A DNA stretch of 64,000 nucleotides, taken from assembly GCA_016869645.1 (NCBI GenBank), contig VGDO01000005.1, positions 6,885-70,884 of the forward strand, read 5' to 3'. Positions 1 through 64,000 of the stretch are shown here, piece after piece. Position 1 is the stretch's first letter. Each line of letters starts with the position of its first letter. This DNA is from Alphaproteobacteria bacterium (lineage in GTDB: Bacteria > Pseudomonadota > Alphaproteobacteria > SHVW01). The notes below the pieces were generated by a model. It saw nothing but the letters and a program-made list of their open reading frames with translations. It did no database searches and was not told the origin of the DNA. The position numbers and the translations under genes were made by a program.

Positions 1-100
1 GCGCTGCCCGCTCGCGACCGAGATCTGTCGCAGGCAGGATCCGGCGTTCCGCGAGCTGAGGCCGCAGCATGCCGTCGCCTGCCATCACGCCGAGGCGTGA
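1..100 (+). CDS. 3' fragment of an ABC transporter ATP-binding protein (oligopeptide/dipeptide type) running off the window start
   Basis: Frame open from the window edge to a TGA at 98-100. The translation ...[32 protein letters not shown] resembles the Cys-rich C-terminal tail of DppD/DppF-type ATPases. Confidence 0.35.
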
Positions 101-129
101 CGGCAGGAGCCGGCGCAGAAAGGCGTGCC

Positions 130-1722
130 TCAGTCGACGAAGTGGGCGTCCTGGAATCCGCTGCCGAGGCCTTCGGCGCCGACGGCGTAGTTTCTTAGGC
201 GGCGATTGGCGATGATGACCTCGTAGGGCGAGATCAGGTTGACCGCGGGTATGTCGTTGTGCACGAGGCGCTGGAAGTCGTTGAACAGCGCCTTGCGCTT
301 GGCGGTGTCGATCTCGACGGCGGCGGCCTCGAGCAGCCGGTCGGCCTCCGGGCTCTCATAGCGTGCCGAGTTCGAGAAGGGCAGGCCGACACGGAAGTTC
401 TTCGACCAGTAGCCACGCTGCACGCCGACGGTCGGATCGAAGACGTTGGTCAGTGATTCCACCGTCATGTCGAAGGCGCGGTCGGTATAGACCGCCTTGA
501 CATAGGCGGCGAACTCCAGGTTCTGCACGACGGCGTCGATGCCGACACGCCGCAGGTTCTGGCGCAGGAAATCGGCAAGACGCAGATCGATGAAGGGGTT
601 GATCAGGAGCCGGAGCTGGAACCGGTTGCCGCCGGTGCCGCGCGGATGGCCGGCCTCGTCGAGCAGGCGGTTGGCGAGCGTCACGTCGAAGGGCCGCGCT
701 TTGACCGTCGGATCGTAGAACGGGGTCAGCGCGACGCTGATCGGCGAGGGCGAGACTGCGGCCTGGCCGTAGAACACCGTCTCGACGATCTGGTTGATGT
801 CGATCGCATGGGCGATCGCCTCGCGGACCTTCTTGTTCTTGAGCACTGGCGTCTCGAGATTGAAGAAGATCTGATGCTGGGCGCCGGTATAGGCGAAGTT
901 CCTGGTGTCGACGACGAGACGCTGGTGGTTCTGATAGCGCGGCAGGTCGGCGAGCGGCACCGGCGCGCTGCCGCCGAGATCGAGATCGCCCGCCTCGAAG
1001 GCGGCTGCACGCGCCGCGGCGTCGGGCATGAAGCGGATGATGACCCGGTCGAGATAGGGCTTCGGCTTGTCCCAATAGTTCGGATTGCGCTCGAGCAGCG
1101 CATGACTGCCGCGCACCCATTCCTTGAGCACGAACGGACCGGTACCGACCAGCAGCGGCGGTCCCGGGGGCGTCGCGACCTCGACGCCCTCGTAGAGATG
1201 CTTGGGCACCATCGGCGATTCCGACGGGCCGAGCGCCACCATCAGGTAGGGTGCCGGCTTCGACAGCACGACGATCGCGGTCAGTGGATCGGGCGTCTGC
1301 ACTTCCGTCACGTTGGCGAAGGTGCCGCGGCCGCGCGGATGCCCGGCCTTCAGACGCAGGATCGAGAAGGCGACATCGGCCGAGGTGAACGGCTTGCCGT
1401 CATGCCAGACGACGCCGTCGCGCAGCTTGAATGTGTAGCGCAATCCGTCGGGCGAGGCGCTCCACGAGGTCGCAAGCTGCGGCTTGGGGTTGAGATCGAA
1501 GTCATAGGTGACGAGGCCATCGAAGATCTTGGCGGAGGTCGTCGGCGTCGACGTGTTGTTGATCGCAGCCAGTGTCGGCGGCTCGTACTTCATGACGAAG
1601 CGCAAGGTGCCGCCGCGCTTCGGCTCCTGGGCGTCGGTCGACGTCGGCGCGACGGCGAGCGCCGTGCCCATGAGAAGCGCAGACGCAATGGCAAGTGAGC
1701 GAAGGCGATGAGCAAGACGCAC
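130..1722 (-). CDS. ABC transporter substrate-binding protein, family 5 (peptide/nickel/opine type)
   Basis: The track ORF 130..2172 has a spurious N-terminal extension. The start was re-called at a GTG (1722) preceded by GGAGG, giving the signal peptide VRLAHRLRSLAIASALLMGTALAVA. The body (KRGGTLRF..., NPNYWD) is typical SBP_bac_5. Confidence 0.85.
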   Translation of the reverse strand: MRLAHRLRSLAIASALLMGTALAVAPTSTDAQEPKRGGTLRFVMKYEPPTLAAINNTSTPTTSAKIFDGLVTYDFDLNPKPQLATSWSASPDGLRYTFKLRDGVVWHDGKPFTSADVAFSILRLKAGHPRGRGTFANVTEVQTPDPLTAIVVLSKPAPYLMVALGPSESPMVPKHLYEGVEVATPPGPPLLVGTGPFVLKEWVRGSHALLERNPNYWDKPKPYLDRVIIRFMPDAAARAAAFEAGDLDLGGSAPVPLADLPRYQNHQRLVVDTRNFAYTGAQHQIFFNLETPVLKNKKVREAIAHAIDINQIVETVFYGQAAVSPSPISVALTPFYDPTVKARPFDVTLANRLLDEAGHPRGTGGNRFQLRLLINPFIDLRLADFLRQNLRRVGIDAVVQNLEFAAYVKAVYTDRAFDMTVESLTNVFDPTVGVQRGYWSKNFRVGLPFSNSARYESPEADRLLEAAAVEIDTAKRKALFNDFQRLVHNDIPAVNLISPYEVIIANRRLRNYAVGAEGLGSGFQDAHFVD

Positions 1723-1831
1723 GGTGGACCTCCCCTGGATTCGCGCTGCGCCGCAGACGGCTTGCCAGACGGGCGCGGAACGCGTCAAGTGTGCAGATTC
1801 TCCGGGCGGCGGGCAAGCCGCGCCGGCGTGG

Positions 1832-2854
1832 CTACGAAACTGCGCCGACACCCGCGAGACCGAGCTCGCTGGCGCGATGGCAGGCGACGAGAGCCCCCTC
1901 GGCCGTCGGCGCGAGCACCGGCACTTCGACCTTGCAGCGCTCGACCGCATAGCGGCAGCGCGGATGAAAGGCGCAGCCGGCCGGCGTGTTCGACGGGTCG
2001 GCCACCTCGCCCTCGAGCACGATGCGCTTGGCGCGCTGGCGCGGATCGGGCACCGGAACAGCCGACAGCAGAGCCTCGGTATAGGGATGCTTGGGCGCAG
2101 CGAAGAGCGTTGCCGTCGGCGCGATCTCGACGATGCGCCCGACATACATGACCGCGACCCGATGGCTGACATGCTTCACGACCGAGAGGTCGTGCGCAAC
2201 GAACAGGTAGGAAAGGCCCAAACGGTCCTGCAGCTCGAGCATCAGGTTGATGATCTGCGCCTGGACCGAGACATCGAGGGCTGAAACCGGCTCGTCGGCG
2301 ACGATCAGGGCCGGGTTGAGCGCGAGCGCGCGCGCAATGCCGATGCGTTGGCGCTGCCCGCCCGAAAAGGCATGGGGGAACCGGTTCATGTAGGCGCGCG
2401 GCAGCTGCACGACGTCGAGCAGCTCGGCGATGCGCTGGCGCCGTGTCGCGAGATCGCCTATGCGATTGACCAGCAGCGGCTCGCCGATGATGTCGGAGAT
2501 CGTCATGCGCGGATTGAGCGAGGAATAGGGATCCTGAAAGATCATCTGCATCTGGCGGCGCAGCGGCCGGAGCTCCGAGCGCGCCAGGCTTGCGACATCG
2601 ACGTCGCGGTCCGCATCGGTGCGAAAGCGGATCACGCCCTCGGTCGGCTGCATCGCCCTGAGTATGCAGCGCGAGGTCGTGGTCTTGCCGCAGCCGGATT
2701 CGCCGACCAGCGACAGAGTCTCGCCGCGCGCAATGGTGAACGACACGTCGTCCACTGCCTTGACATGGCCGACGATGCGCCGCAGCAGGCCGCGGCGAAT
2801 CGGGAAATACTTCTTCAGCCGTTCGACCGAGAGGACGTTGTGCGCCGCAGTCAT
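1832..2854 (-). CDS. ABC transporter ATP-binding protein (DppF/OppF-like)
   Basis: Walker [10 protein letters not shown], signature LSGGQRQR, Walker B IVADEP, and a C-terminal oligopeptide-ABC tail (HPYT...CAFHPRC). Confidence 0.9.
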
Positions 2855-2864
2855 GGGGCCGCCA

Positions 2865-3878
2865 TCAAGCCGCCGTCTCGGTCGCCGCGCCGTAGAGGAA
2901 GCAGCGCACCTCGTGTGCGGCGTCGATGCGGTTCACCGGCGGCGTCGACTTGTCGCAGACGCCCGCCATGAAGCTGTGGCAGCGCGGGTAGTAAGGACAG
3001 CCCGGCGGCCGCGCATAGGGATGGGGAATGCTGCCGGCGATCGTGGCAAGCCGCGAGCGCGGCGCAGCCAGCACCGACGGGATCGAGCGCAGCAGGGCCT
3101 GCGTATAGGGATGCCGCGGCGCGTGAAAGATGGCATCGACCGGCCCCGATTCCACGATCTTGCCGAGATACATGACGGCGACCGAATCGGCCATCTCGGC
3201 GATGACGCCCATGTCGTGGGTGATCAGGATGACGGCAAGGTGACGCTCGGCCTGGAGCCGCCTGATGAGCTCGAGGATCTGGGCTTGCGTCGTTACGTCG
3301 AGCGCCGTGGTCGGCTCGTCGGCGATCAGGATGCCGGGCTCCGCGGCGAGCGCCAACGCGATCATGACGCGCTGGCGCAGGCCGCCTGAAAGTTCGAAGG
3401 AATAGGAATCGACGCGCTGCTGGGGCTGGGGAATGCCGACGAGCTGCAAGAGCTCGATGGCCCTCTCCCGCGCCTCCTTCGCCGTCAGCTTGCGATGGAG
3501 CCTGATCGCCTCGATGATCTGGTTGCCGACCGTGTGAAAAGCCGACAGCGAGCTCATCGGCTCCTGGAAGATATAGCCGATCGCGCCGCCCCGGATGTTG
3601 CGCATTTCCTGGCTCTTATCGTCGAGCTTGGCGAGATCGACGACGCGCCCATCGGCGCGGCGCAGCAGGATCTCGCCGCCTTCGACCCGGCCGGGCCGCT
3701 CGACGATGCGCAGGATCGAGCGCGCGGTCACGCTCTTGCCGCAGCCTGACTCGCCCACGATCCCGAGCGTACGGCCGGCATGGAGGTCGAATGACGCGCC
3801 GTCGACCGCGCGCACCACGCCCTCCTCGGGACGAAAATAGGTCACGAGATCGCGGACCGACAGGATCGGCTCAACCAT
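2865..3878 (-). CDS. ABC transporter ATP-binding protein (DppD/OppD-like)
   Basis: [30 protein letters not shown] and the HPYT...CPYYPRC tail. It overlaps the upstream permease stop by 8 nt. Confidence 0.9.
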
Positions 3879-5007
3879 AGGGATCGGCCGCGTCGCGCAG
3901 CCCGTCGCCCAGGAAGTTGAAGGCCAGGATGACGACGATCACCGGTACGGCGACGACGAGCAGCCATGGCGCCAATGCCAGCGCCTGGATGTCCTGCGCA
4001 TCCTGCAGCAGCACACCCCAGGAGATCGCCGGCGGCCGGAGGCCGAGACCGAGGAAGGACAGGGTCGTCTCGCTGATGATCATGGCCGGCAGCGCCAGGC
4101 TGATCGCGGCGATGATGTGCGACATGAAGGAGGGCACCATGTGCCGGAAGATGATGCGGAGCCGCGACGCGCCGGCGAGCTCCGCTGCGGTCACGAAATC
4201 CTCCTCGCGCAGCGCAAGGAAGCGGCCGCGCACCACGCGGGCGAGCTCGGTCCAGCCAATCAGCGAGATGATCACCGTGATCGCCATATAGACCTGGATC
4301 ACCGACCAGTCGTTGGGCAGCGCGGCGGCGAGGCCCATCCAGAGCGGAATGGTCGGGATCGAGCGCAACACCTCGATGATGCGCTGGATCACCGTGTCGA
4401 TCGCGCCGCCATAGAGACCGGAGATGCCGCCGAGCAGCACGCCGAGAAACAGCGAAAGCGCCACTCCAACCAACCCGATCGTCAGCGAGGTGCGCGTCGC
4501 CAGCATGAGGCGCGACCACACGTCGCGGCCGAGCTGATCCGTGCCGAGCAAGAACAACGCGTCCTCCGGCACGCCGCGATCGATGCCGAGCAGGTGACGC
4601 TTCGTCGCGATCAGGCCGAACAGCTCGTAGCCGTAGCCCTCGACGAACCAGGCGAGATAGCGCTTGTCCGACGGATCGGGCGCATAGACGAGCTTGAAGG
4701 TCCGCATGTCGCGCCGACCCTTGAGCGCGTAGACATGGGGCTTGAAGCTGCCATCCTCGTCGAACCAGTGGATCGTCTGCGGCGGGATGTAGCTGCGCGC
4801 AGAGTTGGTCGCGTGCGGCGACGTGATGGCGAGGAAGTCGGCGAACACCGCCACGAGATAGAAGAGGATGACGAGCACGCCGCTCGCGACGGCGAGCCGG
4901 TGCCGCCGCAGCCGCCACCAGGTGAGCTGAAGCTGGCTCGCGATCGCGATTTTCTCTTCGGCCGCCGTGACGAGCGGGACGGCCTGGTCGGCAACCGCGC
5001 CGCTCAT
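3871..5007 (-). CDS. ABC transporter permease (DppC/OppC-like, with N-terminal extension)
   Basis: The track ORF 3871..5778 is over-extended. The start was re-called at ATG 5007, which forms an ATGA overlap with the upstream permease stop. The BPD-transporter motif (EAA-like loop ...AAELAGASRLRIIFRHMVP) is present. Confidence 0.85.
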   Translation of the reverse strand: MSGAVADQAVPLVTAAEEKIAIASQLQLTWWRLRRHRLAVASGVLVILFYLVAVFADFLAITSPHATNSARSYIPPQTIHWFDEDGSFKPHVYALKGRRDMRTFKLVYAPDPSDKRYLAWFVEGYGYELFGLIATKRHLLGIDRGVPEDALFLLGTDQLGRDVWSRLMLATRTSLTIGLVGVALSLFLGVLLGGISGLYGGAIDTVIQRIIEVLRSIPTIPLWMGLAAALPNDWSVIQVYMAITVIISLIGWTELARVVRGRFLALREEDFVTAAELAGASRLRIIFRHMVPSFMSHIIAAISLALPAMIISETTLSFLGLGLRPPAISWGVLLQDAQDIQALALAPWLLVVAVPVIVVILAFNFLGDGLRDAADPYG

Positions 5008-5996
5008 TCGTGCATGCCCGCGCGGATGCGCGGGTCGATCCACATGAGAATCAGGTCGGATATGAACGTGCCGATCACGGTCAATATGCCGAGCAGAAGC
5101 ACGATCGTGCCTGCCAGGAACATGTCCTGGGCGAGCAGCGCGCGCAGCAGCAGCGGGCCGACCGTCGGCAGCGACAGCACGAGCGAGATGACGATCGAGC
5201 CGGAGACGACGAAGGGCAGCAGGTAGCCGATCGTGCTGGCGAAGGGGTTGAGCGCGGCGCGCACCGGGTACTTCATGACCGCCCGCCACTCGACGAGGCC
5301 GCGCGCACGCGCGGTCGTGACATAGGGCCGGCGCAGCTCGTCCAGCAGATTGGCGCGCATGATGCGGATGAGCTGCGCCGTGCCGGCCAGCGCCAGGATG
5401 ACGGCGGGCAGCGGCAGATGCTTCATCAGATCCCAGACCTTGCCCCAGGACCAGGGCGCCAGCTGGTAGTCGGACGAGAACAAGCCGCCGATGTTGAGAT
5501 CGAACAGCTTGAAGCCGAAATACATGATGATCAGCGCCAGCAGGAAGTTCGGCACCGCGATGCCGACGAAGCCGACGAAGGTGAAGATGTAGTCGGCGAA
5601 CGAGTACTGGCGCACGGCCGAGTAGATGCCGATCGGCAGCGCGATACCCCAGGTGATGATGATCGCCGCGAACGAGATCACGATGGTCATCCACAGCCGG
5701 TCGCCGATCACTTCGGTCACCGGCCGGTTCCATTCCATCGAGGCGCCGAAATCGCCCTGCACGACCCTGATGATCCACTTGCCGTACTGAACCCAGACAG
5801 GCTGGTCGAGCCCGTAAAGCTGTCGCAACGCCTGGGCCTCCTCGAAGCGGACGACCGACCCCGAGGCGGAAAGCTGCACGATATAGGCGTCGACGAAGTC
5901 GCCGGGCGGGAGCTGGATGATGACGAAGGTAACGACCGAGATCGCCCAGATGGTGAGGAGGGCGAGAATGAGGCGCCGGACGATGTAGGCGATCAT
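5004..5996 (-). CDS. ABC transporter permease (DppB/OppB-like)
   Basis: MIAYIVRRLILALLTIW... with six TM segments, which is the typical DppB architecture. Confidence 0.9.
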   Translation of the reverse strand: MIAYIVRRLILALLTIWAISVVTFVIIQLPPGDFVDAYIVQLSASGSVVRFEEAQALRQLYGLDQPVWVQYGKWIIRVVQGDFGASMEWNRPVTEVIGDRLWMTIVISFAAIIITWGIALPIGIYSAVRQYSFADYIFTFVGFVGIAVPNFLLALIIMYFGFKLFDLNIGGLFSSDYQLAPWSWGKVWDLMKHLPLPAVILALAGTAQLIRIMRANLLDELRRPYVTTARARGLVEWRAVMKYPVRAALNPFASTIGYLLPFVVSGSIVISLVLSLPTVGPLLLRALLAQDMFLAGTIVLLLGILTVIGTFISDLILMWIDPRIRAGMHE

Positions 5997-6054
5997 GCCG
6001 GCTCAGCCCCCAATTGTCGGGGGCTGAGCGGCATGTGCAGAGAGCAGTTCAGGG

Positions 6055-8115
6055 TCAATTCTTGTAGTACCAGGTCTCCGGATGCGCGCCGCCCGGCGTG
6101 CGGCAGTGCTGGGCGATGCAATTGCGCGACGGGACGTTGCCGAGCCGCTCGCTGACCAGCCTCACGCCCATCAGAGCCGGCGACTGGCCGACGGTTCCGA
6201 TCGCGTACTGCTGATCGATCAGGATCTTCCAGATCTCCTGCGCGGTCTTGACACGATCATCGGACTTCTGGCCGGCGGCGGACTGGTAGAGCTCGAAGAT
6301 CTTCATGATGTTCGGATCGTCGGGCTTCTTGCCCTGCGTGCCGCCCGAATTGAACCACTTGGCGTGCTCCGGACCCATGAACGCCTCGGTGGGATCGACC
6401 GGAATGGCGTGACGCGGGAAGAGATAAAGCAGCTCGGTCCCGCCATTGTTCCACACCATGATGTGGTGCTCGTTGTTCTGGGTCCGCGTGAAGGCGAGAT
6501 TGCGCTCAGTGTCCCGCACGTCGGCCTGGATGCCGACCTTGGCCCATTGATCGGCGACCATCTCGCTGATCTTGGGCCAGGGCAGGAAGGCTTGAACCGC
6601 CTGGACCTGCAGGCGCAGGCGCTGGCCGTTGTCGGTGCGCACGCGGAAGCCCTGGGCGTCCTTCTTGGCGAGCCCGATCGCATCGAGCATCTCGTTGGCC
6701 TTCTTCTGATCGAAAGTCGACCACTTCTCGCGCCAGCCGGGGCCCGGGAAGTAGGGCAGTGCCTCGCCCGGCGCCGTCGAGCCAGGGGTGGCGACGCCGA
6801 GCCAGAAGGTCTCGTTGAGCTGCTTGCGATCGACCGCGAGCGACAGCGCGCGCCGGAAGTCGGCGTTGCGCAGCCATTTCGCGATCTCGGGATCGGCCTC
6901 GAAGCTCTGGTTGAAATGATAGATCGCGTCGGTGCCGTTGAGCGCCAGGTCGAGATGGACCTTGTACTTGCCGCGCGTCTGGTTCTCCAGGATGACCGGC
7001 AGCTTGCCGATGTCGATGTGGCGCTCCTGCAGGTCGTACTCGCCGGCCATGGCGCGCAGGTTGAGAACCTCGAGGTTCTCCGCGAGCGTCATGGTGACGC
7101 GATCGAGATAGGGCAGCTGGTTGCCCGCCGGGTCGACGACCCAGTAGAACGGGTTGCGCTCCATGACCCAGATCGCGTTGTTGATCGGCTGGACCGTGCG
7201 CCACGGCCCGAGCACGGGAAGCGCCGGGTTGAGCGTCCAGTCCTTCTTGGCATGGAAGCGCGTCAGCCAGGTGTCGAAACCCTCCGCCTTGGCCGCGGCA
7301 TTGGCGGCCTCGACGCCGCCGGCATATTTCGGCAGGAACTGCTTGAGATAGTGCGCCGGCGCATAGGCGCCATGGCTGCGCTTGTTCGACTGCCGCACCG
7401 CCTGGCCGCCGCCGATGAGGGTGTCGCCCGCCATCAGGTCTTCGAACAGGTAGAAGGGCACGTCGAACACGAAATTGACCGTGTAGTCGTCGACCTTGAC
7501 GATCCGGCCCGGCTTGCCCTGCGGGGTCATATCGGGAATGCCCTGGGGCAGGATGTCCTTGTTCGAGTAGATGTCCTCGAACCAGAAGACGAAGTCGTTG
7601 GCCGTCATCGGCGCACCGTCCGACCATTTCAGGCCCTTGCGCAGAAAGAGCGTGAAGGTCTTGCCGTCGTCACTCATCTTCCACGCCTTGGCGAGCGACG
7701 GGTTTGGCTTGGCGCCGGTGTGATCGACGAGGAGCGGACGGTCGGAGGCGTTCAGGCGATTGCCGTTCTCGTCGTCGCCCGGGCCGGTGAAGCCGCGCCG
7801 CCACGTGCCGCCGTACTTGCCGATCTCGCGCACCGGCTTGATGACCATCAGATCCTCGGGCAGGCGATCCTTGACCGGCGGCAGCTTGCCTTGCTTCACG
7901 AGTTCGGCCAGCTGCGGCGCCTCGTTGAAGGTCTTCGGCCACTGTGCCGGGTCGGTGATGATGGTGATGCCCTCGGGCTGGCCGACCAGCCCCGACTGGC
8001 TGAGCGAACTCTGAGCCAGGGTTTCGGGCGCCGACGCAATACCGAAGACGAGCGCGGTGCCCAGCAGCAACCGGGCCAGCATGCTTCGCCCGAGTGTCAC
8101 AGTGCCGAGATTCAT
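6055..8115 (-). CDS. ABC transporter substrate-binding protein, family 5 (large, ~686 aa)
   Basis: Start re-called at ATG 8115 (GGGAGG RBS), giving the signal peptide MNLGTVTLGRSMLARLLLGTALVFGIASA. The body shows SBP_bac_5 homology. It lies upstream of permB on the same strand, so this operon is flanked by two SBP genes. Confidence 0.85.
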   Translation of the reverse strand: MNLGTVTLGRSMLARLLLGTALVFGIASAPETLAQSSLSQSGLVGQPEGITIITDPAQWPKTFNEAPQLAELVKQGKLPPVKDRLPEDLMVIKPVREIGKYGGTWRRGFTGPGDDENGNRLNASDRPLLVDHTGAKPNPSLAKAWKMSDDGKTFTLFLRKGLKWSDGAPMTANDFVFWFEDIYSNKDILPQGIPDMTPQGKPGRIVKVDDYTVNFVFDVPFYLFEDLMAGDTLIGGGQAVRQSNKRSHGAYAPAHYLKQFLPKYAGGVEAANAAAKAEGFDTWLTRFHAKKDWTLNPALPVLGPWRTVQPINNAIWVMERNPFYWVVDPAGNQLPYLDRVTMTLAENLEVLNLRAMAGEYDLQERHIDIGKLPVILENQTRGKYKVHLDLALNGTDAIYHFNQSFEADPEIAKWLRNADFRRALSLAVDRKQLNETFWLGVATPGSTAPGEALPYFPGPGWREKWSTFDQKKANEMLDAIGLAKKDAQGFRVRTDNGQRLRLQVQAVQAFLPWPKISEMVADQWAKVGIQADVRDTERNLAFTRTQNNEHHIMVWNNGGTELLYLFPRHAIPVDPTEAFMGPEHAKWFNSGGTQGKKPDDPNIMKIFELYQSAAGQKSDDRVKTAQEIWKILIDQQYAIGTVGQSPALMGVRLVSERLGNVPSRNCIAQHCRTPGGAHPETWYYKN

Positions 8116-8328
8116 GATGCCTCCCTTTCCACCGGATTGGCGATGCGTCCGGCGTTCTTGCTGCATTAGAGCACATGTTCGGCAGACGGGGTCAACCCCA
8201 GGCAAATGTGCTGATTGTTGGCAAATCGACGACGAAACCTGCCGTGCCGGCGCCGCAACGACAAGCGTTCGGAATCGGCAACTTCGACTTGCTGGCTATC
8301 TGATCTTGCAATGGGTTGCTGACGCGCG

Positions 8329-8652
8329 TCAGCGGAGCAATCGATGCTGAAGGAGGGTGCGGATATCCCTTCTTCCGTCCAGGACGCAGTAGATGAGAAC
8401 GCGCCGACCGTCTATCCGGTAGACAATTCGGCAGGGCTTCCAGTGGATCTCCCGGTAGTCCGAGATCCCGATTCGTGCCAGTTCCTTCGGCACGTTGCCA
8501 CGATCGGGAAAGATCGAGAGCTTTCGGCAGGTCCTCTCGAGGTTAGCCAAGATATGCGCGGCTCGATCGATGGCGTCATACGCGGCGACATGCCGGCAGA
8601 TGTCCTCGATATCTCGCTCGGCATCATCGGTCATCAAGACCTGAAATGCCAT
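8329..8652 (-). CDS. Type II toxin, RelE/ParE family
   Basis: 107 aa beginning MAFQVLMTDDAERDIEDICRHVAAYD and ending ...YRIDGRRVLIYCVLDGRRDIRTL. This is the ParE-like pattern. It sits 9 nt downstream of the antitoxin gene on the same strand, in a low-GC segment. Confidence 0.75.
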   Translation of the reverse strand: MAFQVLMTDDAERDIEDICRHVAAYDAIDRAAHILANLERTCRKLSIFPDRGNVPKELARIGISDYREIHWKPCRIVYRIDGRRVLIYCVLDGRRDIRTLLQHRLLR

Positions 8653-8661
8653 GACTTGGGA

Positions 8662-8934
8662 TCAGGGTTTGATGCGGCCGCGAATGCGTGCAAACGCCGC
8701 TCGTGCCGGACCCAGCCTGCCCGTGATGACGCTCTGGTTGCCGAGCGCTAGGATCTTCAGCAGTGCCAGAGTTTCCTGTTCCTGCTCAAAGCTGGCGATG
8801 TCCTGCAACACGGCCTTCGCTTCGCCGCGGACGGTGAGAATGACTGGCTCGCCATGCTCATCGAGTCCGCGAATGACCTCCGGAGCGTGAGCCTTGAGAT
8901 AGCTGATTGGCTTGACCTTGCCGGCGAGCTTCAT
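8662..8934 (-). CDS. Type II antitoxin, Phd/YefM family
   Basis: 90 aa beginning MKLAGKVKPISYLKAHAPEVIRGLDEHGEPVILTVRGEAKAVLQDI, which is the Phd/YefM fold signature. It lies immediately upstream of the ParE-like gene. Confidence 0.75.
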   Translation of the reverse strand: MKLAGKVKPISYLKAHAPEVIRGLDEHGEPVILTVRGEAKAVLQDIASFEQEQETLALLKILALGNQSVITGRLGPARAAFARIRGRIKP

Positions 8935-8999
8935 TGCCGACCTCCTTGCTGATCGGACCTATTTTAGTCCGGATTCAGTCCGATGGGAAGCTTCCCGGG

Positions 9000-9578
9000 T
9001 CACGCCGGCCGGGACTGAGTCCCATGTGCGATGTGCTCGAACGATTTCCTGCATTCGTCAACAACCGAGTCGAGCCACTGAACATACTTTCCACAAGCAG
9101 TCACGATGTCCTGACCGGCAAGCTCTTCGATCTCTGAAAAGACCCCTTTGACGGTGCATAGGGCGATCACGCGCCTCTCCTTTAGCATTGCCCTGTTCGC
9201 CTCGGTGCCATCAATTGGAACGATTTCGACTTTGCCTGGCGCGTCAGTTAGAAGCACAGCCGCAATGTTTGGATTTGATGGAGGAATTTCGATTGTCGCT
9301 CGAGCTTGCGCCGATACTGTGCCGCGCTTCTGAGATCGATTCCTGGCGTCAGTCATTGCGCCGAGAATCGGTTCGATCTCTGCGGTTGGCGCTTTGCTGT
9401 CGTACCATTCGTTCCAGCCCGCGACATCGGCGTATTCCGCCTTCATTACCCAGGTCACGCTTCTTGCCGAGCTGATGAAGGCGTTGAGGTAGTAGTCGAA
9501 CTCAGGAAACTTTGGACGTGCTTCCAGGTGGCGAAGGAAAAATCGCGCCTCCTCAAGCTTGCTTTCCGTCAATGTCAT
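9000..9578 (-). CDS. Hypothetical protein (192 aa), orphan gene in the low-GC islet
   Basis: Clean ORF with AT-richer codon usage (~53% GC against ~67% in flanking DNA). It runs the same way as the TA pair, 65 nt upstream of it. No family was recognised. An R-x4-H motif (RFFLRH) occurs at residues 12-17. Confidence 0.55.
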   Translation of the reverse strand: MTLTESKLEEARFFLRHLEARPKFPEFDYYLNAFISSARSVTWVMKAEYADVAGWNEWYDSKAPTAEIEPILGAMTDARNRSQKRGTVSAQARATIEIPPSNPNIAAVLLTDAPGKVEIVPIDGTEANRAMLKERRVIALCTVKGVFSEIEELAGQDIVTACGKYVQWLDSVVDECRKSFEHIAHGTQSRPA

Positions 9579-9633
9579 CTTTCACCATGAGATTGTGCAG
9601 CACCAATCATTCTTGCCAACGCCCTCGGGGTAG

Positions 9634-11658
9634 CTACCGCACCCGCTTCCGGAAGCCCGTCGTCGTGAAGCGCTGATGCCCGTGCTTGCGGCCGAGCCGC
9701 TTGCCTTCGCCGCCGCCCGTGCCGGTGCCGGCAGGCTGCCACAGCGGCACGAGCTGGTGCTTGCCCGGGCCGATCAGGTCGGCGCGGCCCATGCGCTTCA
9801 GCGCGTCGCGCAGCAGCGGCCAGTTCTCCGCGTCGTGATAGCGCAGGAAGGCCTTGTGCAGCCGGCGCTGACGCAGATTGCGCACGATGGGAACCGGCTC
9901 GGATGCGCCGCGCCGGACCGCGCGCAAGGGGTTGACGCCGGAATGGTACATCGCGGTCGCCAGCGCCATGGGCGAGGGCAGGAAGGTCTGTACCTGGTCG
10001 GCGCGATAGCGGTTGCGCTTCAGCCACAGCGCGAGGTTCATCATGTCCTCGTCGGTCGTGCCCGGGTGCGCCGCGATGAAGTAGGGGATCAGGAAGTATT
10101 CCTTGCCGGCCTGCTTCGCCGCCTGGTCGAACAGCTGCTTGAAGCGCTCGTAGGCGCCGATGCCGGGCTTCATCATCTTGGTGAGCGGCCCGTCCTCGGT
10201 GTGCTCCGGTGCGATCTTGAGATAGCCGCCGACGTGATGCGTCACCAGCTCGCGCACATAGGCCGGGCTCTTGACCGCGAGGTCGTAGCGCACGCCCGAG
10301 GCGACCATCACCTTCTTGACGCCGGGCACCTGGCGCACCTTGCGGTAGAGCCCGATCAGCGCCTCGTGGCTCGTGTTCAGGTTCTCGCAGATGCCGGGAT
10401 AGACGCAGGACGGCCGCCGGCAGGCTGATTCGATCTTCGGGTCCTTGCACGCCATGCGGTACATGTTGGCGGTTGGCCCGCCGATATCGGAGATGATGCC
10501 GGTGAAGCCCTTGGTCTTGTCGCGGATCTCGCCGATCTCGCGTACGACCGATTCTTCCGAGCGGCTCTGGATGATGCGGCCCTCGTGCTCGGTGATCGAG
10601 CAGAACGAGCAGCCGCCGAAGCAGCCGCGCATGATGGTGACCGAGAAGCGGATCATGTCCCAGGCGGGGATCTTGGCATCGCCATAGCGGGGGTGCGGCG
10701 CCCGCGCATAGGGCAGGCCGTAGATGCCGTCCATCTCGGGCGTGGTCAGCGGGATCGGCGGCGGCGTCAGCCACAGCTCGCGGTCGCCGTGGCGCTGCAC
10801 CAGTGCCCGCGCATTGCCCGGATTGCTTTCCCGGTGGAGCACGCGGCTGGCACGCGCATAGGCTTCGGGGCTCTTCTCGACGTGATCGTAGGCGGGCAGG
10901 CGCACGACCGTGTTGCCCGGCCGCAGGCGCGCGCCCTCGTCGGCCGAATCGATGTCCTCGGCGCTGGCTTCGGTCCAGCCCTCCGGCACCGATGATTTCA
11001 GAAGCGCCACGCCGCGGATGTCGTCGAGCTCGGAAGGAGCGGCACCCTGGGCCATGCGATGCGCCACCTCGACGATGGCGCGCTCGGCATTGCCGTAGAG
11101 AAGAATGTCGCCCTTGGCGTCGGCCAGGATCGAGCGGCGCACCTTGTCCGACCAGTAGTCGTAATGCGCGATGCGGCGCAGCGACGCCTCGATGCCGCCC
11201 AGGACCAGCGACACGTCGCGATAGGCCTCGCGGCAACGCTGGGCATAGACGATGACGGAGCGGTCCGGCCGCTTGCCGCCCTCGCCGTCGGGCGTGTAGC
11301 TGTCATTGTGCCGGAGGCGACGGTCGGCCGTGTAGCGGTTGACCATGGAATCCATGTTGCCGCCGGTGATGCCGAAGAAGAGCACCGGCCGGCCGAGCGC
11401 CTTGAACGGCTCCGCACTCTGCCAGTCAGGCTGGGCGATGACGCCGACGCGGAAGCCCTGCGCCTCGAGCAGCCGGCCGACCAGCGCCATGCCGAAGCTC
11501 GGGTGGTCGATATAGGCGTCGCCGGTCACCAGCACGATGTCGCACGCATCCCAGCCGAGCTCGTCCATCTCGGCGCGCGACATGGGCAGGAACGGCGCCG
11601 TGCCGAACCGGTGCGCCCAGTGCTTGCGGTAGGAAAAGAGCGGCTTGGCCTGGTCCAT
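9634..11658 (-). CDS. ygiQ: YgiQ family radical SAM protein (UPF0313)
   Basis: The N-terminus ([62 protein letters not shown]) matches YgiQ. The radical-SAM CxxxCxxC motif (CFGGCSFCS) and the ~674 aa length also fit. Confidence 0.9.
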
Positions 11659-11773
11659 GGCGGAAGCTTGTGAGCCATGGCTGAGCCGGCGTCAATCGCC
11701 GTTCGTCGCGATGGACCGTCACACGGCGGCAGACATAAGATAGGACTCTGGTCGACCTCAGAATTTGGATCGC

Positions 11774-12202
11774 ATGGCCCTTTCTAAAAAGCGCAAACCG
11801 GCTCGGCGAAAATCAGCGCGTCAGGAAATCTCGGTGCCTGGCCTCAACCCGCCCATCAGCCACTATACGGACGCGGTTCGCTTCGGAAATCTGCTGTTCT
11901 TGTCCGGGCTGGCACCGCTTGACGCCAAAGGACGTTTGGTTGGCGGCAGCGATCCCGCCAAGCAGACCCTTAAGATTTTCCGCAACATGAAGCGAATTCT
12001 GGATGCGGCGGGCGTCGGCTTTGGCGATGTTCTCAAGGTGACCGTGTATCTGACGCATATCGCCGACCGGCCGAAGATCAATCCTGTACGTCAGGCATTC
12101 TTTGGCAAATCGCGACCGGCCAGCACGCTCGTCGAGGTCAGCAACCTGGTGATTCCAGGCATGCGCGTCGAAATCGAGGCGGTAGTCGGGTTGCCTGATT
12201 GA
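11774..12202 (+). CDS. RidA/YjgF family reactive-intermediate deaminase
   Basis: ...PISHYTDAVRFGNLLFLSGLAPLD...VTVYLTHIADRPKINPVRQAFFG...RVEIEAVV is a YjgF/chorismate-mutase-like signature. The track ORF starts at TTG 11765, and the first ATG is 11774. Confidence 0.8.
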   Translation: MALSKKRKPARRKSARQEISVPGLNPPISHYTDAVRFGNLLFLSGLAPLDAKGRLVGGSDPAKQTLKIFRNMKRILDAAGVGFGDVLKVTVYLTHIADRPKINPVRQAFFGKSRPASTLVEVSNLVIPGMRVEIEAVVGLPD

Positions 12203-12265
12203 ACTATGAGCAGCGCTACCAAGCATGACCGGCATCTGATCTGACCGAAAAGCGCCGCTCGCCTC

Positions 12266-13006
12266 ATGTCCACAGTCACCAAGCAGGCGTCGCCGCTCGG
12301 CACCATCGCGATCCTCGAGAACAGGAAGACCGGTGTCCTTATCTATCAGCAGGGCCACTGCCATCAGAGCGAGGCAGACGCCAATGGCGTCAGCATATCG
12401 GCCTATATCCACGCGTTGTTCGGCCTGCTGCAGCAGGCCGGCAGCCGCGATGTCCTGCTGATCGGCTGCGGCGGCGGCACGCTCGCGACGATGCTCCATC
12501 GCGCGGGCGCGACGGTGACGATGGTCGACATCGACGAGACCGCCTTCGACATCGCACGGCGCTACTTCAAGCTGCCGAAGGCGGTCGAATGCTACATTGC
12601 CGATGGCGAGACGTTCCTGGCCCAACGGCGCCACCGCTACGATGCCATCGTGCTTGACGCCTATATCGGCACCGAGATCCCCGCACAGTTCCTTGAGCCA
12701 CGCTTTTTCAAGCTGGCGCGCACGCGCTTGAAGAAGCCGCGCGGATGCCTGTTCGCCAATGCCTATATCGTCAACAGCCGCGACCGCAAGGCGGACCGGC
12801 TGGCGACGGCCATGGGCAGGGTCTTTTCCGGCGTACGCCTGCTGGACGAGAAGGGCAGCACGAACCGCAACGCGATTGCCATGGCGGGCGCGGTCGCGGA
12901 GCTCGTGCCACCGTCACTGATCATGAAACCCAAGGCTGATGTCGACGACATCGCCAACACGCTGAAGCGCATGCGATTCCGGAGCTGGCGACCGCGCGCG
13001 TCATGA
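12266..13006 (+). CDS. Spermidine synthase-like / SAM-dependent methyltransferase-fold protein
   Basis: A GxGxG motif (LLIGCGGGTLAT) followed by VDIDETAFDIARRYF and DAIVLDAY. This is the aminopropyltransferase-like fold. Confidence 0.7.
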   Translation: MSTVTKQASPLGTIAILENRKTGVLIYQQGHCHQSEADANGVSISAYIHALFGLLQQAGSRDVLLIGCGGGTLATMLHRAGATVTMVDIDETAFDIARRYFKLPKAVECYIADGETFLAQRRHRYDAIVLDAYIGTEIPAQFLEPRFFKLARTRLKKPRGCLFANAYIVNSRDRKADRLATAMGRVFSGVRLLDEKGSTNRNAIAMAGAVAELVPPSLIMKPKADVDDIANTLKRMRFRSWRPRAS

Positions 13007-14215
13007 GCGTCTCAGCTTGCCGGCCAGCAGGATGAGAGCAGCGGCAAGATAGAGCGCGACCACGATGGCAAAGGCTGCGGGATAGCCGCCGGACCAGTCG
13101 CGGACGGCGCCCAAGGTGCCGGGACCGAAGGCGAAGACGATCTGGAAGATGGCGGTCGACAATGCCACCACCTGCGGCACGTCGGAAGGCGCGAAGTCCG
13201 ACTGGGCGATGAGCGGCGGCAGCGAGACGAGATTGCCGATGCCGAGACCGAACAGCACGCAGCCGGCGAGCAGCAGGGGCCAGGAGCCGTCGAGCGCCAG
13301 CGCCAGCATGGCGATGCCGATGGCCTGAAGGCCGAGGTTGAGCGCGCCGGCCACGCGACGGTCGCGCCTCTCGAGGAAGGGCGTCCACGCGAAGCGGCCG
13401 GCAACCGCGCAGATCGTGGCAAAGCTGAGTGCGACGGCGGCTCCCGTCCCGCCGAGCGCGGGCGCCAGCGCGGCGACGAAATGGGCGATCAGCCCGACCT
13501 GGGCGAAGAGGGCCAGCGTATAGGCCCCCGTCAGCGTGATGAAACGCCCGTCGGCCAGAAGCGCGCGCCGGTTGCGCGGGGCGGCGCGTGAAGCGGATTC
13601 GCCTGCAGGCGGCCGTGCGACGCCGTCGGGATGCTGGCCCCTGGATTGCGGTGTCTCGCCGAGGATGGTGCCGGCCATCGGCCAGAGCACGAGAACGGTG
13701 ATCACGGCAATCGCCGCGGCGGCGCCGACGAAGCCCAGCGCATCGATCAACACGGCCCAGAGCGGCGTGAACACCACGCCGCCGACACTGGCGCCGTTGA
13801 AGGCGAGCGACAGGGCGGTCGCGCGCCGGCGGTCGAACCAAGGTGTCACGATGGCGTTCACCGCGACGCCGGTCGTGAGCGCCATGCCGAGGCCGGTCGA
13901 CAGCGCAGCGACGAAGAGATGCCATGGTTCCTGTGCGAGCGACCAGCCGATCGCCCCGACCGCGAGCGCGACGGCGCCCAGCCGGACCATGGCGACCGCG
14001 CCGCGCCGCAGGAAGGACCCGCCGAGCCAGCCGACGAACACGGCGCTGGCGATGAAGTGGAAGGTGATGGCCGAGGAGATGACCGAGACCGGCCAGCCGG
14101 TGCGGCTGTGCAAGGCCTGCAGGAAGACCGGCGGGCCATAGAAGCTGATGCCCCAGCCGAACAGGGCGGCGGTGAAGGCGGCGGCGACGACCTTCCAGCC
14201 GAAGAATGACGTCAT
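13001..14215 (-). CDS. MFS transporter
   Basis: Start re-called at ATG 14215 (MTSFFGWKVVAAAFTAALFGWGI...). There are 12 predicted TM helices, and the upstream part of the track ORF is a spurious extension. Confidence 0.85.
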   Translation of the reverse strand: MTSFFGWKVVAAAFTAALFGWGISFYGPPVFLQALHSRTGWPVSVISSAITFHFIASAVFVGWLGGSFLRRGAVAMVRLGAVALAVGAIGWSLAQEPWHLFVAALSTGLGMALTTGVAVNAIVTPWFDRRRATALSLAFNGASVGGVVFTPLWAVLIDALGFVGAAAAIAVITVLVLWPMAGTILGETPQSRGQHPDGVARPPAGESASRAAPRNRRALLADGRFITLTGAYTLALFAQVGLIAHFVAALAPALGGTGAAVALSFATICAVAGRFAWTPFLERRDRRVAGALNLGLQAIGIAMLALALDGSWPLLLAGCVLFGLGIGNLVSLPPLIAQSDFAPSDVPQVVALSTAIFQIVFAFGPGTLGAVRDWSGGYPAAFAIVVALYLAAALILLAGKLRRS

Positions 14216-14450
14216 GTCCGCGGTCGCCGCAAGATCACGCAGGGCCGCGCGCGCCCGCGGAATCCGAGACGGCCATAGAGTGCAACTGCGGGGTTGCCGG
14301 GCAAGACATGCAGAAAAGGTAGCTCGCCGCGCACGAGCGCGCATCGGCAGAGATGGGAGGTGAGCGTCCGGCCCAAGCCGCGGCCACGGGTACGCACGAA
14401 CGCCGTCGCGAGGATGCCGGACCGGACCTTGACCTTGCGTCCGGGGCCGC
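14212..14450 (-). pseudogene. Remnant of a GNAT N-acetyltransferase (C-terminal half only)
   Basis: The frame translates to ...VRTRGRGLGRTLTSHLCRCALVRGELPFLHVLPGNPAVALYGRLGF. This contains GNAT motif A (R-G-x-G-x-G) and motif B but lacks the N-terminal ~80 aa, and a TAG lies just upstream. Confidence 0.35.
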
Positions 14451-14537
14451 CCTACCGTGGTTGCCATGGGCCTGCGCGACGGAGTGAAAGTCAGCGCACT
14501 CATCATCCGGCCATCCCAGGGACATGGAGGCAATTCG

Positions 14538-16052
14538 ATGAAAACCAAGACAATTCTCGCCGGCCTGGCGCTTACCGTAGCGCTCGGCACCGCGCCGGCG
14601 CTGGCGCAAAAATCCTCCGACACGCTGCGCATCGTGCTGCGCGACGCGGTCACCAATGTCGATCCGTACTACAACCAGCTCCGCACTGGCCTCGTGATCG
14701 CGCACCAGGCATGGGACAATCTGATCTACCGCGATCCCGACACCTTCCAGCCGAAGCCGCTGCTGGCGACGTCGTGGAAGATCGACGATGACCTCACCAT
14801 CGACTTCACGCTGCGCCAGGGCGTCAAGTTCCACAACGGCGACCCGTTCAGCGCCGACGACGTGGTCTACACGCTCAATCTCGTCAGTGCGGCGGATTCG
14901 AAGATCTCGACGCCGAGCAACGCCAACTGGATCGAGAAGGCCGAGAAGCTCGACAACTACACGGTGCGCGTGAAGCTGAAGCGCCCGGTCCCGGCCGCAC
15001 TCGAGTACTTCGCCATGGTGCTGCCGATCTATCCCAAAGCCTATCGCGAGAAGGTCGGGCCCGATGGATACGCCAAGGCGCCGGTCGGCGCCGGCCCGTA
15101 CAAGATCACGCGCGCCGAGGCGCACCAGGTCGATTTCGAGCGGTTCGACGGCTACTACGACAGCCCCAAGGGCAAGCCCGCGATCGGCAAGCTGCAGGTC
15201 CGCTTCGTGCCCGACGCGGCGACCGAGATGACCGAGCTGCTCGCCGGCCGCGCCGAGTTCATCTGGAACTTCAATCCCGACCAGTTCGAATCGGTCAGTC
15301 GCATCCCGACGCTCCAGGCGCTGCGCCAGGAATCGATGCGCGTCGGCTTCATCCGGCTCGACGCGGCGGGCCGCTCGGGCGCCAACAACCCCATCACCAA
15401 CGTCAAGGTGCGCCAGGCGATCTTTCATGCCATCGACCGCGAGCAGATCGCCAAGGAGCTCGTGCGCGGCGGATCGCGCGTGCCGCCGGCACCCTGCTAT
15501 CCTTCGCAGTTCGGCTGCGACGGCGATGTCGCCGTGAAGTACAACTACGATCCGGCCAAGGCCAAGCAGCTTCTCGCCGAAGCCGGCTTCCCCAACGGGT
15601 TCGAGACCGAGCTCGTGACCTATGTGCTGCCGCAATGGGCGGCCTCGGTGCAGAGCTACCTCAACGCGGTCGGCATCAAGGCCAAGATCAGCCAGCTCCA
15701 GGTCCAGGCCCTCGTGCAGCGCTGCAGCCGCGGCGAGTGCCCGATGGACATGGGCAGCTGGGGCTCCTACTCGATCAACGACGTGTCGGCGATCATGCCG
15801 GTCTACTTTGGCGGCGGGAACGACGACTATGCCCGCGACGCCGAGGTGCAGAAGCTGCTGGAGACCGCCGGCACGACCATGGACACGGCCAAGCGCAAGG
15901 CGAACTACACCGCCGCGATCAAGCGCGCGACCGAGCAGGCCTACTGGGTGCCGCTGCACACCTACGTCACCACCTACGGCCTGTCGAAGACGGTCGGCAT
16001 GAAGACCTATGCCGACGAGATGCCGCGCTTCTGGCTCGCCAAGTGGCAGTGA
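14538..16052 (+). CDS. ABC transporter substrate-binding protein, family 5
   Basis: Start re-called at ATG 14538 (GGAGG RBS 7 nt upstream), giving the signal peptide MKTKTILAGLALTVALGTAPALA. The body shows SBP_bac_5 homology. Confidence 0.9.
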   Translation: MKTKTILAGLALTVALGTAPALAQKSSDTLRIVLRDAVTNVDPYYNQLRTGLVIAHQAWDNLIYRDPDTFQPKPLLATSWKIDDDLTIDFTLRQGVKFHNGDPFSADDVVYTLNLVSAADSKISTPSNANWIEKAEKLDNYTVRVKLKRPVPAALEYFAMVLPIYPKAYREKVGPDGYAKAPVGAGPYKITRAEAHQVDFERFDGYYDSPKGKPAIGKLQVRFVPDAATEMTELLAGRAEFIWNFNPDQFESVSRIPTLQALRQESMRVGFIRLDAAGRSGANNPITNVKVRQAIFHAIDREQIAKELVRGGSRVPPAPCYPSQFGCDGDVAVKYNYDPAKAKQLLAEAGFPNGFETELVTYVLPQWAASVQSYLNAVGIKAKISQLQVQALVQRCSRGECPMDMGSWGSYSINDVSAIMPVYFGGGNDDYARDAEVQKLLETAGTTMDTAKRKANYTAAIKRATEQAYWVPLHTYVTTYGLSKTVGMKTYADEMPRFWLAKWQ

Positions 16053-16152
16053 GGCATCGAGCTATTGGCTAGCTGGAAACAGATCGCGCGACATTGAATG
16101 CTGCCCCTCACCATGCGCCTCGCGCCACCATCAAACCGCTTCGCGGTTCGAT

Positions 16153-16213
16153 CCCCCAAGGAGAGGGGCGCTAGATCCTCTCCCTGGGGGCTCGGGTCGC
16201 GAAACGACCCGAG
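16153..16213. terminator. Tandem GC-rich stem-loops between convergent genes (candidate bidirectional terminator / repeat element)
   Basis: Hairpin 1 is cccccaaggagagggg...cctctccctggggg (~13 bp stem). Hairpin 2 is ctcgggtcg-cgaaa-cgacccgag (9 bp perfect stem). Both are flanked by an 11-bp inverted repeat ctgcccctcac (16101-16111 / 16218-16228). Confidence 0.5.
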
Positions 16214-16265
16214 GGGGTGTGAGGGGCAGCGCCAGATGACGTGAGTGGCGCTCGCGGACCAGGCC

Positions 16266-17225
16266 CTACGCCATCTCCACCAGATGACATTCCGCGAGCC
16301 CGCGCCGGTCGCGGCGCGGCATCGGCGCATCGCTCCTGCATCGATCGATCGCGGCCGGGCAGCGCGGGTGGAAGCGGCAGCCCGGGGGAATGTTCGCCGG
16401 GTCGGGCATGGTGTCGCCGAGCTCGGTGTCGGGAATGCCGAGGCCCGGCTCCGGCGTCAGCACCGAAGCGAGCAGCGCCTTGGTATAGGGATGGCGCGGC
16501 GCGCGAAACAGCGTCTCGGTCTCGGCGCGCTCGACGATGCGGCCGAGATACATGACGGCGACCTCGCTCGCGACATGCTCGACGACCGCGAGATTGTGGC
16601 TGATGAAGAGATAGGAAAGACCCAGCTCGCGCCGGAGCTCGGCCAGCAGGTTGAGGATCTGCGCCTGCACCGACACGTCGAGCGCGCTGGTCGGCTCGTC
16701 GCACACGACGATGCGCGGGTGCAGCACGAGGGCGCGCGCGATCGCCACGCGCTGACGCTGGCCGCCGCTGAGCTCCGCCGGCTGGCGCTCGCCCAGCTCC
16801 GGATCGAGGCCGACACGCGCGAGCATGGCGTCGACGCGGCGGCGAATCTCGCCATCGGCAATGCCGCCTTGCGCGACCAGCGGCACGCCGACGATGTCGC
16901 GTACCCGGCGGCGCGGATTGAGCGAGGAATAGGGGTCCTGGAACACGGGCTGGATCAGCCGGGCGCGCTCGCGCCGGTCCAATCCGTCGAGGCGTCTGCC
17001 GTCGATCAGCACTTCGCCGGCGCTGGGCTCGATCAAGCCCAATATGATCTTGGCGAGGGTCGACTTGCCGCAGCCGGATTCGCCGACCACGCCCAGCACC
17101 CCGCCCGCCGGCAGGCTCAGCGACACGCCGTCGACGGCGACGATGCGCTTGGGCTGGGCGAACAGCCCCGACTTGACCCGGAACTGGTGGCCGACATCGC
17201 GGATCTCGATCAGCGGTGTCGTCAC
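16266..17225 (-). CDS. ABC transporter ATP-binding protein (DppF/OppF-like)
   Basis: Start at GTG 17225, forming a GTGA overlap with the upstream ATPase stop. [28 protein letters not shown] and the HPYT...CRFHPRC tail are present. Confidence 0.85.
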   Translation of the reverse strand: MTTPLIEIRDVGHQFRVKSGLFAQPKRIVAVDGVSLSLPAGGVLGVVGESGCGKSTLAKIILGLIEPSAGEVLIDGRRLDGLDRRERARLIQPVFQDPYSSLNPRRRVRDIVGVPLVAQGGIADGEIRRRVDAMLARVGLDPELGERQPAELSGGQRQRVAIARALVLHPRIVVCDEPTSALDVSVQAQILNLLAELRRELGLSYLFISHNLAVVEHVASEVAVMYLGRIVERAETETLFRAPRHPYTKALLASVLTPEPGLGIPDTELGDTMPDPANIPPGCRFHPRCPAAIDRCRSDAPMPRRDRRGLAECHLVEMA

Positions 17226-18193
17226 GGCGCCGTCACCCGATCGGGCGGGATCTGGCAGAGATAGTCGTGCTGCGCGGCCAGTCGGTGGCGGACGATCTCG
17301 CCGGCGCAGTCGGGCCGCGCAAGCGTACAGCGCTCCACGAAGGCGCAGCCGCGGAAGCTCTGCGTCATGCGCGGCACCATGCCGGGGATCGAGCCGAGCG
17401 GCTGGTCGCGCCGAACCTTGCCCGGCACGGGCACGCAGTCGAGCAGGCCGCGCGTGTAGGGGTGCATCGGCTTGGTGAACAATTGCGCCACCGGTGCGCT
17501 TTCGACCACCTCCCCGGCGTACATGACGGAGACGCGGTGAGCCGTGCGCGCGACCACGCCGAGGTCGTGGGTGATCAGCAGGATGGCGAGACCGAGATCC
17601 TTCTGCAGATCGCTCAGCAGCCGGAGGATCTGCGCCTGGACCGTGACGTCCAGCGCGGTCGTCGGCTCGTCGGCGATCAGGAGCTCGGGCGAGCACATCA
17701 ACGCCATGGCGATCATGACGCGCTGCCGCAGCCCGCCCGAGAGCTGATGCGGGTATTGGCCGAGCCGCATGCCGGGCGAGGTGATGCGCACCCGCGCCAG
17801 CAGCTCCTCCGCGCGCGCCAGCGCCGCGGCGCGCGTGGCGCCGCGATGGCGCTGCATGACCTCGATCATCTGCGAGCCGACCGTGTAGGCCGGATTGAGG
17901 CTGGTCATCGGCTCCTGGAAGATCATGGCCAGCCGGTTGCCGCGCAGGCGCGACATGGCGCGCTCGTTGAGCGCGAGCAGATCAGTGCCGTCGAAGCGCA
18001 GGACGCGCGCGTCGCGTCGTCCGTTGCGCGCGAGCAGGCCCATGATGGAGAGCGCGGTCACCGACTTGCCGCAGCCCGATTCGCCGACCAGGCAATGGGT
18101 CTCGCCCTTGTTGACCTGGAGCGAGGCGCCGCGCACGGCGGCGAGCGAACCGAAGCTGATCTCCAGCCCCTCGACCTCGAGCAGAGCGGTCAT
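17222..18193 (-). CDS. ABC transporter ATP-binding protein (DppD/OppD-like)
   Basis: Start at ATG 18193 ([14 protein letters not shown]...), forming an ATGA overlap with the permease stop. [17 protein letters not shown] and [12 protein letters not shown] are present. Confidence 0.85.
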
Positions 18194-19023
18194 GCGACGC
18201 GTCCCGTGCGCAGCAGGTCGCGCAGGCCGTCGCCCAGCAGGTTGATGCCGAACACGAAGACGAAGAGGGCGATGCCCGGGATGGTGATGACCCAGGCATT
18301 GAAGAACATGTACTCCTTGCCTTCGGCGATCATCAGGCCCCAGGAGGGCAGGGGCGGCGGCACACCGAGGCCGAGGAAGGAGAGCGCCGCCTCGAGCAGG
18401 ATGGCGAGCGCCATCTCCAGGGTCGCGACGACCGCGAGCGGCGAGGCGATGTTGGGCAGCACGTCGCGCAGCAGGATGTGCGCGCGCGAGCAGCCGGCAG
18501 ACCACGCGGCCGACACGTAGTCGAGCGTGCGCACCTGCATGGTCGCCACGCGCGCCACGACGGCGAAGCGCTCCCACAGGAGAAAGCCGAGGGTCGCGAC
18601 GACCACGGTGAGCGAGCTGCCGATCAGCGACACGACCGCCAGGGCGACGAGAATGAGCGGAATCGCCAGGCGCGCGGTGATGGCGAACAGCACGACGTCG
18701 TCGATCCGCCCGCCGAAGAACCCGCCGGTCACGCCCAGGGCGATGCCGATCAAGCCCGAAGTGATGACCGTCATGACGCCGATCAGCACGGAAATGCGCG
18801 CCCCATAGATCAGGCGCGACAGGTAGTCGCGTCCGATGTGATCGGTGCCGAGCAGGTGGCCCGGCAGGCTGCCCTCCATCCAGATCGGCGGTTTCAGGCG
18901 CCGGCTCAGGTCCATGCCAAAGGGATCGTGCGGTGCCAACAGGGGGGCGAACAGCGCGACGAGCAGGGTGAAGGCGACGATGAACGCTCCCACCCACAAG
19001 CCGGCGTTGCGCCAGCCCTTCAT
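18190..19023 (-). CDS. ABC transporter permease (DppC/OppC-like)
   Basis: Start chosen at ATG 19023 (MKGWRNAGLWVGAFIVAFTLLVALFAPLLAPHDP) with an AGGGGA RBS. An alternative upstream ATG at 19089 would overlap the preceding gene by 35 nt. Confidence 0.8.
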   Translation of the reverse strand: MKGWRNAGLWVGAFIVAFTLLVALFAPLLAPHDPFGMDLSRRLKPPIWMEGSLPGHLLGTDHIGRDYLSRLIYGARISVLIGVMTVITSGLIGIALGVTGGFFGGRIDDVVLFAITARLAIPLILVALAVVSLIGSSLTVVVATLGFLLWERFAVVARVATMQVRTLDYVSAAWSAGCSRAHILLRDVLPNIASPLAVVATLEMALAILLEAALSFLGLGVPPPLPSWGLMIAEGKEYMFFNAWVITIPGIALFVFVFGINLLGDGLRDLLRTGRVA

Positions 19024-19054
19024 CGGCGCCCATCCCCTGCGAAGAACGGGACCG

Positions 19055-19972
19055 TCACGAGGCGCGCAGCCTCGGATCGAGCACGGCATTCAGCAGGTCG
19101 GCCGCGAGCGTCAGGAGCGTGTAGATGATCGCCAGCAGCAACACGACCGCCTGCACGGTCGGGTAGTCGTTCTTGCTGATCGACTCCCAGGCGAGGAAGC
19201 CGACGCCGTGCAGCGCGAACACGGTCTCGATGACAATCGATCCGCCGAGCATGAAGCCGAACTGCACGGCCGCGATCGAGACGACGGGCATGGCCGCGTT
19301 GCGCGCGGCATGCTTGAGCAGGATCGAGGCACGCGACAACCCCTTGGCGCGCGCCGTGCGAATGTAGTCGGAACCCATCGCGTCGATCATGCCGCTGCGC
19401 GTCAGGCGCATGAGCGCGGGGATCGCCGAGAAGGCGAGCACGATGCCGGGCATCACGAAATGCTGCCAGGTGCCGGTGCCGGAAATCGGCAGCCAGCCGA
19501 GGCGCAACCCCAGCGTGATCATCAGCAGGAGGCCGAGCCAGAAGGACGGCATGGCCTGGCCGAGCAAGGCCACGACCGAGATCAACCGGTCGGCCAGCCG
19601 CCCTTCGTTGAGAGCTGAGATGACGCCGAGCGGCAGCGCCACCACGAGAGCGATGCCGAGGCCGACCAGCCCCAGCGTGAGCGTGATCGGCAGGCGGTCG
19701 ACGATCAGCTTGGAGACGCGCTCGCGGAAAAAATAGGACTGCCCGAAATCACCGACCACGGCACGGCCCACCCAGTCGAAGAACTGCTCGAGGATCGGCC
19801 GGTCGAGGCCATAGGCCTTGCGGATGATCTCGATATCGGCGGCCGTTGCCTGGGCGCCGGCTATGGAAATGGCAAGGTCGCCCGCCAGGCGCGTCAGGGC
19901 AAACGCAAAGGTCAGGACGGTGACGCAGACGAGAAGCGCGACCAGCAGACGGCGCGCAAGAAACTCAAGCAT
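19055..19972 (-). CDS. ABC transporter permease (DppB/OppB-like)
   Basis: Start re-called at the M of MLEFLARRLLVALLV.... The first 73 codons of the track ORF are a spurious extension. Confidence 0.8.
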   Translation of the reverse strand: MLEFLARRLLVALLVCVTVLTFAFALTRLAGDLAISIAGAQATAADIEIIRKAYGLDRPILEQFFDWVGRAVVGDFGQSYFFRERVSKLIVDRLPITLTLGLVGLGIALVVALPLGVISALNEGRLADRLISVVALLGQAMPSFWLGLLLMITLGLRLGWLPISGTGTWQHFVMPGIVLAFSAIPALMRLTRSGMIDAMGSDYIRTARAKGLSRASILLKHAARNAAMPVVSIAAVQFGFMLGGSIVIETVFALHGVGFLAWESISKNDYPTVQAVVLLLAIIYTLLTLAADLLNAVLDPRLRAS

Positions 19973-20220
19973 TCGTTGAGAATAGCTTGAGGCTTGCAGA
20001 CGCAACAAGGGCCGGTTGGTGGAGCATGGCAATGACCGTCGCCACGGCAGCGGCCGAGGCGAGGCGCGGTGTCGCATGGCAATGACAGAGCGAATTTCAC
20101 GGGGGAATTCACCGGGGCGAAAAAAAAGCGGTACACTGAGCGGGCTGGGGTCGCGGACGCAAAAGGGGGAGCGTACCGACGCGTGCCGCATCGATCTGAA
20201 AAGGAACAGGGGAGGCCAAG

Positions 20221-21795
20221 ATGAGCCGAGAGACGCAATTGGGTCGAGAGATCTGGCAGATGGATCGCCGGCGGTTCCTTCAGCTTTCCGTGCCCGCAGG
20301 CGTCATGCTGTCCTTCGCTCGCGTCCTGGACGGCCACGCCGCCGTCTCGAACATGGTGTTCGGCTCGGCCGGCGGCGTGTCGCGTTTCGATCCCTATCTT
20401 TCGACCGATCTGGTCGAGAACATCGCGTTCTTCAATCTGTTCGACAACCCGGTCAGGCCCTTGCCCGATTCCAGCCTCGCGCCGAGCCTGGCGTTGAGCT
20501 GGAGCACGACCAATCCGACGACCTGGGTGTTCAAGCTGCGCCAGGGTGCGACCTGGCACAACGGCGATCCCTTCACCGTCGAGGACATGCTGTTCAGCCT
20601 GGCGCGCGTCGTCGATCCGGCGTCGCGCTCGATCTTCGCCGGCAACTTCGCGGTCATCGACAAGGCGTCCGCGATCGACAGTCACACCTTGCAGATTACG
20701 ACCAAGGGGCCGGACCCGTTCATGCCGATGCGGCTCGCGAACTACGGCTCGCATGTCCTGCCGCACAAGTATTTCCAGAGCGTCGGCCCGGCGAAGTTCG
20801 CCTCCGAACCGATCGGCACCGGTCCTTACAAGCTCAAGGAGTTCAACCCAGGGCAGGTCGTCGTGCTGGAGCGCCATCCCGGCTATTGGGAGCGGCCGCT
20901 GATGGAGACCATCACGATCAGGCGCCTGCCGGAGCTGTCGGCGCGCGTCGCTGCGCTCAAGACGGGCGAGGTCCACATGATCAACGGCGTGTCGCCCGAC
21001 GCTGCACCGCAAATCGACACGGGCACGACCCGGCCCGTCACCAGCCTGTCGGGCTCGGCGTTTTTCCTGCCGATCAACATGCGCACGGCGCCGCTCGGCA
21101 ACAAGGATATCCGCCATGCGCTCAGTCTGGCGATCGACCGCGATTCCATCAGCAAGAACCTGTTCGCCGGCCAGGCCCAGCCGCTGAAGGAGCCGATCTT
21201 GCCCGGTTCGGTCGGCGCCGATCCGTCGCGTCCGGCGCTGCGCTACGACCCCGACATGGCGAAGAGCCTGGTCAGGAAGGCCGGCTATCGCAACGAAGAG
21301 ATCCTGTTCGAGACGCTGGCCAGCCTTTATTTCGGCGTCGACCGCGACATCGCCGAGGCGATGACCGCCATGTGGGGCGCGGTCGGCTTGAACGTGAAGA
21401 TGAGCGTGCTCGAGCCGGCGGTGCGCGCGCAGAAAAACTCGGCGCGCGCGTTCAACGGCCTGTTCGCCGCCTATTTCGCCTCGCAGTACAACGATGCCGC
21501 CGGCCTGCTCTGGCGCTCGATGAACCCGAGCGGCATCCTCGCGCATTATTGGAACGTGCCCGGCGCCAACGATCCCGCGAAGTTCAACGAGCTGGGCGCC
21601 AAGGCCGTGCAAATCTTCGACGAGGCCGAGCGCGCGAAGATCTACAAGGAGATGGTCGACATCTTCCTCGACGTCATGCCCTGGATTCTGCTGTTCCAGC
21701 CGCCGATCATCTACGGCACGGTGCGCGAGTTCAAACTCAGCCCCGGCCCGAACATCCTGCTCAATTTCCGGAAGGAAACGCTGGCGCCGGCGTGA
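20221..21795 (+). CDS. ABC transporter substrate-binding protein, family 5, with Tat-type signal
   Basis: GGAGG sits 6 nt upstream of ATG 20221. The twin-arginine motif DRRRFLQLSVPAGVM is present, and the body shows SBP_bac_5 homology. Confidence 0.9.
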   Translation: MSRETQLGREIWQMDRRRFLQLSVPAGVMLSFARVLDGHAAVSNMVFGSAGGVSRFDPYLSTDLVENIAFFNLFDNPVRPLPDSSLAPSLALSWSTTNPTTWVFKLRQGATWHNGDPFTVEDMLFSLARVVDPASRSIFAGNFAVIDKASAIDSHTLQITTKGPDPFMPMRLANYGSHVLPHKYFQSVGPAKFASEPIGTGPYKLKEFNPGQVVVLERHPGYWERPLMETITIRRLPELSARVAALKTGEVHMINGVSPDAAPQIDTGTTRPVTSLSGSAFFLPINMRTAPLGNKDIRHALSLAIDRDSISKNLFAGQAQPLKEPILPGSVGADPSRPALRYDPDMAKSLVRKAGYRNEEILFETLASLYFGVDRDIAEAMTAMWGAVGLNVKMSVLEPAVRAQKNSARAFNGLFAAYFASQYNDAAGLLWRSMNPSGILAHYWNVPGANDPAKFNELGAKAVQIFDEAERAKIYKEMVDIFLDVMPWILLFQPPIIYGTVREFKLSPGPNILLNFRKETLAPA

Positions 21796-21858
21796 GCATC
21801 AGAACGGGATGTCGGTAGTTGACCTCCTCCCGCGCGCTCGCGCGGGGGAGGGAGCATC

Positions 21859-22788
21859 ATGATGCACCGCCTCGCGGTCCTGATCCTCGCCAAGCTGCTC
21901 CGCATCGTTGTGGTCATGGCGGGTGTTGTGACCATCGTTTTCCTGCTGCTGCGCCTGTCGGGCGACCCGGTCTCGGCTGTGGCGCCACCGGATGCGACCG
22001 TCGACGACATCGCGGCACTGCGCAAGGCATACGGCTTCGATCAGCCGCTGCACATTCAGTACGTGCAGTTCATCGGCAACATCCTGGTCGGCGATTTCGG
22101 CACCTCGTTCCAATACAGCCGGCCGGCCATATCCGTGGTGATGAGCCGGGTCGGCGCCACCATGACGCTCGCCGTGCTCGCCATGGCGATCTCGATCGTG
22201 ATCGCCATTCCCGTGGGCTTCATCTGCGCGCGCTACCGCAACCGGCCGTTCGATCATGCGCTGGTCGGCTTTGCCGTGCTGGGCAACACGGCGCCGACCT
22301 TCTTCGTCGGCATCGTGCTCATCCTGATCTTCTCGGTCTGGCTGCGGCTGACGCCAACCAGCGGCTCCGGCAGCTTCGCCCATCTGATCCTGCCCGTGGC
22401 GACGCTCGCGGTCGCCTCGACCGCGAGCCTGCTGCGCATGACGCGTTCGGAAGTCCTCGAAGTCCTCGGCAAGCCCTTCGTGCGCACCGCGCGCGCGCAG
22501 CGTCTGCCGCGCATTCGCTTCATCCTGGCCTATGTGCTCAAGAATGCCGCCATCCCGATCGTGACCCTGGCCGGTCTGCAGTTCGGTGTGCTGCTCAGCG
22601 GCGCCATCGTGACGGAAACGGTGTTCGGCTGGCCCGGCATCGGCACGCTGGCGCTCGAGGCGATCAGCCGGCGCGACTACGCCGTCGTGCAGGCCGTGGT
22701 CTGCATCACGGCCTTCATCTTCGTGGCGCTCAACGCCGTGATCGACGTCGTCTATCAGCTCCTCGATCCGCGCATTGCCGTGGAGTAG
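21859..22788 (+). CDS. ABC transporter permease (DppB-like)
   Basis: MMHRLAVLILAKLLRIVVVMAGVVTIVFLLLRLSGDP... is the typical DppB N-terminus, followed by six TM segments. Confidence 0.9.
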   Translation: MMHRLAVLILAKLLRIVVVMAGVVTIVFLLLRLSGDPVSAVAPPDATVDDIAALRKAYGFDQPLHIQYVQFIGNILVGDFGTSFQYSRPAISVVMSRVGATMTLAVLAMAISIVIAIPVGFICARYRNRPFDHALVGFAVLGNTAPTFFVGIVLILIFSVWLRLTPTSGSGSFAHLILPVATLAVASTASLLRMTRSEVLEVLGKPFVRTARAQRLPRIRFILAYVLKNAAIPIVTLAGLQFGVLLSGAIVTETVFGWPGIGTLALEAISRRDYAVVQAVVCITAFIFVALNAVIDVVYQLLDPRIAVE

Positions 22789-22827
22789 CAGCATGAGCCG
22801 GCAGCGCCTCCATCGGGCAGACTCGGC

Positions 22828-23688
22828 ATGAGCGGCGTCAGCCTCGATATTGCCGCGCAGGGCGGCGAGGCAACCTCGTCCCGGCGCTTCGGGCCGCTCA
22901 ATGCTTTCTTTGTCGCGTGGCTCCTGCTCATGTTGGCGGCGGCGCTGTTCGGGCCGGTCCTGTTTGGCGACCAGGCGATGCAGCAGAGTCTGGGCACGCG
23001 GCTCAAGCCGCCGGGTGCCGCGCACTGGATGGGTACGGATCAGGTGGGCCGCGACATCTTTGCCCGCGTCATCGTCGGCGCGCGTCCCACGCTGGTGATC
23101 GCGCTGTTCGGCGTGCTGGCGGGCATGCTGCTGGGCACGGTCACCGGCACGCTGGCGGGCTATTTCGGTGGCGCGGTCGATCGTGTGTGCATGGCGCTGG
23201 TCGACGTCAAGCTGGCCTTCCCGACCATCCTGTTCGCCATCGGCGTGATCGCCGTGTTCGGCACCAGCACGACCATCCTGGTGATCGTCGTCGGCCTGAC
23301 CGGGTGGGTGACCTATGCCCGCGTGCAGCGCAGCGTCGTGCTCAAGGTCAACGCGCAAACCTATATCGAGGCGTCGCGGGCGGTCGGCTCGTCCCATCTC
23401 CGCGTCGTATGCCGCCATATCATTCCGAACTCGCTGTCGCCGTTGCTCGTCGTCGCCAGCATTGATCTCGTCCGCGTCATTCTGCTCGAGGCCTCGCTCA
23501 GTTTCCTCGGTCTCGGCATCCAGCCGCCGACGCCGAGCTGGGGTGGCATGATCAATTCCGGGCGCAGCTATCTGGAGACGGCCTGGTGGATCTGCGTCTG
23601 CCCGGGCCTGGTCATCATGATGACCGCGCTCAGCATATCCAGGCTCGGCGACTGGCTGCGCGACGTGCTCGATCCCGACCTGAGTTGA
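22828..23688 (+). CDS. ABC transporter permease (DppC-like)
   Basis: ...FGPLNAFFVAWLLLMLAAALFGPVLFGDQAM...HWMGTDQVGRDIFARV is the DppC signature. Confidence 0.85.
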   Translation: MSGVSLDIAAQGGEATSSRRFGPLNAFFVAWLLLMLAAALFGPVLFGDQAMQQSLGTRLKPPGAAHWMGTDQVGRDIFARVIVGARPTLVIALFGVLAGMLLGTVTGTLAGYFGGAVDRVCMALVDVKLAFPTILFAIGVIAVFGTSTTILVIVVGLTGWVTYARVQRSVVLKVNAQTYIEASRAVGSSHLRVVCRHIIPNSLSPLLVVASIDLVRVILLEASLSFLGLGIQPPTPSWGGMINSGRSYLETAWWICVCPGLVIMMTALSISRLGDWLRDVLDPDLS

Positions 23689-23697
23689 CGGTCGCCG

Positions 23698-24774
23698 ATG
23701 CAGCCGGCCCGGACCGACAGCCGACGACCTGATCCCGCTCCTGTGGCGAGCGGTTATTCTCTGATCGTCAGGGACCTTCACGTCCATCTTCGCTCGCGCC
23801 ACGGCACCGTGCATGCGGTCAACGGCATCTCCTTTGCCGTGAAGCCCGGCGAGATCCTGGGCATCGTCGGCGAATCCGGCAGCGGCAAGTCGGTGGCCAT
23901 GCTGGCCGTGATGGGCTTCTTCGACCGCGAGGCCGCGCGCCTGATCTCCGGATCGGTGACGGTCGGCGGAACGGAATGGCGCGAGCTGGCGGCTCCCGAT
24001 CCCTGGTCGTCGCGCTCGCCCGAGCTCGCGATCATCTTCCAGGACGCCGTGTCCTCGCTCAATCCCGTGCTGACCGTCGGCAGCCAGATGACCGACACGC
24101 TGATGGCGCGGCAGCCTAAGTCAGGCGGGGGCATGCCCCGCCCGGCGGCGCGACGGCGTGCCGCCGAGCTGCTCGACCTCGTGCGCATCCCCGACGCCGC
24201 GCGCTGCCTCGACCTCTATCCGCACCAGCTCTCGGGCGGCATGTGCCAACGCGTGATGATTGCCATGGCCATCAGCGCAGACCCCAGCGTGCTGATCGCC
24301 GACGAGCCGACCACCGCGCTCGACGTCACGGTGCAGTCGCAGATTCTCGACGTCCTGCTCGAGATTCGTCAGCGCACCGGCATGTCGATCGTCATGATCA
24401 GCCATGATTTCGGCGTCATCGCCCGCGTCGCCGACCGCGTCCAAGTCATGTATGCCGGCCGGATCGTCGAGCGCGGCGGCGTCGACGACATATTCAGCCG
24501 GCCGCAGCATCCCTACACCCGCGCATTGCTGGCGTGCAGTCCGCGCATCGACCGTGGCGAGCAGGCGTCGCAGATCATCCCGGGTGCTCCGCCGGACATG
24601 CGGCTGGCCTTCGCGGGATGTCCGTTCGCGGCGCGCTGCGCCGAGGTCATGGGGGTCTGCCGGCGCGACGAGCCCGCGCTCCGACCAGTCGGCAGCGGAG
24701 CCGTCCTGGAGCGGTACGCGGCCTCGTGCTGGCTGCCGCGGATCGCTGACGCCGGGAATGGCGATGGTCGCTGA
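23698..24774 (+). CDS. ABC transporter ATP-binding protein (DppD-like)
   Basis: [29 protein letters not shown] and [10 protein letters not shown] are present. The true start could lie a few codons downstream. Confidence 0.85.
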
Positions 24775-25792
24775 GCCGGCACGGGCGGCAGGTCCGGCGT
24801 CGAGCGCTCCGCTTCTCGCGCTCGACGACGTCACGGTCGAGTTCGCCGGACGCCGGCGCCTGGGCCGGCCGCCACCCGCGCCGGTCCGCGCGGTCGATCG
24901 CGTCTCGCTGCGGGTCGATCGCGGCGAGATCCTCGGCCTGGTCGGCGAGTCGGGCTGCGGCAAGAGCACGCTCGGCCGCGTGATCGCCGGCATCATCGAG
25001 CCGACCGCGGGGCGAGTCGCGATCGACGGCCGCGACATCGCCTCCTACCGCGGGGCCGAACGGCGCACGCTCCGGCGCATGCTGCAGATGGTGTTCCAGA
25101 ATCCCTATGGCGCACTCGATCCGCGCATGCGCGTTGACGCGATCGTGCGCGAACCTCTCGATGCCAATGGCATCGGCTCGCCCGGCGAACGCAGGGAAAG
25201 GGTCGCCAAGGCGCTTGGATTGGTCGGTCTTGGCGCCCAGCACGCGATGGCCCTGCCGGGCAAGCTGTCGGGCGGTCAGCAGCAGCGCGTCGGCATCGCG
25301 CGCGCCCTCGTCACCTCGCCGGCGCTGCTCGTCTGCGATGAGGTGACGAGCGCGCTCGACGTCAGCATCAAGATGCAGATCTCCGAGCTGCTGCTGGCGC
25401 TGCATCGCGAGCTCGACCTGGTCTATGTCTTCATCTCGCACGATCTCGGCGTGGTCCGGCGCCTTGCGACGCGGATCGCCGTCATGTATCTGGGGCAGAT
25501 CGTCGAGCTCGCCGATACGGCGTCGTTCTACGCCGGTCCCGCGCATCCCTATGCGCGCGCCTTGTTGACAGCCGTGCCGATTCCCGATCCCGCCGCCGAG
25601 CGCGGTCGCGCCCGTCTGCTCATCACTGGCGAGGTGCCGAGCCCGTCGAACCCGCCGAGCGGTTGCCGCTTCCGGACGCGCTGCCCCTTCGCCCAGCAGC
25701 GCTGCACCGACGAGCCGCCGCAGCTGCGGCAGATCGCCGGCGCGCGCACCGTGGCGTGCCACTTTCCGTTGATAGGCGCCGATAGTGGATAG
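24758..25792 (+). CDS. ABC transporter ATP-binding protein (DppF-like)
   Basis: Start at ATG 24758 (MAMVAEP...), overlapping the preceding gene by 17 nt. [18 protein letters not shown] and [11 protein letters not shown] are present. Confidence 0.85.
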   Translation: MAMVAEPARAAGPASSAPLLALDDVTVEFAGRRRLGRPPPAPVRAVDRVSLRVDRGEILGLVGESGCGKSTLGRVIAGIIEPTAGRVAIDGRDIASYRGAERRTLRRMLQMVFQNPYGALDPRMRVDAIVREPLDANGIGSPGERRERVAKALGLVGLGAQHAMALPGKLSGGQQQRVGIARALVTSPALLVCDEVTSALDVSIKMQISELLLALHRELDLVYVFISHDLGVVRRLATRIAVMYLGQIVELADTASFYAGPAHPYARALLTAVPIPDPAAERGRARLLITGEVPSPSNPPSGCRFRTRCPFAQQRCTDEPPQLRQIAGARTVACHFPLIGADSG

Positions 25793-25917
25793 CGAGGGAA
25801 CGATGCATTGACGGAGAAGAAGGCGCGGGCCTACCGTGCCGCGCCGAAATGAGCTGCCGCACATGAAAATTCAATAATGCGCAGCATGCCGAGATTGCCT
25901 CGCGAAGGAGACTGTCG

Positions 25918-26655
25918 ATGGTGATTGAGCCGATGTATGGCTGGCGTTGCCGGATCGGGCGGATCACGCCCGCGACCGCCTTGGAGGGAATCGAGGAATG
26001 GCGTCGCTGGTCGCCGCCGGGTGTCGCCATCATGCCGTCGCTGATCAACACCGGCCTGATGACCCACAAGGACATGAAGAAGATGATGTCGAACGTCGAC
26101 CGCGCGGCGGAAGACGTCGCGCAGGCGCAGGTCGATGTCGTCATCCAGTGCTGCGCGCCCGGCACCTTCACGCAGGGGCCCGGCACCGACGAAAAGGTGA
26201 TCGCCCGGCTCAAGAAGATCACGGGCAAGCCGGCGACGACCATGCACCAAGCGACCATCGACGCGATGAAGGCGCTGGGCATGAAGCGCATCGCCATGTC
26301 GACCGCCTATCGCGACGATTTCAACAAGGACATGCAGGCCGACCTGATCCGGCGCGGCTTCAAGATCCTGTCCGTCGTCGGCCTCAACACGGCCGATCCC
26401 AAGACGCTGCCCTTCATCGGGCCGGAGCGGCCGTTCCGCGCCATGGTCGAGGCGGCGCGCCTGGCCAAGGGCAAGGGTGCCGACGGCGTCATCTTCGCGG
26501 GCGGCGGCATGCGCAGCTTCGAGATGATCAACGCGGCCGAGCGCGAGACGGGATTGCCCGTGGTGACCGGCGGTCAGGCCGGTTTCTGGCGCTGCCTCAG
26601 GCTTGCCGGCATCGACTACAACATCGAAAGCCTGGGCAGCCTGTTCACCAAGTAA
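25918..26655 (+). CDS. Asp/Glu/hydantoin racemase-superfamily protein (maleate isomerase / arylmalonate decarboxylase-like)
   Basis: MYGWRCRIGRITPAT...VVIQCCAPGT...GADGVIFAGGGM. AAGGAG sits 7 nt upstream. It is the last gene of the SBP-B-C-D-F operon. Confidence 0.75.
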   Translation: MVIEPMYGWRCRIGRITPATALEGIEEWRRWSPPGVAIMPSLINTGLMTHKDMKKMMSNVDRAAEDVAQAQVDVVIQCCAPGTFTQGPGTDEKVIARLKKITGKPATTMHQATIDAMKALGMKRIAMSTAYRDDFNKDMQADLIRRGFKILSVVGLNTADPKTLPFIGPERPFRAMVEAARLAKGKGADGVIFAGGGMRSFEMINAAERETGLPVVTGGQAGFWRCLRLAGIDYNIESLGSLFTK

Positions 26656-26665
26656 GTGTAACCGC

Positions 26666-26971
26666 TCAGCGCTGCTGCTCGAACATCTGGTCGCCCTGCT
26701 CGTCGATGATGCGCTTGGCCTTGGAGATGCTGGTCGCAACCGCGGCCTCGCGCTCGGCATAGGCATCGGCGCGGATGAAGCGCGATTCCCTCGGCCCTTC
26801 GGGAAACTGCTTGCTGATGGTCCCTTCGGTGGTCCAGGTCGAGCCCTGCTGGCGCGGCGTCGCCACGATCATATAGCCCTTGTATTCGACAGGGTCCGCG
26901 GCGACTGCGGCTTCACCGCCTCCGCCGCCGCTGAACAGGCCGCGCAGGAATTCGCCAAGACTGAACGCCAT
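26666..26971 (-). CDS. Small hypothetical protein (101 aa), Gly-rich N-terminus
   Basis: A GGGAGGA RBS sits 7 nt upstream of the ATG. GC3-rich codon usage matches the genome. No family was recognised. Confidence 0.6.
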   Translation of the reverse strand: MAFSLGEFLRGLFSGGGGGEAAVAADPVEYKGYMIVATPRQQGSTWTTEGTISKQFPEGPRESRFIRADAYAEREAAVATSISKAKRIIDEQGDQMFEQQR

Positions 26972-27130
26972 GACACGATCCTCCCTGACTGGGTTCTTCT
27001 TTCGACCTGCAACGCTCGACAGGATGACCTTTAAGCCGGCGCTTGAGAAGAGGGTTGGGATCTTTTCAAGGCGCTGGCGATCGGCTAGCTAGGGCGGTGC
27101 GACGAAACCGCCAGACCCCGGGGGAATCCC

Positions 27131-27457
27131 ATGATCTACGAGCTCAGGATCTACCACTGCATCGCCGGGCGCCTGCCCGCGCTCATCAAGCGCTTCGAGA
27201 CCACGACGTTGAAGATCTGGGAGCGCCACGGCATCCGGCAGGCCGGTTTTTGGACCGTGGCGATCGGCGATTCGAACCAGGATCTCTACTACATGATCGC
27301 CTGGGATTCGCTGGCCGACCGCGAGAAGAAGTGGACGGCCTTCATGGCCGATCCGGAATGGCAGGCAAAGCGCGCCGAGTCCGAGAAGGACGGCCTGATC
27401 ATCGCGTCGATTACCAACATGATGCTGCAGCCGACGAGCTTCTCGTCGGTGAAGTGA
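27131..27457 (+). CDS. NIPSNAP family protein
   Basis: MIYELRIYHCIAGRLPALIKRFETTTLKIWERHGIRQAGFWT... is a NIPSNAP domain (~108 aa). Confidence 0.8.
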   Translation: MIYELRIYHCIAGRLPALIKRFETTTLKIWERHGIRQAGFWTVAIGDSNQDLYYMIAWDSLADREKKWTAFMADPEWQAKRAESEKDGLIIASITNMMLQPTSFSSVK

Positions 27458-27461
27458 GCCA

Positions 27462-28334
27462 TCAAGTTCCTGGCCGTATCCCGTCGAGGCCGTCGACGTC
27501 GCGCGCCGAGACGCAGATGCTGGCGAGCGTTCGCTCCTCTTCATAGGGCCAGGGCCGGCCGCGATGGAGCACGGCGCGCTCGTCCCAGATCAGTACGTCG
27601 CCCGGCCGCCATGCGTGGGTGTAGACCGTTCCGGGGCGGGTCGCGAAGGCGATCAGTTCGTCTATCAGCGCGCGGCCTTCAGCCTCCGGCAGCCCGTCGA
27701 CCGCGAAGGCATGCGAGGCGATATAGAGTGAATCCTCGCCGTTGATGGGATTGCGCCAGACCGCCTTCCAGGCCTGGCTGCCCCATTTCGTGTAGCGCTC
27801 CAGCCTGGCGAGCTCGGCCGACACCTTGGCGCGAGAATGCGCGGCGCTGTGATGAACCACCGCATGCCTCGCCTTAGCCTTGAGCGATTCGGGCAGATCG
27901 CGCCAGGCGGCGCGCGTTGAGGCGAATTCCGTTTCGCCGCCGCGCGAGCTCAGAACGCAGGCCGCGAGAATGTTGATGAGCGCGGGCACGGGCAGAAACG
28001 TGCTGTCGGTGTGCCAGAGCTGATTGGCGATCAGGTTCAGCGTGACGTGATCATCGGGTGCCGCGATCCGATCGTCGGCCATTCGGTTGGTCACGTTGTC
28101 CATGCGCGGCTCCGGACCGTTGCGTCCCTGCGAGCGGTCCTCGATCGGTCCGAACAGAGCGCCGAGCGCTAGGTGGGCTTCATCGTCGAGCTGCTGATTG
28201 CGGAAGAGTAGGAGCGAATGGGATTCAAACGCGGCGCGGATCTCGGGATACCCGTCATCCGCAGTCACGCGCGTCAGATCGACGTCGTGGATCTCGACGC
28301 CGAAGCGGGAATGAAGCGGTGTGCTGCGCATCAA
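27462..28334 (-). CDS. TauD/TfdA family Fe(II)/2-oxoglutarate-dependent dioxygenase
   Basis: FGVEIHDVDL...YPEIRAAFESHSLLLFRNQQL...WHTDSTF...HAW is the TauD/TfdA pattern, including the HxD facial triad region. Confidence 0.85.
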   Translation of the reverse strand: MMRSTPLHSRFGVEIHDVDLTRVTADDGYPEIRAAFESHSLLLFRNQQLDDEAHLALGALFGPIEDRSQGRNGPEPRMDNVTNRMADDRIAAPDDHVTLNLIANQLWHTDSTFLPVPALINILAACVLSSRGGETEFASTRAAWRDLPESLKAKARHAVVHHSAAHSRAKVSAELARLERYTKWGSQAWKAVWRNPINGEDSLYIASHAFAVDGLPEAEGRALIDELIAFATRPGTVYTHAWRPGDVLIWDERAVLHRGRPWPYEEERTLASICVSARDVDGLDGIRPGT

Positions 28335-28469
28335 GATTGACGCTAGAGATCAAGCGACATCGGGTCAATGCGGCAGGTTCCCTGGCGCATGACTGTCACA
28401 TAGCGGCGTCGCAATTCCGAAGATCGGCGTCGTACGGGCATTTGACGGGTCGATTCTCCGACACCTATC

Positions 28470-30140
28470 ATGACCGCCAACAACGCGGTTCACCAGCAAG
28501 CAGCCGCCGCCTCAAGCGAACAAAACAGACACAGGGAGAGGACCACGCGCGAAATAGACTATTGGACCCAACAGGTTGCGAAGGGCCGTATCTTCAGGCG
28601 CGAGTTCATGGGGCGCGCCGCGGCGCTCGGCGTCTCCACGGCTATGGCGACCAGCATGCTGTCGGCGGCCGGCGTGGCGCAGCAGCCCAAGCGCGGCGGC
28701 CTCGCGCGCTTCGGCCTGGCGCACGGTGCGACCACCGACTCGCTGGATCCGGGCACCTATCCCGACACCTTCTCGCAATGCGCGTTCTCGGGCGCGATGT
28801 CGAACACGCTGACCGAGCTCGATCCGGACGGCAAGGTGATCGGCGATCTCGCCGAGAGCTTCGAGCCGTCGAACAGCGCCAAGACCTGAGTCTTCCGCCT
28901 GCACAAGGGACTGACCTTCCACAACGGCAAGACCGTGACCGCGGCCGATGCCGTCGCTTCGATTCAGTACCACATGGGTGCCAACTCGAAATCGGCGGCG
29001 AAGTCGCTGGTCGCGGCCATCACCGACATCAAGGCCGACGGCCCGAACAACGTGGTGATCACGCTGCGCGAAGGCAGCGCCGATTTCGCCGCCATCATGA
29101 GCGACTACCATCTCGTGATCTCGCCGGCGAAGTCCGATAGCACGTCGGACTGGCAATCGGGCGTGCGCACCGGCCCGTTCGTCTATGACCGCTTCACGCC
29201 CGGCGTCAGCGCCAAGCTGAAGCGCAATCCCAACTACCACCGCTCGGGCATGCCCTATTTCGACGAGGTCGAATTCCTGGCGCTGACCGATGTCGCGGCG
29301 CGCACCAACGCGCTGACCACGGGCGAGACCCACTTCATGAGCCGCTGCGACCTCAAGACCGTCCACCTGCTCAAGCGCAATCAGAACGTGAATGTCTACG
29401 AGCTGACCGGCCTCGGTCACTATGCGTTCCCGATGAACACGACCGTGGCGCCCTTCGACAATGTCGATGTGCGCAAGGCGCTCAAATACGCGGTTGACCG
29501 CCAGGACATCGTCAACAAGATCTTCCTCGGCTATGCCGCGGTCGCCAACGACAATCCGATCGCGCCGAGCATCCGCTATGCGATCGACCCGCTGCCCAAG
29601 CACGTCTACGACATCGACAAGGCCAAGTTCCATCTGAAGCAGGCCGGCCTGTCCAATCTCAAGGTCGCGATCAACGTCGCCGACGCCGCCTTCAACGGCG
29701 CGGTCGACACGGCGGTGCTCTACAAGGAGCACGCGGCCAAGGCCGGCATCGACATCGAGGTCGTGCGCGAGCCGAACGACGGCTATTGGGACAAGGTGTG
29801 GCTCAAGAAGCCCTGGTGCGCGACCTATTGGGGCGGCCGCGTCACCTGCGACTGGATGTTCACCACGGCCTATGCCGAGGGTGCGGCCTGGAACGAGACG
29901 TTCTGGAAGCACCCCAAGTTCAACCAGCTCCTGCTGCAGGCGCGCTCCGAGACCGACGACAAGAAGCGCGCAGACATGTATGCCGAGATGCAGCAGCTCG
30001 TGCACGACGATGGCGGCGCCGTCGTCCTCGTCTTCTACAAATATGTCAGCGCGCATTCGAAGAAGCTGGCCCATGGCCGCATCTCCAGCGTCTTCGACCT
30101 CGACGGTCTGCGCATCGCCGAGCGGTGGTGGCTGACCTGA
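28470..30140 (+). pseudogene. Family-5 ABC substrate-binding protein gene interrupted by one in-frame TGA (28887-28889) at a conserved Trp position
   Basis: Track ORFs 28470..28889 and 28935..30140 share a frame. The sequence AAG ACC TGA GTC TTC CGC reads ...AKT*VFRLHKGLTFHNGK, where family-5 SBPs have KTW-x-F-x-LRKG. A Tat-like signal (RREFMGRAAALGV) lies upstream. Confidence 0.7.
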
Positions 30141-30242
30141 GCCGCAATCGCGGCTGCACGTGACGGATAGCCATCGAGCGGGCAGGGGGCCGATGCCTCT
30201 CGCCCGCCCGATGGCGTCCCTCACCTGAGGGGTGCCGGCGGC

Positions 30243-31223
30243 GTGAATCCCATCGTCACGACGGTGCTGCAGCGCGTCGGGCTCGGCGTGCTGACGCTGC
30301 TTGCCGTCTCGGTCATCATCTTCGCCATGATCGAGATGCTGCCGGGCGATTTCGCCTCGGCGATTCTCGGCCAGACCGCCACGCCGGAGACGGTCGCCGC
30401 CTTCCAGCGCTCGATCGGTCTCGACAAGCCGCCGGTCACGCGCTACTTCGAGTGGATCGGCGGGGTGCTGCAGGGCAATTTCGGCGAATCCTTCTCGAGC
30501 GCCGGCGCGCTCGGCGGCGGACATGCCAAGACCGTCGCCTCGCTGATCGGCCCGCGCCTGTCCAACACATTGTTCCTGGCGGGCTTCACGGCGCTGATCT
30601 CGGTGCCGCTGTCGCTGGCGCTCGGCCTGCTCGCCGCGCTCTACCGCAACAGCATCTTCGACCGCACGGTCAATCTGGTGACGTTGACGACGATCTCGGT
30701 GCCGGAGTTCTTCGTCGCCTACATCCTCATGCTGATCCTGGCGGTCAAGTTCCCGATCTTCTATTCGCTCGCCAATGTCTCGCCCGACACGCCGTTCTTC
30801 GAGCGCGTCGCGCGCACGGCGCTGCCCGCCATCAGCCTGATGCTGGTCATCGTCGCGCACATGATGCGCATGACGCGCGCGGCGATCATCAACCTGCTCG
30901 CCAGCCCCTATATCGAGATGGCCAAGCTGAAGGGACTGGCGCCCTCGAGCGTCATCCTGCGCCACGCGCTGCCGAACGCCTGGGCGCCGATCGGCACCGT
31001 GGTCGCGCTCAACCTCGCCTACCTGATCGTCGGCGTCGTCGTTGCCGAAGTCGTCTTCGTCTATCCCGGGATCGGCCAGCTCATGGTCGACTCGGTCGCG
31101 GCCCGCGACATTCCCGTGGTGCAGGCCTGCGCGCTGCTGTTCGCCATGGCCTATATCCTGCTCAATCTGCTAGCCGACATCGTCGGCATCGTCACCAACC
31201 CGAGACTGCTGCACCCGCGATGA
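30243..31223 (+). CDS. ABC transporter permease (DppB-like)
   Basis: GTG start. VNPIVTTVLQRVGLGVLTLLAVSVIIFAMIEMLPGDFA... is typical DppB. Confidence 0.85.
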   Translation: MNPIVTTVLQRVGLGVLTLLAVSVIIFAMIEMLPGDFASAILGQTATPETVAAFQRSIGLDKPPVTRYFEWIGGVLQGNFGESFSSAGALGGGHAKTVASLIGPRLSNTLFLAGFTALISVPLSLALGLLAALYRNSIFDRTVNLVTLTTISVPEFFVAYILMLILAVKFPIFYSLANVSPDTPFFERVARTALPAISLMLVIVAHMMRMTRAAIINLLASPYIEMAKLKGLAPSSVILRHALPNAWAPIGTVVALNLAYLIVGVVVAEVVFVYPGIGQLMVDSVAARDIPVVQACALLFAMAYILLNLLADIVGIVTNPRLLHPR

Positions 31224-32125
31224 CCGAACGCGTCGACATTGCCGGCGTCGAAGAGAGGCCCCGCCCGACCGAGCCGGCCCAGCCGGGTCCTTTCGCCACC
31301 ATGTGGCGCGTCTTCGCGCGCATGCCGCTCTCCGCCCAGTTCGGTACGGTCGTGATCCTGGCCTACGTCTTCGTCGCGGTCTTTGCCCCCTGGCTGGCGC
31401 CGTTCCGGGAATCCCAGATCGTCGGCGCGCAGTTCGAGCCGTGGAGCGCGGCATTCCCGTTCGGCACCGACCAGCTCGGCCGCGACCTTCTCACGCGTCT
31501 CATCTACGGCGCGCGCAATACCATCGGGATCGCCGTTCTGACGACCGGGCTCGCCTTTCTGATCGGCGGCCTGCTCGGCCTGCTGGCATCGGTCGTCGGC
31601 GGATGGCTCGACCAGGCGCTGTCTCGCTGCGTCGATGTGCTGATGGCAATTCCGCTGCTGATCTTCGCTCTCGTGCTCCTGTCCATCTTCGGCACGTCCG
31701 TCTTCAACCTGGTGCTGATCATCGCCGTGCTCGATTCGACGCGCGTGTTCCGACTGGCGCGCGCGACCGCCATGAACGTCGTGGTCATGGAGTTCGTCGA
31801 GACAGCGCGGTTGCAGGGCGAAAGCCTGCTGTGGATCATGACCCGCGAGGTGCTGCCCAATATCCTGCCGCCGCTGACCGCCGAGTTCGGCCTGCGTTTC
31901 TGCTTCGTCTTCCTGACCATCAGCGCGCTGTCGTTCCTCGGCCTGGGCATCCAGCCGCCGACGGCGGATTGGGGCTCGATGGTGCGCGAGAACGCCACCC
32001 TGATCGCCTATGGCGACCCGACGCCGCTGCTGCCGGCGGGTGCCATTGCGCTGCTGACCGTGGCTGTCAATTTCGTCGTCGACTGGTTCCTCCACAAGAC
32101 GAGCGGGCTCCGGGATGAAGCCTAG
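31220..32125 (+). CDS. ABC transporter permease (DppC-like)
   Basis: ATG 31220 forms an ATGA overlap with the preceding stop. The track ORF 30452.. has an over-extended N-terminus. MTERVDIAG...FGTDQLGRDLLTRLIYGAR is the DppC signature. Confidence 0.85.
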   Translation: MTERVDIAGVEERPRPTEPAQPGPFATMWRVFARMPLSAQFGTVVILAYVFVAVFAPWLAPFRESQIVGAQFEPWSAAFPFGTDQLGRDLLTRLIYGARNTIGIAVLTTGLAFLIGGLLGLLASVVGGWLDQALSRCVDVLMAIPLLIFALVLLSIFGTSVFNLVLIIAVLDSTRVFRLARATAMNVVVMEFVETARLQGESLLWIMTREVLPNILPPLTAEFGLRFCFVFLTISALSFLGLGIQPPTADWGSMVRENATLIAYGDPTPLLPAGAIALLTVAVNFVVDWFLHKTSGLRDEA

Positions 32126-33746
32126 CGCCGCGCCGCTGCTCGAGATTCGCGGTCTGCACATCCAGGGCCAGAGCGGCGAGGTCTGGCAGGACATCGTCAA
32201 GGACATCAATCTTACGCTCCGGCGCAGCGAGGTGCTGGGGTTGATCGGCGAGTCCGGTGCGGGCAAGTCAACGCTCGGTCTCGCGGCCATGGGCTATGCG
32301 CGGGCGGGATGCCGTATCCTCTCCGGCACGATCAGCTTCGACGGGCTCGACCTGATCGCCATGCCCGAGGCGGAGAAGCGGCGCCTCTGGGGCACGCGCA
32401 TCGCCTATGTCGCGCAGTCGGCTGCCGCCTCGTTCAATCCGGCGCATCGGCTGATCGACCAATACAAGGAAGTGCCTGTCTATCACGGCAAGTCGGGCGA
32501 AGCGGAGGCCGAGCGCAACGCGCACGCCGTCTTCCGCCGGCTGCATCTGCCGGAGCCCGAGCGGATCGGGCTGCGCTATCCGCACCAGGTCTCCGGCGGC
32601 CAGCTCCAGCGCGTCATGACCGCCATGGCCATGGCGTGCGGACCCGATTTGATCGTGTTCGACGAGCCGACCACGGCGCTCGATGTCACCACGCAGATCG
32701 AGGTGCTGGCGGCGATCAAGGAGCTGGTCCGCAACTCCAACATGGCCGCCATCTACATTAGCCACGATCTCGCGGTCGTGGCGCAGATGGCCGATCGCGT
32801 CATGGTTTTGCGCTACGGCAGGCTGGTCGAGGAGGCGCGGACCGGCGAGATGCTGGCCCATCCGCGTCAGCCCTACACCAAATCGCTCTGGGCGGTGCGC
32901 TCGCTCAACAAGTCGGAAGAGTCGGGCGGCGACGTGGTGCTCAGCGTGCGCGGCGTGGACGCCGCCTACTCGGGCGTGGTCAAGGTGCTGCACGACGTGA
33001 ACCTCGAGGTGCGCCGCGGCCGCACCGTCGCCGTGGTCGGCGAATCGGGATCGGGCAAGTCGACGCTGGCGCGCGTCATCACCGGCCTCCTGCCGCCGCA
33101 CAAGGGCGAGATCGTCTTCGCCGGCAAGCCGCTACCGCCGGCCCTGAGCGAGCGTCCGAAGGACATGCTCCGGCGCATCCAGATGATCTACCAGATGCCC
33201 GACATGGCGCTCAATCCGCGCCGGCGCGTGCGCGACATCCTCGGCCGCACGCTCGAGCTGCATCGCGGCCTGTCCGGCGCGGCCCGCGAAAACCGCATCG
33301 TCGAGTTGCTCGAGATGATCGAGCTCGACGCTGGCTTCTTGAACCGCCTGCCGAGCGAACTGTCGGGAGGCCAGAAGCAGCGCATCTGCATCGCCCGTGC
33401 GCTCGCGGTCGAGCCCGATCTCATCATCTGCGACGAGGTCACCTCCGCACTCGACCAGATCGTCGCCGAAGGCATCCTGAAGCTGCTGCTCCGGCTGCAG
33501 AAGGAGCTCGGCGTCTCCTATGTCTACATCACTCACGATCTGGCGACTGTGAAGGCGATCGCCGATTGGATCGTGGTCATGCAGTGGGGCAAGGTGGTGC
33601 AGCAGGGCCCGAAGGGCGAGGTTCTGACACCGCCGCACCATCCCTATACCGAGCTGCTGCTGTCCTCGGTGCCGGAAATGCGCACGGACTGGCTCGACCG
33701 GCTGTTGAATGCGCGCCGCGTAGGAGCGCAGGCGACTTCGGCCTGA
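32115..33746 (+). CDS. ABC transporter ATP-binding protein with two fused ATPase domains (GsiA-like)
   Basis: Two complete Walker A / signature / Walker B sets are present (GESGAGKST...VSGGQLQRV...[11 protein letters not shown], then GESGSGKST...LSGGQKQRI...[11 protein letters not shown]). It overlaps the permease stop by 11 nt. Confidence 0.9.
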
Positions 33747-33904
33747 CGGAAACGCGCTATCGCCCATTAATGCCAGCGGGCATCCGTCATCCGGTGTGAG
33801 CCCGGTTTCGGGGAAGACCTTGCGGCGCCGGAACCGGTACGATCTTATGAACGCCTGATCGCAGCGCGGATATCCGCCAACTCGAGAAACCGAGCCATCC
33901 CGGC

Positions 33905-34633
33905 ATGACCGGCAACGCATCGCTGATCGACTACCTGCCGTTCCTGCTGCAGGGCATCCCGGTCACCCTCGAGGTGACGTTCTACGCCATGCTGCTGGCC
34001 ATGCCGGTTTCGGTCATCCTCGCGCTGGGCAGGGGCTCGCAGTGGCGCGCGGCGCGCTGGAGCGCCGGCTTCGTCATCGAGACTTTCCGCGGCACCTCGG
34101 CACTGATCCAGCTGTTCTGGGCGTTCTATGTGCTGCCTTTCTTCGGCATCAACCTGCCGCCGCTCGCGGCCGGCGTGCTCGTGCTCGGGCTCAACGAGGG
34201 CAGCTATTTCTCCGAAGTCGTGCGCGGCGCGCTCGGCTCGATCATGGCCGGCCAGCGCGAGGCCGCGATCGCGCTTCACCTGCCGCGGCGATATCGTTTC
34301 TTCCGGATCATGCTGCCGCAGGCGCTGCCGATCATGATCCCGCCCTTCGGCAACGCGCTGGTCGGCATGCTCAAATTCTCCGCACTGGTGTCGCTGGTCA
34401 CGATCCAGGACCTGTCGTTCCGCGCCGGGCTGATCCGCACGTCGCTTGGCGAAAGCGGGCCGATCTTCGCCATCACGCTGGTTCTGTATTTCATCATGGC
34501 CGTGATGGCGGCCTTCCTGGTCAAGCTGCTCGAGCGCTGGGTCAACCGCCGCGCCGGTCGCGAGGTCGGGCCGCTGTTCGCCAGCCAGCGGGCGATGACG
34601 ACGATTCCTGCCTGGGCCCTCGGGGCGAAGTGA
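33905..34633 (+). CDS. Polar amino-acid ABC transporter permease (His/Glu/Gln/Arg/opine family)
   Basis: The HisM/HisQ-type EAA loop is present (GALGSIMAGQREAAIALHLPRRYRFFRIMLPQALP). Confidence 0.85.
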   Translation: MTGNASLIDYLPFLLQGIPVTLEVTFYAMLLAMPVSVILALGRGSQWRAARWSAGFVIETFRGTSALIQLFWAFYVLPFFGINLPPLAAGVLVLGLNEGSYFSEVVRGALGSIMAGQREAAIALHLPRRYRFFRIMLPQALPIMIPPFGNALVGMLKFSALVSLVTIQDLSFRAGLIRTSLGESGPIFAITLVLYFIMAVMAAFLVKLLERWVNRRAGREVGPLFASQRAMTTIPAWALGAK

Positions 34634-34647
34634 AGGGAGCCGGATAG

Positions 34648-35313
34648 ATGGGCGGCTTCAGCTGGAATTGGCAATACGCGATCGCCTGCATTCCCCAGCT
34701 CATCGAGGGACTGCAGCTGACCATCGCGCTGACCTTCCTCGGCTCGATCCTGGCCTTCGTGCTGGGCCTCGTTTGGATGCTGCTGCGTCTTGCCAACGTG
34801 CCCATTCTCAGCCCGCTCGCCGCCCTCTTTGTCGAGTTCGTGCGCGGCACGCCGTTCCTGGTACAGGTCTATTTCCTGTTCTACGTCACGCCGGGACTGG
34901 GCATCACGTTTTCGGCTTTCATGACCGGCGTCATCGCGCTGGCGCTCTTCAACAGCGCCTTCATTGCCGAGGTCTATCGCGCCGGCATCGAGGGCATCCA
35001 CAAGGGGCAGTGGGAGGCGTCACTGACGCTGGGCCTGCCGGTCCGGCGGGTGTGGACGCACATCATCCTGCCCCAGGCGCTGCGCATCATCATTCCCATG
35101 CTGGGCAACTACGTCATCGTGATGTTCAAGGAAACGGCTGTGCTCTCGACCATTACGGTGATGGAGCTGCTCGCCCAAGCGATGGATGCCGGGTTCCTGC
35201 GCTTCCGCTTCGTCGAGCCGCTGACCATGGCGGCCGGCTTCTATTTCATCATCAGCTACGCTTCGGCGCGCGGCGTGCGCCTGCTCGAGGCGCGCAACGC
35301 AGCGCGCGCCTGA
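34648..35313 (+). CDS. Polar amino-acid ABC transporter permease (second subunit)
   Basis: ...FIAEVYRAGIEGIHKGQWEASLTLGLPVRRVWTHIILPQALRIIIPMLGN matches the same family. Confidence 0.85.
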   Translation: MGGFSWNWQYAIACIPQLIEGLQLTIALTFLGSILAFVLGLVWMLLRLANVPILSPLAALFVEFVRGTPFLVQVYFLFYVTPGLGITFSAFMTGVIALALFNSAFIAEVYRAGIEGIHKGQWEASLTLGLPVRRVWTHIILPQALRIIIPMLGNYVIVMFKETAVLSTITVMELLAQAMDAGFLRFRFVEPLTMAAGFYFIISYASARGVRLLEARNAARA

Positions 35314-35331
35314 GCCGTTCGAGGAAGTCAC

Positions 35332-36471
35332 ATGAAGTTCGGCTATGTCTACAACCCCGTCCGCTTGAAGACCAAGGCGCCCTACAGCGAGATCATCGCC
35401 GACATCCGGCGCACGGCCGAGGAGTGCGAGGCGACCGGCTTCCATGCCTTCTGGTTCGCCGAGCACCATTTCGGCTTCTGGGGCCGCACGCCGCTGCCCA
35501 ATCCGATCGTCATGGGCGCCGACATCGCGGCGCGCACCAAACGGATCCGCATCGGCTTCGCCGCGCTGATCATCCCGTTCTGGAACCCGATCCGGCTCGC
35601 CGAGGACGTGGCGCTGCTCGACCAGCTCTGCGACGGCCGTCTCGAGGTCGGCGTCGGGCGCGGCAATTATCCGGTCGAGGCGCTCAATCTCAATGCGCCG
35701 GCCGACCCGCGCAACCAGGAGGGCAACTACAAGGTCTTCGAGGAGACGCTGGAGATCATGAAGCGCGCTCTGTCGCAGCGCTATTTCTCCTTCGAGGGCG
35801 AGACATACGAGTACCCCGCCAAGGGCTGCACCTGGGATCGTCCGACCAGCGGCGATTCATCGGAGTTCATGAACCCGGAGACCAAGGAGTTCACCAAGCT
35901 CTCGATCATGCCCCGGCCGATCCAGACGCCGCATCCGCCGCTCTGGCAGGTCGTCGACAGCCCGAAGTCGATCGAGTTCTCCGCCCGAAACGATCTCAAA
36001 TTCATCATGTGGCGCCCGACGGCAAAGAGCCTCGCCGCACACTATCGCCACTATGCGGAGACGGCGCGCGCGGCGGGCAAGACGCAGCCGGCCGCGCCCG
36101 GCCCCAGCATCCTGCGCGACACCTTCATCGCCGGCTCCATGGCGGAGGCGCGCGACATCGCCGGCGAGCACGTCATGCGCCACCTCAACTTCTCGAACTG
36201 GCGCGGGCCGCACATCTACACCAATCCGGGCGAGGTGCTGCCGCCCGAGCAGGAGGCGGCGCTGCGCAAGGGCCTGACCTACGACTGGGTGCACGAGCGC
36301 AGCCTGCTGTTCGGCGACCCCGCCTTCGTCGTCGACAAGCTGCAGGAGCTGCGCGACGTCGCCAACATCGACAACGTCATCATCTCCTGCTCGTGGGGCG
36401 AGCTCGACCCGGAGCTCAGCCGGAAGAGCACGCGGCTGTTCGCCGAGAAGGTGCTGCCGAAATTCGCCTAA
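35332..36471 (+). CDS. LLM-class (luciferase-like) flavin-dependent oxidoreductase
   Basis: MKFGYVYNP...FHAFWFAEHHFGFWGRTPLPN...LEVGVGRGNYPVE is the bacterial luciferase-like monooxygenase fold. Confidence 0.85.
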   Translation: MKFGYVYNPVRLKTKAPYSEIIADIRRTAEECEATGFHAFWFAEHHFGFWGRTPLPNPIVMGADIAARTKRIRIGFAALIIPFWNPIRLAEDVALLDQLCDGRLEVGVGRGNYPVEALNLNAPADPRNQEGNYKVFEETLEIMKRALSQRYFSFEGETYEYPAKGCTWDRPTSGDSSEFMNPETKEFTKLSIMPRPIQTPHPPLWQVVDSPKSIEFSARNDLKFIMWRPTAKSLAAHYRHYAETARAAGKTQPAAPGPSILRDTFIAGSMAEARDIAGEHVMRHLNFSNWRGPHIYTNPGEVLPPEQEAALRKGLTYDWVHERSLLFGDPAFVVDKLQELRDVANIDNVIISCSWGELDPELSRKSTRLFAEKVLPKFA

Positions 36472-36480
36472 ATCGCGACC

Positions 36481-37356
36481 TCAGGTCACGGCTTCCGCGC
36501 AGTATTTCTCGGCGGTGCCGTCCATCACCTCGGGCGGCATCTCGAACGTGTTGCGCTCGCTGACCTTGGCGAATTCGCCTGACTTCTTCATGGCGACGAG
36601 CTCCTTGCGGAACGCGTCATAGAGATCCGTGTCCTGGTGGCGGAACACCGGGCCGGAGCCCTTGGGCGGGTTGTCGGGAATCGGGTAGACGATGCCGATC
36701 GGGAGATTCCGGCCCTTCAACACGGCTTTCAACCCGGCGAGGCTGCCCAGCACGATCTGGATGCGGCCTGCCTGCATGCCCTCGATCAGCGCGGGATCGT
36801 TCGGGAACTGCTTCAGGTTGGCCGGCTGGACGCCCTTGGCGATGGTCAGCTGGGAGTGCGCGCCGCCGGTCAGCACGCCGACGGTGAGGTTCATCTGCGC
36901 CAGCTCGGTCATGGTCTTGGGCGGAATGGCCATGCGATCCTTCATATAGAGGAAGGATCCGCCGTCGATCACGATCGGGTCCATGAAGCGCACCTGCTCG
37001 CAGCGCAGCTTGGTGATGGTCAGGCATGCGCCGACGAAATCCCAGCGCCGTGCCTGCATGCCCGGGATCAGCTCGCCATAGGCGGCAATGGTGCCCTCGA
37101 CCTTGGGCACGCCCAGGCGGCCCATGATGATCTTGACGACGTCGGGCGCGATGCCGGTGATGCTGCCGTCGGGATTCATGCCGCTATAGGGCGGCTGGTT
37201 GGCGAGGCCGATCTTGACCGACTTCGCCGCCTGAAGCTGGGCGAGCAGTCCAGCGCCGCCCGAGCTCGCCTGCGCCCACACGCGATGGCCCGGCAGCACC
37301 AAGCCGCCAACGGCGAGCGATCGGATCAGCGTGCGCCGGCTCAGTCCTTTCGTCAT
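36481..37356 (-). CDS. Amino-acid ABC transporter substrate-binding protein (family 3)
   Basis: Start re-called at ATG 37356 (GGAGGA RBS 7 nt upstream), giving MTKGLSRRTLIRSLAVGGLVL. SBP_bac_3 body. Confidence 0.85.
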   Translation of the reverse strand: MTKGLSRRTLIRSLAVGGLVLPGHRVWAQASSGGAGLLAQLQAAKSVKIGLANQPPYSGMNPDGSITGIAPDVVKIIMGRLGVPKVEGTIAAYGELIPGMQARRWDFVGACLTITKLRCEQVRFMDPIVIDGGSFLYMKDRMAIPPKTMTELAQMNLTVGVLTGGAHSQLTIAKGVQPANLKQFPNDPALIEGMQAGRIQIVLGSLAGLKAVLKGRNLPIGIVYPIPDNPPKGSGPVFRHQDTDLYDAFRKELVAMKKSGEFAKVSERNTFEMPPEVMDGTAEKYCAEAVT

Positions 37357-37488
37357 GTCGATCCTCCCCAAGAATTGCCGTTTGGCAAGCCAGGGAATGA
37401 GAAGGCGGCCGGAGAAGGCTGTCAAGAAACGGCGCAACGTCTCGGTAGCGGTCGGTGAATTGCAAGACGATACATGCGCGGGTGACCC

Positions 37489-37586
37489 CTTGCGGAGCGG
37501 CCACGCTCGACCCATCTCTTCACCGCCGGGCGCTGCCTCGCGGGCCCGGCCCTGAGTTGCCTCGCTTCCAGAGAAGGAGGATGAAG
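37489..37586 (+). promoter_or_regulatory. Candidate sigma32-type heat-shock promoter plus an SD-masking 5'-UTR hairpin (ROSE-like RNA thermometer) upstream of hsp20
   Basis: CTTGCGG-N16-CCCATCTC at 37489-37518 resembles CTTGAAA-N13-16-CCCCATNT. In the UTR, CUUCC (37566-37570) can pair with the SD GGAGG (37576-37580). A 7-bp stem gccgggc/gcccggc lies upstream. Confidence 0.3.
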
Positions 37587-38108
37587 ATGTTGGCACTACG
37601 ACTCCGTCCGTTCCGGCCCGGCCTCGTGGATTTCGGATTGCTGGACGGACTGCTTCGCGATTTCGACCGCCTTGGCGTGCCATTCGCTGCGCCGTCCTAT
37701 GATCTGATCAAACTGGGCAAAGACGACTATCGGCTGACCGTGCCGGTCGACGGCTACGCGGCGTCCGATCTCGAACTGTCGGTCGACGACACCACGCTGA
37801 CGATCAGCGGCAAGGCGCCGCAGACGGGGGTCGATGGCACCTACCTGCACCGCGGCATTGCTGCCGGTTCCTTCGTCCGCAGGTTTGCGCTTGCCGACCA
37901 AGTCGAGGTGACCGGCGCAAGTCTGGACAAGGGCCTGCTGATCGTCGACTTTGTCCGGCGGCTGCCGGCGGCTGCCGAGCCGCGTCGCATCCCGATCGGG
38001 TCCGCTGCGCCGAAATCCGCGGCAACGCCGATCGCGGCCAAGGCGCTCGATGTCATCGGATCGGTTCGCCGCAGCTTGACGGACTTCCTGTCGAGCCTGC
38101 GTCGCTGA
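37587..38108 (+). CDS. Hsp20/alpha-crystallin family small heat-shock protein (IbpA-like)
   Basis: AAGGAGG sits 6 nt upstream of ATG 37587. ...YDLIKLGKDDYRLTVPVDGYAASDLELSV...YLHRGIAAGSFVRRFALADQVEVTGASLDKGLLIVDF is an alpha-crystallin domain. Confidence 0.85.
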   Translation: MLALRLRPFRPGLVDFGLLDGLLRDFDRLGVPFAAPSYDLIKLGKDDYRLTVPVDGYAASDLELSVDDTTLTISGKAPQTGVDGTYLHRGIAAGSFVRRFALADQVEVTGASLDKGLLIVDFVRRLPAAAEPRRIPIGSAAPKSAATPIAAKALDVIGSVRRSLTDFLSSLRR

Positions 38109-38167
38109 GCCTCGCCGGTGACAGCCCGCCGCCGAGCCGATAAGGTCGGCGCGGCGGAGGGCGGCGC

Positions 38168-39289
<1,122 letters not shown>

Positions 39290-39311
39290 CGACGGGGGCG
39301 AGGGGTCAGCC

Positions 39312-40508
39312 GTGAAGATCGCCTTCATCGATGCCAACCCTGCGCAGACTTATGATGCGGAGACGCCGCTGCACGTGCCGATGTCGGGGTCGGAGGCGGC
39401 CATGTGCCATCTCGCGTCTGCCGTGGCCGCGCGCGGCCATGCGGTGTCGCTGTTGACCGGTCGCGAAGACGCACGCATGGCGCGTGGCGTCCGCTGTTCC
39501 GGCCTCGCCTCGGCCATGTCCGAGCTCGCCAGCTACGACGTTCTCGTCGTACTCAGCTCGCAGGTGGCGCTCGATGCGATCCGCGCCGCCGCGGGGCGGG
39601 AGGTGCCGCTTGTGGTCTGGGAACAGTCGATGGTGACGCCGGCCACCACCGAGCGCTTCTACCGGAGCGGCCGCGCCAGGTTCGATGCCGTCGCCTTCGT
39701 CTCGAACTGGCAGCGCGAGCAGCGCCTCGCCGATTTCGGCGTCGAGCGCGAGCGCACAGCGGTGCTGGGCAATGCCATCGGCCCGCGCTTCGAGCGCCTG
39801 TTCGCCCCAGGCGAGTCCGTGCTGGCGCGCAAGGTGCGGCCGTTCGAGCTGATCTTCACGAGCTCGCCGCCCAAGGGGCTGCGCTTTCTGGTCAAGGTGT
39901 TTCCGCGGCTGCGGCGGCTTCGCCCCGATGCCATGATCGCGGTCTATTCAAGCCTGTCCGCCGGACCGGCCAACAGCGTGTTCCGCGACGCGGACTGGCA
40001 GGAAGTCTACGATGCCTGTCGTAACACGCCGGGCATGAACTACAGCGCTTGGATCGAGCCGGCGCGCCTCGTGGACGCGCTGGTTCGCGCGCTTGCGCTC
40101 TACTATCCCAATACCGAAGCGGAAACCTCGAGCATCTGCACGATGGAAGCGATGGCGGCGGGCTGCGTCATCGTGGTGCCGGCACTCGGCGCCTTGCCCG
40201 AGACGCTGGCCGGCTATGGCAGCCGTGTCGCGATCCGGAAGCCGCCCGAGGAGGGCAGGTTCAACGTCATGGGAAGTCTCAACATCGGCGAGTTTGCAGA
40301 GGCCGGCGCGCGCGTCCTGCGCGTCGCCGAGACGCGCGGCGACGAGCTTGATGCCCATCTGCGCCGCCAGGTCGATTACGTCAACGCCAGGTATGTTTGG
40401 TCGCAGCGCGCCGTCGAATGGGAGGAGGCGCTGGCGCGCTGGTTCGGATCGTCCGCGCCCGGCGCCGCGCCGCCCGACCGGAAGCCGGCGATCAGCTCGA
40501 CTGCCTGA
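39312..40508 (+). CDS. Glycosyltransferase, GT4-like (group 1)
   Basis: GTG start with GAGGGG upstream. The N-terminus (KIAFIDANP...GSEAAMCHLASAVAARGHAV) and the C-terminal E-x7-E region (ETSSICTMEAMAAGCVIVVPALGALPE) both fit. Confidence 0.7.
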   Translation: MKIAFIDANPAQTYDAETPLHVPMSGSEAAMCHLASAVAARGHAVSLLTGREDARMARGVRCSGLASAMSELASYDVLVVLSSQVALDAIRAAAGREVPLVVWEQSMVTPATTERFYRSGRARFDAVAFVSNWQREQRLADFGVERERTAVLGNAIGPRFERLFAPGESVLARKVRPFELIFTSSPPKGLRFLVKVFPRLRRLRPDAMIAVYSSLSAGPANSVFRDADWQEVYDACRNTPGMNYSAWIEPARLVDALVRALALYYPNTEAETSSICTMEAMAAGCVIVVPALGALPETLAGYGSRVAIRKPPEEGRFNVMGSLNIGEFAEAGARVLRVAETRGDELDAHLRRQVDYVNARYVWSQRAVEWEEALARWFGSSAPGAAPPDRKPAISSTA

Positions 40509-41499
40509 GCACCAGCTTCAGCTCGACCGACGATCTGAGCGGAATGTCGCGGCCGTCCTCGATCGCCTGGAACAGGCCGCGCACGTGCTCGCCCAGCGCC
40601 TCGGGATTGCCGGCGATGGTCGAGAGGGCGGGTCGCACATGGGCGCCCCAGCTGACGCCGCCGAAGCCGATGATGGCGATATCATCCGGCACGCGCAGAT
40701 CGCGGTCGAGAGCGGCTGCCATGGCGCCGAGCGCGAGCTCGTCGCTGGCCGCCATCACGCTGCGCACCCGAACGCCGCGCTCCAGCGCTTCGCTCATCTC
40801 GGCATAACCCGCCTCGTAGCGGTAGCGGTTCTGCGATTCCCAGACCAGGCTCTCGTCGACGGCGATACCGGCGCGTTGCAGCGCCTGGCGATAGCCCTGG
40901 AAGCGTGCGCGGCCGGCTGCTGACGTCTTGATGCGGCCGAGATAGGCGACCGGCCCCCGCTTGCTCTCCAGGAGATAGTCGACGGCACGGCTGACGCCGG
41001 CCGTGTCGTCATGGGCGACCGAGGGTATGCCGGCGCGTTCGAGCCGCTGGCCAATCGAGATAACGGGTATGCCGCCAGCGACCAGCCCCTGGATGGTCGG
41101 CTTCAGTTCGCGGATCGGAATGACGTCGCTCGACGCGATGCAGATGCCGCGCAAGCGGAGCGCCGCGGCGCGTTCAAGCAGTCCGCGCAACCGGTCCTGA
41201 CGGTGGCCGAGGTTGAACAGCAGGAGTTCGAGCCCGATCGCTTCGAGCGCTGCCTGGATGTGCTTGGTCAGCGCCGAATAGACGCTCTGCTCGATGTCGC
41301 CGACGAGCAGCGCCACCGAACGCCCGCGCCCCATGCGCAGGCCCTGAGCCATGGGATTGGGCTGGTAGCCGAGCGCCTCGACCGCTTCGAGCACGCGTGA
41401 TCGCGTCCCGGGGCTGACGATGTCCGGACTGAGCAGCACGCGCGACACGGTGGTCGGCGACACGCCGGCACGCTGCGCAACGTCGACCACCGTCACCAT
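40492..41499 (-). CDS. LacI family transcriptional regulator
   Basis: The N-terminal HTH (MVTVVDVAQRAGVSPTTVSRVL) is followed by a periplasmic-binding-like sugar-binding domain. Confidence 0.9.
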   Translation of the reverse strand: MVTVVDVAQRAGVSPTTVSRVLLSPDIVSPGTRSRVLEAVEALGYQPNPMAQGLRMGRGRSVALLVGDIEQSVYSALTKHIQAALEAIGLELLLFNLGHRQDRLRGLLERAAALRLRGICIASSDVIPIRELKPTIQGLVAGGIPVISIGQRLERAGIPSVAHDDTAGVSRAVDYLLESKRGPVAYLGRIKTSAAGRARFQGYRQALQRAGIAVDESLVWESQNRYRYEAGYAEMSEALERGVRVRSVMAASDELALGAMAAALDRDLRVPDDIAIIGFGGVSWGAHVRPALSTIAGNPEALGEHVRGLFQAIEDGRDIPLRSSVELKLVLRQSS

Positions 41500-41518
41500 G
41501 CCGTGCGCCTCTCGAAAC

Positions 41519-43168
41519 TCATTCGCCTGCCATCACCCTGGCGCCGGCCACCGCTTTAGCTGCCTGGCGCGTGTCGATGCGGCCGGCGCGCAGATCGTCG
41601 AGCACCGCATGCGCCGTGTTGTGCCCGGGAATGCCCGAGACGTAGTTGCCGGGCCAGGTGCCGACGCCGCTCAGATAGAGGCCGCGCGTCGGCGTGCGGT
41701 AATCGTGCAGGCCGGGCAGGGGACGCATCCAGAACTGGTTCCACGGCGACATGTCGCCATGTGTGATGTTGGCCTCGCTGAGCCCGAGCTCCTGCTCGAT
41801 CTGCGTCGGGTCGTAGCAGCGATAGTCGTTGATGATGTTCGGCAGGTTGGTGATCCAGCGCGACGCCGCCTCGATGCAGCGCCGGGCCAGCTTGTCGCGC
41901 TCGGTGCGCCAGTCGCCGTCGCGCAGCTCATAGGGCGCGTTGCCGATGTTCATGCTGAGGATGTGCTTGCCCTTGGGCGCCAGCTCGGGCGCGGTGATGG
42001 TCGTGCACAGCCCCCAGATGACGGGCTTGACCGGCGCCCGGCCGATCAGCAGGTCGGTATGCGCCTCCTCGAGATAGTCGAGGGTCGGCGCGATGCGGAA
42101 CTGGGCGCCGGCCAGCGCCGCCGCCTCGGCATCGTCGGCGGCGGCCGCATAGCGCGGCATGGCGTCGAGGGCGAGGACGAGCTTGTAGGCCTTGCCCGAC
42201 ATGCGCCGGCGCGCCATGCGTGCCTTGAAGTCGCGCCACTCCGGTTCGTCGCCGATCAGGTCGAGCACGGTGATGTGCGGATTGGCGGCCGACACGACGA
42301 TCGGCGCATCGATCTCCTCGCCGGATGCCGTGACGACGCCGGTCACCGCGCCGCCGCGGATGCGGATATGCGCGACCGGACTGCCCGTGCGCAGCACGAC
42401 GCCGCGGCGCAGCGCGCTCGACGCCATGGAGTCGACGATGGCGCCCATGCCGCCCGCCGGCAGGCCGGTCGAGCCACGCAGCGGCATGCGCCTGGGGTCG
42501 TAACCGGCATCGGCCGCGACCGAGGCGAGAGACAGCGGCCGGATCAGCAGGTTCATCGCCGTGCCCGGCGTCGCCGGTGCCGCAATCGCGCCGATCGTGC
42601 TGATCGGGCCGAGCACGGCCTTGGTCTCGGGCGCCAGCTCGAACTCCTCGAACAGGTCGCGCACGCTGCCGAAGAAGATGCGCGAGAACGCCTCCTGGTC
42701 GGCGAGCGAGGTCAGGTTGCGCACCAGCTCCTGGAGCGTGGGCGGCGGCTTGAACAGCGACACGCCCAGCTTGTCGGCGAAATCCTGGACGTACTTGAAC
42801 AGAGCGTCGTAACGCGCGGACTCGCCCGGCGCGAAGGCGTCGAGCTGGGCTGACGTGCGTTCCTTCTCGCGCCAGGCAACGAACAGCCGGCCGTCTTCCA
42901 ACGGGTGAACGAGCGTCGGGTTCTGCGGGATGAAGCGCAGCCCGTGCCGTTCGAGCTCGAGATCGCGGGTAATCATCGGCTCGAGCGAGCCAGGCGAGTT
43001 CGGGAAGATGCCGAAATAGCCGGGCATGAACTCGCGCCGCCCGGCCGGGCCGCCCAGCATCTCGGCGCGCTCGACCACTGCGACCTTGAGGCCTGCGCCG
43101 GCCAGATAGCCGGCGCAGACCAGGCCATTGTGGCCGCCACCGACGACGATGGCGTCGAAGCTAGCCAT
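41519..43168 (-). CDS. Phytoene-desaturase-family (CrtI-like) NAD(P)/FAD-dependent oxidoreductase
   Basis: The dinucleotide-binding motif (FDAIVVGGGHNGLVCAGYLAGAGLKVAVVE) starts a ~549 aa amine-oxidase fold. Confidence 0.8.
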   Translation of the reverse strand: MASFDAIVVGGGHNGLVCAGYLAGAGLKVAVVERAEMLGGPAGRREFMPGYFGIFPNSPGSLEPMITRDLELERHGLRFIPQNPTLVHPLEDGRLFVAWREKERTSAQLDAFAPGESARYDALFKYVQDFADKLGVSLFKPPPTLQELVRNLTSLADQEAFSRIFFGSVRDLFEEFELAPETKAVLGPISTIGAIAAPATPGTAMNLLIRPLSLASVAADAGYDPRRMPLRGSTGLPAGGMGAIVDSMASSALRRGVVLRTGSPVAHIRIRGGAVTGVVTASGEEIDAPIVVSAANPHITVLDLIGDEPEWRDFKARMARRRMSGKAYKLVLALDAMPRYAAAADDAEAAALAGAQFRIAPTLDYLEEAHTDLLIGRAPVKPVIWGLCTTITAPELAPKGKHILSMNIGNAPYELRDGDWRTERDKLARRCIEAASRWITNLPNIINDYRCYDPTQIEQELGLSEANITHGDMSPWNQFWMRPLPGLHDYRTPTRGLYLSGVGTWPGNYVSGIPGHNTAHAVLDDLRAGRIDTRQAAKAVAGARVMAGE

Positions 43169-43204
43169 AGTTCCTCGAAACTGCTTTCTGCTGTTCGGCC
43201 GCCA

Positions 43205-44206
43205 TCACGGCACGAACTCGTTGGTGAAGTAGTCGTCGGACTTCTTGTCGCTCTTGATCTCGTCGACGCTCTTCAGCGCCGCGACCAGCTTCGACCACTC
43301 CTCCGGAGTCTGGCGGCCCCAATTGGGATCGTCAGGCGACTGGGACAGCTCCATCAGGCCCATGTAGTAGTCGACGCAGAATTCGACGGTGCCGGTCAGC
43401 AGCACCTTGGTCTTCATGAATTCGCACGACGCCTTCGGGTCCTTGATGGCGGCCTGGAAGCCGCGCTTGGTGGCGGCAAGGAACTTCTTGATCGCCTGCG
43501 GCTCCTTCTTGATGAACTCCTCGTTAGCGGCGAAGCCGAAGCCGAGCAGCGGCACGCCGTAGTCCGACAGCAGGAACATCGACGGCTCCTTGCCGGCACC
43601 CCTGAGAATGGCCGCGAAGGCATGGCTGTCCCCGCTGACCGCATCGACCGCGCCGGTCAGCACGGCGGCGCGCTTGGCGGCCCCGTCGAGGCCGACGACG
43701 GTGAAGGCGCCCTCGGGAATGTTGTTGATCTTCTTGAAGATCGCCAGGCTCAGCGCATCGGAGCCGCCCGGCGTGCTGCCGATCTTGAGGCCCTTCAGCG
43801 ACTCCGCACCCTTGAGGGTGTGCTTCTCCTTCATCGCGGCAAACGAGGCGGACGATCTGTGCTGATAGACCGCGATCGACTTGAGCGGGACGCCCTTGCC
43901 GATCGCCTGGGCGACATTGGTGCTGTTGATGTGGCCGATGTCGAAATTGCCCTGACCGACCACGATCGCCGTGGTCGCCGAGCCGCGGCCCTGTTCGATC
44001 TTCACCTCGAGGCCGGCCTCGCGATAGAAGCCGCGGTCCTCGGCGGTCAGGAAAATCGTGTGATAGGGAATCCACGCCCAATCGAGCAGGAAGTTGATCT
44101 TCTGCGCTTGGGCGGGTGTGGCGACGAGCGCGGCTGCAATGCCGGCCGCTGCGAGCAAGGCGCGGCGCGTCCGCACCTCGAAACGAATCTTTGTCATGAC
44201 GTTCAC
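43205..44206 (-). CDS. ABC transporter substrate-binding protein, NitT/TauT (NMT1/SsuA-like) family
   Basis: Signal peptide (RRALLAAAGIAAALVATPAQA) and an NMT1-like body. Confidence 0.8.
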   Translation of the reverse strand: MNVMTKIRFEVRTRRALLAAAGIAAALVATPAQAQKINFLLDWAWIPYHTIFLTAEDRGFYREAGLEVKIEQGRGSATTAIVVGQGNFDIGHINSTNVAQAIGKGVPLKSIAVYQHRSSASFAAMKEKHTLKGAESLKGLKIGSTPGGSDALSLAIFKKINNIPEGAFTVVGLDGAAKRAAVLTGAVDAVSGDSHAFAAILRGAGKEPSMFLLSDYGVPLLGFGFAANEEFIKKEPQAIKKFLAATKRGFQAAIKDPKASCEFMKTKVLLTGTVEFCVDYYMGLMELSQSPDDPNWGRQTPEEWSKLVAALKSVDEIKSDKKSDDYFTNEFVP

Positions 44207-44225
44207 TCCTCCCTCGGTTATCCCG

Positions 44226-45092
44226 TCAAAGACCCAGCACCGATCCGCGCTGACTTGCGTGCCAGGGGATAGTCCATCGCTCGATCGCCTCGGTGAGATA
44301 CCAGATGGCGATGCCGAACACCGCCATCACGAACACGGCCGCGAAGGCCAACGGCGTCTCGAGGCCGCCGATCGCTTGGATCAGCAGATGACCGAGCCCC
44401 TGGTTGGCCGCGACGAACTCGCCGATCACCGCGCCGACCGGCGCCAGCGTCGCGGAGATCTTGATGCCCGCGAAGATGCTCGGGAGCGCGTTGGGAATCC
44501 TGATCTTCCACAGCATCTGGAAGCGCTCGGCACCCATCGAGCGCACCAGCAGCAGCAGGTCGGGATCGGCTGACTTGAGCCCGGTCACCGTGTTGACCAC
44601 GATCGGAAAGACCGTGAACACGATGACGAAGATGATCTCGCTGGTCATGCCGAAGCCGATCCAAACGATGAAGAGCGGCGCCACGACGGCCTTGGGAATG
44701 GCGTGCCAGATGACCAGCCAGGGATAGAGCGTGCGATCGACGAAGCGGGACGCCGTGATCGCCGCGCCCGCGACGACGCCGCCGACCAGGGCGATGGCGA
44801 ACCCGACACCGGCCGCAAAGGCTGTGATGCCGAGCTGCTTCAAGAGCATCGGCAGGTAGAGCCAGGTCTCGGCCAGCACGTGGGTCGGCGCCGGCAGCAG
44901 ATAAGGCGGCATCTTCAGGATGCGCACGACCGCCTCCCAGATCGCCAGGCCGAGCACGCCGCTCGCCAGCGGGTAGAAAACCGCCACCCGGTCGGCGCGC
45001 GCCTGGGCGCGGCGCCGTGCCGCCAACGCCGGCGAGAACGCAGAGGGCTGCTCGCCGGCCTTGATCTCGGCCTTGATCTCCTGCGCAGTCAT
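44226..45092 (-). CDS. ABC transporter permease, NitT/TauT family
   Basis: BPD-transporter fold with the EAA loop region ...SMGAERFQMLWKIRIPNALP. Confidence 0.85.
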   Translation of the reverse strand: MTAQEIKAEIKAGEQPSAFSPALAARRRAQARADRVAVFYPLASGVLGLAIWEAVVRILKMPPYLLPAPTHVLAETWLYLPMLLKQLGITAFAAGVGFAIALVGGVVAGAAITASRFVDRTLYPWLVIWHAIPKAVVAPLFIVWIGFGMTSEIIFVIVFTVFPIVVNTVTGLKSADPDLLLLVRSMGAERFQMLWKIRIPNALPSIFAGIKISATLAPVGAVIGEFVAANQGLGHLLIQAIGGLETPLAFAAVFVMAVFGIAIWYLTEAIERWTIPWHASQRGSVLGL

Positions 45093-45859
45093 CCCACGAG
45101 TATCCCCGTGCGCTCGAAATGAATCCGGATGCGGCCGGCGATCGCGGCGAACTCCGGGGCCTCGCGCAGGCTCAACCGACGCGGCCGCGCGAAGGGCACG
45201 ACGATCTCGTCGAGCGTCCGCCCCGGCCGACCCGACATGACGATCACCCGGTCGGCGAGGAACACCGCCTCCTGAATGCTATGGGTGATCAGCAGCGTGG
45301 TCACGCCTTCGTGGATCTGCACCTGCTGGAGGATCACGTTCATCTGGTCGCGGGTCAGCGCGTCGAGGGCGCTGAACGGCTCGTCGAGAAAGAGCATCGA
45401 AGGCTTGCACAGCAGCGCACGCGCGATCGCGACGCGCTGGCGCATGCCGCCGGACAGCTCCCAGGGATAGCGGAGGGCGAAATCAGCAACGCCCAGCTCG
45501 GCGAGCAACTGCATGGCGCGCGTGCGCGCCGCGGAAAGGTCCATGCGGCGCAGCTCGGCCGGCAGCAGGACGTTGTCGATCACGCTGCGCCAATCGAGCA
45601 GCAGATCGCGTTGGAAGACGATGCCGACATCGCCGATCGGCGAACTGACCAGCTGGCCGGCGACCGTGACCGTGCCGGCGGTCGCCGAGTCCAGTCCGGC
45701 GATGACGCGCAACAGCGTACTCTTGCCGCAGCCGCTCGGGCCGACGACGGAGACGGTCTCACCCTTGGCGATGCCGAACGAGATGGGGCCCAGCGCGTCG
45801 ACATCGGCCTGCGTGCCGCCATAGACCTTGCGCACGTCCTGGAGAAGCACCGTCGTCAC
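45089..45859 (-). CDS. ABC transporter ATP-binding protein, NitT/TauT family
   Basis: GPSGCGKSTLLR, LSGGMRQRVAIARAL and LFLDEPFSALD are present. ATGA overlap with the permease start. Confidence 0.9.
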   Translation of the reverse strand: MTTVLLQDVRKVYGGTQADVDALGPISFGIAKGETVSVVGPSGCGKSTLLRVIAGLDSATAGTVTVAGQLVSSPIGDVGIVFQRDLLLDWRSVIDNVLLPAELRRMDLSAARTRAMQLLAELGVADFALRYPWELSGGMRQRVAIARALLCKPSMLFLDEPFSALDALTRDQMNVILQQVQIHEGVTTLLITHSIQEAVFLADRVIVMSGRPGRTLDEIVVPFARPRRLSLREAPEFAAIAGRIRIHFERTGILVG

Positions 45860-45898
45860 GCAACGTCTCCCCGCGCTTTGCGCCCTGGGCTCGTGAAC

Positions 45899-46960
45899 TC
45901 AGGACGCGGCGGCGGCAGGCTTGCTGCCGGCGGGCTTTGCCGCGGCGGCCGGCACGAAGCCTTCGCGGAACATGCGCAGCCAGTTGCCGCCCATCAGCTT
46001 GGCGACGTCGTCGGCCGAGTAGCGCTTGGACAGCGCGTCCACGATGTTCTGGAAGTGCGCCGGAGAGCTGAACCAGCTCTGCCAACCCTCGTGCGGCGCA
46101 ATCTTCATCTGCTCGGCGGGAGCCTTCTCGCGCGACCAGCGCGCGTAGCGCCACCAGGTGCGGATGCTGGGCGGATGTCCTGGGCAGTAGTCCGTGCCCA
46201 TGCCGACCGCGTCGATGCCGATCTGGTCGACCGTCCACGCGACCATGTCGACGAAATCCTCCGGCTTGATCGCCGCACCGCCCCTGACCATGTTGCGGTT
46301 CGGGCTGAGGCCGATCACGCCCTTGCGCGCGGCCAGCGCCTTGATCGCCTCGGTCGTCTTCAGGCGGTTGGCGCCGAAGGTCGGACTGCCGACGAACTCG
46401 CGCGGGTTGGCGTGGGTGATCGACACCGGCCGCGCCGACATCTCGATCGCGTCGAGCGTCGTGCGCTCGCCGCAATGCGACAGGTCGATCAGGATGCCGA
46501 CCCGGTTCATCTCCTCGATCGCCGTCTTGCCGAAGCGCGAGGAAACGCCGGTGTCCTTCGCCTCCCAATAGCCGCAGCCGATGTAGTTCTGCAGATTGTA
46601 GGTGAGCTGCATGATGCACACGCCGAGGTCTCGGAACGCGCCGAACAGCTCGATATCGTGCTCGACGGGCGCCGTGTTCTGGAAGCCGAACACGACGGCG
46701 GTGCGGCCGCTGGCAGCAATGCGCTCGATGTCGGCTGCCGAGGTGGCGAGTTCGACGAGGTCCGCGTTCTCCAGCAGCACGCGGCGGTACTTGCCGATGT
46801 AGGACTGCGTTTCGGTCGCGTTTTCCCAGATTGCCAGCGTGATGTGCACGCAGCCGACGCCGCCCGCCTTCCACTCCTCGAACCAGCGCCGCTCGGGTGT
46901 CGGGATCTGCAGGGCGTCGATGATTAGGGGTCGCTGAAAACCGCGTCGCACGTCGCTCAT
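45899..46960 (-). CDS. Membrane dipeptidase (peptidase family M19)
   Basis: Start re-called at the M of MSDVRRGFQRPLIIDALQ.... The M19 signature and the ~353 aa length fit. Confidence 0.85.
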   Translation of the reverse strand: MSDVRRGFQRPLIIDALQIPTPERRWFEEWKAGGVGCVHITLAIWENATETQSYIGKYRRVLLENADLVELATSAADIERIAASGRTAVVFGFQNTAPVEHDIELFGAFRDLGVCIMQLTYNLQNYIGCGYWEAKDTGVSSRFGKTAIEEMNRVGILIDLSHCGERTTLDAIEMSARPVSITHANPREFVGSPTFGANRLKTTEAIKALAARKGVIGLSPNRNMVRGGAAIKPEDFVDMVAWTVDQIGIDAVGMGTDYCPGHPPSIRTWWRYARWSREKAPAEQMKIAPHEGWQSWFSSPAHFQNIVDALSKRYSADDVAKLMGGNWLRMFREGFVPAAAAKPAGSKPAAAAS

Positions 46961-47029
46961 GTGCCGCTCCTCGAATGCCGGGAGTCCCTGCGTGCGGTCA
47001 GTGCCCGAGCGCCCGCTGCAGCTCCCGTT

Positions 47030-47054
47030 GGTAACGATTTCAGTTATCGTTACC
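47030..47054. promoter_or_regulatory. Perfect 9-bp inverted repeat GGTAACGAT-N7-ATCGTTACC in the leader of the dipeptidase operon (candidate LacI operator)
   Basis: The palindrome lies ~70-95 nt upstream of the re-called dipeptidase start, in the divergent region shared with the PhtD-like gene. The operon ends with the LacI-family regulator gene. Confidence 0.45.
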
Positions 47055-47247
47055 ATTCAAGCATAGAAGGGGTATTTGAGCGAGTCAAACGGGGGTCAAG
47101 ACCGTGCGAACCACCGAAGCCGAACAGCGATGCGGCTGTCCCGGAGCCGGTCCCCAGAGGACCGGCGCTTTTCCGTTTTGGTGTAGGATCGCGCACATCG
47201 AATGTCGGTGCGCCCGCTCGTGCGCACGCCGCGCTCGGGAGTCGCGA

Positions 47248-48264
47248 ATGCCAGCCAGCCAATCGTCACCGCTCGCCGCCGGCGGAAAGCTGCCGCTCAG
47301 GATCGCGCTCGGCAACTATGGCCATACCGCGGCATTGAAGAACGGCAGCATTCCGATCGAAGGCATGGCCGCGGACTTCGTCGAGGTTGGCAACGTCATC
47401 TCCGCCTTCCGGCGCATGGTGCGCGATCTCGAGTTCGACGCTTGCGAGATGGCGCCGACGACGTATTTCATTGCGCGCGCCGGCGGCGCGCCGTTCATCG
47501 CGTTGCCGACCTTCATCATGCGGCGCTTCCATCATGGCTTCATCGCGTGCCGCGCCGATGCCGGCATCGCCGGTCCGAAGGACCTGGAAGGCCGGCGCGT
47601 CGGCGTGCGCGCCTACACCGTGACCACCGGCGTGTGGATGCGCGGCATTCTCGCCAGTGAATACGGCGTCGACTTGTCCAAGGTCACCTGGGTGGTCGAT
47701 GACGAGGAGCATGTGACGACGCTCCGGCTTCCGTCCAACGTGCAGCGCGCGCCCGACGGCAAGTCGCTCGCCGGCATGATGGCGGCGGGCGAGCTCGACG
47801 CGGCGTTCACCGGCCCCGCCGGCATCGGTCGGGCCGGGCCGCCGGTCAGCAGCTGGGAGCAGGGCGCGGCGGTTCGCCCGACGACTTACCCGCCGCTCTT
47901 CCCCGACGCAGCCGAGCGCGATGCCGCGTGGTTCCGCAAGACCCGGATCTATCCGATTCACGGTCTCGTCGTGATCAAGGAGTCGGTGCTGGCGGACAAT
48001 CCCTGGCTCGCGCAAGCGCTGTACGCGGGGTTCGTCGAGGCGAAGCGACGCTATGTCGAGCGCCTGCATGCCGGGGTGGGCGACGGCGCCGATGACCGCC
48101 ACTACCGGGAACTGTCCCGTGTCGTGGGCGACCCGCTGCCCTATGGGATTGCCGAGAACCGCCCGGCGATCGATGCGCTGATCGACTACACGGTGGAGCA
48201 GGGTCTGATGCCCGCCCGGTTGCCGATCGGGCGCCTGTTCGTCGATCCGACGATGAAGCCGTGA
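47248..48264 (+). CDS. 4,5-dihydroxyphthalate decarboxylase-like protein (PBP-fold, no signal peptide)
   Basis: Start at ATG 47248 (GGGAG RBS). LRIALGNYGHT...FRRMVRDLEFDACEMAPTTY...GRRVGVRAYTVTTGVWMRGILASEYGVDL matches the PhtD family. Confidence 0.7.
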   Translation: MPASQSSPLAAGGKLPLRIALGNYGHTAALKNGSIPIEGMAADFVEVGNVISAFRRMVRDLEFDACEMAPTTYFIARAGGAPFIALPTFIMRRFHHGFIACRADAGIAGPKDLEGRRVGVRAYTVTTGVWMRGILASEYGVDLSKVTWVVDDEEHVTTLRLPSNVQRAPDGKSLAGMMAAGELDAAFTGPAGIGRAGPPVSSWEQGAAVRPTTYPPLFPDAAERDAAWFRKTRIYPIHGLVVIKESVLADNPWLAQALYAGFVEAKRRYVERLHAGVGDGADDRHYRELSRVVGDPLPYGIAENRPAIDALIDYTVEQGLMPARLPIGRLFVDPTMKP

Positions 48265-49133
48265 GTGCCGCCGTGACCGCGCTGCGCATCGTGGTCGGCG
48301 ACTATCCCCATGTCATGCCCCTCAAGCGTGGCGAGATCGCGGATGCGAGCATCGGCTTCGAATTTTTCGACCTCGCCACGCCGCGCGCCTTCACGCGGAT
48401 GATCGAGGAACAGGCCTTCGATTTCTGCGAAATGCCGATCGTGACCTACCTGCAGGCCAAGGCGGGGGGCGCGCCGCTGTCGTTGCTTCCGGCGACCATG
48501 CTGGCGCGCCTGCAGCACGGCCAGATCGTCTACGATTCGGGGCACGGCACGCTCGGTCCGGCCGACTTGGGTGGCAGACGCGTCGGCGTCCGCTCGTGGT
48601 CACGCACGACCGGCGTCTGGGTGAGGGGGATTCTCGCCAGCGACTATGGCGTCGATCTCGACCGCGTCCGCTGGCTCACGGTCGAGGCCGCCCATGTCGC
48701 CGGTGCAACCGACCCGACCGAGCGGGTCAAGGGCGACAAGCCCCTGATGCGCATGCTGCTCGATGGCGAGCTCGACGCGGTCATCGGCGAGCCGGCGACC
48801 GACCCGCGCGTCCGGACCCTGATCGCGGAGCCGGACATCGCGGCCCGCGCCTGGTGCCGAAAGCATGGCGCGGTGCCGATCAACCACGTGGTCGTGGTTC
48901 GCAGCACGCTGACCCAGTCGAGCCCCGCGGCAGTTCGATCGGTCTATCGGCTCCTGTTGCGGGGCAAGCAGGCCGCCGCCGACACAACCGATGGTGTCGA
49001 TCTTCGGCCATTCGGTTGCGCCGCCATTCGTCCGTCGCTCGAGTTGATCGCCGGCTATGCCGCCGCTCAGCGCCTCGTGCCGCGCCGCCTCGCGGTCGAC
49101 GAACTCTATGATGACGTGACCGGCGGGTTTTGA
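48261..49133 (+). CDS. Tandem paralog of the preceding PhtD-like protein
   Basis: GTG 48261 forms a GTGA overlap with the preceding stop. Conserved blocks FDFCEMPIVTY and GRRVGVRSWSRTTGVWVRGILASDYGVDL are shared with the upstream copy. Confidence 0.7.
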   Translation: MSAAVTALRIVVGDYPHVMPLKRGEIADASIGFEFFDLATPRAFTRMIEEQAFDFCEMPIVTYLQAKAGGAPLSLLPATMLARLQHGQIVYDSGHGTLGPADLGGRRVGVRSWSRTTGVWVRGILASDYGVDLDRVRWLTVEAAHVAGATDPTERVKGDKPLMRMLLDGELDAVIGEPATDPRVRTLIAEPDIAARAWCRKHGAVPINHVVVVRSTLTQSSPAAVRSVYRLLLRGKQAAADTTDGVDLRPFGCAAIRPSLELIAGYAAAQRLVPRRLAVDELYDDVTGGF

Positions 49134-49197
49134 GCGCCGCCCGGGCAGAGATTGCTGCCGGTTGTCGTGTCGGGCTGGCCGGGTCTACCATGGCGTC

Positions 49198-49692
49198 ATG
49201 ATCGATATGACACTCCGCTCGTCGACTCCGTCGGCCGAGTTGTCCCGCCGCAATTTCGCAACAGGCCTCTTGGCCGGCGGCGTGCTGCTGGCCTGTCCCG
49301 GCGGCGGCGCCCATGCGCAGGCGCAGGTGCGCGCCCGCGTGTTCCGGACGCCGGGCTGCAGTTGCTGCATGGGCTGGGTGCGCCACCTGCAGGCCAACAA
49401 ATTCACCGCCGAGGTCATCAATCAGGACGACCTGAGCCCGACCAAGACCCGGCTCGGCGTGCCGCGCGACCTCGAGTCCTGTCACAGCGCGGAGATCGAC
49501 GGCTACGTGGTCGAGGGCCATGTGCCGGCGCCCGCGATCAGGACCTTGCTGGCGCTTCGTCCGGCCTTCGTCGGCCTCGCCGTGCCGGGCATGCCGATCG
49601 GCTCGCCCGGCATGGAAGGGCCCAATCCCGAACGCTATGACGTGATAGCCTGGCGCCCGGACGGCAGCCGTTCCGTCTTCATGCGGTTTTAG
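49198..49692 (+). CDS. DUF411 (CopG-like) metal-binding protein
   Basis: A Tat-like signal (SRRNFATGLLAGGVLLA) and the C-x-CC motif (PGCSCCMGW) are followed by the conserved ...GYVVEGHVPA...LAVPGMPIGSPGME tail. Confidence 0.8.
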   Translation: MIDMTLRSSTPSAELSRRNFATGLLAGGVLLACPGGGAHAQAQVRARVFRTPGCSCCMGWVRHLQANKFTAEVINQDDLSPTKTRLGVPRDLESCHSAEIDGYVVEGHVPAPAIRTLLALRPAFVGLAVPGMPIGSPGMEGPNPERYDVIAWRPDGSRSVFMRF

Positions 49693-49694
49693 GC

Positions 49695-50735
49695 GTGCCG
49701 GTCAACAAGCCCCTGCCGACCACGCTGGTGGGCAGCTATCCGCAGCCCGATTGGTTGATCGACCGCAAGAAGCTCGCCGGCCGCTTCCCGCCGCGCGTGC
49801 GCGCGCGCGAGCTGTGGCGGGTCGCCGACGAATGGCTCGAGCAGGCGCAGGACGATGCGACCCTGCTCGCCATCCATGACCAGGAACGGGCCGGTCTCGA
49901 CATCATCACCGACGGCGAGATGCGCCGGGAGAGCTACTCCAACCGGTTCGCCACCGCGCTCGACGGCGTCGACATCGACAATCCCGGCACTGCGCTCGAC
50001 CGCAGCGGCCACCCCAATCCGGTGCCGCGCGTGGTCGGCCGGATCAGGCGCCGGCACCCGGTCGAGGTGCGCGACGTCAAATTCCTGCGCGCCAACACCG
50101 ATCGCCCGATCAAGATCACCGTTCCGGGGCCCTTCACCATGTCCCAGCAGGCGCAGGACGATTACTACAAGGACGAGGTGGCGCTCGCCATGGACTATGC
50201 CGCCGCGGTCAACGAGGAGATCAAGGATCTGTTCGCCGCCGGCGCCGACGTCGTGCAGGTCGACGAGCCCTATATGCAGGCGCGCGCCGAGAAGGCCAAG
50301 AGATTCGGTCCCCAGGCGCTCGACCGCGCGCTCGAGGGGGTGACCGGCACGACGGCGGTTCATATCTGCTTCGGCTATGCTGCCATCATCCACCAGCGCC
50401 CGTCCGGTTACTCTTTTCTGCCCGAGTTCGAGACGACCAAGATCGACCAGATCTCGATCGAGACCGCGCAGGCCAACCTCGACTGCTCGATCCTGGCCAA
50501 GCTGCCGAGCAAGACCATCCTGCTTGGCGTGCTCGATCTCTCCGACATGAACATCGAGACGCCCGAGACGGTGGCGAAGCGCATCCGTCGCGCACTGCCG
50601 CACATCGCGCCCGAGCGCATCGTGGTGGCGCCCGATTGCGGTCTCAAATACCTGCCGCGCGATGTCGCCCGGGGCAAGATGAAGGCCATGGTCGACGGCG
50701 CGGCGATCGTGCGCCGCGAGCTGGCGACGGGATGA
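49695..50735 (+). CDS. Cobalamin-independent methionine synthase (MetE C-terminal domain)-like protein
   Basis: GTG start. LPTTLVGSYPQPDWL...DGEMRR...VQVDEP...HICFGY matches the UroD/MetE-like methyltransferase fold. Confidence 0.8.
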   Translation: MPVNKPLPTTLVGSYPQPDWLIDRKKLAGRFPPRVRARELWRVADEWLEQAQDDATLLAIHDQERAGLDIITDGEMRRESYSNRFATALDGVDIDNPGTALDRSGHPNPVPRVVGRIRRRHPVEVRDVKFLRANTDRPIKITVPGPFTMSQQAQDDYYKDEVALAMDYAAAVNEEIKDLFAAGADVVQVDEPYMQARAEKAKRFGPQALDRALEGVTGTTAVHICFGYAAIIHQRPSGYSFLPEFETTKIDQISIETAQANLDCSILAKLPSKTILLGVLDLSDMNIETPETVAKRIRRALPHIAPERIVVAPDCGLKYLPRDVARGKMKAMVDGAAIVRRELATG

Positions 50736-50742
50736 CGGCGGC

Positions 50743-51648
50743 ATGCTGAGCGCACGTGACGTCGAGGCCTACCGGCGCCAGGGCTTCCTCGTCATTCCCG
50801 ACGTGGTGTCGCCGGCCGAGATCGCCGAGCTCCGGCGCGTCACCGACGAATTCCTCGCACGCTCGCGCGCGGTGACCGGCCACACCGAGATGTTCGATCT
50901 GGAGGATGGCCATTCGCCCGCGTCGCCGCGCCTGCGCCGGCTCATCTCGCCCCATCGCTGGCACCCGGTCTACGAGGCGATGGTGCGCCATCCGCGCATC
51001 GTCGAGGTGCTCAAGGCGCTGTGGGGGCCGAATGTCCGCTTCGACCAGTCCAAGCTCAACATGAAGTCGGCCGGCTACGGCTCGCCGATCGAATGGCACC
51101 AGGACTGGGCCTTCTATCCGCACACCAATGACGATCTCGCCGCCGTCGGCATCATGATCGACGATGTCGACGAGGATAATGGCCCGATGCTCCTGGTGCC
51201 GGGCAGCCACACCGGCCCGGTCTACGATCACCACGCCAATGGCCGGTTCTGCGGCGCGATCGACGCGGCGGCCACGGGCCTCGACGTCGCGGGCGCCGTG
51301 CCGTGCCTCGGCAAGGCCGGCACCATCACGGTGCATCACGTGCGCATGGTGCACGGATCGGCGACCAACCGGTCGAACCGGCAGCGCCGCTTCCTGCTGC
51401 ACCAGTACCGCGCCGCCGACGCCTGGCCGTTGACGCGCGCACCCCAGGACTTCGCGGCCTGGACGTCGCTTCTCGTGTCGGGCGAGGAGACGCTGGCGCC
51501 GCGTCTCGCTCCCGTGCCGGTGCGCCTGCCGCTGCCGCCGGCGACGAACCAGGGCTCGATCTACGAGAATCAGCGCGAGCTCGGCAGCCGCTACTTCGCC
51601 GGATCGGATGCGGCGGCCAGCGCCGCGCCGGCGCGAACCTCGGTCTGA
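50743..51648 (+). CDS. Phytanoyl-CoA dioxygenase (PhyH) family protein
   Basis: ...WHQDWAFYPHTNDD...GPMLLVPGSH...VHHVRMVHGSATN is the PhyH motif set. Confidence 0.85.
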   Translation: MLSARDVEAYRRQGFLVIPDVVSPAEIAELRRVTDEFLARSRAVTGHTEMFDLEDGHSPASPRLRRLISPHRWHPVYEAMVRHPRIVEVLKALWGPNVRFDQSKLNMKSAGYGSPIEWHQDWAFYPHTNDDLAAVGIMIDDVDEDNGPMLLVPGSHTGPVYDHHANGRFCGAIDAAATGLDVAGAVPCLGKAGTITVHHVRMVHGSATNRSNRQRRFLLHQYRAADAWPLTRAPQDFAAWTSLLVSGEETLAPRLAPVPVRLPLPPATNQGSIYENQRELGSRYFAGSDAAASAAPARTSV

Positions 51649-51649
51649 C

Positions 51650-52825
51650 TCAGTCGATCGGCACCGACAGTTTCCGCAAGACGGCTTCGTCGACCTCGAT
51701 GCCGAGGCCCGGACCCTCGGGCACGCGGATCTGGCCGCCCTCGCAGGAGATCGGCTGCTTGAGCAGCCGGTTCGCCGCGGCGAGCACCACGGGCTGGTAC
51801 TCGACCAGTTTGACCTGGGGCGAGGCGGCGGCGACATGCAGACTCGCCGCGACCATGACCGGCGTTCCGGTGCCCAGGTGCAGCGCCACCGGAATATGGA
51901 ACGCTTCCGCCAGGTCGATGATCGCGACGCCCTCGGTAATGCCTGAGCGGCCGATGTCGGGCTGGGCCAGGTCGAAGGCGCGCGCCTCGAACCAGGGCAG
52001 GAATTCGAGCCGCGTGCGCAGGGTCTCGCCGTTGGCGATCGTCAGGTCGAGGGCGCGCGCCAGTTCGGCATTGCCGCGCACATCCTCGGGCTCGATCGGT
52101 GCCTCGAGCCACAGCGCATCGAGGCGTTCGAGCCGGCGTCCCAGGCGCACGGCGTCGGTCACGTCATAGTTCCACAGCGCGTCGATCGCGATGCGTGCCT
52201 TGCCGTCGGCGCCGTCGATCAGCGCGCCGATCGTCTCGGCGTCGCGCTCCACGCCGAAACCGCCGAAATGCTTGAACTGGCTGAAACCCCGGCTCATGAA
52301 CCCGCGCATGGTGGCGATACGCTCGTCGATCGTGACACCTCTGATGCCCGAGACGTAGACCGGCAAGTCCAGGCGACCGGGGCCGCCGAGCAGCGCATGG
52401 ACCGGCAGGCCGGCCGCCTTGCCGGCGATGTCCCACAGGGCCTGGTCGACCGCGCTGATCGCGTCGATCATGGAACCGCCGGCGTGCCCGCGCAGGTTCA
52501 TCAGGTCGTACATCTCGCGCCGGAGCGCGCGCGGCGCGCACGGATCGCGACCTGTCAGCACGGGCGCCAGGATCCGCCGCACCGCTTGGCCGCTCACCTC
52601 GGGCGCGATCGGCGAGGCCCCTTCGCCGTAGCCGAAGAGGCCGGCGTCGGTGTCGACGCGCACCACCATCGATTCGATGCGCGGCGAATAGATGCCGCGC
52701 CAGCCGGGCTGCACCAGGTAGCTCGATGCGCGCGGCGCGGCGTCTTTATCGGCGTGTCCAGCGCCGCCGAAGAAATCGCCCTGGTCGAAGCGGACGGCAT
52801 AGGCCGTGACGGCCGTGATCTTCAT
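51650..52825 (-). CDS. Mandelate racemase / muconate lactonizing enzyme family (enolase superfamily)
   Basis: Start chosen at MKITAVTAYAV.... The MR_MLE N- and C-terminal domains are present. Confidence 0.85.
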   Translation of the reverse strand: MKITAVTAYAVRFDQGDFFGGAGHADKDAAPRASSYLVQPGWRGIYSPRIESMVVRVDTDAGLFGYGEGASPIAPEVSGQAVRRILAPVLTGRDPCAPRALRREMYDLMNLRGHAGGSMIDAISAVDQALWDIAGKAAGLPVHALLGGPGRLDLPVYVSGIRGVTIDERIATMRGFMSRGFSQFKHFGGFGVERDAETIGALIDGADGKARIAIDALWNYDVTDAVRLGRRLERLDALWLEAPIEPEDVRGNAELARALDLTIANGETLRTRLEFLPWFEARAFDLAQPDIGRSGITEGVAIIDLAEAFHIPVALHLGTGTPVMVAASLHVAAASPQVKLVEYQPVVLAAANRLLKQPISCEGGQIRVPEGPGLGIEVDEAVLRKLSVPID

Positions 52826-52987
52826 GCTGTGAGGCTCCCCCCGCGCGAAGCGCAACACTGTCATTGCCCAGCCAGGAGTACAAGGCGGGCCCGCGCCCTG
52901 GCAGGCGTCCTTGACGCAGTCGGTGGGAAGTCGCTAGCAATGAACCGCGCTTGCGCGTCGGCGGCGCCGCGACGGACGAGGGCAGGC

Positions 52988-53896
52988 ATGGCGAAGGGCA
53001 GTTTTCACGGCATCTACCCGATGCTCTACACCTTCTTCGACCGCGCGGGCGGGATCGACCGCACCGCCATGAAGCGGCAGGTCGACGCCTGCATCGCGGC
53101 CGGTGCCCACGGCATCGCCATCCTTGGCATCGTCGGCGAGTACAACAAGATGGACGTGCGCGAGCGGCGGCGCGTGCTCGAGATCGTCGCGGACGACGTC
53201 GCCGGCCGGGTGCCGCTGGCGGTCACGGTGCCCGAGCCCAGCATCGCCGGACAGATCGAGTTCGTGCGCGCCGCCGAGGCCGCCGGTGCCGCGTGGACCA
53301 TTCTCCAGCCGCCGCCCGTCAAGGGCGTGCCCGAGGCCGAGCTCGTGCGCTTCTTCGGCGCGGTCGCCGAGAAGGCTGCGGCGCCAGTCGGCATCCAGAA
53401 CAACCCGGTCAATCTCGACGTCTGGCTGACCAATGCCGGTCTCAAGACGCTCAACCGCAACCACGGCAATGTCTGGCTGCTGAAAGGCGAGGGGCCGGTG
53501 ACGGCGGTCCAGCGCACCATCGAGGAAACCGAGGGCGCCTACGACGTATTCTGCGGCCTCGCCGGCAAGGAGATGCCGATGAGCCTGCGCGCGGGCTGCG
53601 TCGGCTGCGTGCCAGCCCCCGACTGCATCGATTTGCAAGTCCGGCTCTACGATCTGATGCGCCGCGCCACATCGCAGGCCGAGGCCGAGGCTGAAGCGAT
53701 CCACAAATCGATCCTGCCGCTGCTCCACTACATGACGCACTCGCCGGAGCACATGCTGTGCTACGGCAAGCGCTTCATGGCGCGTCGTCTCGGGCTTGCC
53801 GAAATCCATGCGCGCCAGCCCGCGCTGGCGCCGACGCCGTTCGGCGAGCGCGTGGCGCAGCATCATGGGCAGGACATGGGCGTGCTGCCGGTCTAG
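52988..53896 (+). CDS. Dihydrodipicolinate synthase/N-acetylneuraminate lyase family (DapA-like) aldolase
   Basis: Start at ATG 52988 (GAGGG RBS). GIYPMLYTFFDRAGGIDRTAMKRQVDACIAAGAHGIAILGIVGE is the DapA family N-terminus. Confidence 0.85.
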   Translation: MAKGSFHGIYPMLYTFFDRAGGIDRTAMKRQVDACIAAGAHGIAILGIVGEYNKMDVRERRRVLEIVADDVAGRVPLAVTVPEPSIAGQIEFVRAAEAAGAAWTILQPPPVKGVPEAELVRFFGAVAEKAAAPVGIQNNPVNLDVWLTNAGLKTLNRNHGNVWLLKGEGPVTAVQRTIEETEGAYDVFCGLAGKEMPMSLRAGCVGCVPAPDCIDLQVRLYDLMRRATSQAEAEAEAIHKSILPLLHYMTHSPEHMLCYGKRFMARRLGLAEIHARQPALAPTPFGERVAQHHGQDMGVLPV

Positions 53897-53910
53897 CCAA
53901 AGGTCCGGCG

Positions 53911-57066
<3,156 letters not shown>

Positions 57067-57595
57067 GAGCCGTGGCCTGGGTCGATTCCGACGACGATGC
57101 TGCCGAAATCGTCGTTCATCGGGAGTCTGGCCGGGCGCCGCGAGGGGCCGCGATTCGGGTGTCGCGCGCGATTCGACCACGCGTTGACTTCATCGGCGAC
57201 AACCAAATGCTGTATTTGCTGCGCGCGCGGAGTAAAGCGCGCGCAAGATGACCCGATTGTTCTTTGACTGTCAACTCGGGGGCGGGGTTCTTTGGCAGTG
57301 GGATCCCTGGCCCCATTTCGGCGTGCCCAGGCCGGCCCACCCTCGTGGCGGCCCACGTAGGCCGCGCGGTCGGGGCAAGCGTGAACCGCAGACGAGGGAA
57401 GCCACGATTCTTTTCCCCGGCAATCGTGGTTAATGTTGACAAGCGGCCGGCATTTTCGGTTTTATCGCTCGTGCAGAGTCGGACCCGCAGGCGCAACCGA
57501 GTGCGATGCGTGGCTGAGGCGACGATGGGGGGCCAAATTGCTGCAGGCGCGGGGGCGCCGGCGGCGTCAGCATCAGATCATTGAAGAGTGCACCA

Positions 57596-57937
57596 ATGGC
57601 CGCCCCTGCGCTCACCGGTCCTTTGCCGCTCAATGCCGAAAGTGTGAAACTCGCCATCCCGCGCAAAAGTCCGGGCAGCTACGTGCTTGGTACGATGACG
57701 GACGGCGAGCTCGAGGCACGCCACGTCGGGCGCTCGGATACCGATGTGGCCGACCGGCTGACCGCGCATGTCGGCCAATATCCGTCGTTCTGCTTTGCAT
57801 ACGCGACCTCCGCCTTGGCCGCATTCGAGCAGGAATGCGAGCTGTACCACGCGTACATGTCGTCGAGCGGTGCGGCCCATCCCGCGCGTGCGCCGAACTC
57901 GGGCTGGCGCTGCCCGCGCTGCGCGGTGTTCGACTAG
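57596..57937 (+). CDS. Small standalone GIY-YIG nuclease family protein with C-terminal CxxC
   Basis: GSYVLG...RHVGRSD...DRLTAH...FCFAY...ELYHAY follows the GIY-YIG motif order, and the C-terminal end is GWRCPRCAVFD. The track ORF starts at TTG 57581, and the first ATG is 57596. Confidence 0.6.
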   Translation: MAAPALTGPLPLNAESVKLAIPRKSPGSYVLGTMTDGELEARHVGRSDTDVADRLTAHVGQYPSFCFAYATSALAAFEQECELYHAYMSSSGAAHPARAPNSGWRCPRCAVFD

Positions 57938-58182
57938 CGAAGCCGCCGTCGCCGCCCTTGGATCAGGGCATGTACATCCCTGACGGCGACCAGATAGCCG
58001 TAGTGCCAATAGGCCCGCTCCGGCGAGCCGGCATCGAGATGTCGCTGCTCCTTCCGCGGATCGGGCACCGTCTGCGCCAGCCAGCGCGCCAGGTCATAAG
58101 CGCGTTGCTTGAGCACGGTCCTGATGGCGGCGAGGCCGGTTGGTTTGCGCGCGATCTTGCGCTTTGTGGCTTGACGTCGGCT
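57934..58182 (-). CDS. Hypothetical small protein (83 aa), convergent with the GIY-YIG gene
   Basis: The ORF has genome-typical codon bias. Its 3' end overlaps the GIY-YIG gene stop by 4 nt. No family was recognised, so this is weak. Confidence 0.3.
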   Translation of the reverse strand, partial: SRRQATKRKIARKPTGLAAIRTVLKQRAYDLARWLAQTVPDPRKEQRHLDAGSPERAYWHYGYLVAVRDVHALIQGRRRRLR

Positions 58183-58265
58183 CATGGCCGGACAAATCGT
58201 CCGGGCTCGACGAGCGTTCCGTGAGAATTTTGGGCCGCCCATGCCGATCATGGGCAGGGTCTTGA

Positions 58266-59273
58266 TTAGAAGGGCAAAATCATCGATGCCACGAGGCCGA
58301 GCCCCGTGCGATTCTCACCGGTCAGGCGCGCCGCCCCCTCGTTGATTGCACGTGGATTGACGATGCGTTGCTCGGCGTAGGTGCTTTCGAGAAGGGCCTC
58401 AAGCCGCGCCAAGGCTGATCCAATTCTCGCCACCAGCCCGACAGTCGTCGTGCCGCGCCAGTCCCAAGATGAACGGGTCACGTCGACGTTCGAACGGAAG
58501 AACGCGCCGTCGCAGGGAATGGCGCCGTCGCCGCCCGCACAGTCGTCACCCGTGAGTTTCGCGCGTGAACGCAACATGGCGCCCTTTACGCCCAGGTTGA
58601 GCTGCACACCCTGCGTGAGTTCGAAGCCCACGCCGAGGCCCAATGCGGGGCCCACATAGGTGCGCGACACCGTCTCATTTGCGAAATCGCGAAACGAATC
58701 ATGCTCCACAATGTCCAGGCGATAGTTCTGGCGCCCCCGGCCGATGACGAAGCCGGCCCACGGCGTGAAGGTCACTCCCGGAGCCGCCGTGACAACCTCG
58801 CCCGAAACGCCGATCTCAACAGTGGTCTCGCGGTGCTCGACCCGAAGACTCGTCTGCGCCGGCAGCTCCATGTCGATCTGGACACCGCCACCGATGCCGA
58901 CAAGAAACGGCGAGCCCGCCATGCTCACGACGCCGGCGCTGCTAGCGGCGCCATCGACGTGGCCAACCGAAGCGCTCAGGCGAAGCTCCTTGAGCCAGGT
59001 CGCCATCCCGTCGAGCCGAGGCAACGCCAGACTTCCGCGCAATTCGACGGCCGCCGATCGTTGGTCCAGCCGCTCCGACACAATGGCGCCTCGGCTATCC
59101 TCGCGACCATAGCTGAACTGCGCAGATTGCCAGTGGCGCACACCAATCGCGGGTTCGATCGTCAGGTTGATTGCCTCGGCGGCCGCGGCGGGCCGCGCCG
59201 ACGCAACGACATGAATTGCCAACACGAGGGCCGCCGTCACGGCCAGTCCGCGCGGCACTTCTGGACGAATCAT
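58266..59273 (-). CDS. Putative outer-membrane beta-barrel protein
   Basis: Signal peptide (MIRPEVPRGLAVTAALVLAIHVVASA). The sequence is Gly/Val/Thr-rich and alternating, and it ends in the C-terminal ...LVASMILPF (terminal Phe), a typical OMP signature. Confidence 0.55.
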   Translation of the reverse strand: MIRPEVPRGLAVTAALVLAIHVVASARPAAAAEAINLTIEPAIGVRHWQSAQFSYGREDSRGAIVSERLDQRSAAVELRGSLALPRLDGMATWLKELRLSASVGHVDGAASSAGVVSMAGSPFLVGIGGGVQIDMELPAQTSLRVEHRETTVEIGVSGEVVTAAPGVTFTPWAGFVIGRGRQNYRLDIVEHDSFRDFANETVSRTYVGPALGLGVGFELTQGVQLNLGVKGAMLRSRAKLTGDDCAGGDGAIPCDGAFFRSNVDVTRSSWDWRGTTTVGLVARIGSALARLEALLESTYAEQRIVNPRAINEGAARLTGENRTGLGLVASMILPF

Positions 59274-59373
59274 GTGCGCCGCCTTCCCCCGCTTCCACGG
59301 CAACGTCGGAAATCAGATTAGATACTGCAGCGCCTGGTCCGCAAGACCGGTCTGCGCCCGGCGCCCAACGCAA

Positions 59374-60159
59374 CTATGCCGGCAGCGCCCAGAACTCGCG
59401 GTTGGCGACCAGGCGCGCCACCGCGTCGGCGGCGGCATCGAGCAGGCGCTCGCCCTTCTCGGCCGTGGCGGCGCGCGGATCGCCGATCGCGCCGTGGCTG
59501 GTGCGCGACTTGAACGAGCGATAGCGCACGGCGGCATCGGTGCCGATCACCTCCTTGAGCTCGCGCCCGGTCGGACCGACGGCATCCTGCGCCCGGCCCA
59601 TGTCGACGAGATCGGGAACGATGGCGAGCAGCATCGAGGTTTCGGCCTCGCAGGCGTGGCGCACATTGCTCTGCTTCTCGAGGATCTTGCCGAACGCATC
59701 GGCGGCGAGCAGCCAGTAGGACGTCGTCGCGATCGGCGCCGAGAACTCGATGGCGAAGTCGTTGACGATGGCGGTCAGCGCCGCGATGTTGCCGCCGTGG
59801 CCGTTGAGCAGCAGAATGCGCTTGAAGCCGTGCCGCGTGATCGAGCGCACGATGCAGCGCAGCAGCGCGTGAAAGGTCGCGAGGTCGAGCGACAGCGTGC
59901 CGCCCAGGCTCATGTGATGCTCGGCGAGGCCGCTCCACACGGTGGGTGCCACCACCACCGGCATGTCGCCGTGGTGGCCGCCGATGACGCGTCGTGCGGC
60001 GCGGCGCGAGACTTCGCCGGCCAGCAGCGCATCGACCTGGGTCGGCAGATGGGGGCCGTGCTGCTCGGTCGAGCCGACGGGCACGATGACGACCGCGTCG
60101 CGCTTGGCGAGATCGTTGAGCTCCCAGGCCTTGAGCCGCCACCATTCGAACTCGCTCAT
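59374..60159 (-). CDS. Creatininase (creatinine amidohydrolase) family protein
   Basis: ...[16 protein letters not shown]...LLNGHGGN... are the creatininase motifs. ATGA overlap with the upstream ATPase stop. Confidence 0.85.
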
Positions 60160-60935
60160 CGTTCCCTCCTGGTGCCGCCTTCGCGTTCGAGCAGCCGCTC
60201 CAGGAACGCGCGCGTGCGCGCCTCGGCGGGCTGGCTGAAGATGCGGTCGGGCGGCGCGCGCTCGACGATCGCGCCGCGGTCCATGAACACGACGTCGTCG
60301 GCGACGTCGCGCGCGAACCCCATTTCGTGGGTCACCACCAGCATGGTCATGCCCTGCTCGGCCAGGCCACGCATGGTCTTGAGCACCTCGCCAACCAGCT
60401 CGGGATCGAGTGCCGAGGTCACCTCGTCGAACAGCATGATGCGCGGCCGCATGGCGAGCGCGCGCGCGATTGCGGCGCGCTGCTGCTGCCCGCCCGACAG
60501 GCGCGCCGGGTGGACGTCGCGCTTGTCCTCGAGCCCGACGCGGCGCAGCAGCTCGATCGCCTGCGTCTCGGCCTCGGCCGCTGCCATGCCGCGCACGCGC
60601 CGCGGCGCCAGCGTGATGTTCTCCATCACGGTCAGGTGCGGGAACAGGTTGAAGCTCTGGAACACCATGCCGATGTCGTGACCGCCGGTCTTGTCGGGCG
60701 CCGGGCCTTCGTCCTCGGTGCCTTTGGCCGAGAGCACGCCATCGATCAGGATCCGGCCCTTCTGGATCGGCTCCAGGCGGGCGAGGCAGCGCAGCAGCGT
60801 GCTCTTGCCGGATCCCGAGGGGCCGATCACGACCATGACCTGGCCGGTGCGCACCTCGAGGCTGACGCGGTCGAGCACGGTCTCCGCGCCGTACCGCTTC
60901 ACCACGCGATCGATGACGACCAGAGGCTCAGCCAT
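60156..60935 (-). CDS. Polar amino-acid ABC transporter ATP-binding protein
   Basis: Start at the M of [16 protein letters not shown].... [28 protein letters not shown] and [11 protein letters not shown] are present. Confidence 0.9.
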
Positions 60936-60952
60936 GTTTCGGGTTCGTTGCC

Positions 60953-61618
60953 CTAGACCCGGCTGGCCGCGAGCCGCCGCTCGATCGCCTGGAAGGCGAG
61001 CGCGATCGGATAGGTCAGCACGAAATAGGCGATCGCCACGATGGTCAGCGATTCGACCGGCCGGAAGGTCTCGAGCGAGATGAGCTGGCCGACGCGCAGC
61101 AGCTCGGGCACGCCGATCGCGGTTGCGAGCGCCGTGCCCTTGACCAGGTAGATGACCGTGGTGCCGGTCGGCGGCAGCACGTTGCGCCAGGCCTGGGGCA
61201 GGATGACGAAGCGCAGCGTGTCGGTCAGGCTGAGGCCGAGCACGCGCGAGGCCTGCCACTGCGTGCGGTCGATGCCGGCGATGCCGGCGCGGAAGATCTC
61301 GGCGAAGAAGGCGGCGATGTTGAGGCCGAGCGCCACGGCGGCCGACCAGAACTCGTTGAGGTCGCGGCCGAAGAACATCGGCAGGCCATAGTAGAGCCAG
61401 ACGATCTGAACCAGAGGCGGCGTGGTGCGAAAGAATTCGATATAGGCATAGGCCGGCCAATCGAGCCAGGGAACGCGCGAGTAGCGCATGAGCGCGAGCA
61501 TCAGCCCCAGCACGAGGCCGAGGCCGATGCTCACTGCGCTCATCTTGAGGGTCAGCAGCGCGCCGTCGACGATGTCGGGCCAGTAGCCCACCACCATGTC
61601 GAAACGAAAGCTACCCAT
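60953..61618 (-). CDS. Polar amino-acid ABC transporter permease
   Basis: HisM/HisQ-like permease with the EAA loop ...[34 protein letters not shown]. Confidence 0.85.
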
Positions 61619-61663
61619 GGTGTCCCACCGGGAGCCGGCGCCGGCGCGCTGCCGAAACCGTCG

Positions 61664-62485
61664 TTACTCGCCCTTGATCTGCTCGGCCGTGTAGAACTGC
61701 TTCATCAGGGCCGCGAGCTGACCGGAATCCTTCAGCTTCTTGGTGAAGCCGTCGAGATACTCGCCGAACTTCTTGTCGCCTTTCATGTAGCCGTAGCCGA
61801 CCAGGCAGGTGCCGGTGCGGATTTCGAGCGGCTTGTTGTGGCCGGGCACGATGCGGATCTTGTCGCCGAAGGCGGCCATCGCCGTCGTCGTCTGGTTCGG
61901 CGTGTCGAGCACGACGGCGTCGGCGCGGCCGGCAACCACCTCCTGGATGAGGTCGGCCGAGGTCGACTGGGCGAAGGCCTTGTGCGTCGCCTTCGGCGCG
62001 ATCTCCTTGGCGACCGCTTCCGACCACGCGCCCGACGGCACGGCGAAGATGACTTCCGGCCGGTTGTGCGCCTCGACGGTGGTGAGGCCCTTCGGGTTGT
62101 TGGCGAGCGAGACCAGCGTGCCGCCGATCGTCACGTAGCTTTGCGTGAAGTCGATTGACTCCTTGCGCTTGTCGGTGATGCACAGCGCCGGCACGAGGTC
62201 CCACTTCTTGGTCTCGACGCCGGGCACCACGGTTGCCCATTCGGCGTTGACGAAGTTGACCTTGACGCCGAGATCGGCCGCCATGCGCTTCATGATCTCG
62301 ACGTCCATGCCGACGTATTCACCGTTCGGCCGGCGCGCGATCAAGGGCCGGTAGAGCACGCCGGCGACGCGCAGCTCGCCGCGCTGCTTGATCTCGTCGA
62401 GCACGCTCTGGGCCGCCGTGGGCGTCGGGACCGAGGTTGCAAAGATCGCGGCCGCCGCCGCGCCGAGGATTGCCAGTCTGAACAT
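61664..62485 (-). CDS. Amino-acid ABC transporter substrate-binding protein (family 3)
   Basis: Start at the M of MFRLAILGAAAAAIFATSVPTPTAAQ (GGGAGAG RBS). SBP_bac_3 body. Confidence 0.85.
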   Translation of the reverse strand: MFRLAILGAAAAAIFATSVPTPTAAQSVLDEIKQRGELRVAGVLYRPLIARRPNGEYVGMDVEIMKRMAADLGVKVNFVNAEWATVVPGVETKKWDLVPALCITDKRKESIDFTQSYVTIGGTLVSLANNPKGLTTVEAHNRPEVIFAVPSGAWSEAVAKEIAPKATHKAFAQSTSADLIQEVVAGRADAVVLDTPNQTTTAMAAFGDKIRIVPGHNKPLEIRTGTCLVGYGYMKGDKKFGEYLDGFTKKLKDSGQLAALMKQFYTAEQIKGE

Positions 62486-62565
62486 TGCCACTCTCCCTGT
62501 TGTGCGGGCTCTCCTGAGCTCCGCGGGTTGTCGGCATCCGACGCGCCTGGCCGGCGCGCCGGCGC

Positions 62566-63231
62566 CTAATCGGAACGAAACGCCAGGCTGCTCTGCCGCT
62601 CGAGCGCGGCCGACAGCAGCACCAGCGGCCAGGTCAGCACGAAGTAGATGAACGCCACGAGGGTCAGCACCTCGATCGGCCGGAAGGTTTCCGATGCCAG
62701 GATCCATCCGCGGTTCATGATCTCGGGCAGCGCGATGACGGCGGCGAGCGAGGATTGCTTGAGCAGGCTGACCAGCGTGTTGCATGACGGCGCCAGGATC
62801 AGCCGCAGTGTCTGCGGCAGCACGACCCACCAGAGCCTCTGCCAATGGGCAAGCCCGAGCACCTGGCTCGCATCCCATTGGCCGCGCGGCACGGCGAGGA
62901 TGCCGCCGCGGAAGATCTCGGCCATCTGCGCGCTCGTGCTGCAGGCGAGCGCGCCGGTCACCACCGTGAAGGCATCGAGCTTGATGTCGGCGACGACCGG
63001 CAAGGCGTAATAGGCCCACACGATGTGCATGAGCGGCGGCGTCGTGCGGAAGAATTCGATCCAGGCCAGCGCCACCTGCGAGACGACGGGGATCCTGGCG
63101 ATGCGCACGACGGCGATCGGCAATGCCGCGACCGTGCCGACGACGAAGGCGGCGAAGGTGAGCCCGAGGGTCAACGGAATGCCGAGCAGCAGAACCGGAA
63201 AATCGCCGATCACGGCCTCGAAGCGGAACAT
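62566..63231 (-). CDS. Polar amino-acid ABC transporter permease
   Basis: It is the first gene of the permease-SBP-permease-ATPase-creatininase operon. The EAA loop is ...RGGILAVPRGQWDASQVLGLAHWQRLWWVVLPQ. Confidence 0.85.
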   Translation of the reverse strand: MFRFEAVIGDFPVLLLGIPLTLGLTFAAFVVGTVAALPIAVVRIARIPVVSQVALAWIEFFRTTPPLMHIVWAYYALPVVADIKLDAFTVVTGALACSTSAQMAEIFRGGILAVPRGQWDASQVLGLAHWQRLWWVVLPQTLRLILAPSCNTLVSLLKQSSLAAVIALPEIMNRGWILASETFRPIEVLTLVAFIYFVLTWPLVLLSAALERQSSLAFRSD

Positions 63232-63232
63232 G

Positions 63233-63997
63233 TCAGGCTCTCGTGCGGCGCGTCCGCCGCGGCGCGACCGACGTGCGCTTGGATGCGGCGCGGCTGCGCG
63301 CGTCGATTTCCCGCAGCGCGATCGGACCGATCTCGAAATGGCGCTGGATCGCCCGGTCGGCTGCGGCCTGGCTGCCGGCAGCCACCGCCTCGTAGATCGC
63401 CCGGTGCGCCCGCCAGGTCAGGCGCGATGTCGCCCGGCTGAAACGGTGCGCCGCGCCGTCGACGTGCAGGTCGAGCAACGGCGCCAACAGGTCTTCGAGG
63501 ACTGCGTTCTGCCCGGCGCGCGCGAGCGCCAGGTGGAATTCGCGGTTGAGCGCCTGGCTCGCCTTGTAGTCGGTCGGCAGCGGATCGGCGCGCTCGAGCA
63601 CGGCGCGCATGGCGGCGAGATCGGCGGCGGTCGCGCGCTCGGCGGCCAGCCGGATGATCTGTCCCTCGAGCAGGCGGCGCGCCTCCCACAGATCGCGGAT
63701 GCCGATGCGCTGCATCGCGAGGTGGAAGAGACCCGGATCGTAGATCAGCGGCATCCAGCGGAACGGCCGGATCACCGTGCCTCTGCCGTGGCTGGCCTCG
63801 ATGACGTTGAGGGCGGCCAGGCGCTGCACCGCCTCGCGGATCACGGCGAGGCCGACTCCCATGGATTGCGCGAGGTCGCGTTGCGAGGGCAGGCGGTGGC
63901 CTGGCCTGAGCTCGCCTTTGGCGATCCGCTGCAGGATCGTCTGCGCCACCTGGTCGGGCAGCGTCTGCACGGTTGGACTGGGCCACGCTTTGCTCAT
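63233..63997 (-). CDS. GntR family (FadR/FCD subfamily) transcriptional regulator
   Basis: The wHTH (RLPSQRDLAQSMGVGLAVIREAVQRLAALNVIEASHGRGTVI) is followed by an FCD-type C-terminal domain. The start is at the window edge. Confidence 0.85.
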   Translation of the reverse strand: MSKAWPSPTVQTLPDQVAQTILQRIAKGELRPGHRLPSQRDLAQSMGVGLAVIREAVQRLAALNVIEASHGRGTVIRPFRWMPLIYDPGLFHLAMQRIGIRDLWEARRLLEGQIIRLAAERATAADLAAMRAVLERADPLPTDYKASQALNREFHLALARAGQNAVLEDLLAPLLDLHVDGAAHRFSRATSRLTWRAHRAIYEAVAAGSQAAADRAIQRHFEIGPIALREIDARSRAASKRTSVAPRRTRRTRA

Positions 63998-64000
63998 TGA

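Follow-up and report, generated by a model that had tools for sequence, protein, structure and literature searches.

Type II toxin-antitoxin systems usually regulate their own expression and pair a toxin that arrests growth with an antitoxin that neutralises it, the toxin target being gyrase for ParE and ribosome-bound mRNA for RelE. Small islets carrying such pairs are common in alphaproteobacterial chromosomes. One experimentally characterised pair is PfiT/PfiA (PA0729/PA0728.1) of the Pseudomonas aeruginosa prophage Pf4, whose features include a C-terminal extension of PfiT, an unusual A6T4 stoichiometry, and phospho-regulation (PMC7264888, PMC13048266). Another relevant group is the HEPN RNases, in which helix 3 ends in an Rx4-6H motif whose arginine is followed by a polar residue (PMC3710099). 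Lambda Ea47 is an early, non-essential accessory protein of the phage, and it has no known function.

Here, we examine a small islet at positions 8206-9633 of a 64-kb window (the whole analysed stretch of DNA from an uncultured alphaproteobacterium, 64,000 nucleotides, to which all positions refer). The initial annotation described three genes in it, all on the minus strand, encoding a toxin, an antitoxin and a 192-aa protein, and both the open reading frames and the Pfam matches agree with this description. In our reading, the islet combines two self-contained cassettes of horizontal origin, a PfiA/PfiT-type operon and a candidate HEPN-like gene of the PF26900 family, and we give this reading a probability of roughly 60%. 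As an islet it is routine. Of special interest is the 192-aa gene, which belongs to a large uncharacterised family.

A PfiA/PfiT-type toxin-antitoxin operon

The toxin gene (8329..8652, minus strand) encodes a PfiT-like protein of 107 aa belonging to the ParE/RelE superfamily, with a PF05016 match at E 2.8e-15 (57.1 bits for a cutoff of 23). It scored under the cutoff of the NCBIfam RelE_StbE model, and among solved structures PfiT matches it best (9w3a_A, E 2.2e-7), ahead of ParE structures with marginal E-values. By sequence, ParE and PfiT are thus closer to the toxin than is the RelE_StbE model. The neighbouring gene (8662..8934, minus strand) encodes a PfiA-like antitoxin of 90 aa from the Phd/YefM family, which matches PF02604 at E 1.2e-11 (44.6 bits, cutoff 29.8) as well as the NCBIfam model phd_fam, TIGR01552 (31.1 bits, cutoff 20.8); here the top match among solved structures is PfiA (9w3a_E, E 3e-6). 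The Phd ATG is preceded by an AAGGAGG ribosome-binding site, and the two genes follow each other on the same strand, Phd then ParE, with a 9-nt gap from the Phd stop to the ParE start. Judged by these matches and this order, they make up a canonical type II toxin-antitoxin operon of the PfiA/PfiT type.

A putative promoter and operator of this operon can be placed at 8954..8996 (minus strand) by a consensus scan and by palindromes in the sequence. The predicted promoter consists of a -35 element TTCCCA (8989-8984) and a -10 element TAAAAT (8966-8961). A perfect 12-bp palindrome, GGGAAGCTTCCC, at 8996-8985 overlaps the predicted -35, and an inverted repeat, CGGAC-N8-GTCCG, at 8971-8954 lies over the predicted -10. 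Given the autoregulation usual in type II systems, these palindromes may be the operator.

Homologues of the toxin are found in 137 plasmid records (E<=1e-8), mostly from Rhizobium and Agrobacterium, where they are annotated as RelE/ParE. The best-listed ones share 54-56% amino acid identity over their full length, and among the best 15 of the 137, all 15 have an adjacent Phd/YefM gene and form plain two-gene pairs; several of those listed are found in the first 4 kb or so of their plasmid record. The cassette is probably plasmid-like in origin. In the mechanism that we propose, the labile Phd would bind and neutralise ParE and would probably repress the operon by way of the palindromes that overlap its promoter. 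Should Phd disappear, because the DNA is lost or because infection shuts off host expression, ParE, presumably a gyrase poison, would be freed and growth would stop. The pair would in this way stabilise the islet, and it may also abort phage infection.

The 192-aa protein and the PF26900 family

The third gene (9000..9578, minus strand) encodes the 192-aa protein, which the initial annotation took for an orphan. It is not one: the exact protein carries a precomputed match (E<=1e-5) to PF26900, the N-terminal domain of Phage_lambda_Ea47, a family with 3385 cluster representatives (50% identity) at E<=1e-3. An hhalign comparison with lambda Ea47 itself aligned residues 5-102 with Ea47 residues 7-108 (probability 88%, E 2.9e-6), and several PF26900 members also match phrog_19262. 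We considered whether the protein is a full-length orthologue of Ea47 and ruled this out, as the architecture of about 410 aa is absent and residues 5-102 alone align. Searches of the 192-aa protein against 50,697 phage records (tblastn) returned no match, and those against a Pfam copy lacking PF26900, NCBIfam, PADLOC and the PDB sequences gave nothing usable. In PADLOC-DB 2.0, none of the three islet proteins had a match at E<=1.

The 55-nt spacer between ygiQ and this gene contains a promoter-like site, TTGGCA-16-CACAAT (9592..9619, minus strand), 14 nt upstream of the ATG; it is a prediction from the consensus scan, which returned 2 sites in the 2 kb scanned for 0.4 expected by chance. The second cassette would be a single-gene module with its own predicted promoter, expressing a PF26900 protein.

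In the predicted model, the protein folds into a four-helix up-down bundle, helices 2 and 3 being separated by an insert. Helix 3 of the model ends in R79-N-R-S-Q-K84, at the place occupied by the motif in HEPN RNases. In the PF26900 alignment, R39, W58 and R79 are invariant and E48 is present in 97% of members; E48 falls within the predicted helix 26-49, which is helix 2, where HEPN proteins have an acidic residue. Position 84 is a lysine in 142 of 152 members (about 93%) and a histidine in the other 10. One subgroup of the family mostly carries the canonical R[N/D]xxIH, and lysine and histidine are swapped between relatives that are 47-53% identical. These features suggest, tentatively, that PF26900 is an unrecognised branch of HEPN that mostly has lysine instead of the catalytic histidine, and that its stand-alone proteins of about 190 aa are single-gene RNases of abortive infection or exclusion; we consider this possible, if on the doubtful side. 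[quoted passage not shown]

Family members are found next to a tyrosine integrase, to DarT/DarG with NurA/HerA, and to Abi_C with HNH and type I restriction-modification genes. Further neighbours are TraG, SIR2, AbiJ, PD-Lambda-1, HamB (Hachiman), HepT, transposases, and a MobL relaxase, and one member lies inside a prophage, between primase and terminase. This neighbour survey was made without a statistical control, and many of the neighbours are housekeeping genes. Most of the members that we found are in bacterial islands and not in phages.

A rather unlikely alternative is that the PF26900 protein is a non-catalytic helical bundle that comes from phages, for instance an anti-defence protein, a regulator or an adaptor, with the R...K/H residues as a binding site. 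The lysine in place of the catalytic histidine in 93% of the top-150 members, including the 192-aa protein, agrees with it, as does the lack of a link to HEPN at the level of profiles and structures. Indeed, among 86 PF26900 members no match to the HEPN Pfam families was obtained; a single PaREP1 match stood at E 0.12, hhalign with the sequence of a HepT neighbour gave a probability of 0.1%, phmmer with this HepT sequence found no match in the PDB, and Foldseek of the 192-aa model against the PDB and viral models returned nothing significant (E>=1). It would also fit the early and dispensable character of lambda Ea47 and the family members in prophages. Yet lysine and histidine interchange at an otherwise invariant site, the members with histidine have a textbook R[N/D]xxxH, and the predominance of bacterial islands over phages among the members that we found counts against it.

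Origin of the islet and independence of its cassettes

The composition of the islet sets it apart from its surroundings. Its GC content is 56.8%, compared with 66.6% for the whole window, a gap of about 10 points that exceeds the 5 points set by the initial annotation as the smallest difference for calling the islet distinct. All three genes share in this (ParE 57.7%, Phd 61.2%, Ea47-like 54.6%), as do the intergenic parts (53-58%), while the flanking genes are at 64.7% (SBP) and 68.2% (YgiQ). Over all 1428-nt windows of the 64 kb, GC has a mean of 66.6% (sd 2.3%) and its minimum at 8192, and 0.05% of these windows reach a value as low as that of the islet. The tetranucleotide distance from the window average is also the largest in the 64 kb (z = 6.7), so that the islet is its extreme by both of the measures that had been proposed as a check. 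Third codon positions follow the same trend: GC3 is 0.71, 0.73 and 0.61 in ParE, Phd and the Ea47-like gene, which is 20-30 points under both flanking genes (SBP 0.89, YgiQ 0.91).

No signature of mobility accompanies this composition, as the initial annotation had noted. The islet contains no integrase among its open reading frames, no tRNA gene was found near it, and a search against Rfam gave no match. The search for direct repeats around it, also proposed earlier, yielded short GC-rich pairs at chance level and no credible repeat; a 14-nt GC-rich pair at 8242/9717, 93% identical, was set aside as chance in a 66% GC genome.

On one side, the islet is bordered by the gene of an SBP_bac_5 solute-binding protein (6055..8115, minus strand; PF00496, E 1e-57), whose start at 8115 is preceded by a GGGAGG ribosome-binding site and which opens an ABC transporter operon of 5 genes (about 8017 down to 1842). 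On the other side is a YgiQ-family radical SAM protein (9634..11658, minus strand; Radical_SAM_N, E 6.5e-133, with Radical_SAM and DUF3362). The 3' end of ygiQ is intact, its relatives aligning through residue 672 of 674. The closest SBP homologues (loci L099 and L102) have 89% and 86% amino acid identity, and the 5-gene operon is collinear with both at 83-85% nucleotide identity. Between the SBP start at 8115 and about 8245, the DNA is weakly alignable with the region upstream of SBP in both loci, and above about 8245 it is not. The non-coding segment 8246..8328 (no strand) marks the approximate right-hand edge of the foreign DNA.

We looked for a relative with conserved flanks through YgiQ, through exact proteins, and through SBP, and none was found by any of the three routes. 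For YgiQ, we scanned 185,579 species genomes, in which the best relatives are 83-85% identical at the amino acid level; the 80 YgiQ loci had no SBP gene, islet gene or other window gene around ygiQ. Upstream of the SBP operon, relatives carry DUF4126/MlaC or HipA and not ygiQ, and the two SBP loci examined have nothing in common with the window beyond the ABC operon. Thus, ygiQ never adjoins the SBP operon in the nearest relatives of either YgiQ (83-85%) or SBP (86-89%), and the islet coincides with a break in synteny between ygiQ and the ABC transporter operon, with no demonstrable empty site. When YgiQ, ParE and the 192-aa protein were looked up as exact proteins, every contig that came back was 99.9-100% identical to the window and belonged to the same population; all of them carry the islet unchanged. 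Because of this identity, these other copies do not inform its ancestry. An apparent variant of the islet in one locus (L084) was rejected, the differing gene calls being annotation artefacts.

The foreign composition, together with the occurrence of the families of both modules on plasmids, in prophages and in defence islands, makes a horizontally acquired addiction or defence islet the best reading. This part of the initial annotation stands, unlike the orphan status of the 192-aa gene. A horizontal origin is well supported by the composition; the acquisition event itself is probable, no relative close enough to reveal an empty site having turned up in the collections searched. We find it improbable that the islet is instead ancestral, its low GC reflecting weak codon adaptation in short, poorly expressed toxin-antitoxin and accessory genes. 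The lack of integrase, tRNA and repeats and the constancy of the islet across the population are in line with such an ancestry, and a short RidA-like gene nearby (11765-12202) also has a low GC3, at 0.67, but the drop in GC3 within the islet is the extreme of 64 kb, both gene families are patchy and located on plasmids, prophages and islands, and the nearest available relatives have other genes upstream of the SBP operon.

Within a horizontally acquired islet, we favour two independent cassettes over one system, because each has a separate promoter-like site and the two do not co-occur in any of the 86 other PF26900 loci examined. That the three genes form a tripartite system, with the Ea47-like protein as sensor, regulator or second toxin of Phd/ParE, is highly improbable: they are neighbours on one strand with a short spacer of 65 nt, share a low GC and have no predicted terminator between them, but we reject the idea because no Phd or ParE homologue occurs near any of the other PF26900 members (86 loci, 420 kb), and further against it are the lack of any recurrent partner gene or neighbour family among the PF26900 loci, the promoter-like site of each unit, the annotation of the plasmid homologues as two-gene pairs, and the differing GC3 (0.61 for the Ea47-like gene, 0.72 for the toxin-antitoxin pair).

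Comparison with known systems

If a nuclease or defence role of PF26900 is true, the family would extend the catalogue of anti-phage systems by one that consists of a single gene, and would provide a function for Ea47, among the last unannotated genes of lambda. The HEPN reading, if true, would be the first functional hypothesis for this protein, unexplained since the sequencing of the lambda genome.

The toxin-antitoxin pair resembles PfiT/PfiA (PDB 9w3a) in combining a toxin of the ParE/RelE superfamily with a Phd-family antitoxin on horizontally mobile DNA; it differs in that it is not in a filamentous prophage and that the sequence similarity is distant. With the ParE/Phd stabilisation modules of Rhizobium and Agrobacterium repABC plasmids, it shares the 54-56% identity of the best-listed toxins and an adjacent Phd/YefM gene. 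Unlike them, the islet pair is chromosomal, with housekeeping genes in the 64-kb window and no plasmid backbone genes nearby.

The 192-aa protein shares with lambda Ea47 (NP_040606, 410 aa, b region) a homologous N-terminal region of about 100 residues, including ARxVT, WY and RNxxxK. Each is encoded by an accessory gene of a variable region, with defence-type neighbours that in lambda are ea59 (AAA ATPase) and ea31 (HNH endonuclease). In contrast to Ea47, the protein lacks the C-terminal 300 or so residues and has instead a variable insert and one closing helix; its E48 is not conserved in Ea47.

As for the HEPN RNases (HepT/MNT, AbiV, AbiJ, RnlA; PMC3710099), the 192-aa protein and most PF26900 members depart from them by the lysine in place of histidine. 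In addition, some 70 inserted residues separate the motif from helix 4 in the protein, and its gene, unlike that of HepT/MNT systems, adjoins neither an MNT nor another antitoxin gene. What it has in common with these RNases is a predicted fold of four bundled helices, the second followed by an insert, and the occurrence of its family as a stand-alone gene in defence islands.

Family membership and predicted fold of the 192-aa protein

The minus-strand gene at 9000..9578, which lies in the low-GC islet (8206-9633) next to the radical SAM gene ygiQ (9634..11658, - strand), encodes a 192-aa protein that the initial annotation had called an orphan. This label has to be abandoned. The protein has no match in the local Pfam, NCBIfam and PADLOC libraries, and a word-indexed search found only 19 relatives; the precomputed annotation of the exact protein, in turn, is PF26900 (Phage_lambda_Ea47), and an exhaustive HMMER profile search recovered, at E<=1e-3, 3385 representatives of clusters formed at 50% identity (149 at E<=1e-30). 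The family is therefore large, and nearly all of its representatives stand alone, with a length of about 180-200 aa.

The AF2 model computed on the family alignment has good confidence (pLDDT 84, pTM 0.76), with helices at residues 2-19, 26-49, 55-61, 69-84 and 158-186 and an insert at 85-157 of lower confidence and some strand content. Across 152 representatives, R39, W58 and R79 are invariant, and E48, E10 and Y165 are conserved in 97%, 95% and 94%, respectively. In the window protein, the third core helix ends in the motif R79-N-R-S-Q-K84; at position 84, 142/152 representatives have K and 10/152 have H, with the variants RNTSIH, RDISIH, RDLTIH and RDINIH in the H-containing subgroup, and this K/H interchange occurs between relatives that are only 47-53% identical. 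In the HEPN superfamily, an Rx4-6H motif ends helix 3, a polar N, D or H directly follows the motif R, helix 2 holds a conserved acidic residue, and inserts between helices 2 and 3 are frequent (PMC3710099). All four features taken from this reference analysis have counterparts in the PF26900 protein, where the motif ends in K instead of H.

Three results speak against HEPN homology: Foldseek of the model against PDB and BFVD returned nothing significant, none of 86 family members matched a Pfam HEPN family, and hhalign against a HepT sequence was negative. In the literature searched, we found no paper tying Ea47 to HEPN functionally, the sole co-mention being incidental. We consider HEPN homology probable but unproven (about 60-65%); that the protein is instead a non-catalytic, phage-derived helical protein appears unlikely. 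RNase activity may be inferred from HEPN homology. In our reading, the protein would fold into a HEPN-like bundle and probably dimerise, given the composite nature of HEPN sites. A site for cleaving or binding RNA would be made up of R79, K84 and E48, the variable insert 85-157 would serve as a specificity or sensor element, and no partner would be needed for its role in abortive infection or exclusion.

Composition and origin of the islet

The GC dip proposed in the initial annotation is confirmed, with 56.8% GC in the islet against 66.6% in the window; the flanking SBP (SBP_bac_5 solute-binding protein; 6055..8115, - strand) and ygiQ genes have 64.7% and 68.2%. In 1428-nt windows over the whole stretch (mean 66.6% GC, sd 2.3%), the lowest value is reached at 8192, and no more than 0.05% are as GC-poor as the islet. 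The tetranucleotide comparison proposed alongside agrees, the islet having the maximum distance from the window average (z = 6.7). The compositional anomaly is thus real and the strongest of the window. The islet genes have a GC3 of 0.71 (ParE), 0.73 (Phd) and 0.61 (192-aa gene), against 0.89 and 0.91 in the genes on either side. The second-lowest GC stretch lies at 11561-12474 (500-nt minimum 56.8%), and a RidA/L-PSP (RidA-like) gene at 11765-12202 (+ strand) has a GC3 of 0.67 versus ~0.9 in its neighbours, so that ygiQ has small genes of atypical composition on either side. The third and mildest dip (28110-28610, 59.8% in 500 nt) is located where convergent or overlapping long ORFs meet.

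The islet holds the three minus-strand genes initially described, no integrase ORF and no credible direct repeats at its flanks. No tRNA gene was called within about 37 kb of it, and Rfam at gathering thresholds gave no match in the whole window. Because Rfam shows no tRNA anywhere in the window, a 92-nt tRNA-Gln(CTG) called by ARAGORN at 47103-47194 (- strand) probably represents a false call or else an aberrant gene.

We found no empty site for the islet in a YgiQ scan, exact-protein look-ups or SBP homologues. The YgiQ scan (one genome per species) gave best relatives of only 83-85% aa identity, and the surroundings of 80 ygiQ loci contained no window gene other than ygiQ; the look-ups retrieved only contigs 99.9-100% identical to the window, all with the same islet. 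The homologues nearest to SBP (89% and 86% aa identity) lie on two contigs from other metagenomes, L099 and L102, which share the whole five-gene, peptide/nickel-type ABC operon with the window; from about 8017 to 1842, the window is collinear with L099 8078-14240 and L102 8036-12614, with an nt identity of 83-85%. Neither has ygiQ beside the operon: upstream of SBP are DUF4126/MlaC in one and, in L102 (5665-7850, SBP 86% identical), HipA (Couple_hipA and HipA_C domains) plus a 333-aa unknown directly adjoining, thus a toxin-type gene at the equivalent spot in another lineage. As the operon is collinear and its flanks differ in all three contigs, it is a conserved unit whose surroundings vary, through either rearrangement or transfer of the operon itself.

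The islet is located at a synteny breakpoint. A weak alignment upstream of SBP suggests that native DNA reaches about 8245 and that the right edge of the foreign DNA lies at about 8246-8328. We favor a horizontal origin because of the composition and the mobile nature of both gene families; ancestral low-GC genes are improbable. Logan contigs of the same population (L001-L003, L085), assembled independently from four sequencing runs, share their break points (9694 in three runs, 7495 in two), with SNPs at 9626, 9354, 8955 and 8217-8218. The break just inside the ygiQ 3' end may represent strain-level branching at the islet junction.

Toxin-antitoxin pair and gene neighbourhoods

The toxin gene (8652-8329, - strand) scores 57 bits with Pfam ParE_toxin (cutoff 23) and the antitoxin gene (8934-8662, - strand) 44.6 bits with PhdYeFM_antitox (cutoff 29.8); the antitoxin passes the NCBIfam phd_fam model, and the toxin does not pass RelE_StbE. 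The antitoxin gene comes first, preceded by AAGGAGG, and the toxin starts 9 nt beyond its stop. A promoter-like site (TTCCCA-17-TAAAAT) is predicted upstream of phd at 8989-8961 (- strand), in a 65-nt spacer. A perfect 12-bp palindrome, GGGAAGCTTCCC, and an inverted repeat, CGGAC-N8-GTCCG, overlap it. This is the usual toxin-antitoxin operator layout, which points to a putative operator function. Phd would bind ParE and repress the operon, and its depletion would set ParE free. By likeness to other ParE toxins, ParE would most likely be a gyrase poison; PfiT-like toxins are less well defined. The pair would stabilise the DNA segment and may abort phage infection.

Precomputed neighbourhoods of seven PF26900 members contain a tyrosine integrase; DarT/DarG adjoining NurA/HerA; Abi_C, HNH_2 and DUF6602 upstream, with a type I restriction-modification system downstream; a TraG coupling protein; a protein kinase, RlaP and a PIN toxin-antitoxin system; SIR2_2; and a block of unannotated small genes with HNH and EVE/NmeDI_C. 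The family also occurs on two IMG/VR contigs, in one of them with the gene between the primase-helicase and terminase of a low-GC prophage. A metagenome scan added 74 loci, with 141 non-redundant neighbours within two genes either side, among which no neighbour family recurs beyond near-duplicate contigs. Those annotated include phage integrases, rve transposases, a MobL relaxase, a C5 methylase, HepT, ADP-ribosylglycohydrolase, AbiJ (twice), PD-Lambda-1, Hachiman HamB and PDC-M34B, as well as ordinary metabolic genes, in what is a descriptive survey without background control. In three contigs (e.g., L094 5603-7647), a 131-aa unknown ORF, a 240-aa member beginning 3 nt downstream of it and, another 37 nt on, a SIR2_2 gene lie in a row; these may form a branch-specific three-gene operon.

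The PF26900 gene has the habit of an accessory gene of islands and prophages that goes without a partner. No Phd or ParE homologue is present in the 86 family loci (420 kb in all), and the 192-aa gene has its own predicted promoter-like site in the 55-nt spacer after ygiQ; the islet therefore consists of two independent cassettes, and a tripartite system of the three genes, for all that they share a strand, is very improbable.

Comparison with known systems

The closest solved relatives of toxin and antitoxin are two chains of one complex, PfiT/PfiA (9w3a; E 2.2e-7 and 3e-6, respectively), with ParE structures next at marginal E-values. The PfiT/PfiA pair comes from the Pf4 prophage and has been characterised experimentally, PfiT being a toxin of the ParE/RelE superfamily and PfiA an antitoxin of the Phd type (PMC7264888, PMC13048266). 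Toxin homologues are found on 137 plasmids (54-56% identity, full-length, among the best-listed matches), mostly Rhizobium and Agrobacterium replicons, annotated as RelE/ParE plus Phd/YefM pairs.

The 192-aa protein is homologous to lambda Ea47 (410 aa) in the N-terminal part only: hhalign pairs residues 5-102 with Ea47 residues 7-108 (probability 88%, E 2.9e-6), the motifs ARxVT, (G)W/Y..WY and RNxxxK are common to both, and several family members match the Ea47 phrog, phrog_19262. Ea47 is non-essential and has no known function (PMC3224144, PMC10695390). In lambda (NC_001416, 22686-26973), ea47 adjoins ea31 (annotated HNH endonuclease) and ea59 (annotated AAA ATPase). Such an ATPase-plus-HNH pairing resembles Septu-type defence pairs, so that a small defence island may be what the b region of lambda represents.

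On the whole, the islet is a small and ordinary set of accessory genes, whose toxin-antitoxin pair is a further example of a well-known kind and whose 192-aa gene, a further member of an existing, functionally blank Pfam family, offers a cheap and testable hypothesis.

Follow-up and report, generated by a model that had tools for sequence, protein, structure and literature searches.

The window, by which we mean the whole 64,000-nt stretch of DNA analysed, carries on one strand a gene for a protein related to the N-terminal part of phage lambda Ea47 and, beyond it, genes for a Phd antitoxin and a ParE toxin. The positions of all features are collected in Table 1. An earlier note on this DNA, made from the letters alone, had claimed an ORF of 192 aa here; the ORF is present and starts with ATG, its N-terminus, SKLEEARFFLRHLEARPKFPEFDYYLNAFISSARSV, reads as quoted, RFFLRH string included, and the Phd/ParE genes lie as described, on the same strand with the ORF 65 nt upstream of them (gap 8935-8999). 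The coding sequence call was based on the ORF list, a homologue alignment that begins at the same methionine, a match to the Pfam family PF26900, and an hhalign alignment to lambda Ea47. Beyond parE lies the gene for an SBP_bac_5 solute-binding protein of an ABC transporter.

Table 1. Features of the Ea47-like gene and its neighbours, in window coordinates.
Feature	Coordinates	Strand	Remarks
Promoter-like site TTCCCA-17-TAAAAT	8961..8989	-	Inside the 65-nt gap, upstream of phd; consensus match only
Perfect 12-nt palindrome GGGAAGCTTCCC	8985..8996		3 nt past the Ea47-like stop codon; overlaps the -35 of promoter-like site 8961..8989
ParE toxin	8329..8652	-	PF05016, E 2.8e-15
Phd (Phd/YefM) antitoxin	8662..8934	-	PF02604, E 1.2e-11
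Ea47 N-terminal-like CDS (PF26900 family), 192 aa	9000..9578	-	ATG 9576-9578, TGA stop 9000-9002
Helix 4, residues 158-189 (predicted)	9012..9107	-	Conserved C162, Y165, C176
Variable insert of about 70 residues (85-157)	9108..9326	-	Between helices 3 and 4; sequence conservation poor
R79-N-R-S-Q-K84 codons	9327..9344	-	R-x4-[K/H] at the C-terminal end of helix 3 (69-84); candidate HEPN-type active-site motif
Helix 2, residues 26-49 (predicted)	9432..9503	-	R39, S40, E48; most conserved stretch YYLNAFISSARSVTWVM
Helix 1, residues 2-19 (predicted)	9522..9575	-	E10, F14; contains RFFLRH (9528-9545)
Promoter-like site TTGGCA-16-CACAAT	9592..9619	-	Between the ORF start and the stop of ygiQ, a gap of 55 nt; consensus match only
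YgiQ-type radical SAM gene	9634..11658	-	Upstream of the ORF, same strand

GC content is 0.53-0.55 across the ORF, against 0.64-0.72 in the flanks, and GC3 is 0.61 in the ORF, 0.71-0.73 in parE and phd, and 0.88-0.91 in the flanking SBP and YgiQ genes. The ORF, parE, and phd are all foreign by composition, the ORF more so than the toxin-antitoxin (TA) pair. The AT-richer codon usage that had been said to match the rest of the islet is confirmed relative to the flanks, but the match to the islet is not exact, the ORF being more AT-rich than the TA pair itself. The ORF was acquired horizontally and lies in or beside a small islet between ygiQ and the ABC-transporter binding-protein gene. None of the 80 closest ygiQ relatives has an Ea47-like gene downstream; these relatives are at most 87% identical, are also without the SBP gene, and provide no empty site from which to read the boundaries of the islet. 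Flanking direct and inverted repeats around the islet were short and at chance level only. A search for RYYYAAC/GTTRRRY cores revealed no attC-like site within window 7001-11000, and by this test the window gene is not an integron cassette.

Family membership and distribution of relatives

The protein had been taken for an orphan with no recognisable domain, a description that homology searches overturned. In a collection of 5.8 billion proteins, 19 homologues were found at E 1e-122 to 1e-5, comprising relatives that are 26-41% identical, with E values down to 1e-30, and another that is 99% identical. Homologues at E 1e-30 to 1e-23 are spread across many phyla and carry the invariant residues described below. 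A family profile searched against 1.84 billion cluster representatives (50% identity) matched 3385 at E<=1e-3 and 149 at E<=1e-30, and almost all of 150 representatives among the matches listed are 175-230 aa long. Precomputed, unmarked matches to PF26900 (Phage_lambda_Ea47; E<=1e-5) were present on the window protein and on most relatives. Pfam scans of the ORF and its relatives gave no PF26900 match because the copy of Pfam that was scanned is without that model; lambda Ea47 itself went unmatched in it. Using hhalign, the family was aligned to residues 8-117 of lambda Ea47, with a probability of 88.9% (E 2.4e-6) from 81 sequences and of 92.4% (E 5.1e-7) from 150. There was also a weak PHROG match (phrog_19262, a 410-position profile, E 0.004); an NCBIfam scan of the window protein gave no match, and no informative fusion domains were found in longer family members or in lambda Ea47. 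One cluster member, MBM3596935.1 from an Alphaproteobacteria MAG, is named "hypothetical protein" at NCBI. The family is already catalogued, as Pfam PF26900 and PHROG 19262, with no function reported for Ea47 in the literature searched, and the window gene is another member of it; the same searches found no functional data bearing on a function or defence role for Ea47.

The N-terminal 100-110 residues of lambda Ea47, the product of ea47 in the b region, are homologous to the window protein and carry, as it does, the R-N-x-x-x-K motif (SRNTIEK in lambda), the invariant Trp, and a helix 2 of the ARSVTW type. Each of the two proteins is the product of an accessory gene of mobile DNA. Lambda Ea47 differs in being 410 aa long, with the alignment ending near residue 117, whereas the window protein, at 192 aa, has its own insert and closing helix. 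The short form was found in two IMG/VR contigs by pattern scan and is mostly chromosomal. The annotated products of ea31 and ea59, which stand beside ea47 in lambda (L012:5510-7974; NC_001416, 24509-26973), are an HNH endonuclease and an AAA family ATPase, a pairing that we take to resemble ATPase-plus-HNH defence systems such as Septu.

The other loci analysed comprised 21 genome loci, two viral contigs (one being the same element as genome locus L023), and eight metagenome contexts. The genome loci belong to Proteobacteria, Bacillota, Nitrospirota, Verrucomicrobiota, Gemmatimonadota, and one Nitrososphaeraceae archaeon. In a Burkholderiaceae MAG (JAHCKM010000002.1; L013), the relative is a single-ORF integron cassette within a large chromosomal cassette array (L013:4383-15983), which contains 23 copies of a 109-nt attC repeat with GCCTAAC...GTTAGGC cores and hairpin potential. 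The ORFs between the repeats of this array are co-directional, about 90-200 aa long, and nearly all without a Pfam match. Repeats that resemble attC but have looser cores (TAAC...GTTCCGGGCC...GCGTTA) were also found between small co-directional ORFs in Marinobacter sp. (NZ_OZ245884.1; L017:5669-15011), and to judge from these repeats the relative there is probably an integron cassette as well. An Abi_C-like protein is encoded in the Marinobacter array, at a distance of 2.5 kb from the Ea47-like gene, and is a homologue of the Abi_C found beside the relative at L004.

At L004, genes for AIPR, DUF6602, HNH_2, and Abi_C lie upstream of the relative and a type I restriction-modification (R-M) system lies downstream. 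The contig P0005 carries NurA/HerA, a TGT-like gene, and DarT/DarG, and locus L045, inserted in a carbamoyl-phosphate synthase region, carries a MjaI-type R-M system, a TIR_2 protein, DUF6602, and a Schlafen-like gene (SLFN_AlbA_2). DUF6602 (PF20247) occurs 3-5 kb from the Ea47-like gene, not adjacent to it, in two unrelated defence islands (L004:3073-3960 and L045:11016-11837). A distant member of 240 aa (L009:7603-9647, L011:1052-3096) is preceded at 2 nt by the end of a 131-aa ORF and followed, 37 nt on, by a SIR2_2 gene; the three genes may form an operon in Bacteroidia. Further neighbours of relatives include integrases, IS21/rve transposases, a T4SS coupling protein, a prophage large terminase, a D5-type primase, and a ParB-methylase, and at some loci the neighbours are housekeeping genes, such as FtsH in L014. 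Defence-type contexts account for about 4 of roughly 12 annotated contexts, a proportion that is anecdotal and without a background control. The picture that emerges is of a self-sufficient, often transferred accessory gene, frequently situated in variable or defence regions.

In a single case, the metagenome contig P0016, an RlaP gene (PF10127) lies 60 nt upstream of the Ea47-like gene on the same strand (genes 4110-5063 and 5124-5690). RlaP is, we presume, a nucleotidyltransferase-type family, and the pair would then be reminiscent of MNT-HEPN pairs.

Conserved residues, predicted structure, and comparison with HEPN domains

Residue conservation was counted in an HMM alignment of the window protein and 161 relatives (162 sequences in all, fewer where a residue is missing). 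R39, W58, and R79 are invariant (162/162), as is A33 (161/161), and E10 (154/155), S40 (153/162), E48 (158/162), and F14 in helix 1 are nearly so. Position 84 is occupied by Lys in 152 and by His in 10 of the 162 sequences (151 and 10 of the 161 relatives alone). Towards the C-terminus C162 (129/152), Y165 (144/152), and C176 (130/150) are kept in about 85-95% of sequences.

Two AlphaFold2 runs agree, one with 20 sequences (pLDDT 84.4, pTM 0.76) and one with 150 (pLDDT 87.2, pTM 0.80). In the predicted models the core of the protein is a four-helix up-down bundle (residues 2-19, 26-49, 69-84, and 158-189). Helices 2 and 3 are separated by one more, short helix (residues 55-61), which carries the invariant Trp. 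The insert is predicted to form two strands (residues 91-97 and 142-149) and two short helices (104-111 and 126-133), and pLDDT is 62-73 over residues 100-140. The two conserved Cys residues of helix 4 are 14 residues apart; the codons for residues 162, 165, and 176 are at window 9093-9095, 9084-9086, and 9051-9053. The Cys and Tyr residues of this helix may be further active-site or metal-binding residues.

Searching with the ten relatives that have His at position 84 led to a sister clade of 397 proteins, all annotated as PF26900 or as hypothetical only. In this clade Arg at position 79 is invariant (113/113), position 84 is His in 97 and Lys in 14 of 113, and position 165 is His in 48 and Tyr in 46. 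These counts make R-x4-[H/K] the signature of the family, with the window protein and lambda Ea47 in the Lys branch.

The HEPN hint in the earlier note rested on the R-x4-H spacing of RFFLRH. Arg is found at position 12 in 38 of 154 relatives (39 of 155 with the window protein) and His at position 17 in 8 of 154 (9 of 155); because neither position is conserved, RFFLRH is a chance occurrence of this spacing and not a HEPN motif. What remains of the hint is carried, with modest support, by a different motif, R79-x4-K84, which stands where HEPN domains have theirs. HEPN domains have an Rx4-6H catalytic motif at the end of helix 3, a usually polar residue following the motif Arg, a conserved acidic residue in helix 2, and often extra elements inserted between helices 2 and 3 (PMC3710099). 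The counterparts in the Ea47-like family are R79 and residue 84 ending helix 3, the Asn at position 80 (60 of 161 relatives), E48, and the helix at residues 55-61. In the window protein the Arg and the position of the motif agree with Rx4-6H, and position 84 is Lys instead of His.

Among characterised HEPN proteins, the comparison is closest to the single-gene proteins of abortive infection (AbiV, AbiD/F, AbiU2, AbiJ) and to MNT-associated toxins (e.g., 4nqf, 7ae2, 5yep). The likenesses are a bundle of four helices, predicted to run up and down and to have an additional element after helix 2; a conserved Arg that closes helix 3 together with a His (in the sister clade) or Lys (in the clade of the window protein) five residues on; a conserved acidic residue in the predicted helix 2; and the occurrence of R-M and Abi gene neighbours and of integron cassettes. 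Also comparable is a HEPN family (PDB 3jrt, PMC3710099) whose small helical protein is likewise encoded by a one-gene integron cassette. On the other hand, the window protein has Lys in place of the catalytic His, its 70-residue insert lies between helices 3 and 4 whereas HEPN inserts usually lie between helices 2 and 3, and Ea47-like genes as a rule are without the adjacent MNT-type antitoxin of the MNT-associated proteins. Nor did a HEPN Pfam model match consistently when the protein and sets of 20 and 81 relatives (the sets at E<=10) were scanned, the isolated matches among relatives (PaREP1 at 0.12, HEPN_AbiA_CTD at 0.035) being at noise level.

Searches of PDB sequences with the protein and two family profiles found nothing; matches to designer PPR proteins were discarded as repeat artefacts. 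Foldseek comparison of the predicted model with PDB and BFVD gave no significant match, and the model resembles HEPN domains no more closely than it resembles unrelated helical bundles. The R-x4-[H/K] pattern at the HEPN position is the strongest argument for a HEPN-like active site, and the chances that the core is a HEPN-type bundle with an R-x4-K variant of the catalytic motif appear about even.

Proposed role of the Ea47-like protein

The best reading of the window gene is an autonomous mobile accessory gene, possibly encoding a HEPN-like defence or toxin effector. Taken as a whole, the evidence is best explained by a stand-alone Ea47 N-terminal-like protein that is a divergent HEPN-type conflict effector, to which we assign a probability of roughly 0.4. 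The bundle would then be a divergent HEPN-type domain, in which R79-x4-K84, possibly with E10, R39/S40, E48, and Y165, would make up a site that binds or cleaves RNA. As a single-gene effector of the abortive-infection or toxin kind, the protein would stay inactive until triggered, and the element most likely to provide sensing or specificity would be the variable insert. That it is a conflict effector at all (a defence or abortive-infection protein, or an RNA-acting toxin) with the insert as its sensor is likewise a tentative assignment. The suggestion that the ORF might be a stand-alone defence gene is plausible but circumstantial: relatives occur in defence islands, prophages, and mobile elements, but the window protein had no match in PADLOC-DB 2.0 at E<=1.

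The main rival to the conflict-effector reading is a non-catalytic helical-bundle protein of mobile elements and prophages, with an immunity, anti-defence, regulatory, or adaptor role, whose R39/W58/R79/K84 surface would bind a protein or nucleic-acid partner without cleaving RNA. Such a binding protein fits both the change from His to Lys, which lambda Ea47 shares with the window clade, and the many loci in prophage or mobile-element backbones, beside terminase, primase, ParB-methylase, and transposase genes. It is also consistent with the failure of Foldseek to yield a specific fold assignment, with the position of lambda ea47, a neighbour of ea31 and ea59 in the b region, which is non-essential, and with the contacts of Ea47 with lambda N and U listed from yeast two-hybrid work (PMC3224144). 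However, R-x4-H/K at the exact HEPN position, with His dominant across the sister clade, is unexpected for a mere scaffold, and the invariant charged residues E10, R39, E48, and R79 would suit an active site or a ligand site better than an interface for protein binding, which would vary. Also against it is the presence of the gene in chromosomal defence islands and in an integron cassette, at a distance from any phage, and on balance we consider a non-catalytic role somewhat less likely than a conflict effector.

The conflict-effector reading has a wider and more speculative form, in which PF26900 as a whole would be an unrecognised HEPN branch whose catalytic His has changed to Lys in a large clade that includes lambda Ea47 and the window protein. 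The short 190-aa forms would be self-contained, single-gene abortive-infection or toxin RNases that have been dispersed in integron cassettes, as accessory genes of prophages, and as cargo of defence islands. We regard this as rather improbable. If it holds, it would give the first functional handle on lambda ea47, and the lambda homologue would make testing easy in a model phage. The family comprises thousands of clusters from bacteria and archaea and is a one-gene unit that moves via integrons, prophages, and defence islands; if R-x4-H/K marks an RNase site, it would constitute a new single-gene conflict system. The R-x4-H/K observation, together with the integron, defence-island, and prophage distribution, provides a testable hypothesis for the family.

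Relation to the Phd and ParE genes

The earlier note had raised the possibility that the ORF is a third component of the TA pair. In that role, as a regulator, chaperone, or second toxin, it would be co-transcribed with phd and parE, as could be expected from the shared strand, the 65-nt gap in which a sequence scan found no terminator-like site, the foreign composition common to all three genes, and an arrangement kept in all near-identical metagenome contigs. The proposal did not survive comparison with other loci. The Ea47-like/Phd/ParE arrangement was found only in short metagenome contigs with an identical or 99%-identical protein and in a contig of 6.2 kb whose identity to the window is 99.95% over 6162 nt; these near-identical contigs represent the same strain. 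Searches with jackhmmer, with the window's Phd and ParE as queries, against the six-frame translation of 480 kb (flanks of up to 10 kb) found no Phd/ParE near 34 other loci. A census of 141 neighbouring ORFs with Pfam and PADLOC found no family recurring in more than two, and when the neighbours in 29 loci were compared all against all, no partner occurred in more than three loci, the one that reached this number being an integrase. A recurrent partner gene is absent from about 28 independent loci other than that of the window. The largest cluster of apparent conserved neighbours proved to be an antisense translation of the Ea47-like gene itself and was discarded. The co-occurrence of the gene with ParE/Phd pairs in other genomes, a check that the earlier note had proposed, thus showed no conserved linkage, and because such linkage is absent the third-component reading is largely refuted. 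The single-gene cassette of the Burkholderiaceae array argues in the same direction, and the difference in GC3 between the ORF and the TA genes suggests separate origins.

The control signals also speak against a common unit. A promoter consensus scan found two sites, with 0.6 expected, one in front of each unit (Table 1). The site at 9592..9619 is followed by the ribosome-binding site of the ORF, GGTGA, 3 nt ahead of its ATG, and the phd ATG is preceded by a strong AAGGAGG ribosome-binding site. A promoter-like site, a palindrome over its -35, and AAGGAGG, all within the 65-nt gap, argue for a control region of the TA pair's own, and the palindrome may serve as the Phd/ParE operator. As consensus matches, the two promoter-like sites fit two independent units, although transcription may also read through from the ORF into phd, since a terminator was not found. 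Taken together, these observations leave a third-component role very improbable.

Phd and ParE (8329..8934) form a complete type II pair, which the Ea47-like gene adjoins without being its partner. The pair and the gene occupy the same strand of one foreign islet and are each of a kind typically carried by mobile DNA, but the TA module has no homology to or conserved linkage with the Ea47-like gene and is complete alone. We are highly confident that the ORF is a real, horizontally acquired PF26900-family gene that is functionally independent of Phd/ParE. The window gene adds nothing to Phd/ParE biology; what is of more use in the result is the family.

That the ORF might be a spurious or decaying frame in AT-richer intergenic DNA, as the omission of it by one metagenome gene caller in favour of a 62-aa ORF could suggest, is effectively excluded by conservation and has a negligible probability, since the sequence in the miscalled contig is intact and identical, thousands of full-length homologues keep the invariant residues, the structure model is confident, and the start codon is the N-terminus of the family. 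The miscalled copy (L040:3332-3910; JGI Ga0194126_10027192) is on the contig that is 99.95% identical to the window, where the 62-aa ORF was placed over the intact 192-aa gene; because the caller missed an intact copy here, automated annotation under-reports the Ea47-like gene. Upstream of ygiQ and divergent from it lies a gene of the L-PSP (RidA-like) endoribonuclease family (window 11765-12202, forward strand; also L040:708-1076), an ordinary housekeeping context.

Follow-up and report, generated by a model that had tools for sequence, protein, structure and literature searches.

An early stop codon in a Tat-exported family-5 solute-binding protein gene of a Lake Tanganyika alphaproteobacterium: a probable young nonsense pseudogene

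What is to be made of a gene which is complete over its whole length apart from one stop codon near its beginning: is it dead, is the stop decoded as an amino acid, or is the stop a mistake in the data? This question is raised by a gene for a family-5 solute-binding protein (SBP) which lies at positions 28545..30140 on the plus strand of a 64,000-nucleotide stretch of DNA (the window, which is the whole of what was analysed here). The window belongs to an uncultured alphaproteobacterium from Lake Tanganyika, a population represented in at least five lake samples, the genome of which has a G+C content of about 66%. The gene comprises 531 codons, starts with a Tat-type signal peptide, and is disrupted by one internal TGA at codon 115 (28887..28889, plus strand).

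When a tryptophan is placed at the stop, the translation matches the Pfam family PF00496 (SBP_bac_5) with 245 bits (E 1.5e-72; the gathering score used as cut-off is 32.4 bits) from profile position 1 to 364 of 368, and the nearest homologues are proteins of 529-538 amino acids (typically 531) which are 61-71% identical to it. No equivalog was reached among the NCBIfam models, the best of which gave 159 bits where 600 would have been required. Sequence and translation agree in that the region 28470-30140 is interrupted in frame by one TGA, at 28887-28889, and ends with the terminal TGA at 30138-30140; no other stop and no change of frame were found in the ORF between 28470 and the terminal codon, as had been stated in a preliminary description of this locus. 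The GC3 in this frame is 0.93 upstream of the internal TGA and 0.89 downstream of it. A complete, translatable ORF is not present, as codon 115 is TGA and the native start position carries ACG, and in public data the gene is split into two ORFs, one of 139, 114 or 93 amino acids and one of 401 amino acids.

The preliminary description had let the gene begin with the ATG at 28470. This start had to be abandoned: the 531 amino acid homologues begin at 28545-28547, where a methionine is found in 113 of 119 of them, and no ribosome-binding site accompanies the ATG at 28470. This ATG is instead overlapped by the -10 hexamer of a predicted sigma-70-like promoter (28442..28471, plus strand; TTGACG, 18 nt, TATCAT). 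The promoter is a prediction from the consensus only, the scan having yielded one site where 0.4 were expected, and it is the sole promoter-like site in the region. A Shine-Dalgarno-like stretch, GGGAGAGG, can be read from the sequence at 28533..28540 (plus strand), 4 nt before the native start codon (28545..28547, plus strand). The Tat motif is S/T-R-R-x-F-L-K. The N-terminal consensus of the homologues, SRREFMGRAAALG, fits this export motif. At the corresponding codons 17-21 of the gene (28593..28607, plus strand) 12 of 17 sequences encode S-R-R-E-F, and the window encodes F-R-R-E-F. Among the homologues both R18 and R19 are invariant, and position 17 is a serine in 96 of 119, never a phenylalanine.

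At the interruption the local sequence AKT*VFRLHKGLTFHNGK aligns with the homologue consensus AKxWVFKLRKGxTFHNGK in such a way that the TGA occupies the place of a tryptophan, W115 in the numbering of the 531-residue protein. The alignment was made from the 119 best matches of a protein search over 5.8 billion clusters, and W115 is invariant in all 119 of these nearest homologues. The signature block K-x-W-x-F-x-L-R-x-G-x-x-F-H-x-G is present, with W115, F125 and G128 invariant in 120 sequences. For a comparison of codons 80 related loci were taken from GTDB reference genomes (Stellaceae, Dongiaceae, Kiloniellales, Mesorhizobium, Aestuariivirga and others; 48-65% identical), and the codon aligned to the TGA proved to be TGG in each of the 80. 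That the residues around the stop belong to a conserved K-T-W-x-F-x-L-R-x-G block had been proposed in the preliminary description, with the codon in orthologues named as a check; the invariant tryptophan bears out the first, and the check gave a conserved Trp codon throughout. In the GsiB protein of Escherichia coli (PDB 1uqw) a tyrosine is aligned to W115. Judged from these alignments, position 115 is aromatic family-wide and strictly tryptophan in the subfamily of this SBP, and at the level of the codon the lesion is explained by one G-to-A transition from TGG to TGA.

One base separates TGA from a sense codon, and the window by itself cannot rule out that the true codon is TGG, that the SBP gene is intact and that the stop is a sequencing or assembly error. 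Both SBP fragments were used for an exact-protein look-up, followed by retrieval of the contigs, which gave 17 distinct related contigs (L001-L011 and L095-L100) from JGI, ENA and Logan, that is from three assembly pipelines, drawn from at least 16 sample/run accessions and 99.6-99.99% identical to the window. These contigs are metagenome consensus sequences and not individual genomes, and some of the Logan contigs may re-assemble the reads of JGI contigs. At the level of single reads a TGG allele might persist as a minority in the samples. The JGI samples 3300020193, 3300020197, 3300020198, 3300020214 and 3300020220 are among 24 Lake Tanganyika metagenomes (10.1101/834861).

All 17 related contigs have the TGA at codon 115, on several different haplotypes of eight nearby SNP sites. 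The public protein collection contains exact entries for the N-terminal fragment and for the downstream ORF of 401 amino acids, each with several near-identical variants. An intact allele of the SBP was not found in this collection of about 15 billion proteins, in which no full-length protein exceeded 71% identity, and a query of 127 residues centred on the TGA site retrieved no site-spanning protein above 68% identity. Every sampled contig of the Lake Tanganyika population carries the nonsense allele. Since the TGA is identical in 17 contigs of several samples and three assembly pipelines, an error is refuted as an explanation, and we regard its probability as negligible; of the two possibilities offered in the preliminary description, a recent nonsense pseudogene or an error in sequencing or assembly, only the former stands.

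A stop codon which is kept in frame across a whole sampled population might also be a sense codon by programme, either as selenocysteine or by use of genetic code 4 or 25. Of 19 neighbouring genes 14 terminate with TGA, as does the SBP gene itself, and among the 53 ORFs which were called by GC3 in the window the number is 38. The context of the internal stop, TGAG, is the commonest among the normal stops nearby (8 of 15). No SECIS-like fold was detected 3' of the TGA, the 81 nt from 28880 to 28960 folding no better than shuffled sequences (z = -0.24), and Rfam gave no match anywhere in the 64-kb window. The residue aligned to the TGA in the homologues is tryptophan, never cysteine or selenocysteine (119 of 119). 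Known lineages with code 4 or code 25 have a G+C content unlike the approximately 66% seen here. Selenocysteine and an altered code are rejected because TGA terminates the neighbours, TGAG is an ordinary context, fold and Rfam match are lacking and the homologues have tryptophan; such recoding has next to no probability. The preliminary description had likewise considered a readthrough context unlikely, and the ordinary TGAG, the lack of a structure downstream and the lack of an Rfam match are in accordance with this. A scan of the window for in-frame stops between coding-like flanks of high GC3 yielded 11 sites. Seven of these fit boundaries between adjacent genes in the same frame or antisense frames, those at 18518, 60679 and 61664 were left aside, and the TGA at 28887 is the only scanned stop shown to split a gene.

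In the 1.8-kb region of the SBP gene eight SNP sites segregate among the related sequences. One lies in the upstream spacer (28377, G/C, where 12 of 15 sequences have the alternative base) and one at position 2 of the predicted -10 hexamer (28467, A to G, in 5 of 15). At 28546 the native start codon is affected: ACG is found in 11 of 17 sequences, namely in the window and ten related contigs, and ATG in six (L001, L011 and L095-L098). The SNP at 28594 exchanges serine 17 of the Tat motif S-R-R-x-F for the phenylalanine which is not seen in any homologue. At 29139, in codon 199 (29139..29141), the window has AGC for serine while 10 of 17 sequences have GGC for glycine, the residue present in 118 of 119 homologues; and at 29472, in codon 310 (29472..29474), CGC for arginine, which is conserved in 119 of 119 homologues, is replaced by TGC for cysteine in two contigs (L004 and L005). 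The two remaining SNPs, at 29277 and 29885, are synonymous singletons in the coding region. All four non-synonymous variants of the SBP are located at conserved columns, M1, S17, G199 and R310, with the ancestral state of each polymorphism deduced from homologues only 61-71% identical.

Non-synonymous and synonymous SNPs stand at 4:2 in the SBP gene, compared with 3:10 in the 19 genes which flank it. When the amount of compared sequence is taken into account, the SBP gene shows an excess of non-synonymous SNPs (p = 0.0065) and none of synonymous SNPs (p = 0.46); a Fisher test on the ratio, which involves only six coding SNPs in this gene, gives p = 0.09. In the downstream genes of the transporter three synonymous SNPs and no non-synonymous SNP were observed. 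A loss of constraint in the SBP gene, but not in its neighbours, would be expected to leave such a pattern, small as the counts are.

These variants also bear on a way in which the gene could still function. UGA is the leakiest bacterial stop codon and is misread as tryptophan. Near-cognate decoding of the UGA by tRNA-Trp might yield a little wild-type SBP, by which a low level of function would be maintained: tryptophan is exactly the residue required, the remaining ORF is free of a second stop or frameshift, and the partner genes of the transporter are intact. The situation resembles natural UGA readthrough by tRNA-Trp in that the codon is UGA and in that misreading would regenerate the native protein; it differs from it by the ordinary context of the stop and by the extra damaging variants, which argue against retained function. 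If residual function were under selection, one would not expect the start codon to be lost in 11 of 17 sequences, nor the Tat motif, G199 and the invariant R310 to be altered. TGAG is, moreover, the commonest context of normal termination nearby, a stimulatory structure downstream is lacking, and the absence of further stops fits a young lesion equally well. Maintenance of the SBP by a leaky stop is on these grounds very unlikely.

A genuine, evolutionarily young nonsense pseudogene of a Tat-exported family-5 SBP is the reading which we consider very probable. As to its age, the same operon order is found in 38 of the 80 reference loci, and when the identity of the SBP was regressed on the identity of permease and ATPase in these 38 syntenic loci, the SBP of the window fell on the trend (mean residual -0.001, sd 0.05). 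By this regression the SBP gene evolved under normal constraint during nearly the whole time after it had split from its known relatives. Normal long-term divergence together with the lack of a second stop or indel therefore indicates that the lesion is young. The upstream neighbours of the nearest homologues differ from those in the window, so that these homologues may not be strict orthologues. In a leave-one-out comparison the SBP of the window deviated at 12 of 155 highly conserved columns, the mean for the others being 2.4; as a sign of long-term relaxation this figure was discarded, the query being the built-in outlier of a set picked by similarity to it.

The course of events may be pictured as follows. 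A G-to-A transition would have turned TGG, the only tryptophan codon, at position 115 into TGA, the commonest stop of this organism, and translation would then end after 114 residues, with about 18 of the approximately 350 residues of the Pfam domain preceding the stop. Since the stop precedes nearly the whole of the binding-protein fold, no receptor would be made. Later variants would then accumulate, such as loss of the start codon, the change in the predicted -10 hexamer, the change in the Tat motif, and those at Gly199 and Arg310. With the SBP protein absent, the remainder of the transporter would be either silent, by polarity, or served by another binding protein, for which the preliminary description had suggested an orphan SBP elsewhere. 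Between the stop at codon 115 and the permease genes about 1.25 kb of mRNA are left untranslated, and Rho-dependent polarity, as known in general, could lower permease expression.

The distribution of the variants leaves room for a further explanation, in which the loss was adaptive and the silencing selected. Loss of the receptor would have been advantageous, for example by blocking a toxic uptake, or the truncated Tat fragment would have been costly, and the variants in the -10 hexamer, the start codon and the Tat motif would have been positively selected. Three of the eight SNPs fall within the 35 nt of expression signals (-35, -10, Shine-Dalgarno, start and Tat) out of 1806 nt, for which a binomial test on a set defined post hoc gives p = 4e-4, and only two of 15 fully covered haplotypes are free of all three of the -10, start-codon and Tat-motif variants. 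In addition the four non-synonymous variants are all at conserved columns, and the nonsense allele is present in every sampled contig. Against this, the test is post hoc, it depends on a promoter predicted from its consensus only, and few sites are involved. Repulsion between the -10 and start-codon variants (Fisher p = 0.09) was rejected as a signal as linkage alone would produce it. That variants of this kind are present is explained by relaxed constraint, which does not, however, explain why they are in excess. We judge an adaptive loss with subsequent selected silencing to be unlikely. The same low probability is given to the idea of a series of selected knock-down steps, in which independent mutations of the -10 hexamer, the start codon and the Tat motif would have become more frequent after a TGA hit that may itself have been favoured, the gain being that a truncated Tat substrate which is costly or toxic, or a residual readthrough product, is no longer made. 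If true, this would be a natural case of selection silencing a broken gene, with several partial sweeps in one lake population.

The genes which would have worked together with this SBP are in good order. Downstream of it on the plus strand follow permease 1 (30243..31223; 326 amino acids, BPD_transp_1 with its N-terminal domain), permease 2 (31220..32125; 301 amino acids, OppC_N and BPD_transp_1), the start of which overlaps the stop of permease 1 in ATGA, and a fused ATPase (32115..33746; 543 amino acids, two ABC domains and oligo_HPY). All three are intact, have the expected domains and contain one synonymous SNP each as their only polymorphism, so that the claim of intact permease and fused-ATPase genes downstream was correct. 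An ORF at 31303-32118, which had been a candidate for permease 2, matches no Pfam family, and the real gene is that at 31220-32125, a normal OppC-type permease. The spacer between the SBP gene and permease 1 contains an imperfect hairpin with 21-nt arms of 81% complementarity (30170..30215, plus strand). Within 30170-30241 a second, adjacent imperfect inverted repeat with 16-nt arms at 75% is found, and no T-run follows; these repeats might form an intra-operon mRNA hairpin of the type often seen after SBP genes.

The SBP gene adjoins two BPD_transp_1 permeases and an oligo_HPY ATPase in the order of an importer of the Opp/Dpp/Nik type. With the cluster C SBPs of these systems the window shares a full-length PF00496 domain and the order of SBP, two BPD_transp_1 permeases and oligo_HPY ATPase. 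The nearest solved structure is the glutathione-binding protein YliB/GsiB of E. coli (1uqw), aligned over residues 58-509 with an E value of 1.4e-36. Unlike this reference, the SBP of the window has a Tat and not a Sec signal, a tryptophan and not a tyrosine at the site of the lesion, and an interrupted gene.

Pseudogenes of the opp/dpp type have been reported in Brucella, Yersinia pestis and Salmonella Typhi, in connection with niche restriction. The SBP gene is similar to the ABC-transporter pseudogenes of such niche-restricted bacteria in having one premature stop in a conserved ORF, intact partners and signs of relaxed constraint. It differs from them in that it occurs in a free-living freshwater metagenome population, in that the lesion is present in all sampled contigs, and in that the variants of its later decay are still polymorphic. 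We see in it an ordinary pseudogene, produced by a single hit and showing early signs of decay; it is not a surprising one, and the understanding of ABC importers and of stop-codon decoding is left unchanged by it. For annotation it means that the two public ORFs belong together as the halves of a single dead gene, and neither ought to be listed as a protein. Its value lies in a cleanly dated early stage of pseudogene decay in a free-living freshwater bacterium, with the first lesion in every sampled contig and secondary ones polymorphic. With the rest of the transporter intact, one may ask if its permease and ATPase genes are now silent, doomed, or served by another binding protein.

A close paralogue in the window was considered as a replacement receptor. 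Two other SBPs of the window (531 and 524 amino acids) were compared with the broken one; their identities to it were only 24% and 27%, and this candidate was dropped. Altogether five family-5 SBP genes are located in the window, at 130-2172 and 6055-8205 on the minus strand and at 14457-16052, 20221-21795 and 28545-30140 on the plus strand, along with at least four sets of Opp/Dpp-type permeases and ATPases, including 2865-3878, 5004-5996, 16266-17696, 18190-19089, 19055-19972 and 21859-25792. The SBP gene at 14457-16052 converges on a permease/ATPase operon of the minus strand, and this operon lacks an SBP gene on its own strand.

Divergent from the disrupted gene and sharing its upstream spacer is a gene for a 2-oxoglutarate dioxygenase of the TauD/TfdA family (27462..28331, minus strand; PF02668), the nearest solved structures of which are TfdA-like. 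It carries P260H in one of 12 and C125R in six of 12 sequences, plus one synonymous SNP; neither P260 nor C125 is shown as strictly conserved in the alignment with TfdA-like structures. Besides this dioxygenase, a luciferase-like monooxygenase is encoded further downstream of the transporter module in the window. The nearest intact homologues, which are 69-70% identical, are found in two relatives (L092, 1-12640, and L093, 1-21602), where the module adjoins genes for a choline sulfatase, a DAO-FAO_M-GCV_T oxidase, an MttB-family methyltransferase, a choline kinase, OpuAC, and a GMC oxidoreductase with an aldehyde dehydrogenase. These surroundings hint that what the SBP subfamily imports is not peptides but a quaternary-amine or organosulfur compound.

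Three minor observations concern the window as a whole. ARAGORN called a 92-nt tRNA-Gln(CTG) at 47103-47194 on the minus strand, which overlaps the start of a plus-strand ORF at 47104-48264 with a weak match to a phosphonate-binding protein; it is probably a false positive, as an Rfam scan at gathering thresholds gave no tRNA in the window. A region of about 2.2 kb, 57180-59374, is without a high-GC3 ORF in the rough gene call. The G+C content dips to 0.60 at 8001-10000.

Follow-up and report, generated by a model that had tools for sequence, protein, structure and literature searches.

The GIY-YIG domain of UvrC forms the N-terminus of a repair protein of about 600 residues that also carries UvrB-binding, EndoV-like, and HhH domains. 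Homing endonucleases of the I-TevI type have C-terminal DNA-binding modules (NUMODs, zinc finger with HTH) and recognize long targets, and R.Eco29kI, PD-T4-3, and T4 EndoII, at 134 to 250 residues, contain insertions for DNA recognition. Among the stand-alone GIY-YIG proteins, the Slx1-like or YhbQ proteins (COG2827, UPF0213) have about 100 residues and are common in bacteria, and a "stand-alone mini GIY-YIG" protein, as an earlier note on this DNA called the gene product analyzed here, is therefore not unusual in itself. Slx1-like proteins match PF01541 strongly and are not known to have a Cys/His cluster. Known type II toxin–antitoxin pairs are encoded in co-directional, autoregulated operons, with an antitoxin that binds DNA.

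A non-eukaryotic Slx1 group has been described, and Slx1-like proteins do not have the C-terminal Asn motif (PMC1564403). This Asn is missing from accepted GIY-YIG families such as Slx1 and COG1833, and in the latter it is replaced by Asp or by the cluster (PMC1564403). COG1833 (DUF123) consists of stand-alone GIY-YIG proteins of about 150 residues with a C-terminal His/Cys cluster; it is found in archaea and some bacteria, is functionally uncharacterized, and has been proposed to act in repair (PMC1564403). Here, we compare with these systems a small GIY-like gene, its convergent neighbor, and its upstream region in a 64,000-nt stretch of DNA (the window).

Results

The GIY-like gene encodes a predicted GIY-YIG fold

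57596..57937, + strand: GIY-YIG-fold protein of 113 residues with a putative Cys/His metal site (open reading frame and homologs)

The codon-position GC of this reading frame is coding-like (0.64/0.56/0.79; window GC 66.6%), and its ATG start is backed by homolog N-termini of the form MA.P.L.GP. The 113-residue length and the C-terminal CxxC claimed by the earlier note are both borne out, the latter as C106-P-R-C109, and its description of a stand-alone protein with no partner domain holds for the window copy, although relatives carry fusions to REC (P0053 and P0072), PilZ (P0132), and TM/zinc-ribbon modules.

The same note had made a significant GIY-YIG profile match the measure of its assignment. 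By that measure the assignment fails: neither Pfam nor NCBIfam yielded a significant profile match for the window protein; PF01541 (gathering score 22.6) gave none at E<=1, and a search of PDB sequences likewise gave no significant match. We found the fold by structure modeling and profile alignment. The AF2 model (pLDDT 95.6) contains the three-stranded sheet with flanking helices of the GIY-YIG alpha/beta fold, its core running from a beta-hairpin (GxY...YVGRSD) through a helix with the Arg and a strand to a helix with the Glu. An additional N-terminal strand and helix precede this core, and a C-terminal tail follows it, for which model confidence rose from ~55 to >90 once a deep alignment was used. 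Foldseek returned UvrC as the top match for the model (prob 0.99), and hhalign aligned the protein to Thermotoga maritima UvrC (1ycz) with E 3.4e-4, pairing Y29 with Y19, R54 with R39, H58 with Y43, E80 with E76, and position 92 with N88. By structure and by profile alike, the N-terminal domain of UvrC is the best match.

The GIY-YIG motifs, reported earlier to be in canonical order, are in part present. G27-S-Y29 aligns with UvrC G17-V-Y19; R54, with H58 at +4, takes the place of the catalytic Arg (UvrC R39, I-TevI R27, with His or Tyr at +4); and E80 takes that of the metal-binding Glu (UvrC E76, I-TevI E75). The YIG Tyr (UvrC Y29) and the C-terminal Asn (UvrC N88) are missing: the window protein has H43-V-G45 at the former and G92 at the latter, where most relatives have Tyr and Asn. 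Because of His43 and Gly92 at these canonical positions, catalysis by the window copy may be reduced or altered. We conclude that the gene product belongs to a GIY-YIG-fold family, an assignment that holds as predicted fold and remote homology.

A large unannotated family shares a putative metal site

A total of 1256 representatives were collected at E<=1e-3, and the family spans >1000 50%-identity clusters over bacteria, archaea, and prophages. Members are roughly 110 to 120 residues long, their spread over bacteria and archaea is patchy, and their gene neighborhoods are highly variable. PF01541 matches are weak in the 14 of 107 relatives that have them (best E 1.3e-5), and the scores listed, 22.0 bits at best, stay below the gathering score of 22.6 bits. 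None of the best 120 database relatives has a precomputed Pfam domain, and all are "hypothetical". PF01986 was not among the 25 of 40 matched Pfam families that were listed for 107 members, nor did it match any of 10 diverse members at E<=10. Neither the GIY-like protein nor its convergent partner (below) has a significant match in PHROGs or PADLOC, and a literature search for GIY-YIG proteins with REC or PilZ, or with an antitoxin, found no description of the family. Both families lack any annotation.

Conservation is highest (96–99%) at G27, G45, R46, D48, L55, E80, C81, H85, H95, P96, C106, and C109, with the metal-binding E80 at 97%. At position 29, 74% of the family have Tyr and 24% Phe; position 43 is Tyr in 62%, position 54 is Arg in 63%, position 58 is His in 49%, and position 92 is Asn in 77–90%. 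That the canonical Tyr/Arg/Asn positions are 62–77% conserved across the family, compared with >96% for the Cys/His residues, R46, and D48, hints at a conserved function other than classical GIY-YIG catalysis. The His/Cys cluster of the family comprises H95, C106, and C109 together with C81 and H85; the window copy has all of these, including the invariant H95-P96. C81 and H85 lie one helical turn apart, adjoining the catalytic-type E80, and together with C106-P-x-C109 they are suitably positioned in the model to form a probable metal site, probably for zinc.

A convergent partner gene co-diverges with the GIY-like gene

57934..58185, − strand: convergent partner gene, 83 residues (18 homologs, alignment, gene calls)

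The two stop codons overlap in the tetranucleotide CTAG (57934–57937), as expected from the earlier report of a convergent reading frame overlapping the 3' end by 4 nt. The start codon of the partner is uncertain; gene callers take ATG 58185. Its conserved core reads R..L..WL...AP.C..EQRHLD.GT.ERAYWHYGYLVALRDV, it has no domain match in Pfam, NCBIfam, PHROG, or PADLOC, and it belongs to a second unannotated family.

Tail-to-tail pairing of the GIY-like gene with this tiny neighbor recurs in distant bacteria. We observed it at six genome loci, at 25 of 59 partner-seeded metagenome loci, and on one contig predicted to be viral and prophage-like (L122). Every one of the 32 paired loci shows the convergent arrangement, with an overlap of 4 nt in 13 and of 12 to 104 nt in most others, and the two proteins co-diverge (r=0.59, Mantel P=5e-4). 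In Alphaproteobacteria, Acidobacteriota, and the one prophage-like contig, the pair is passed on as a unit. Paired copies mostly keep the canonical residues (Y29 in 28/29, R54 in 24/29, E80 in 29/30, N92 in 28/31), and position 43 is Tyr in 22/29. Most family members have no partner: of 37 genome loci about 4 carry it, and of 11 viral loci one does; for unpaired GIY-like genes and unpaired small reading frames, we found no other partners except lineage-specific synteny in actinomycete and actinophage groups. The convergent frame had received a passing mention in the earlier note; by its pairing in other loci and its co-divergence, it is a conserved functional neighbor.

Several members lie in mobile or conflict contexts. 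Prophage copies adjoin HTH or S24 repressors and lysozyme, a plasmid copy of the GIY-like gene is flanked by HNH, DUF2075, and transposase genes, and in an actinomycete subfamily the gene shares its operon with genes for an MzaB-like GHKL ATPase and for a DndB-like protein. Partner-only copies occur in phage/MGE gene arrays, with lone partner genes in the company of an orphan methyltransferase and of small genes that match PHROGs. Searches by tblastn found neither protein in sequenced phages and no partner on plasmids.

The upstream repeats are local to a spacer shared with a hybrid kinase

57067..57595, no strand: non-coding spacer of 529 nt, common to the GIY-like gene and a divergent hybrid kinase (GC3, gene calls, Rfam, folding)
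57091..57115, no strand: perfect 8-bp inverted repeat ACGACGAT-N9-ATCGTCGT (repeat search)
57220..57245, no strand: perfect 9-bp GC hairpin TGCGCGCGC-N8-GCGCGCGCA (repeat search)
57264..57274, no strand: palindrome TTGACTGTCAA (not beyond chance)
57402..57429, no strand: perfect 8-bp inverted repeat CCACGATT-N12-AATCGTGG, candidate operator abutting a putative −35 (repeat search)
57436..57465, + strand: putative promoter TTGACA-N18-TTTTAT (consensus −35, poor −10)

The GIY-like gene is divergent from a hybrid histidine kinase with REC and Hpt domains. Its start codon is most likely ATG 57066 rather than GTG 57180: the extension 57067–57180 shows no GC3 bias, and gene callers give a kinase of 1051 residues on identical contigs. 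This lengthens the non-coding region from the ~415 nt given earlier to 529 nt, and a hidden small gene in it was rejected, there being no reading frame with codon-position GC bias in 57067..57595. A kinase lies within 4 kb at 1 of 37 genome loci, so the divergent layout is not conserved, and we rejected a functional link to the kinase. At a partner-only locus that also has a kinase beside it (L005), that kinase is not orthologous and shares the generic catalytic core only.

The earlier note had proposed a structured promoter region. Its 8-bp repeat at 57402–57429, which occurs once in the window, and its 11-bp palindrome at 57264–57274 are present as given, and its GC hairpin is perfect but sits at 57220–57228/57237–57245 rather than 57215–57244. 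This hairpin has a T-tract on neither strand and lies ~155 nt from the kinase start; a third repeat, at 57091..57115, had been missed and is 25 nt upstream of the kinase ATG. TTGACA (57436–57441) and TTTTAT 18 nt downstream are likewise there, but together they fail a standard sigma-70 scan because the −10 has no A at position 2.

It is decidedly doubtful, in our view, that these repeats are operators or structured elements serving a sigma-70-type promoter of the GIY-like gene. The repeats are real, and the one at 57402 abuts a consensus −35. A single 8-bp inverted repeat is expected in ~25% of shuffles and the 5-1-5 palindrome is well within chance (P=0.22), but dinucleotide shuffles of the 529 nt seldom contain three independent perfect repeats of 8 bp or more (P=0.002), and among real windows of this length the spacer ranks in the top 2.5%. 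On the other side, a pattern search for the 57402 repeat, whose conservation upstream of orthologs had been put forward as a check, found it in none of 44 related loci, and the closest homologs have short spacers behind unrelated upstream genes. The −10 matches poorly, and shuffled sequences fold just as well (z = -1.16 for the 529-nt spacer, and 0.22). The spacer is shared with the kinase, with two of the three repeats at most 180 nt from its start. The ten contigs with the same upstream region are 99.87–100% identical, so no sequence variants are available for a phylogenetic test of constraint. An Rfam scan of the spacer gave one chance-level match only; with the folding z-scores, this ruled out a known RNA or structured leader. 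A pairing of 57547–57557 with 57601–57611 that would sequester the ribosome-binding site gained no support from an energy test. We conclude that the promoter architecture is unsupported beyond the source genome. The repeats are local features of the kinase-shared spacer and at most candidate operators; half of them lie nearer the kinase start and may pertain to the kinase instead.

Discussion

We find that the window gene is real and that its fold can be assigned. Our tentative preference, to which we give rather less than an even chance, is that the GIY-like protein would be a small, zinc-stabilized nuclease, the effector in a conflict module of two genes, of toxin or defense type, that spreads horizontally. 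The recurrent pairing, the canonical residues kept in paired copies, and the mobile or conflict contexts speak for this reading. The small helical partner would control it, either by inhibitory binding or by setting its expression, and convergent transcription over the common 3' end could cause mutual antisense interference. The REC and PilZ fusions of relatives suggest that activity may be signal-gated in cells, and the partner-only copies in phage/MGE arrays would be in keeping with an inhibitor open to borrowing by mobile elements. The surroundings in the window, ordinary metabolic genes (creatininase, ABC transporter) with no obvious island, count against a conflict role, as do the many family members without a partner, the convergent rather than co-directional layout, the lack of significant PADLOC and PHROG matches, and the negative searches of sequenced phages for both proteins and of plasmids for the partner. 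A bolder version, which we consider unlikely, would make this a new conflict/defense module built on a minimal zinc-clamped GIY-YIG nuclease, smaller than any other self-sufficient member of the superfamily, and a convergent helical controller of ~55 residues. Interference, transcriptional or antisense, would then couple the genes by way of the stop-codon overlap, the effector domain would serve a second time as an output gated by phosphorylation (REC) or by c-di-GMP (PilZ), and phages and MGEs would carry the lone partner as inhibitor.

That the protein is no nuclease, and serves instead as a nucleic-acid-binding signaling or regulatory module, is also an unlikely explanation. The domain would be a DNA/RNA-binding output or adaptor, switched by REC or c-di-GMP in the fusions, and the window copy a non-catalytic stand-alone version that perhaps works with the hybrid kinase. 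The domain does sit where the REC and PilZ fusions would have their output, conservation peaks at the Cys/His cluster, R46, D48, and D50 rather than at the canonical Tyr/Arg/Asn, the window copy has H43 and G92, and its divergent neighbor is a hybrid kinase with REC and Hpt. However, enzymatic effector domains too are often fused to REC or PilZ, E80 is 97% conserved with the full catalytic set in most paired members, and kinase adjacency is not conserved (1 of 37 genome loci), the kinase at L005 not being orthologous. A housekeeping repair nuclease of the UvrC/Cho/COG1833 lineage, making stand-alone incisions with its metal cluster and recruited by repair factors, seems to us quite improbable. 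The match to the UvrC N-terminal domain with its identical Glu–Asn spacing of 12, and the COG1833 precedent (PMC1564403), speak for it; the patchy distribution, the highly variable neighborhoods, and the occurrence in prophages, plasmids, and defense-like operons speak against it, as do the absence of PF01986 among the Pfam matches listed, the fact that no repair-gene neighbors were found, and a conserved neighbor that is a tiny uncharacterized protein and no repair factor. Very improbable is a selfish, free-standing homing endonuclease, for which the GIY-YIG fold is typical and which would agree with the patchy distribution, the differing intergenic contexts, and the copies on viral contigs; homing by cleavage of gene-less alleles would account for the variable contexts. 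In contrast to I-TevI-type enzymes, the 113-residue protein is a core plus a 25-residue tail with no further domain and has no relatives in sequenced phages.

Recognizing that this family has the GIY-YIG fold and a metal cluster of its own would make it possible to build a new profile and to annotate thousands of reading frames. If the nuclease-plus-inhibitor reading is true, the conflict systems of prokaryotes would gain a very small effector and regulator pair, and two-component and c-di-GMP signaling would gain a GIY-YIG output domain that is gated by signals.

Set against UvrC (1ycz), the window protein is 18% identical and has His at the Y29 position and Gly at N88; the Glu-to-Asn spacing of 12 is the same as in UvrC. 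In contrast to UvrC, it is a free-standing domain, to which an N-terminal strand and helix and the Cys/His cluster are added, and its gene behaves genomically as an accessory gene. Like COG1833, the GIY-like protein is small and stand-alone with conserved Cys/His after the domain; unlike COG1833, the family keeps the Asn in 77–90% of members, and the putative ligands C81 and H85 sit within the catalytic helix. In profile searches the family falls below the PF01541 gathering threshold, unlike the Slx1-like proteins. Compared with GIY-YIG restriction and defense nucleases, the window locus has no methyltransferase or modification partner and is negative in PADLOC. The pair differs from type II toxin–antitoxin operons in being convergent (32/32 loci) and in having a partner with no recognizable DNA-binding or antitoxin domain. 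It nonetheless resembles toxin–antitoxin and nuclease–immunity pairs in joining a putative nuclease to a very small partner inherited with it as a unit, in its patchy spread and presence on prophages, and in the partner-only copies within mobile-element arrays.

Results

A family with a GIY-YIG fold and an additional Cys/His set

The earlier note had called the 113-aa protein a stand-alone mini GIY-YIG nuclease. As regards GIY-YIG this is right in substance, by remote homology and fold, although the profile match proposed as its test did not appear: Pfam, NCBIfam and PDB sequence searches with the window protein returned nothing. An exhaustive search of 1.84 billion representatives with a profile of three close homologues gave 1256 proteins at E ≤ 1e-3 (678 at E ≤ 1e-10), mostly of 108–125 aa. 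Among 107 aligned members, 14 had sub-threshold matches to PF01541 (best 1.3e-5), and no other Pfam family recurred meaningfully. AlphaFold2 with the deep family alignment reached a pLDDT of 95.6 and a pTM of 0.87 (pLDDT 82 with three sequences only), and the top five Foldseek matches were UvrC GIY-YIG domains (probability 0.98–0.99). Alignment of the family with the 1ycz sequence, verified as identical to the PDB entry, gave E 3.4e-4 in hhalign and paired G27-x-Y29 with G17-V-Y19, 43-V-G45 with Y29-I-G31, R54 with R39, H58 with Y43, E80 with E76, and position 92 with N88. Profile, structural model, fold search and alignment are consistent, and a GIY-YIG fold and membership of the superfamily are therefore well supported for the window protein. 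Of the six positions, two are non-canonical in the window copy (His43, Gly92); family-wide, the canonical Tyr43, Arg54 and Asn92 are just 62–77% conserved.

The family is unannotated and carries an extra conserved Cys/His set. Its best 120 relatives in a 5.8-billion-protein database are all "hypothetical protein", none with a precomputed Pfam domain; a distant member encoded on a Nocardiopsis (actinomycete) plasmid is annotated "GIY-YIG nuclease family protein". Near-invariant positions are G27, G45-R46-S47-D48, D50, L55, F65, A76, E80-C81, H85, H95-P96, and C106-P107-x-C109. In the model, helix 73–87 carries C81 and H85, one turn from each other, as well as the catalytic-type Glu; C106 and C109 form a knuckle of the C-terminal tail, whose predicted confidence rose from about 55 to more than 90 with the deep alignment. 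From residue conservation and the model, we infer a putative C-H-C-C (or H95-containing) zinc site that would clamp the tail onto the catalytic helix.

Gene models around the GIY-like gene

Genes and spacer (window positions)
57067–57595: non-coding spacer, 529 nt, from codon-position GC analysis and gene calls
57596–57937, + strand: GIY-like ORF, 113 aa
57934–58185, − strand: small partner gene, 83 aa per gene callers
58266–59303, − strand: 345-aa gene (335 aa per gene callers), unannotated in the identical contigs
59374–61618, − strand: creatininase-family gene, then ABC transporter ATPase and permease genes

The GIY-like gene is real: its GC by codon position is 0.64/0.56/0.79, as for real genes in this window of 66.6% GC, and no ORF of the upstream spacer has such a bias. 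Homology places its true start at ATG 57596 because homologues open with the same M-A-x-P-x-L-x-G-P; the residues added by the upstream alternative, TTG 57581, occur in no homologue. For the divergent hybrid histidine kinase (PAS-HisKA-HATPase-REC-Hpt), codon-position GC and gene calls on identical metagenome contigs point to ATG 57066 as the most likely start (1051 aa), and not to GTG 57180, which the longest ORF would give and which had been assumed. The 114-nt extension (57067–57180) lacks GC3 bias, and with the start at 57066 the spacer is 529 nt long. The 58266–59303 gene shares the strand of the small partner gene and lies a short distance upstream of it; its product has a signal-peptide-like N-terminus and only a sub-threshold OMP beta-barrel match (PF13505, E 0.0025).

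A conserved convergent gene pair

The GIY-like gene and the small partner form a conserved convergent pair, which the earlier note overlooked together with the size of the unannotated family. The small ORF is a real gene, and its 18 homologues share a strongly conserved core, R..L..WL...AP.C..EQRHLD.GT.ERAYWHYGYLVALRDV. An HMM of the small partner family, run over the loci, found the two genes immediately tail-to-tail in three settings. Six cases are genome loci: the window, L004, two loci from Bryobacterales (Acidobacteriota) and two from Hyphomicrobiaceae. Of 59 metagenome loci fetched by searching with the small protein, 25 have the pair, about half of the loci with sufficient flanking sequence. 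The remaining case is a predicted viral contig (L122), in which the pair has an HTH repressor-like gene on one side and a phage lysozyme on the other. Orientation is convergent in every paired locus. Both stop codons lie within a single shared tetranucleotide, [CT]TA[AG], in 13 loci (CTAG in the window), and most other paired loci have coding overlaps of 12–104 nt, with gaps of 1 and 8 nt in two. Across 28 pairs of 31–100% identity, the pairwise divergences of the GIY-like protein and its partner correlate (r = 0.59, Mantel P = 5e-4), and the pair has therefore been inherited as a unit. Most canonical GIY-YIG residues are intact in paired copies, against which the window copy, with H43 and G92, is an outlier.

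The Hyphomicrobiaceae overlaps are 104 nt (L019, 4263–4366) and 47 nt (L010, 278–324) against the usual 4 nt, so that one stretch of DNA encodes both C-termini, each on its own strand.

Each gene also occurs alone. GIY-like genes mostly lack the partner, which accompanies about 4 of 37 in genome loci and 1 of 11 in viral loci. The small partner stands without a GIY-like gene in two IMG/VR contigs, in L006 and L007 (arrays of small PHROG-matching genes with a PAPS-reductase-like gene and an orphan DNA methyltransferase), and in L005, a Stellaceae MAG, where it adjoins an unrelated hybrid kinase that is not orthologous to that of the window. The window has a creatininase-family gene, and in L005 likewise creatinase and hydantoinase genes adjoin the small ORF. 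Across family loci, association with a kinase is not conserved. A 117-aa partner homologue on a 633-nt ENA contig (P0156) has a C-terminal extension matching PF08681 (DUF1778, TacA-type antitoxin), which may be a fusion or read-through into an adjoining antitoxin gene.

Repeats in the spacer

Spacer elements (window positions)
57091–57115: perfect 8-bp inverted repeat ACGACGAT-N9-ATCGTCGT, 25 nt upstream of the kinase start codon
57220–57228/57237–57245: GC hairpin
57264–57274: palindrome TTGACTGTCAA
57402–57429: inverted repeat CCACGATT-N12-AATCGTGG
57436–57441: TTGACA, with TTTTAT 18 nt further on

The earlier note had read these elements as a structured promoter. The 57402 repeat, the TTGACA/TTTTAT pair and the palindrome are all in the sequence, as is the hairpin, which had been placed at 57215–57244; a third perfect inverted repeat (57091–57115) had been missed. 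The latter may have a role in kinase regulation; it has an ACGAT/ATCGT core in common with the 57402 repeat, at different spacing. Three independent inverted repeats of at least 8 bp are uncommon. About one dinucleotide shuffle in four is expected to hold an 8-bp repeat with a short loop, and a 5-1-5 palindrome is unremarkable, while three independent repeats have P = 0.002 against shuffles and are reached by only 2.5% of real 529-nt stretches of the window.

A standard sigma-70 scan did not recover the putative promoter, because of its −10. Folding energies of the spacer and the putative 5′ UTR were no better than shuffles (z −1.16 and 0.22), Rfam gave no match to the spacer, the repeats do not recur within the window, and a pattern search for the 57402 repeat found it in none of 44 related loci. 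The nearest homologues have short spacers and upstream genes unlike the window's: P0002 (66% identity) lies about 75–150 nt after a co-directional DHDPS gene, and P0003 (46%) 65 nt from a divergent msrB. Ten other contigs with an identical protein are 99.87–100% identical over 3 kb and so give no constraint test for the spacer. These results argue against a specific regulatory role; the "structured promoter" is a local feature only, its putative regulatory role is unsupported, and we consider the operator-and-promoter model unlikely. Since both genes share the spacer, the repeats may equally concern the kinase. Two 11-nt segments (57547–57557/57601–57611, 91% complementary) lie on either side of the GIY-like gene's ribosome-binding region and start codon and pair in the MFE fold; as the folding energy does not improve on that of shuffles, this pairing is probably not meaningful.

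Distribution, fusions and operons

The family is patchily spread over Acidobacteriota, Alphaproteobacteria, Actinomycetota, Chloroflexota, Marinimicrobia, Bacteroidales, Bathyarchaeia and Nitrososphaerota. In longer members the domain is preceded by REC (P0053, P0072), PilZ (P0132), or membrane and zinc-ribbon modules. Three proteins of 235–251 aa (P0010, P0014, P0028) begin with a conserved domain of about 120 aa that has no match in Pfam and by eye resembles a degenerate receiver, and they could be a pseudo-receiver joined to a GIY-like domain. A distant actinomycete subfamily retains the Cys/His set, and its genes lie in a conserved operon beside those for an HATPase_c_3 GHKL ATPase, similar to PADLOC MzaB (E 1.6e-11), and for a 645-aa protein weakly similar to DndB.

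Actinomycete operon (locus positions)
About 3870–8250: L037 and L040–L044 (Streptomyces, Saccharothrix, Amycolatopsis)
5516–8116: L127, Nocardiopsis plasmid CP054934

On the plasmid, the operon's neighbours are an HNH endonuclease, a MazG-like pyrophosphohydrolase, DUF2075 and a transposase. The conserved operon looks like an undescribed one of defence type. On a low-GC viral contig, the GIY-like gene adjoins an S24 (LexA/CI-type) repressor. A Solirubrobacterales genome (L013) and high-GC, actinobacterial-type viral contigs (L116–L121) share, at about 1200–2940, a conserved co-directional ORF of 500–580 aa directly upstream of the GIY-like gene, with no match in Pfam or PADLOC.

Discussion

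We tentatively propose that the GIY-like product would be a small Zn-stabilised nuclease acting as the effector of a mobile conflict module, which the small partner would control by protein inhibition, by interference from convergent transcription, or by both. Fusion to REC and PilZ suggests an activity in need of gating. The conservation pattern and the degenerate window copy favour a different reading, in which the domain is a non-catalytic nucleic-acid-binding or signalling output, though we judge this somewhat unlikely. A repair nuclease of the UvrC/COG1833 lineage seems quite improbable, and a free-standing homing endonuclease is the explanation to which we give very little credence. Demonstration of a nuclease-plus-inhibitor module, or of a signal-gated output role, would increase the interest of the family.

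Among described proteins the nearest analogue is COG1833/DUF123, whose GIY-YIG domain stands alone and is accompanied by a C-terminal His/Cys "metal-binding cluster" (PMC1564403). The GIY-like family differs from it in having no PF01986 match among the matches listed (25 of the 40 Pfam families matched) and in keeping the Asn. What is new is a family or variant inside a known superfamily.
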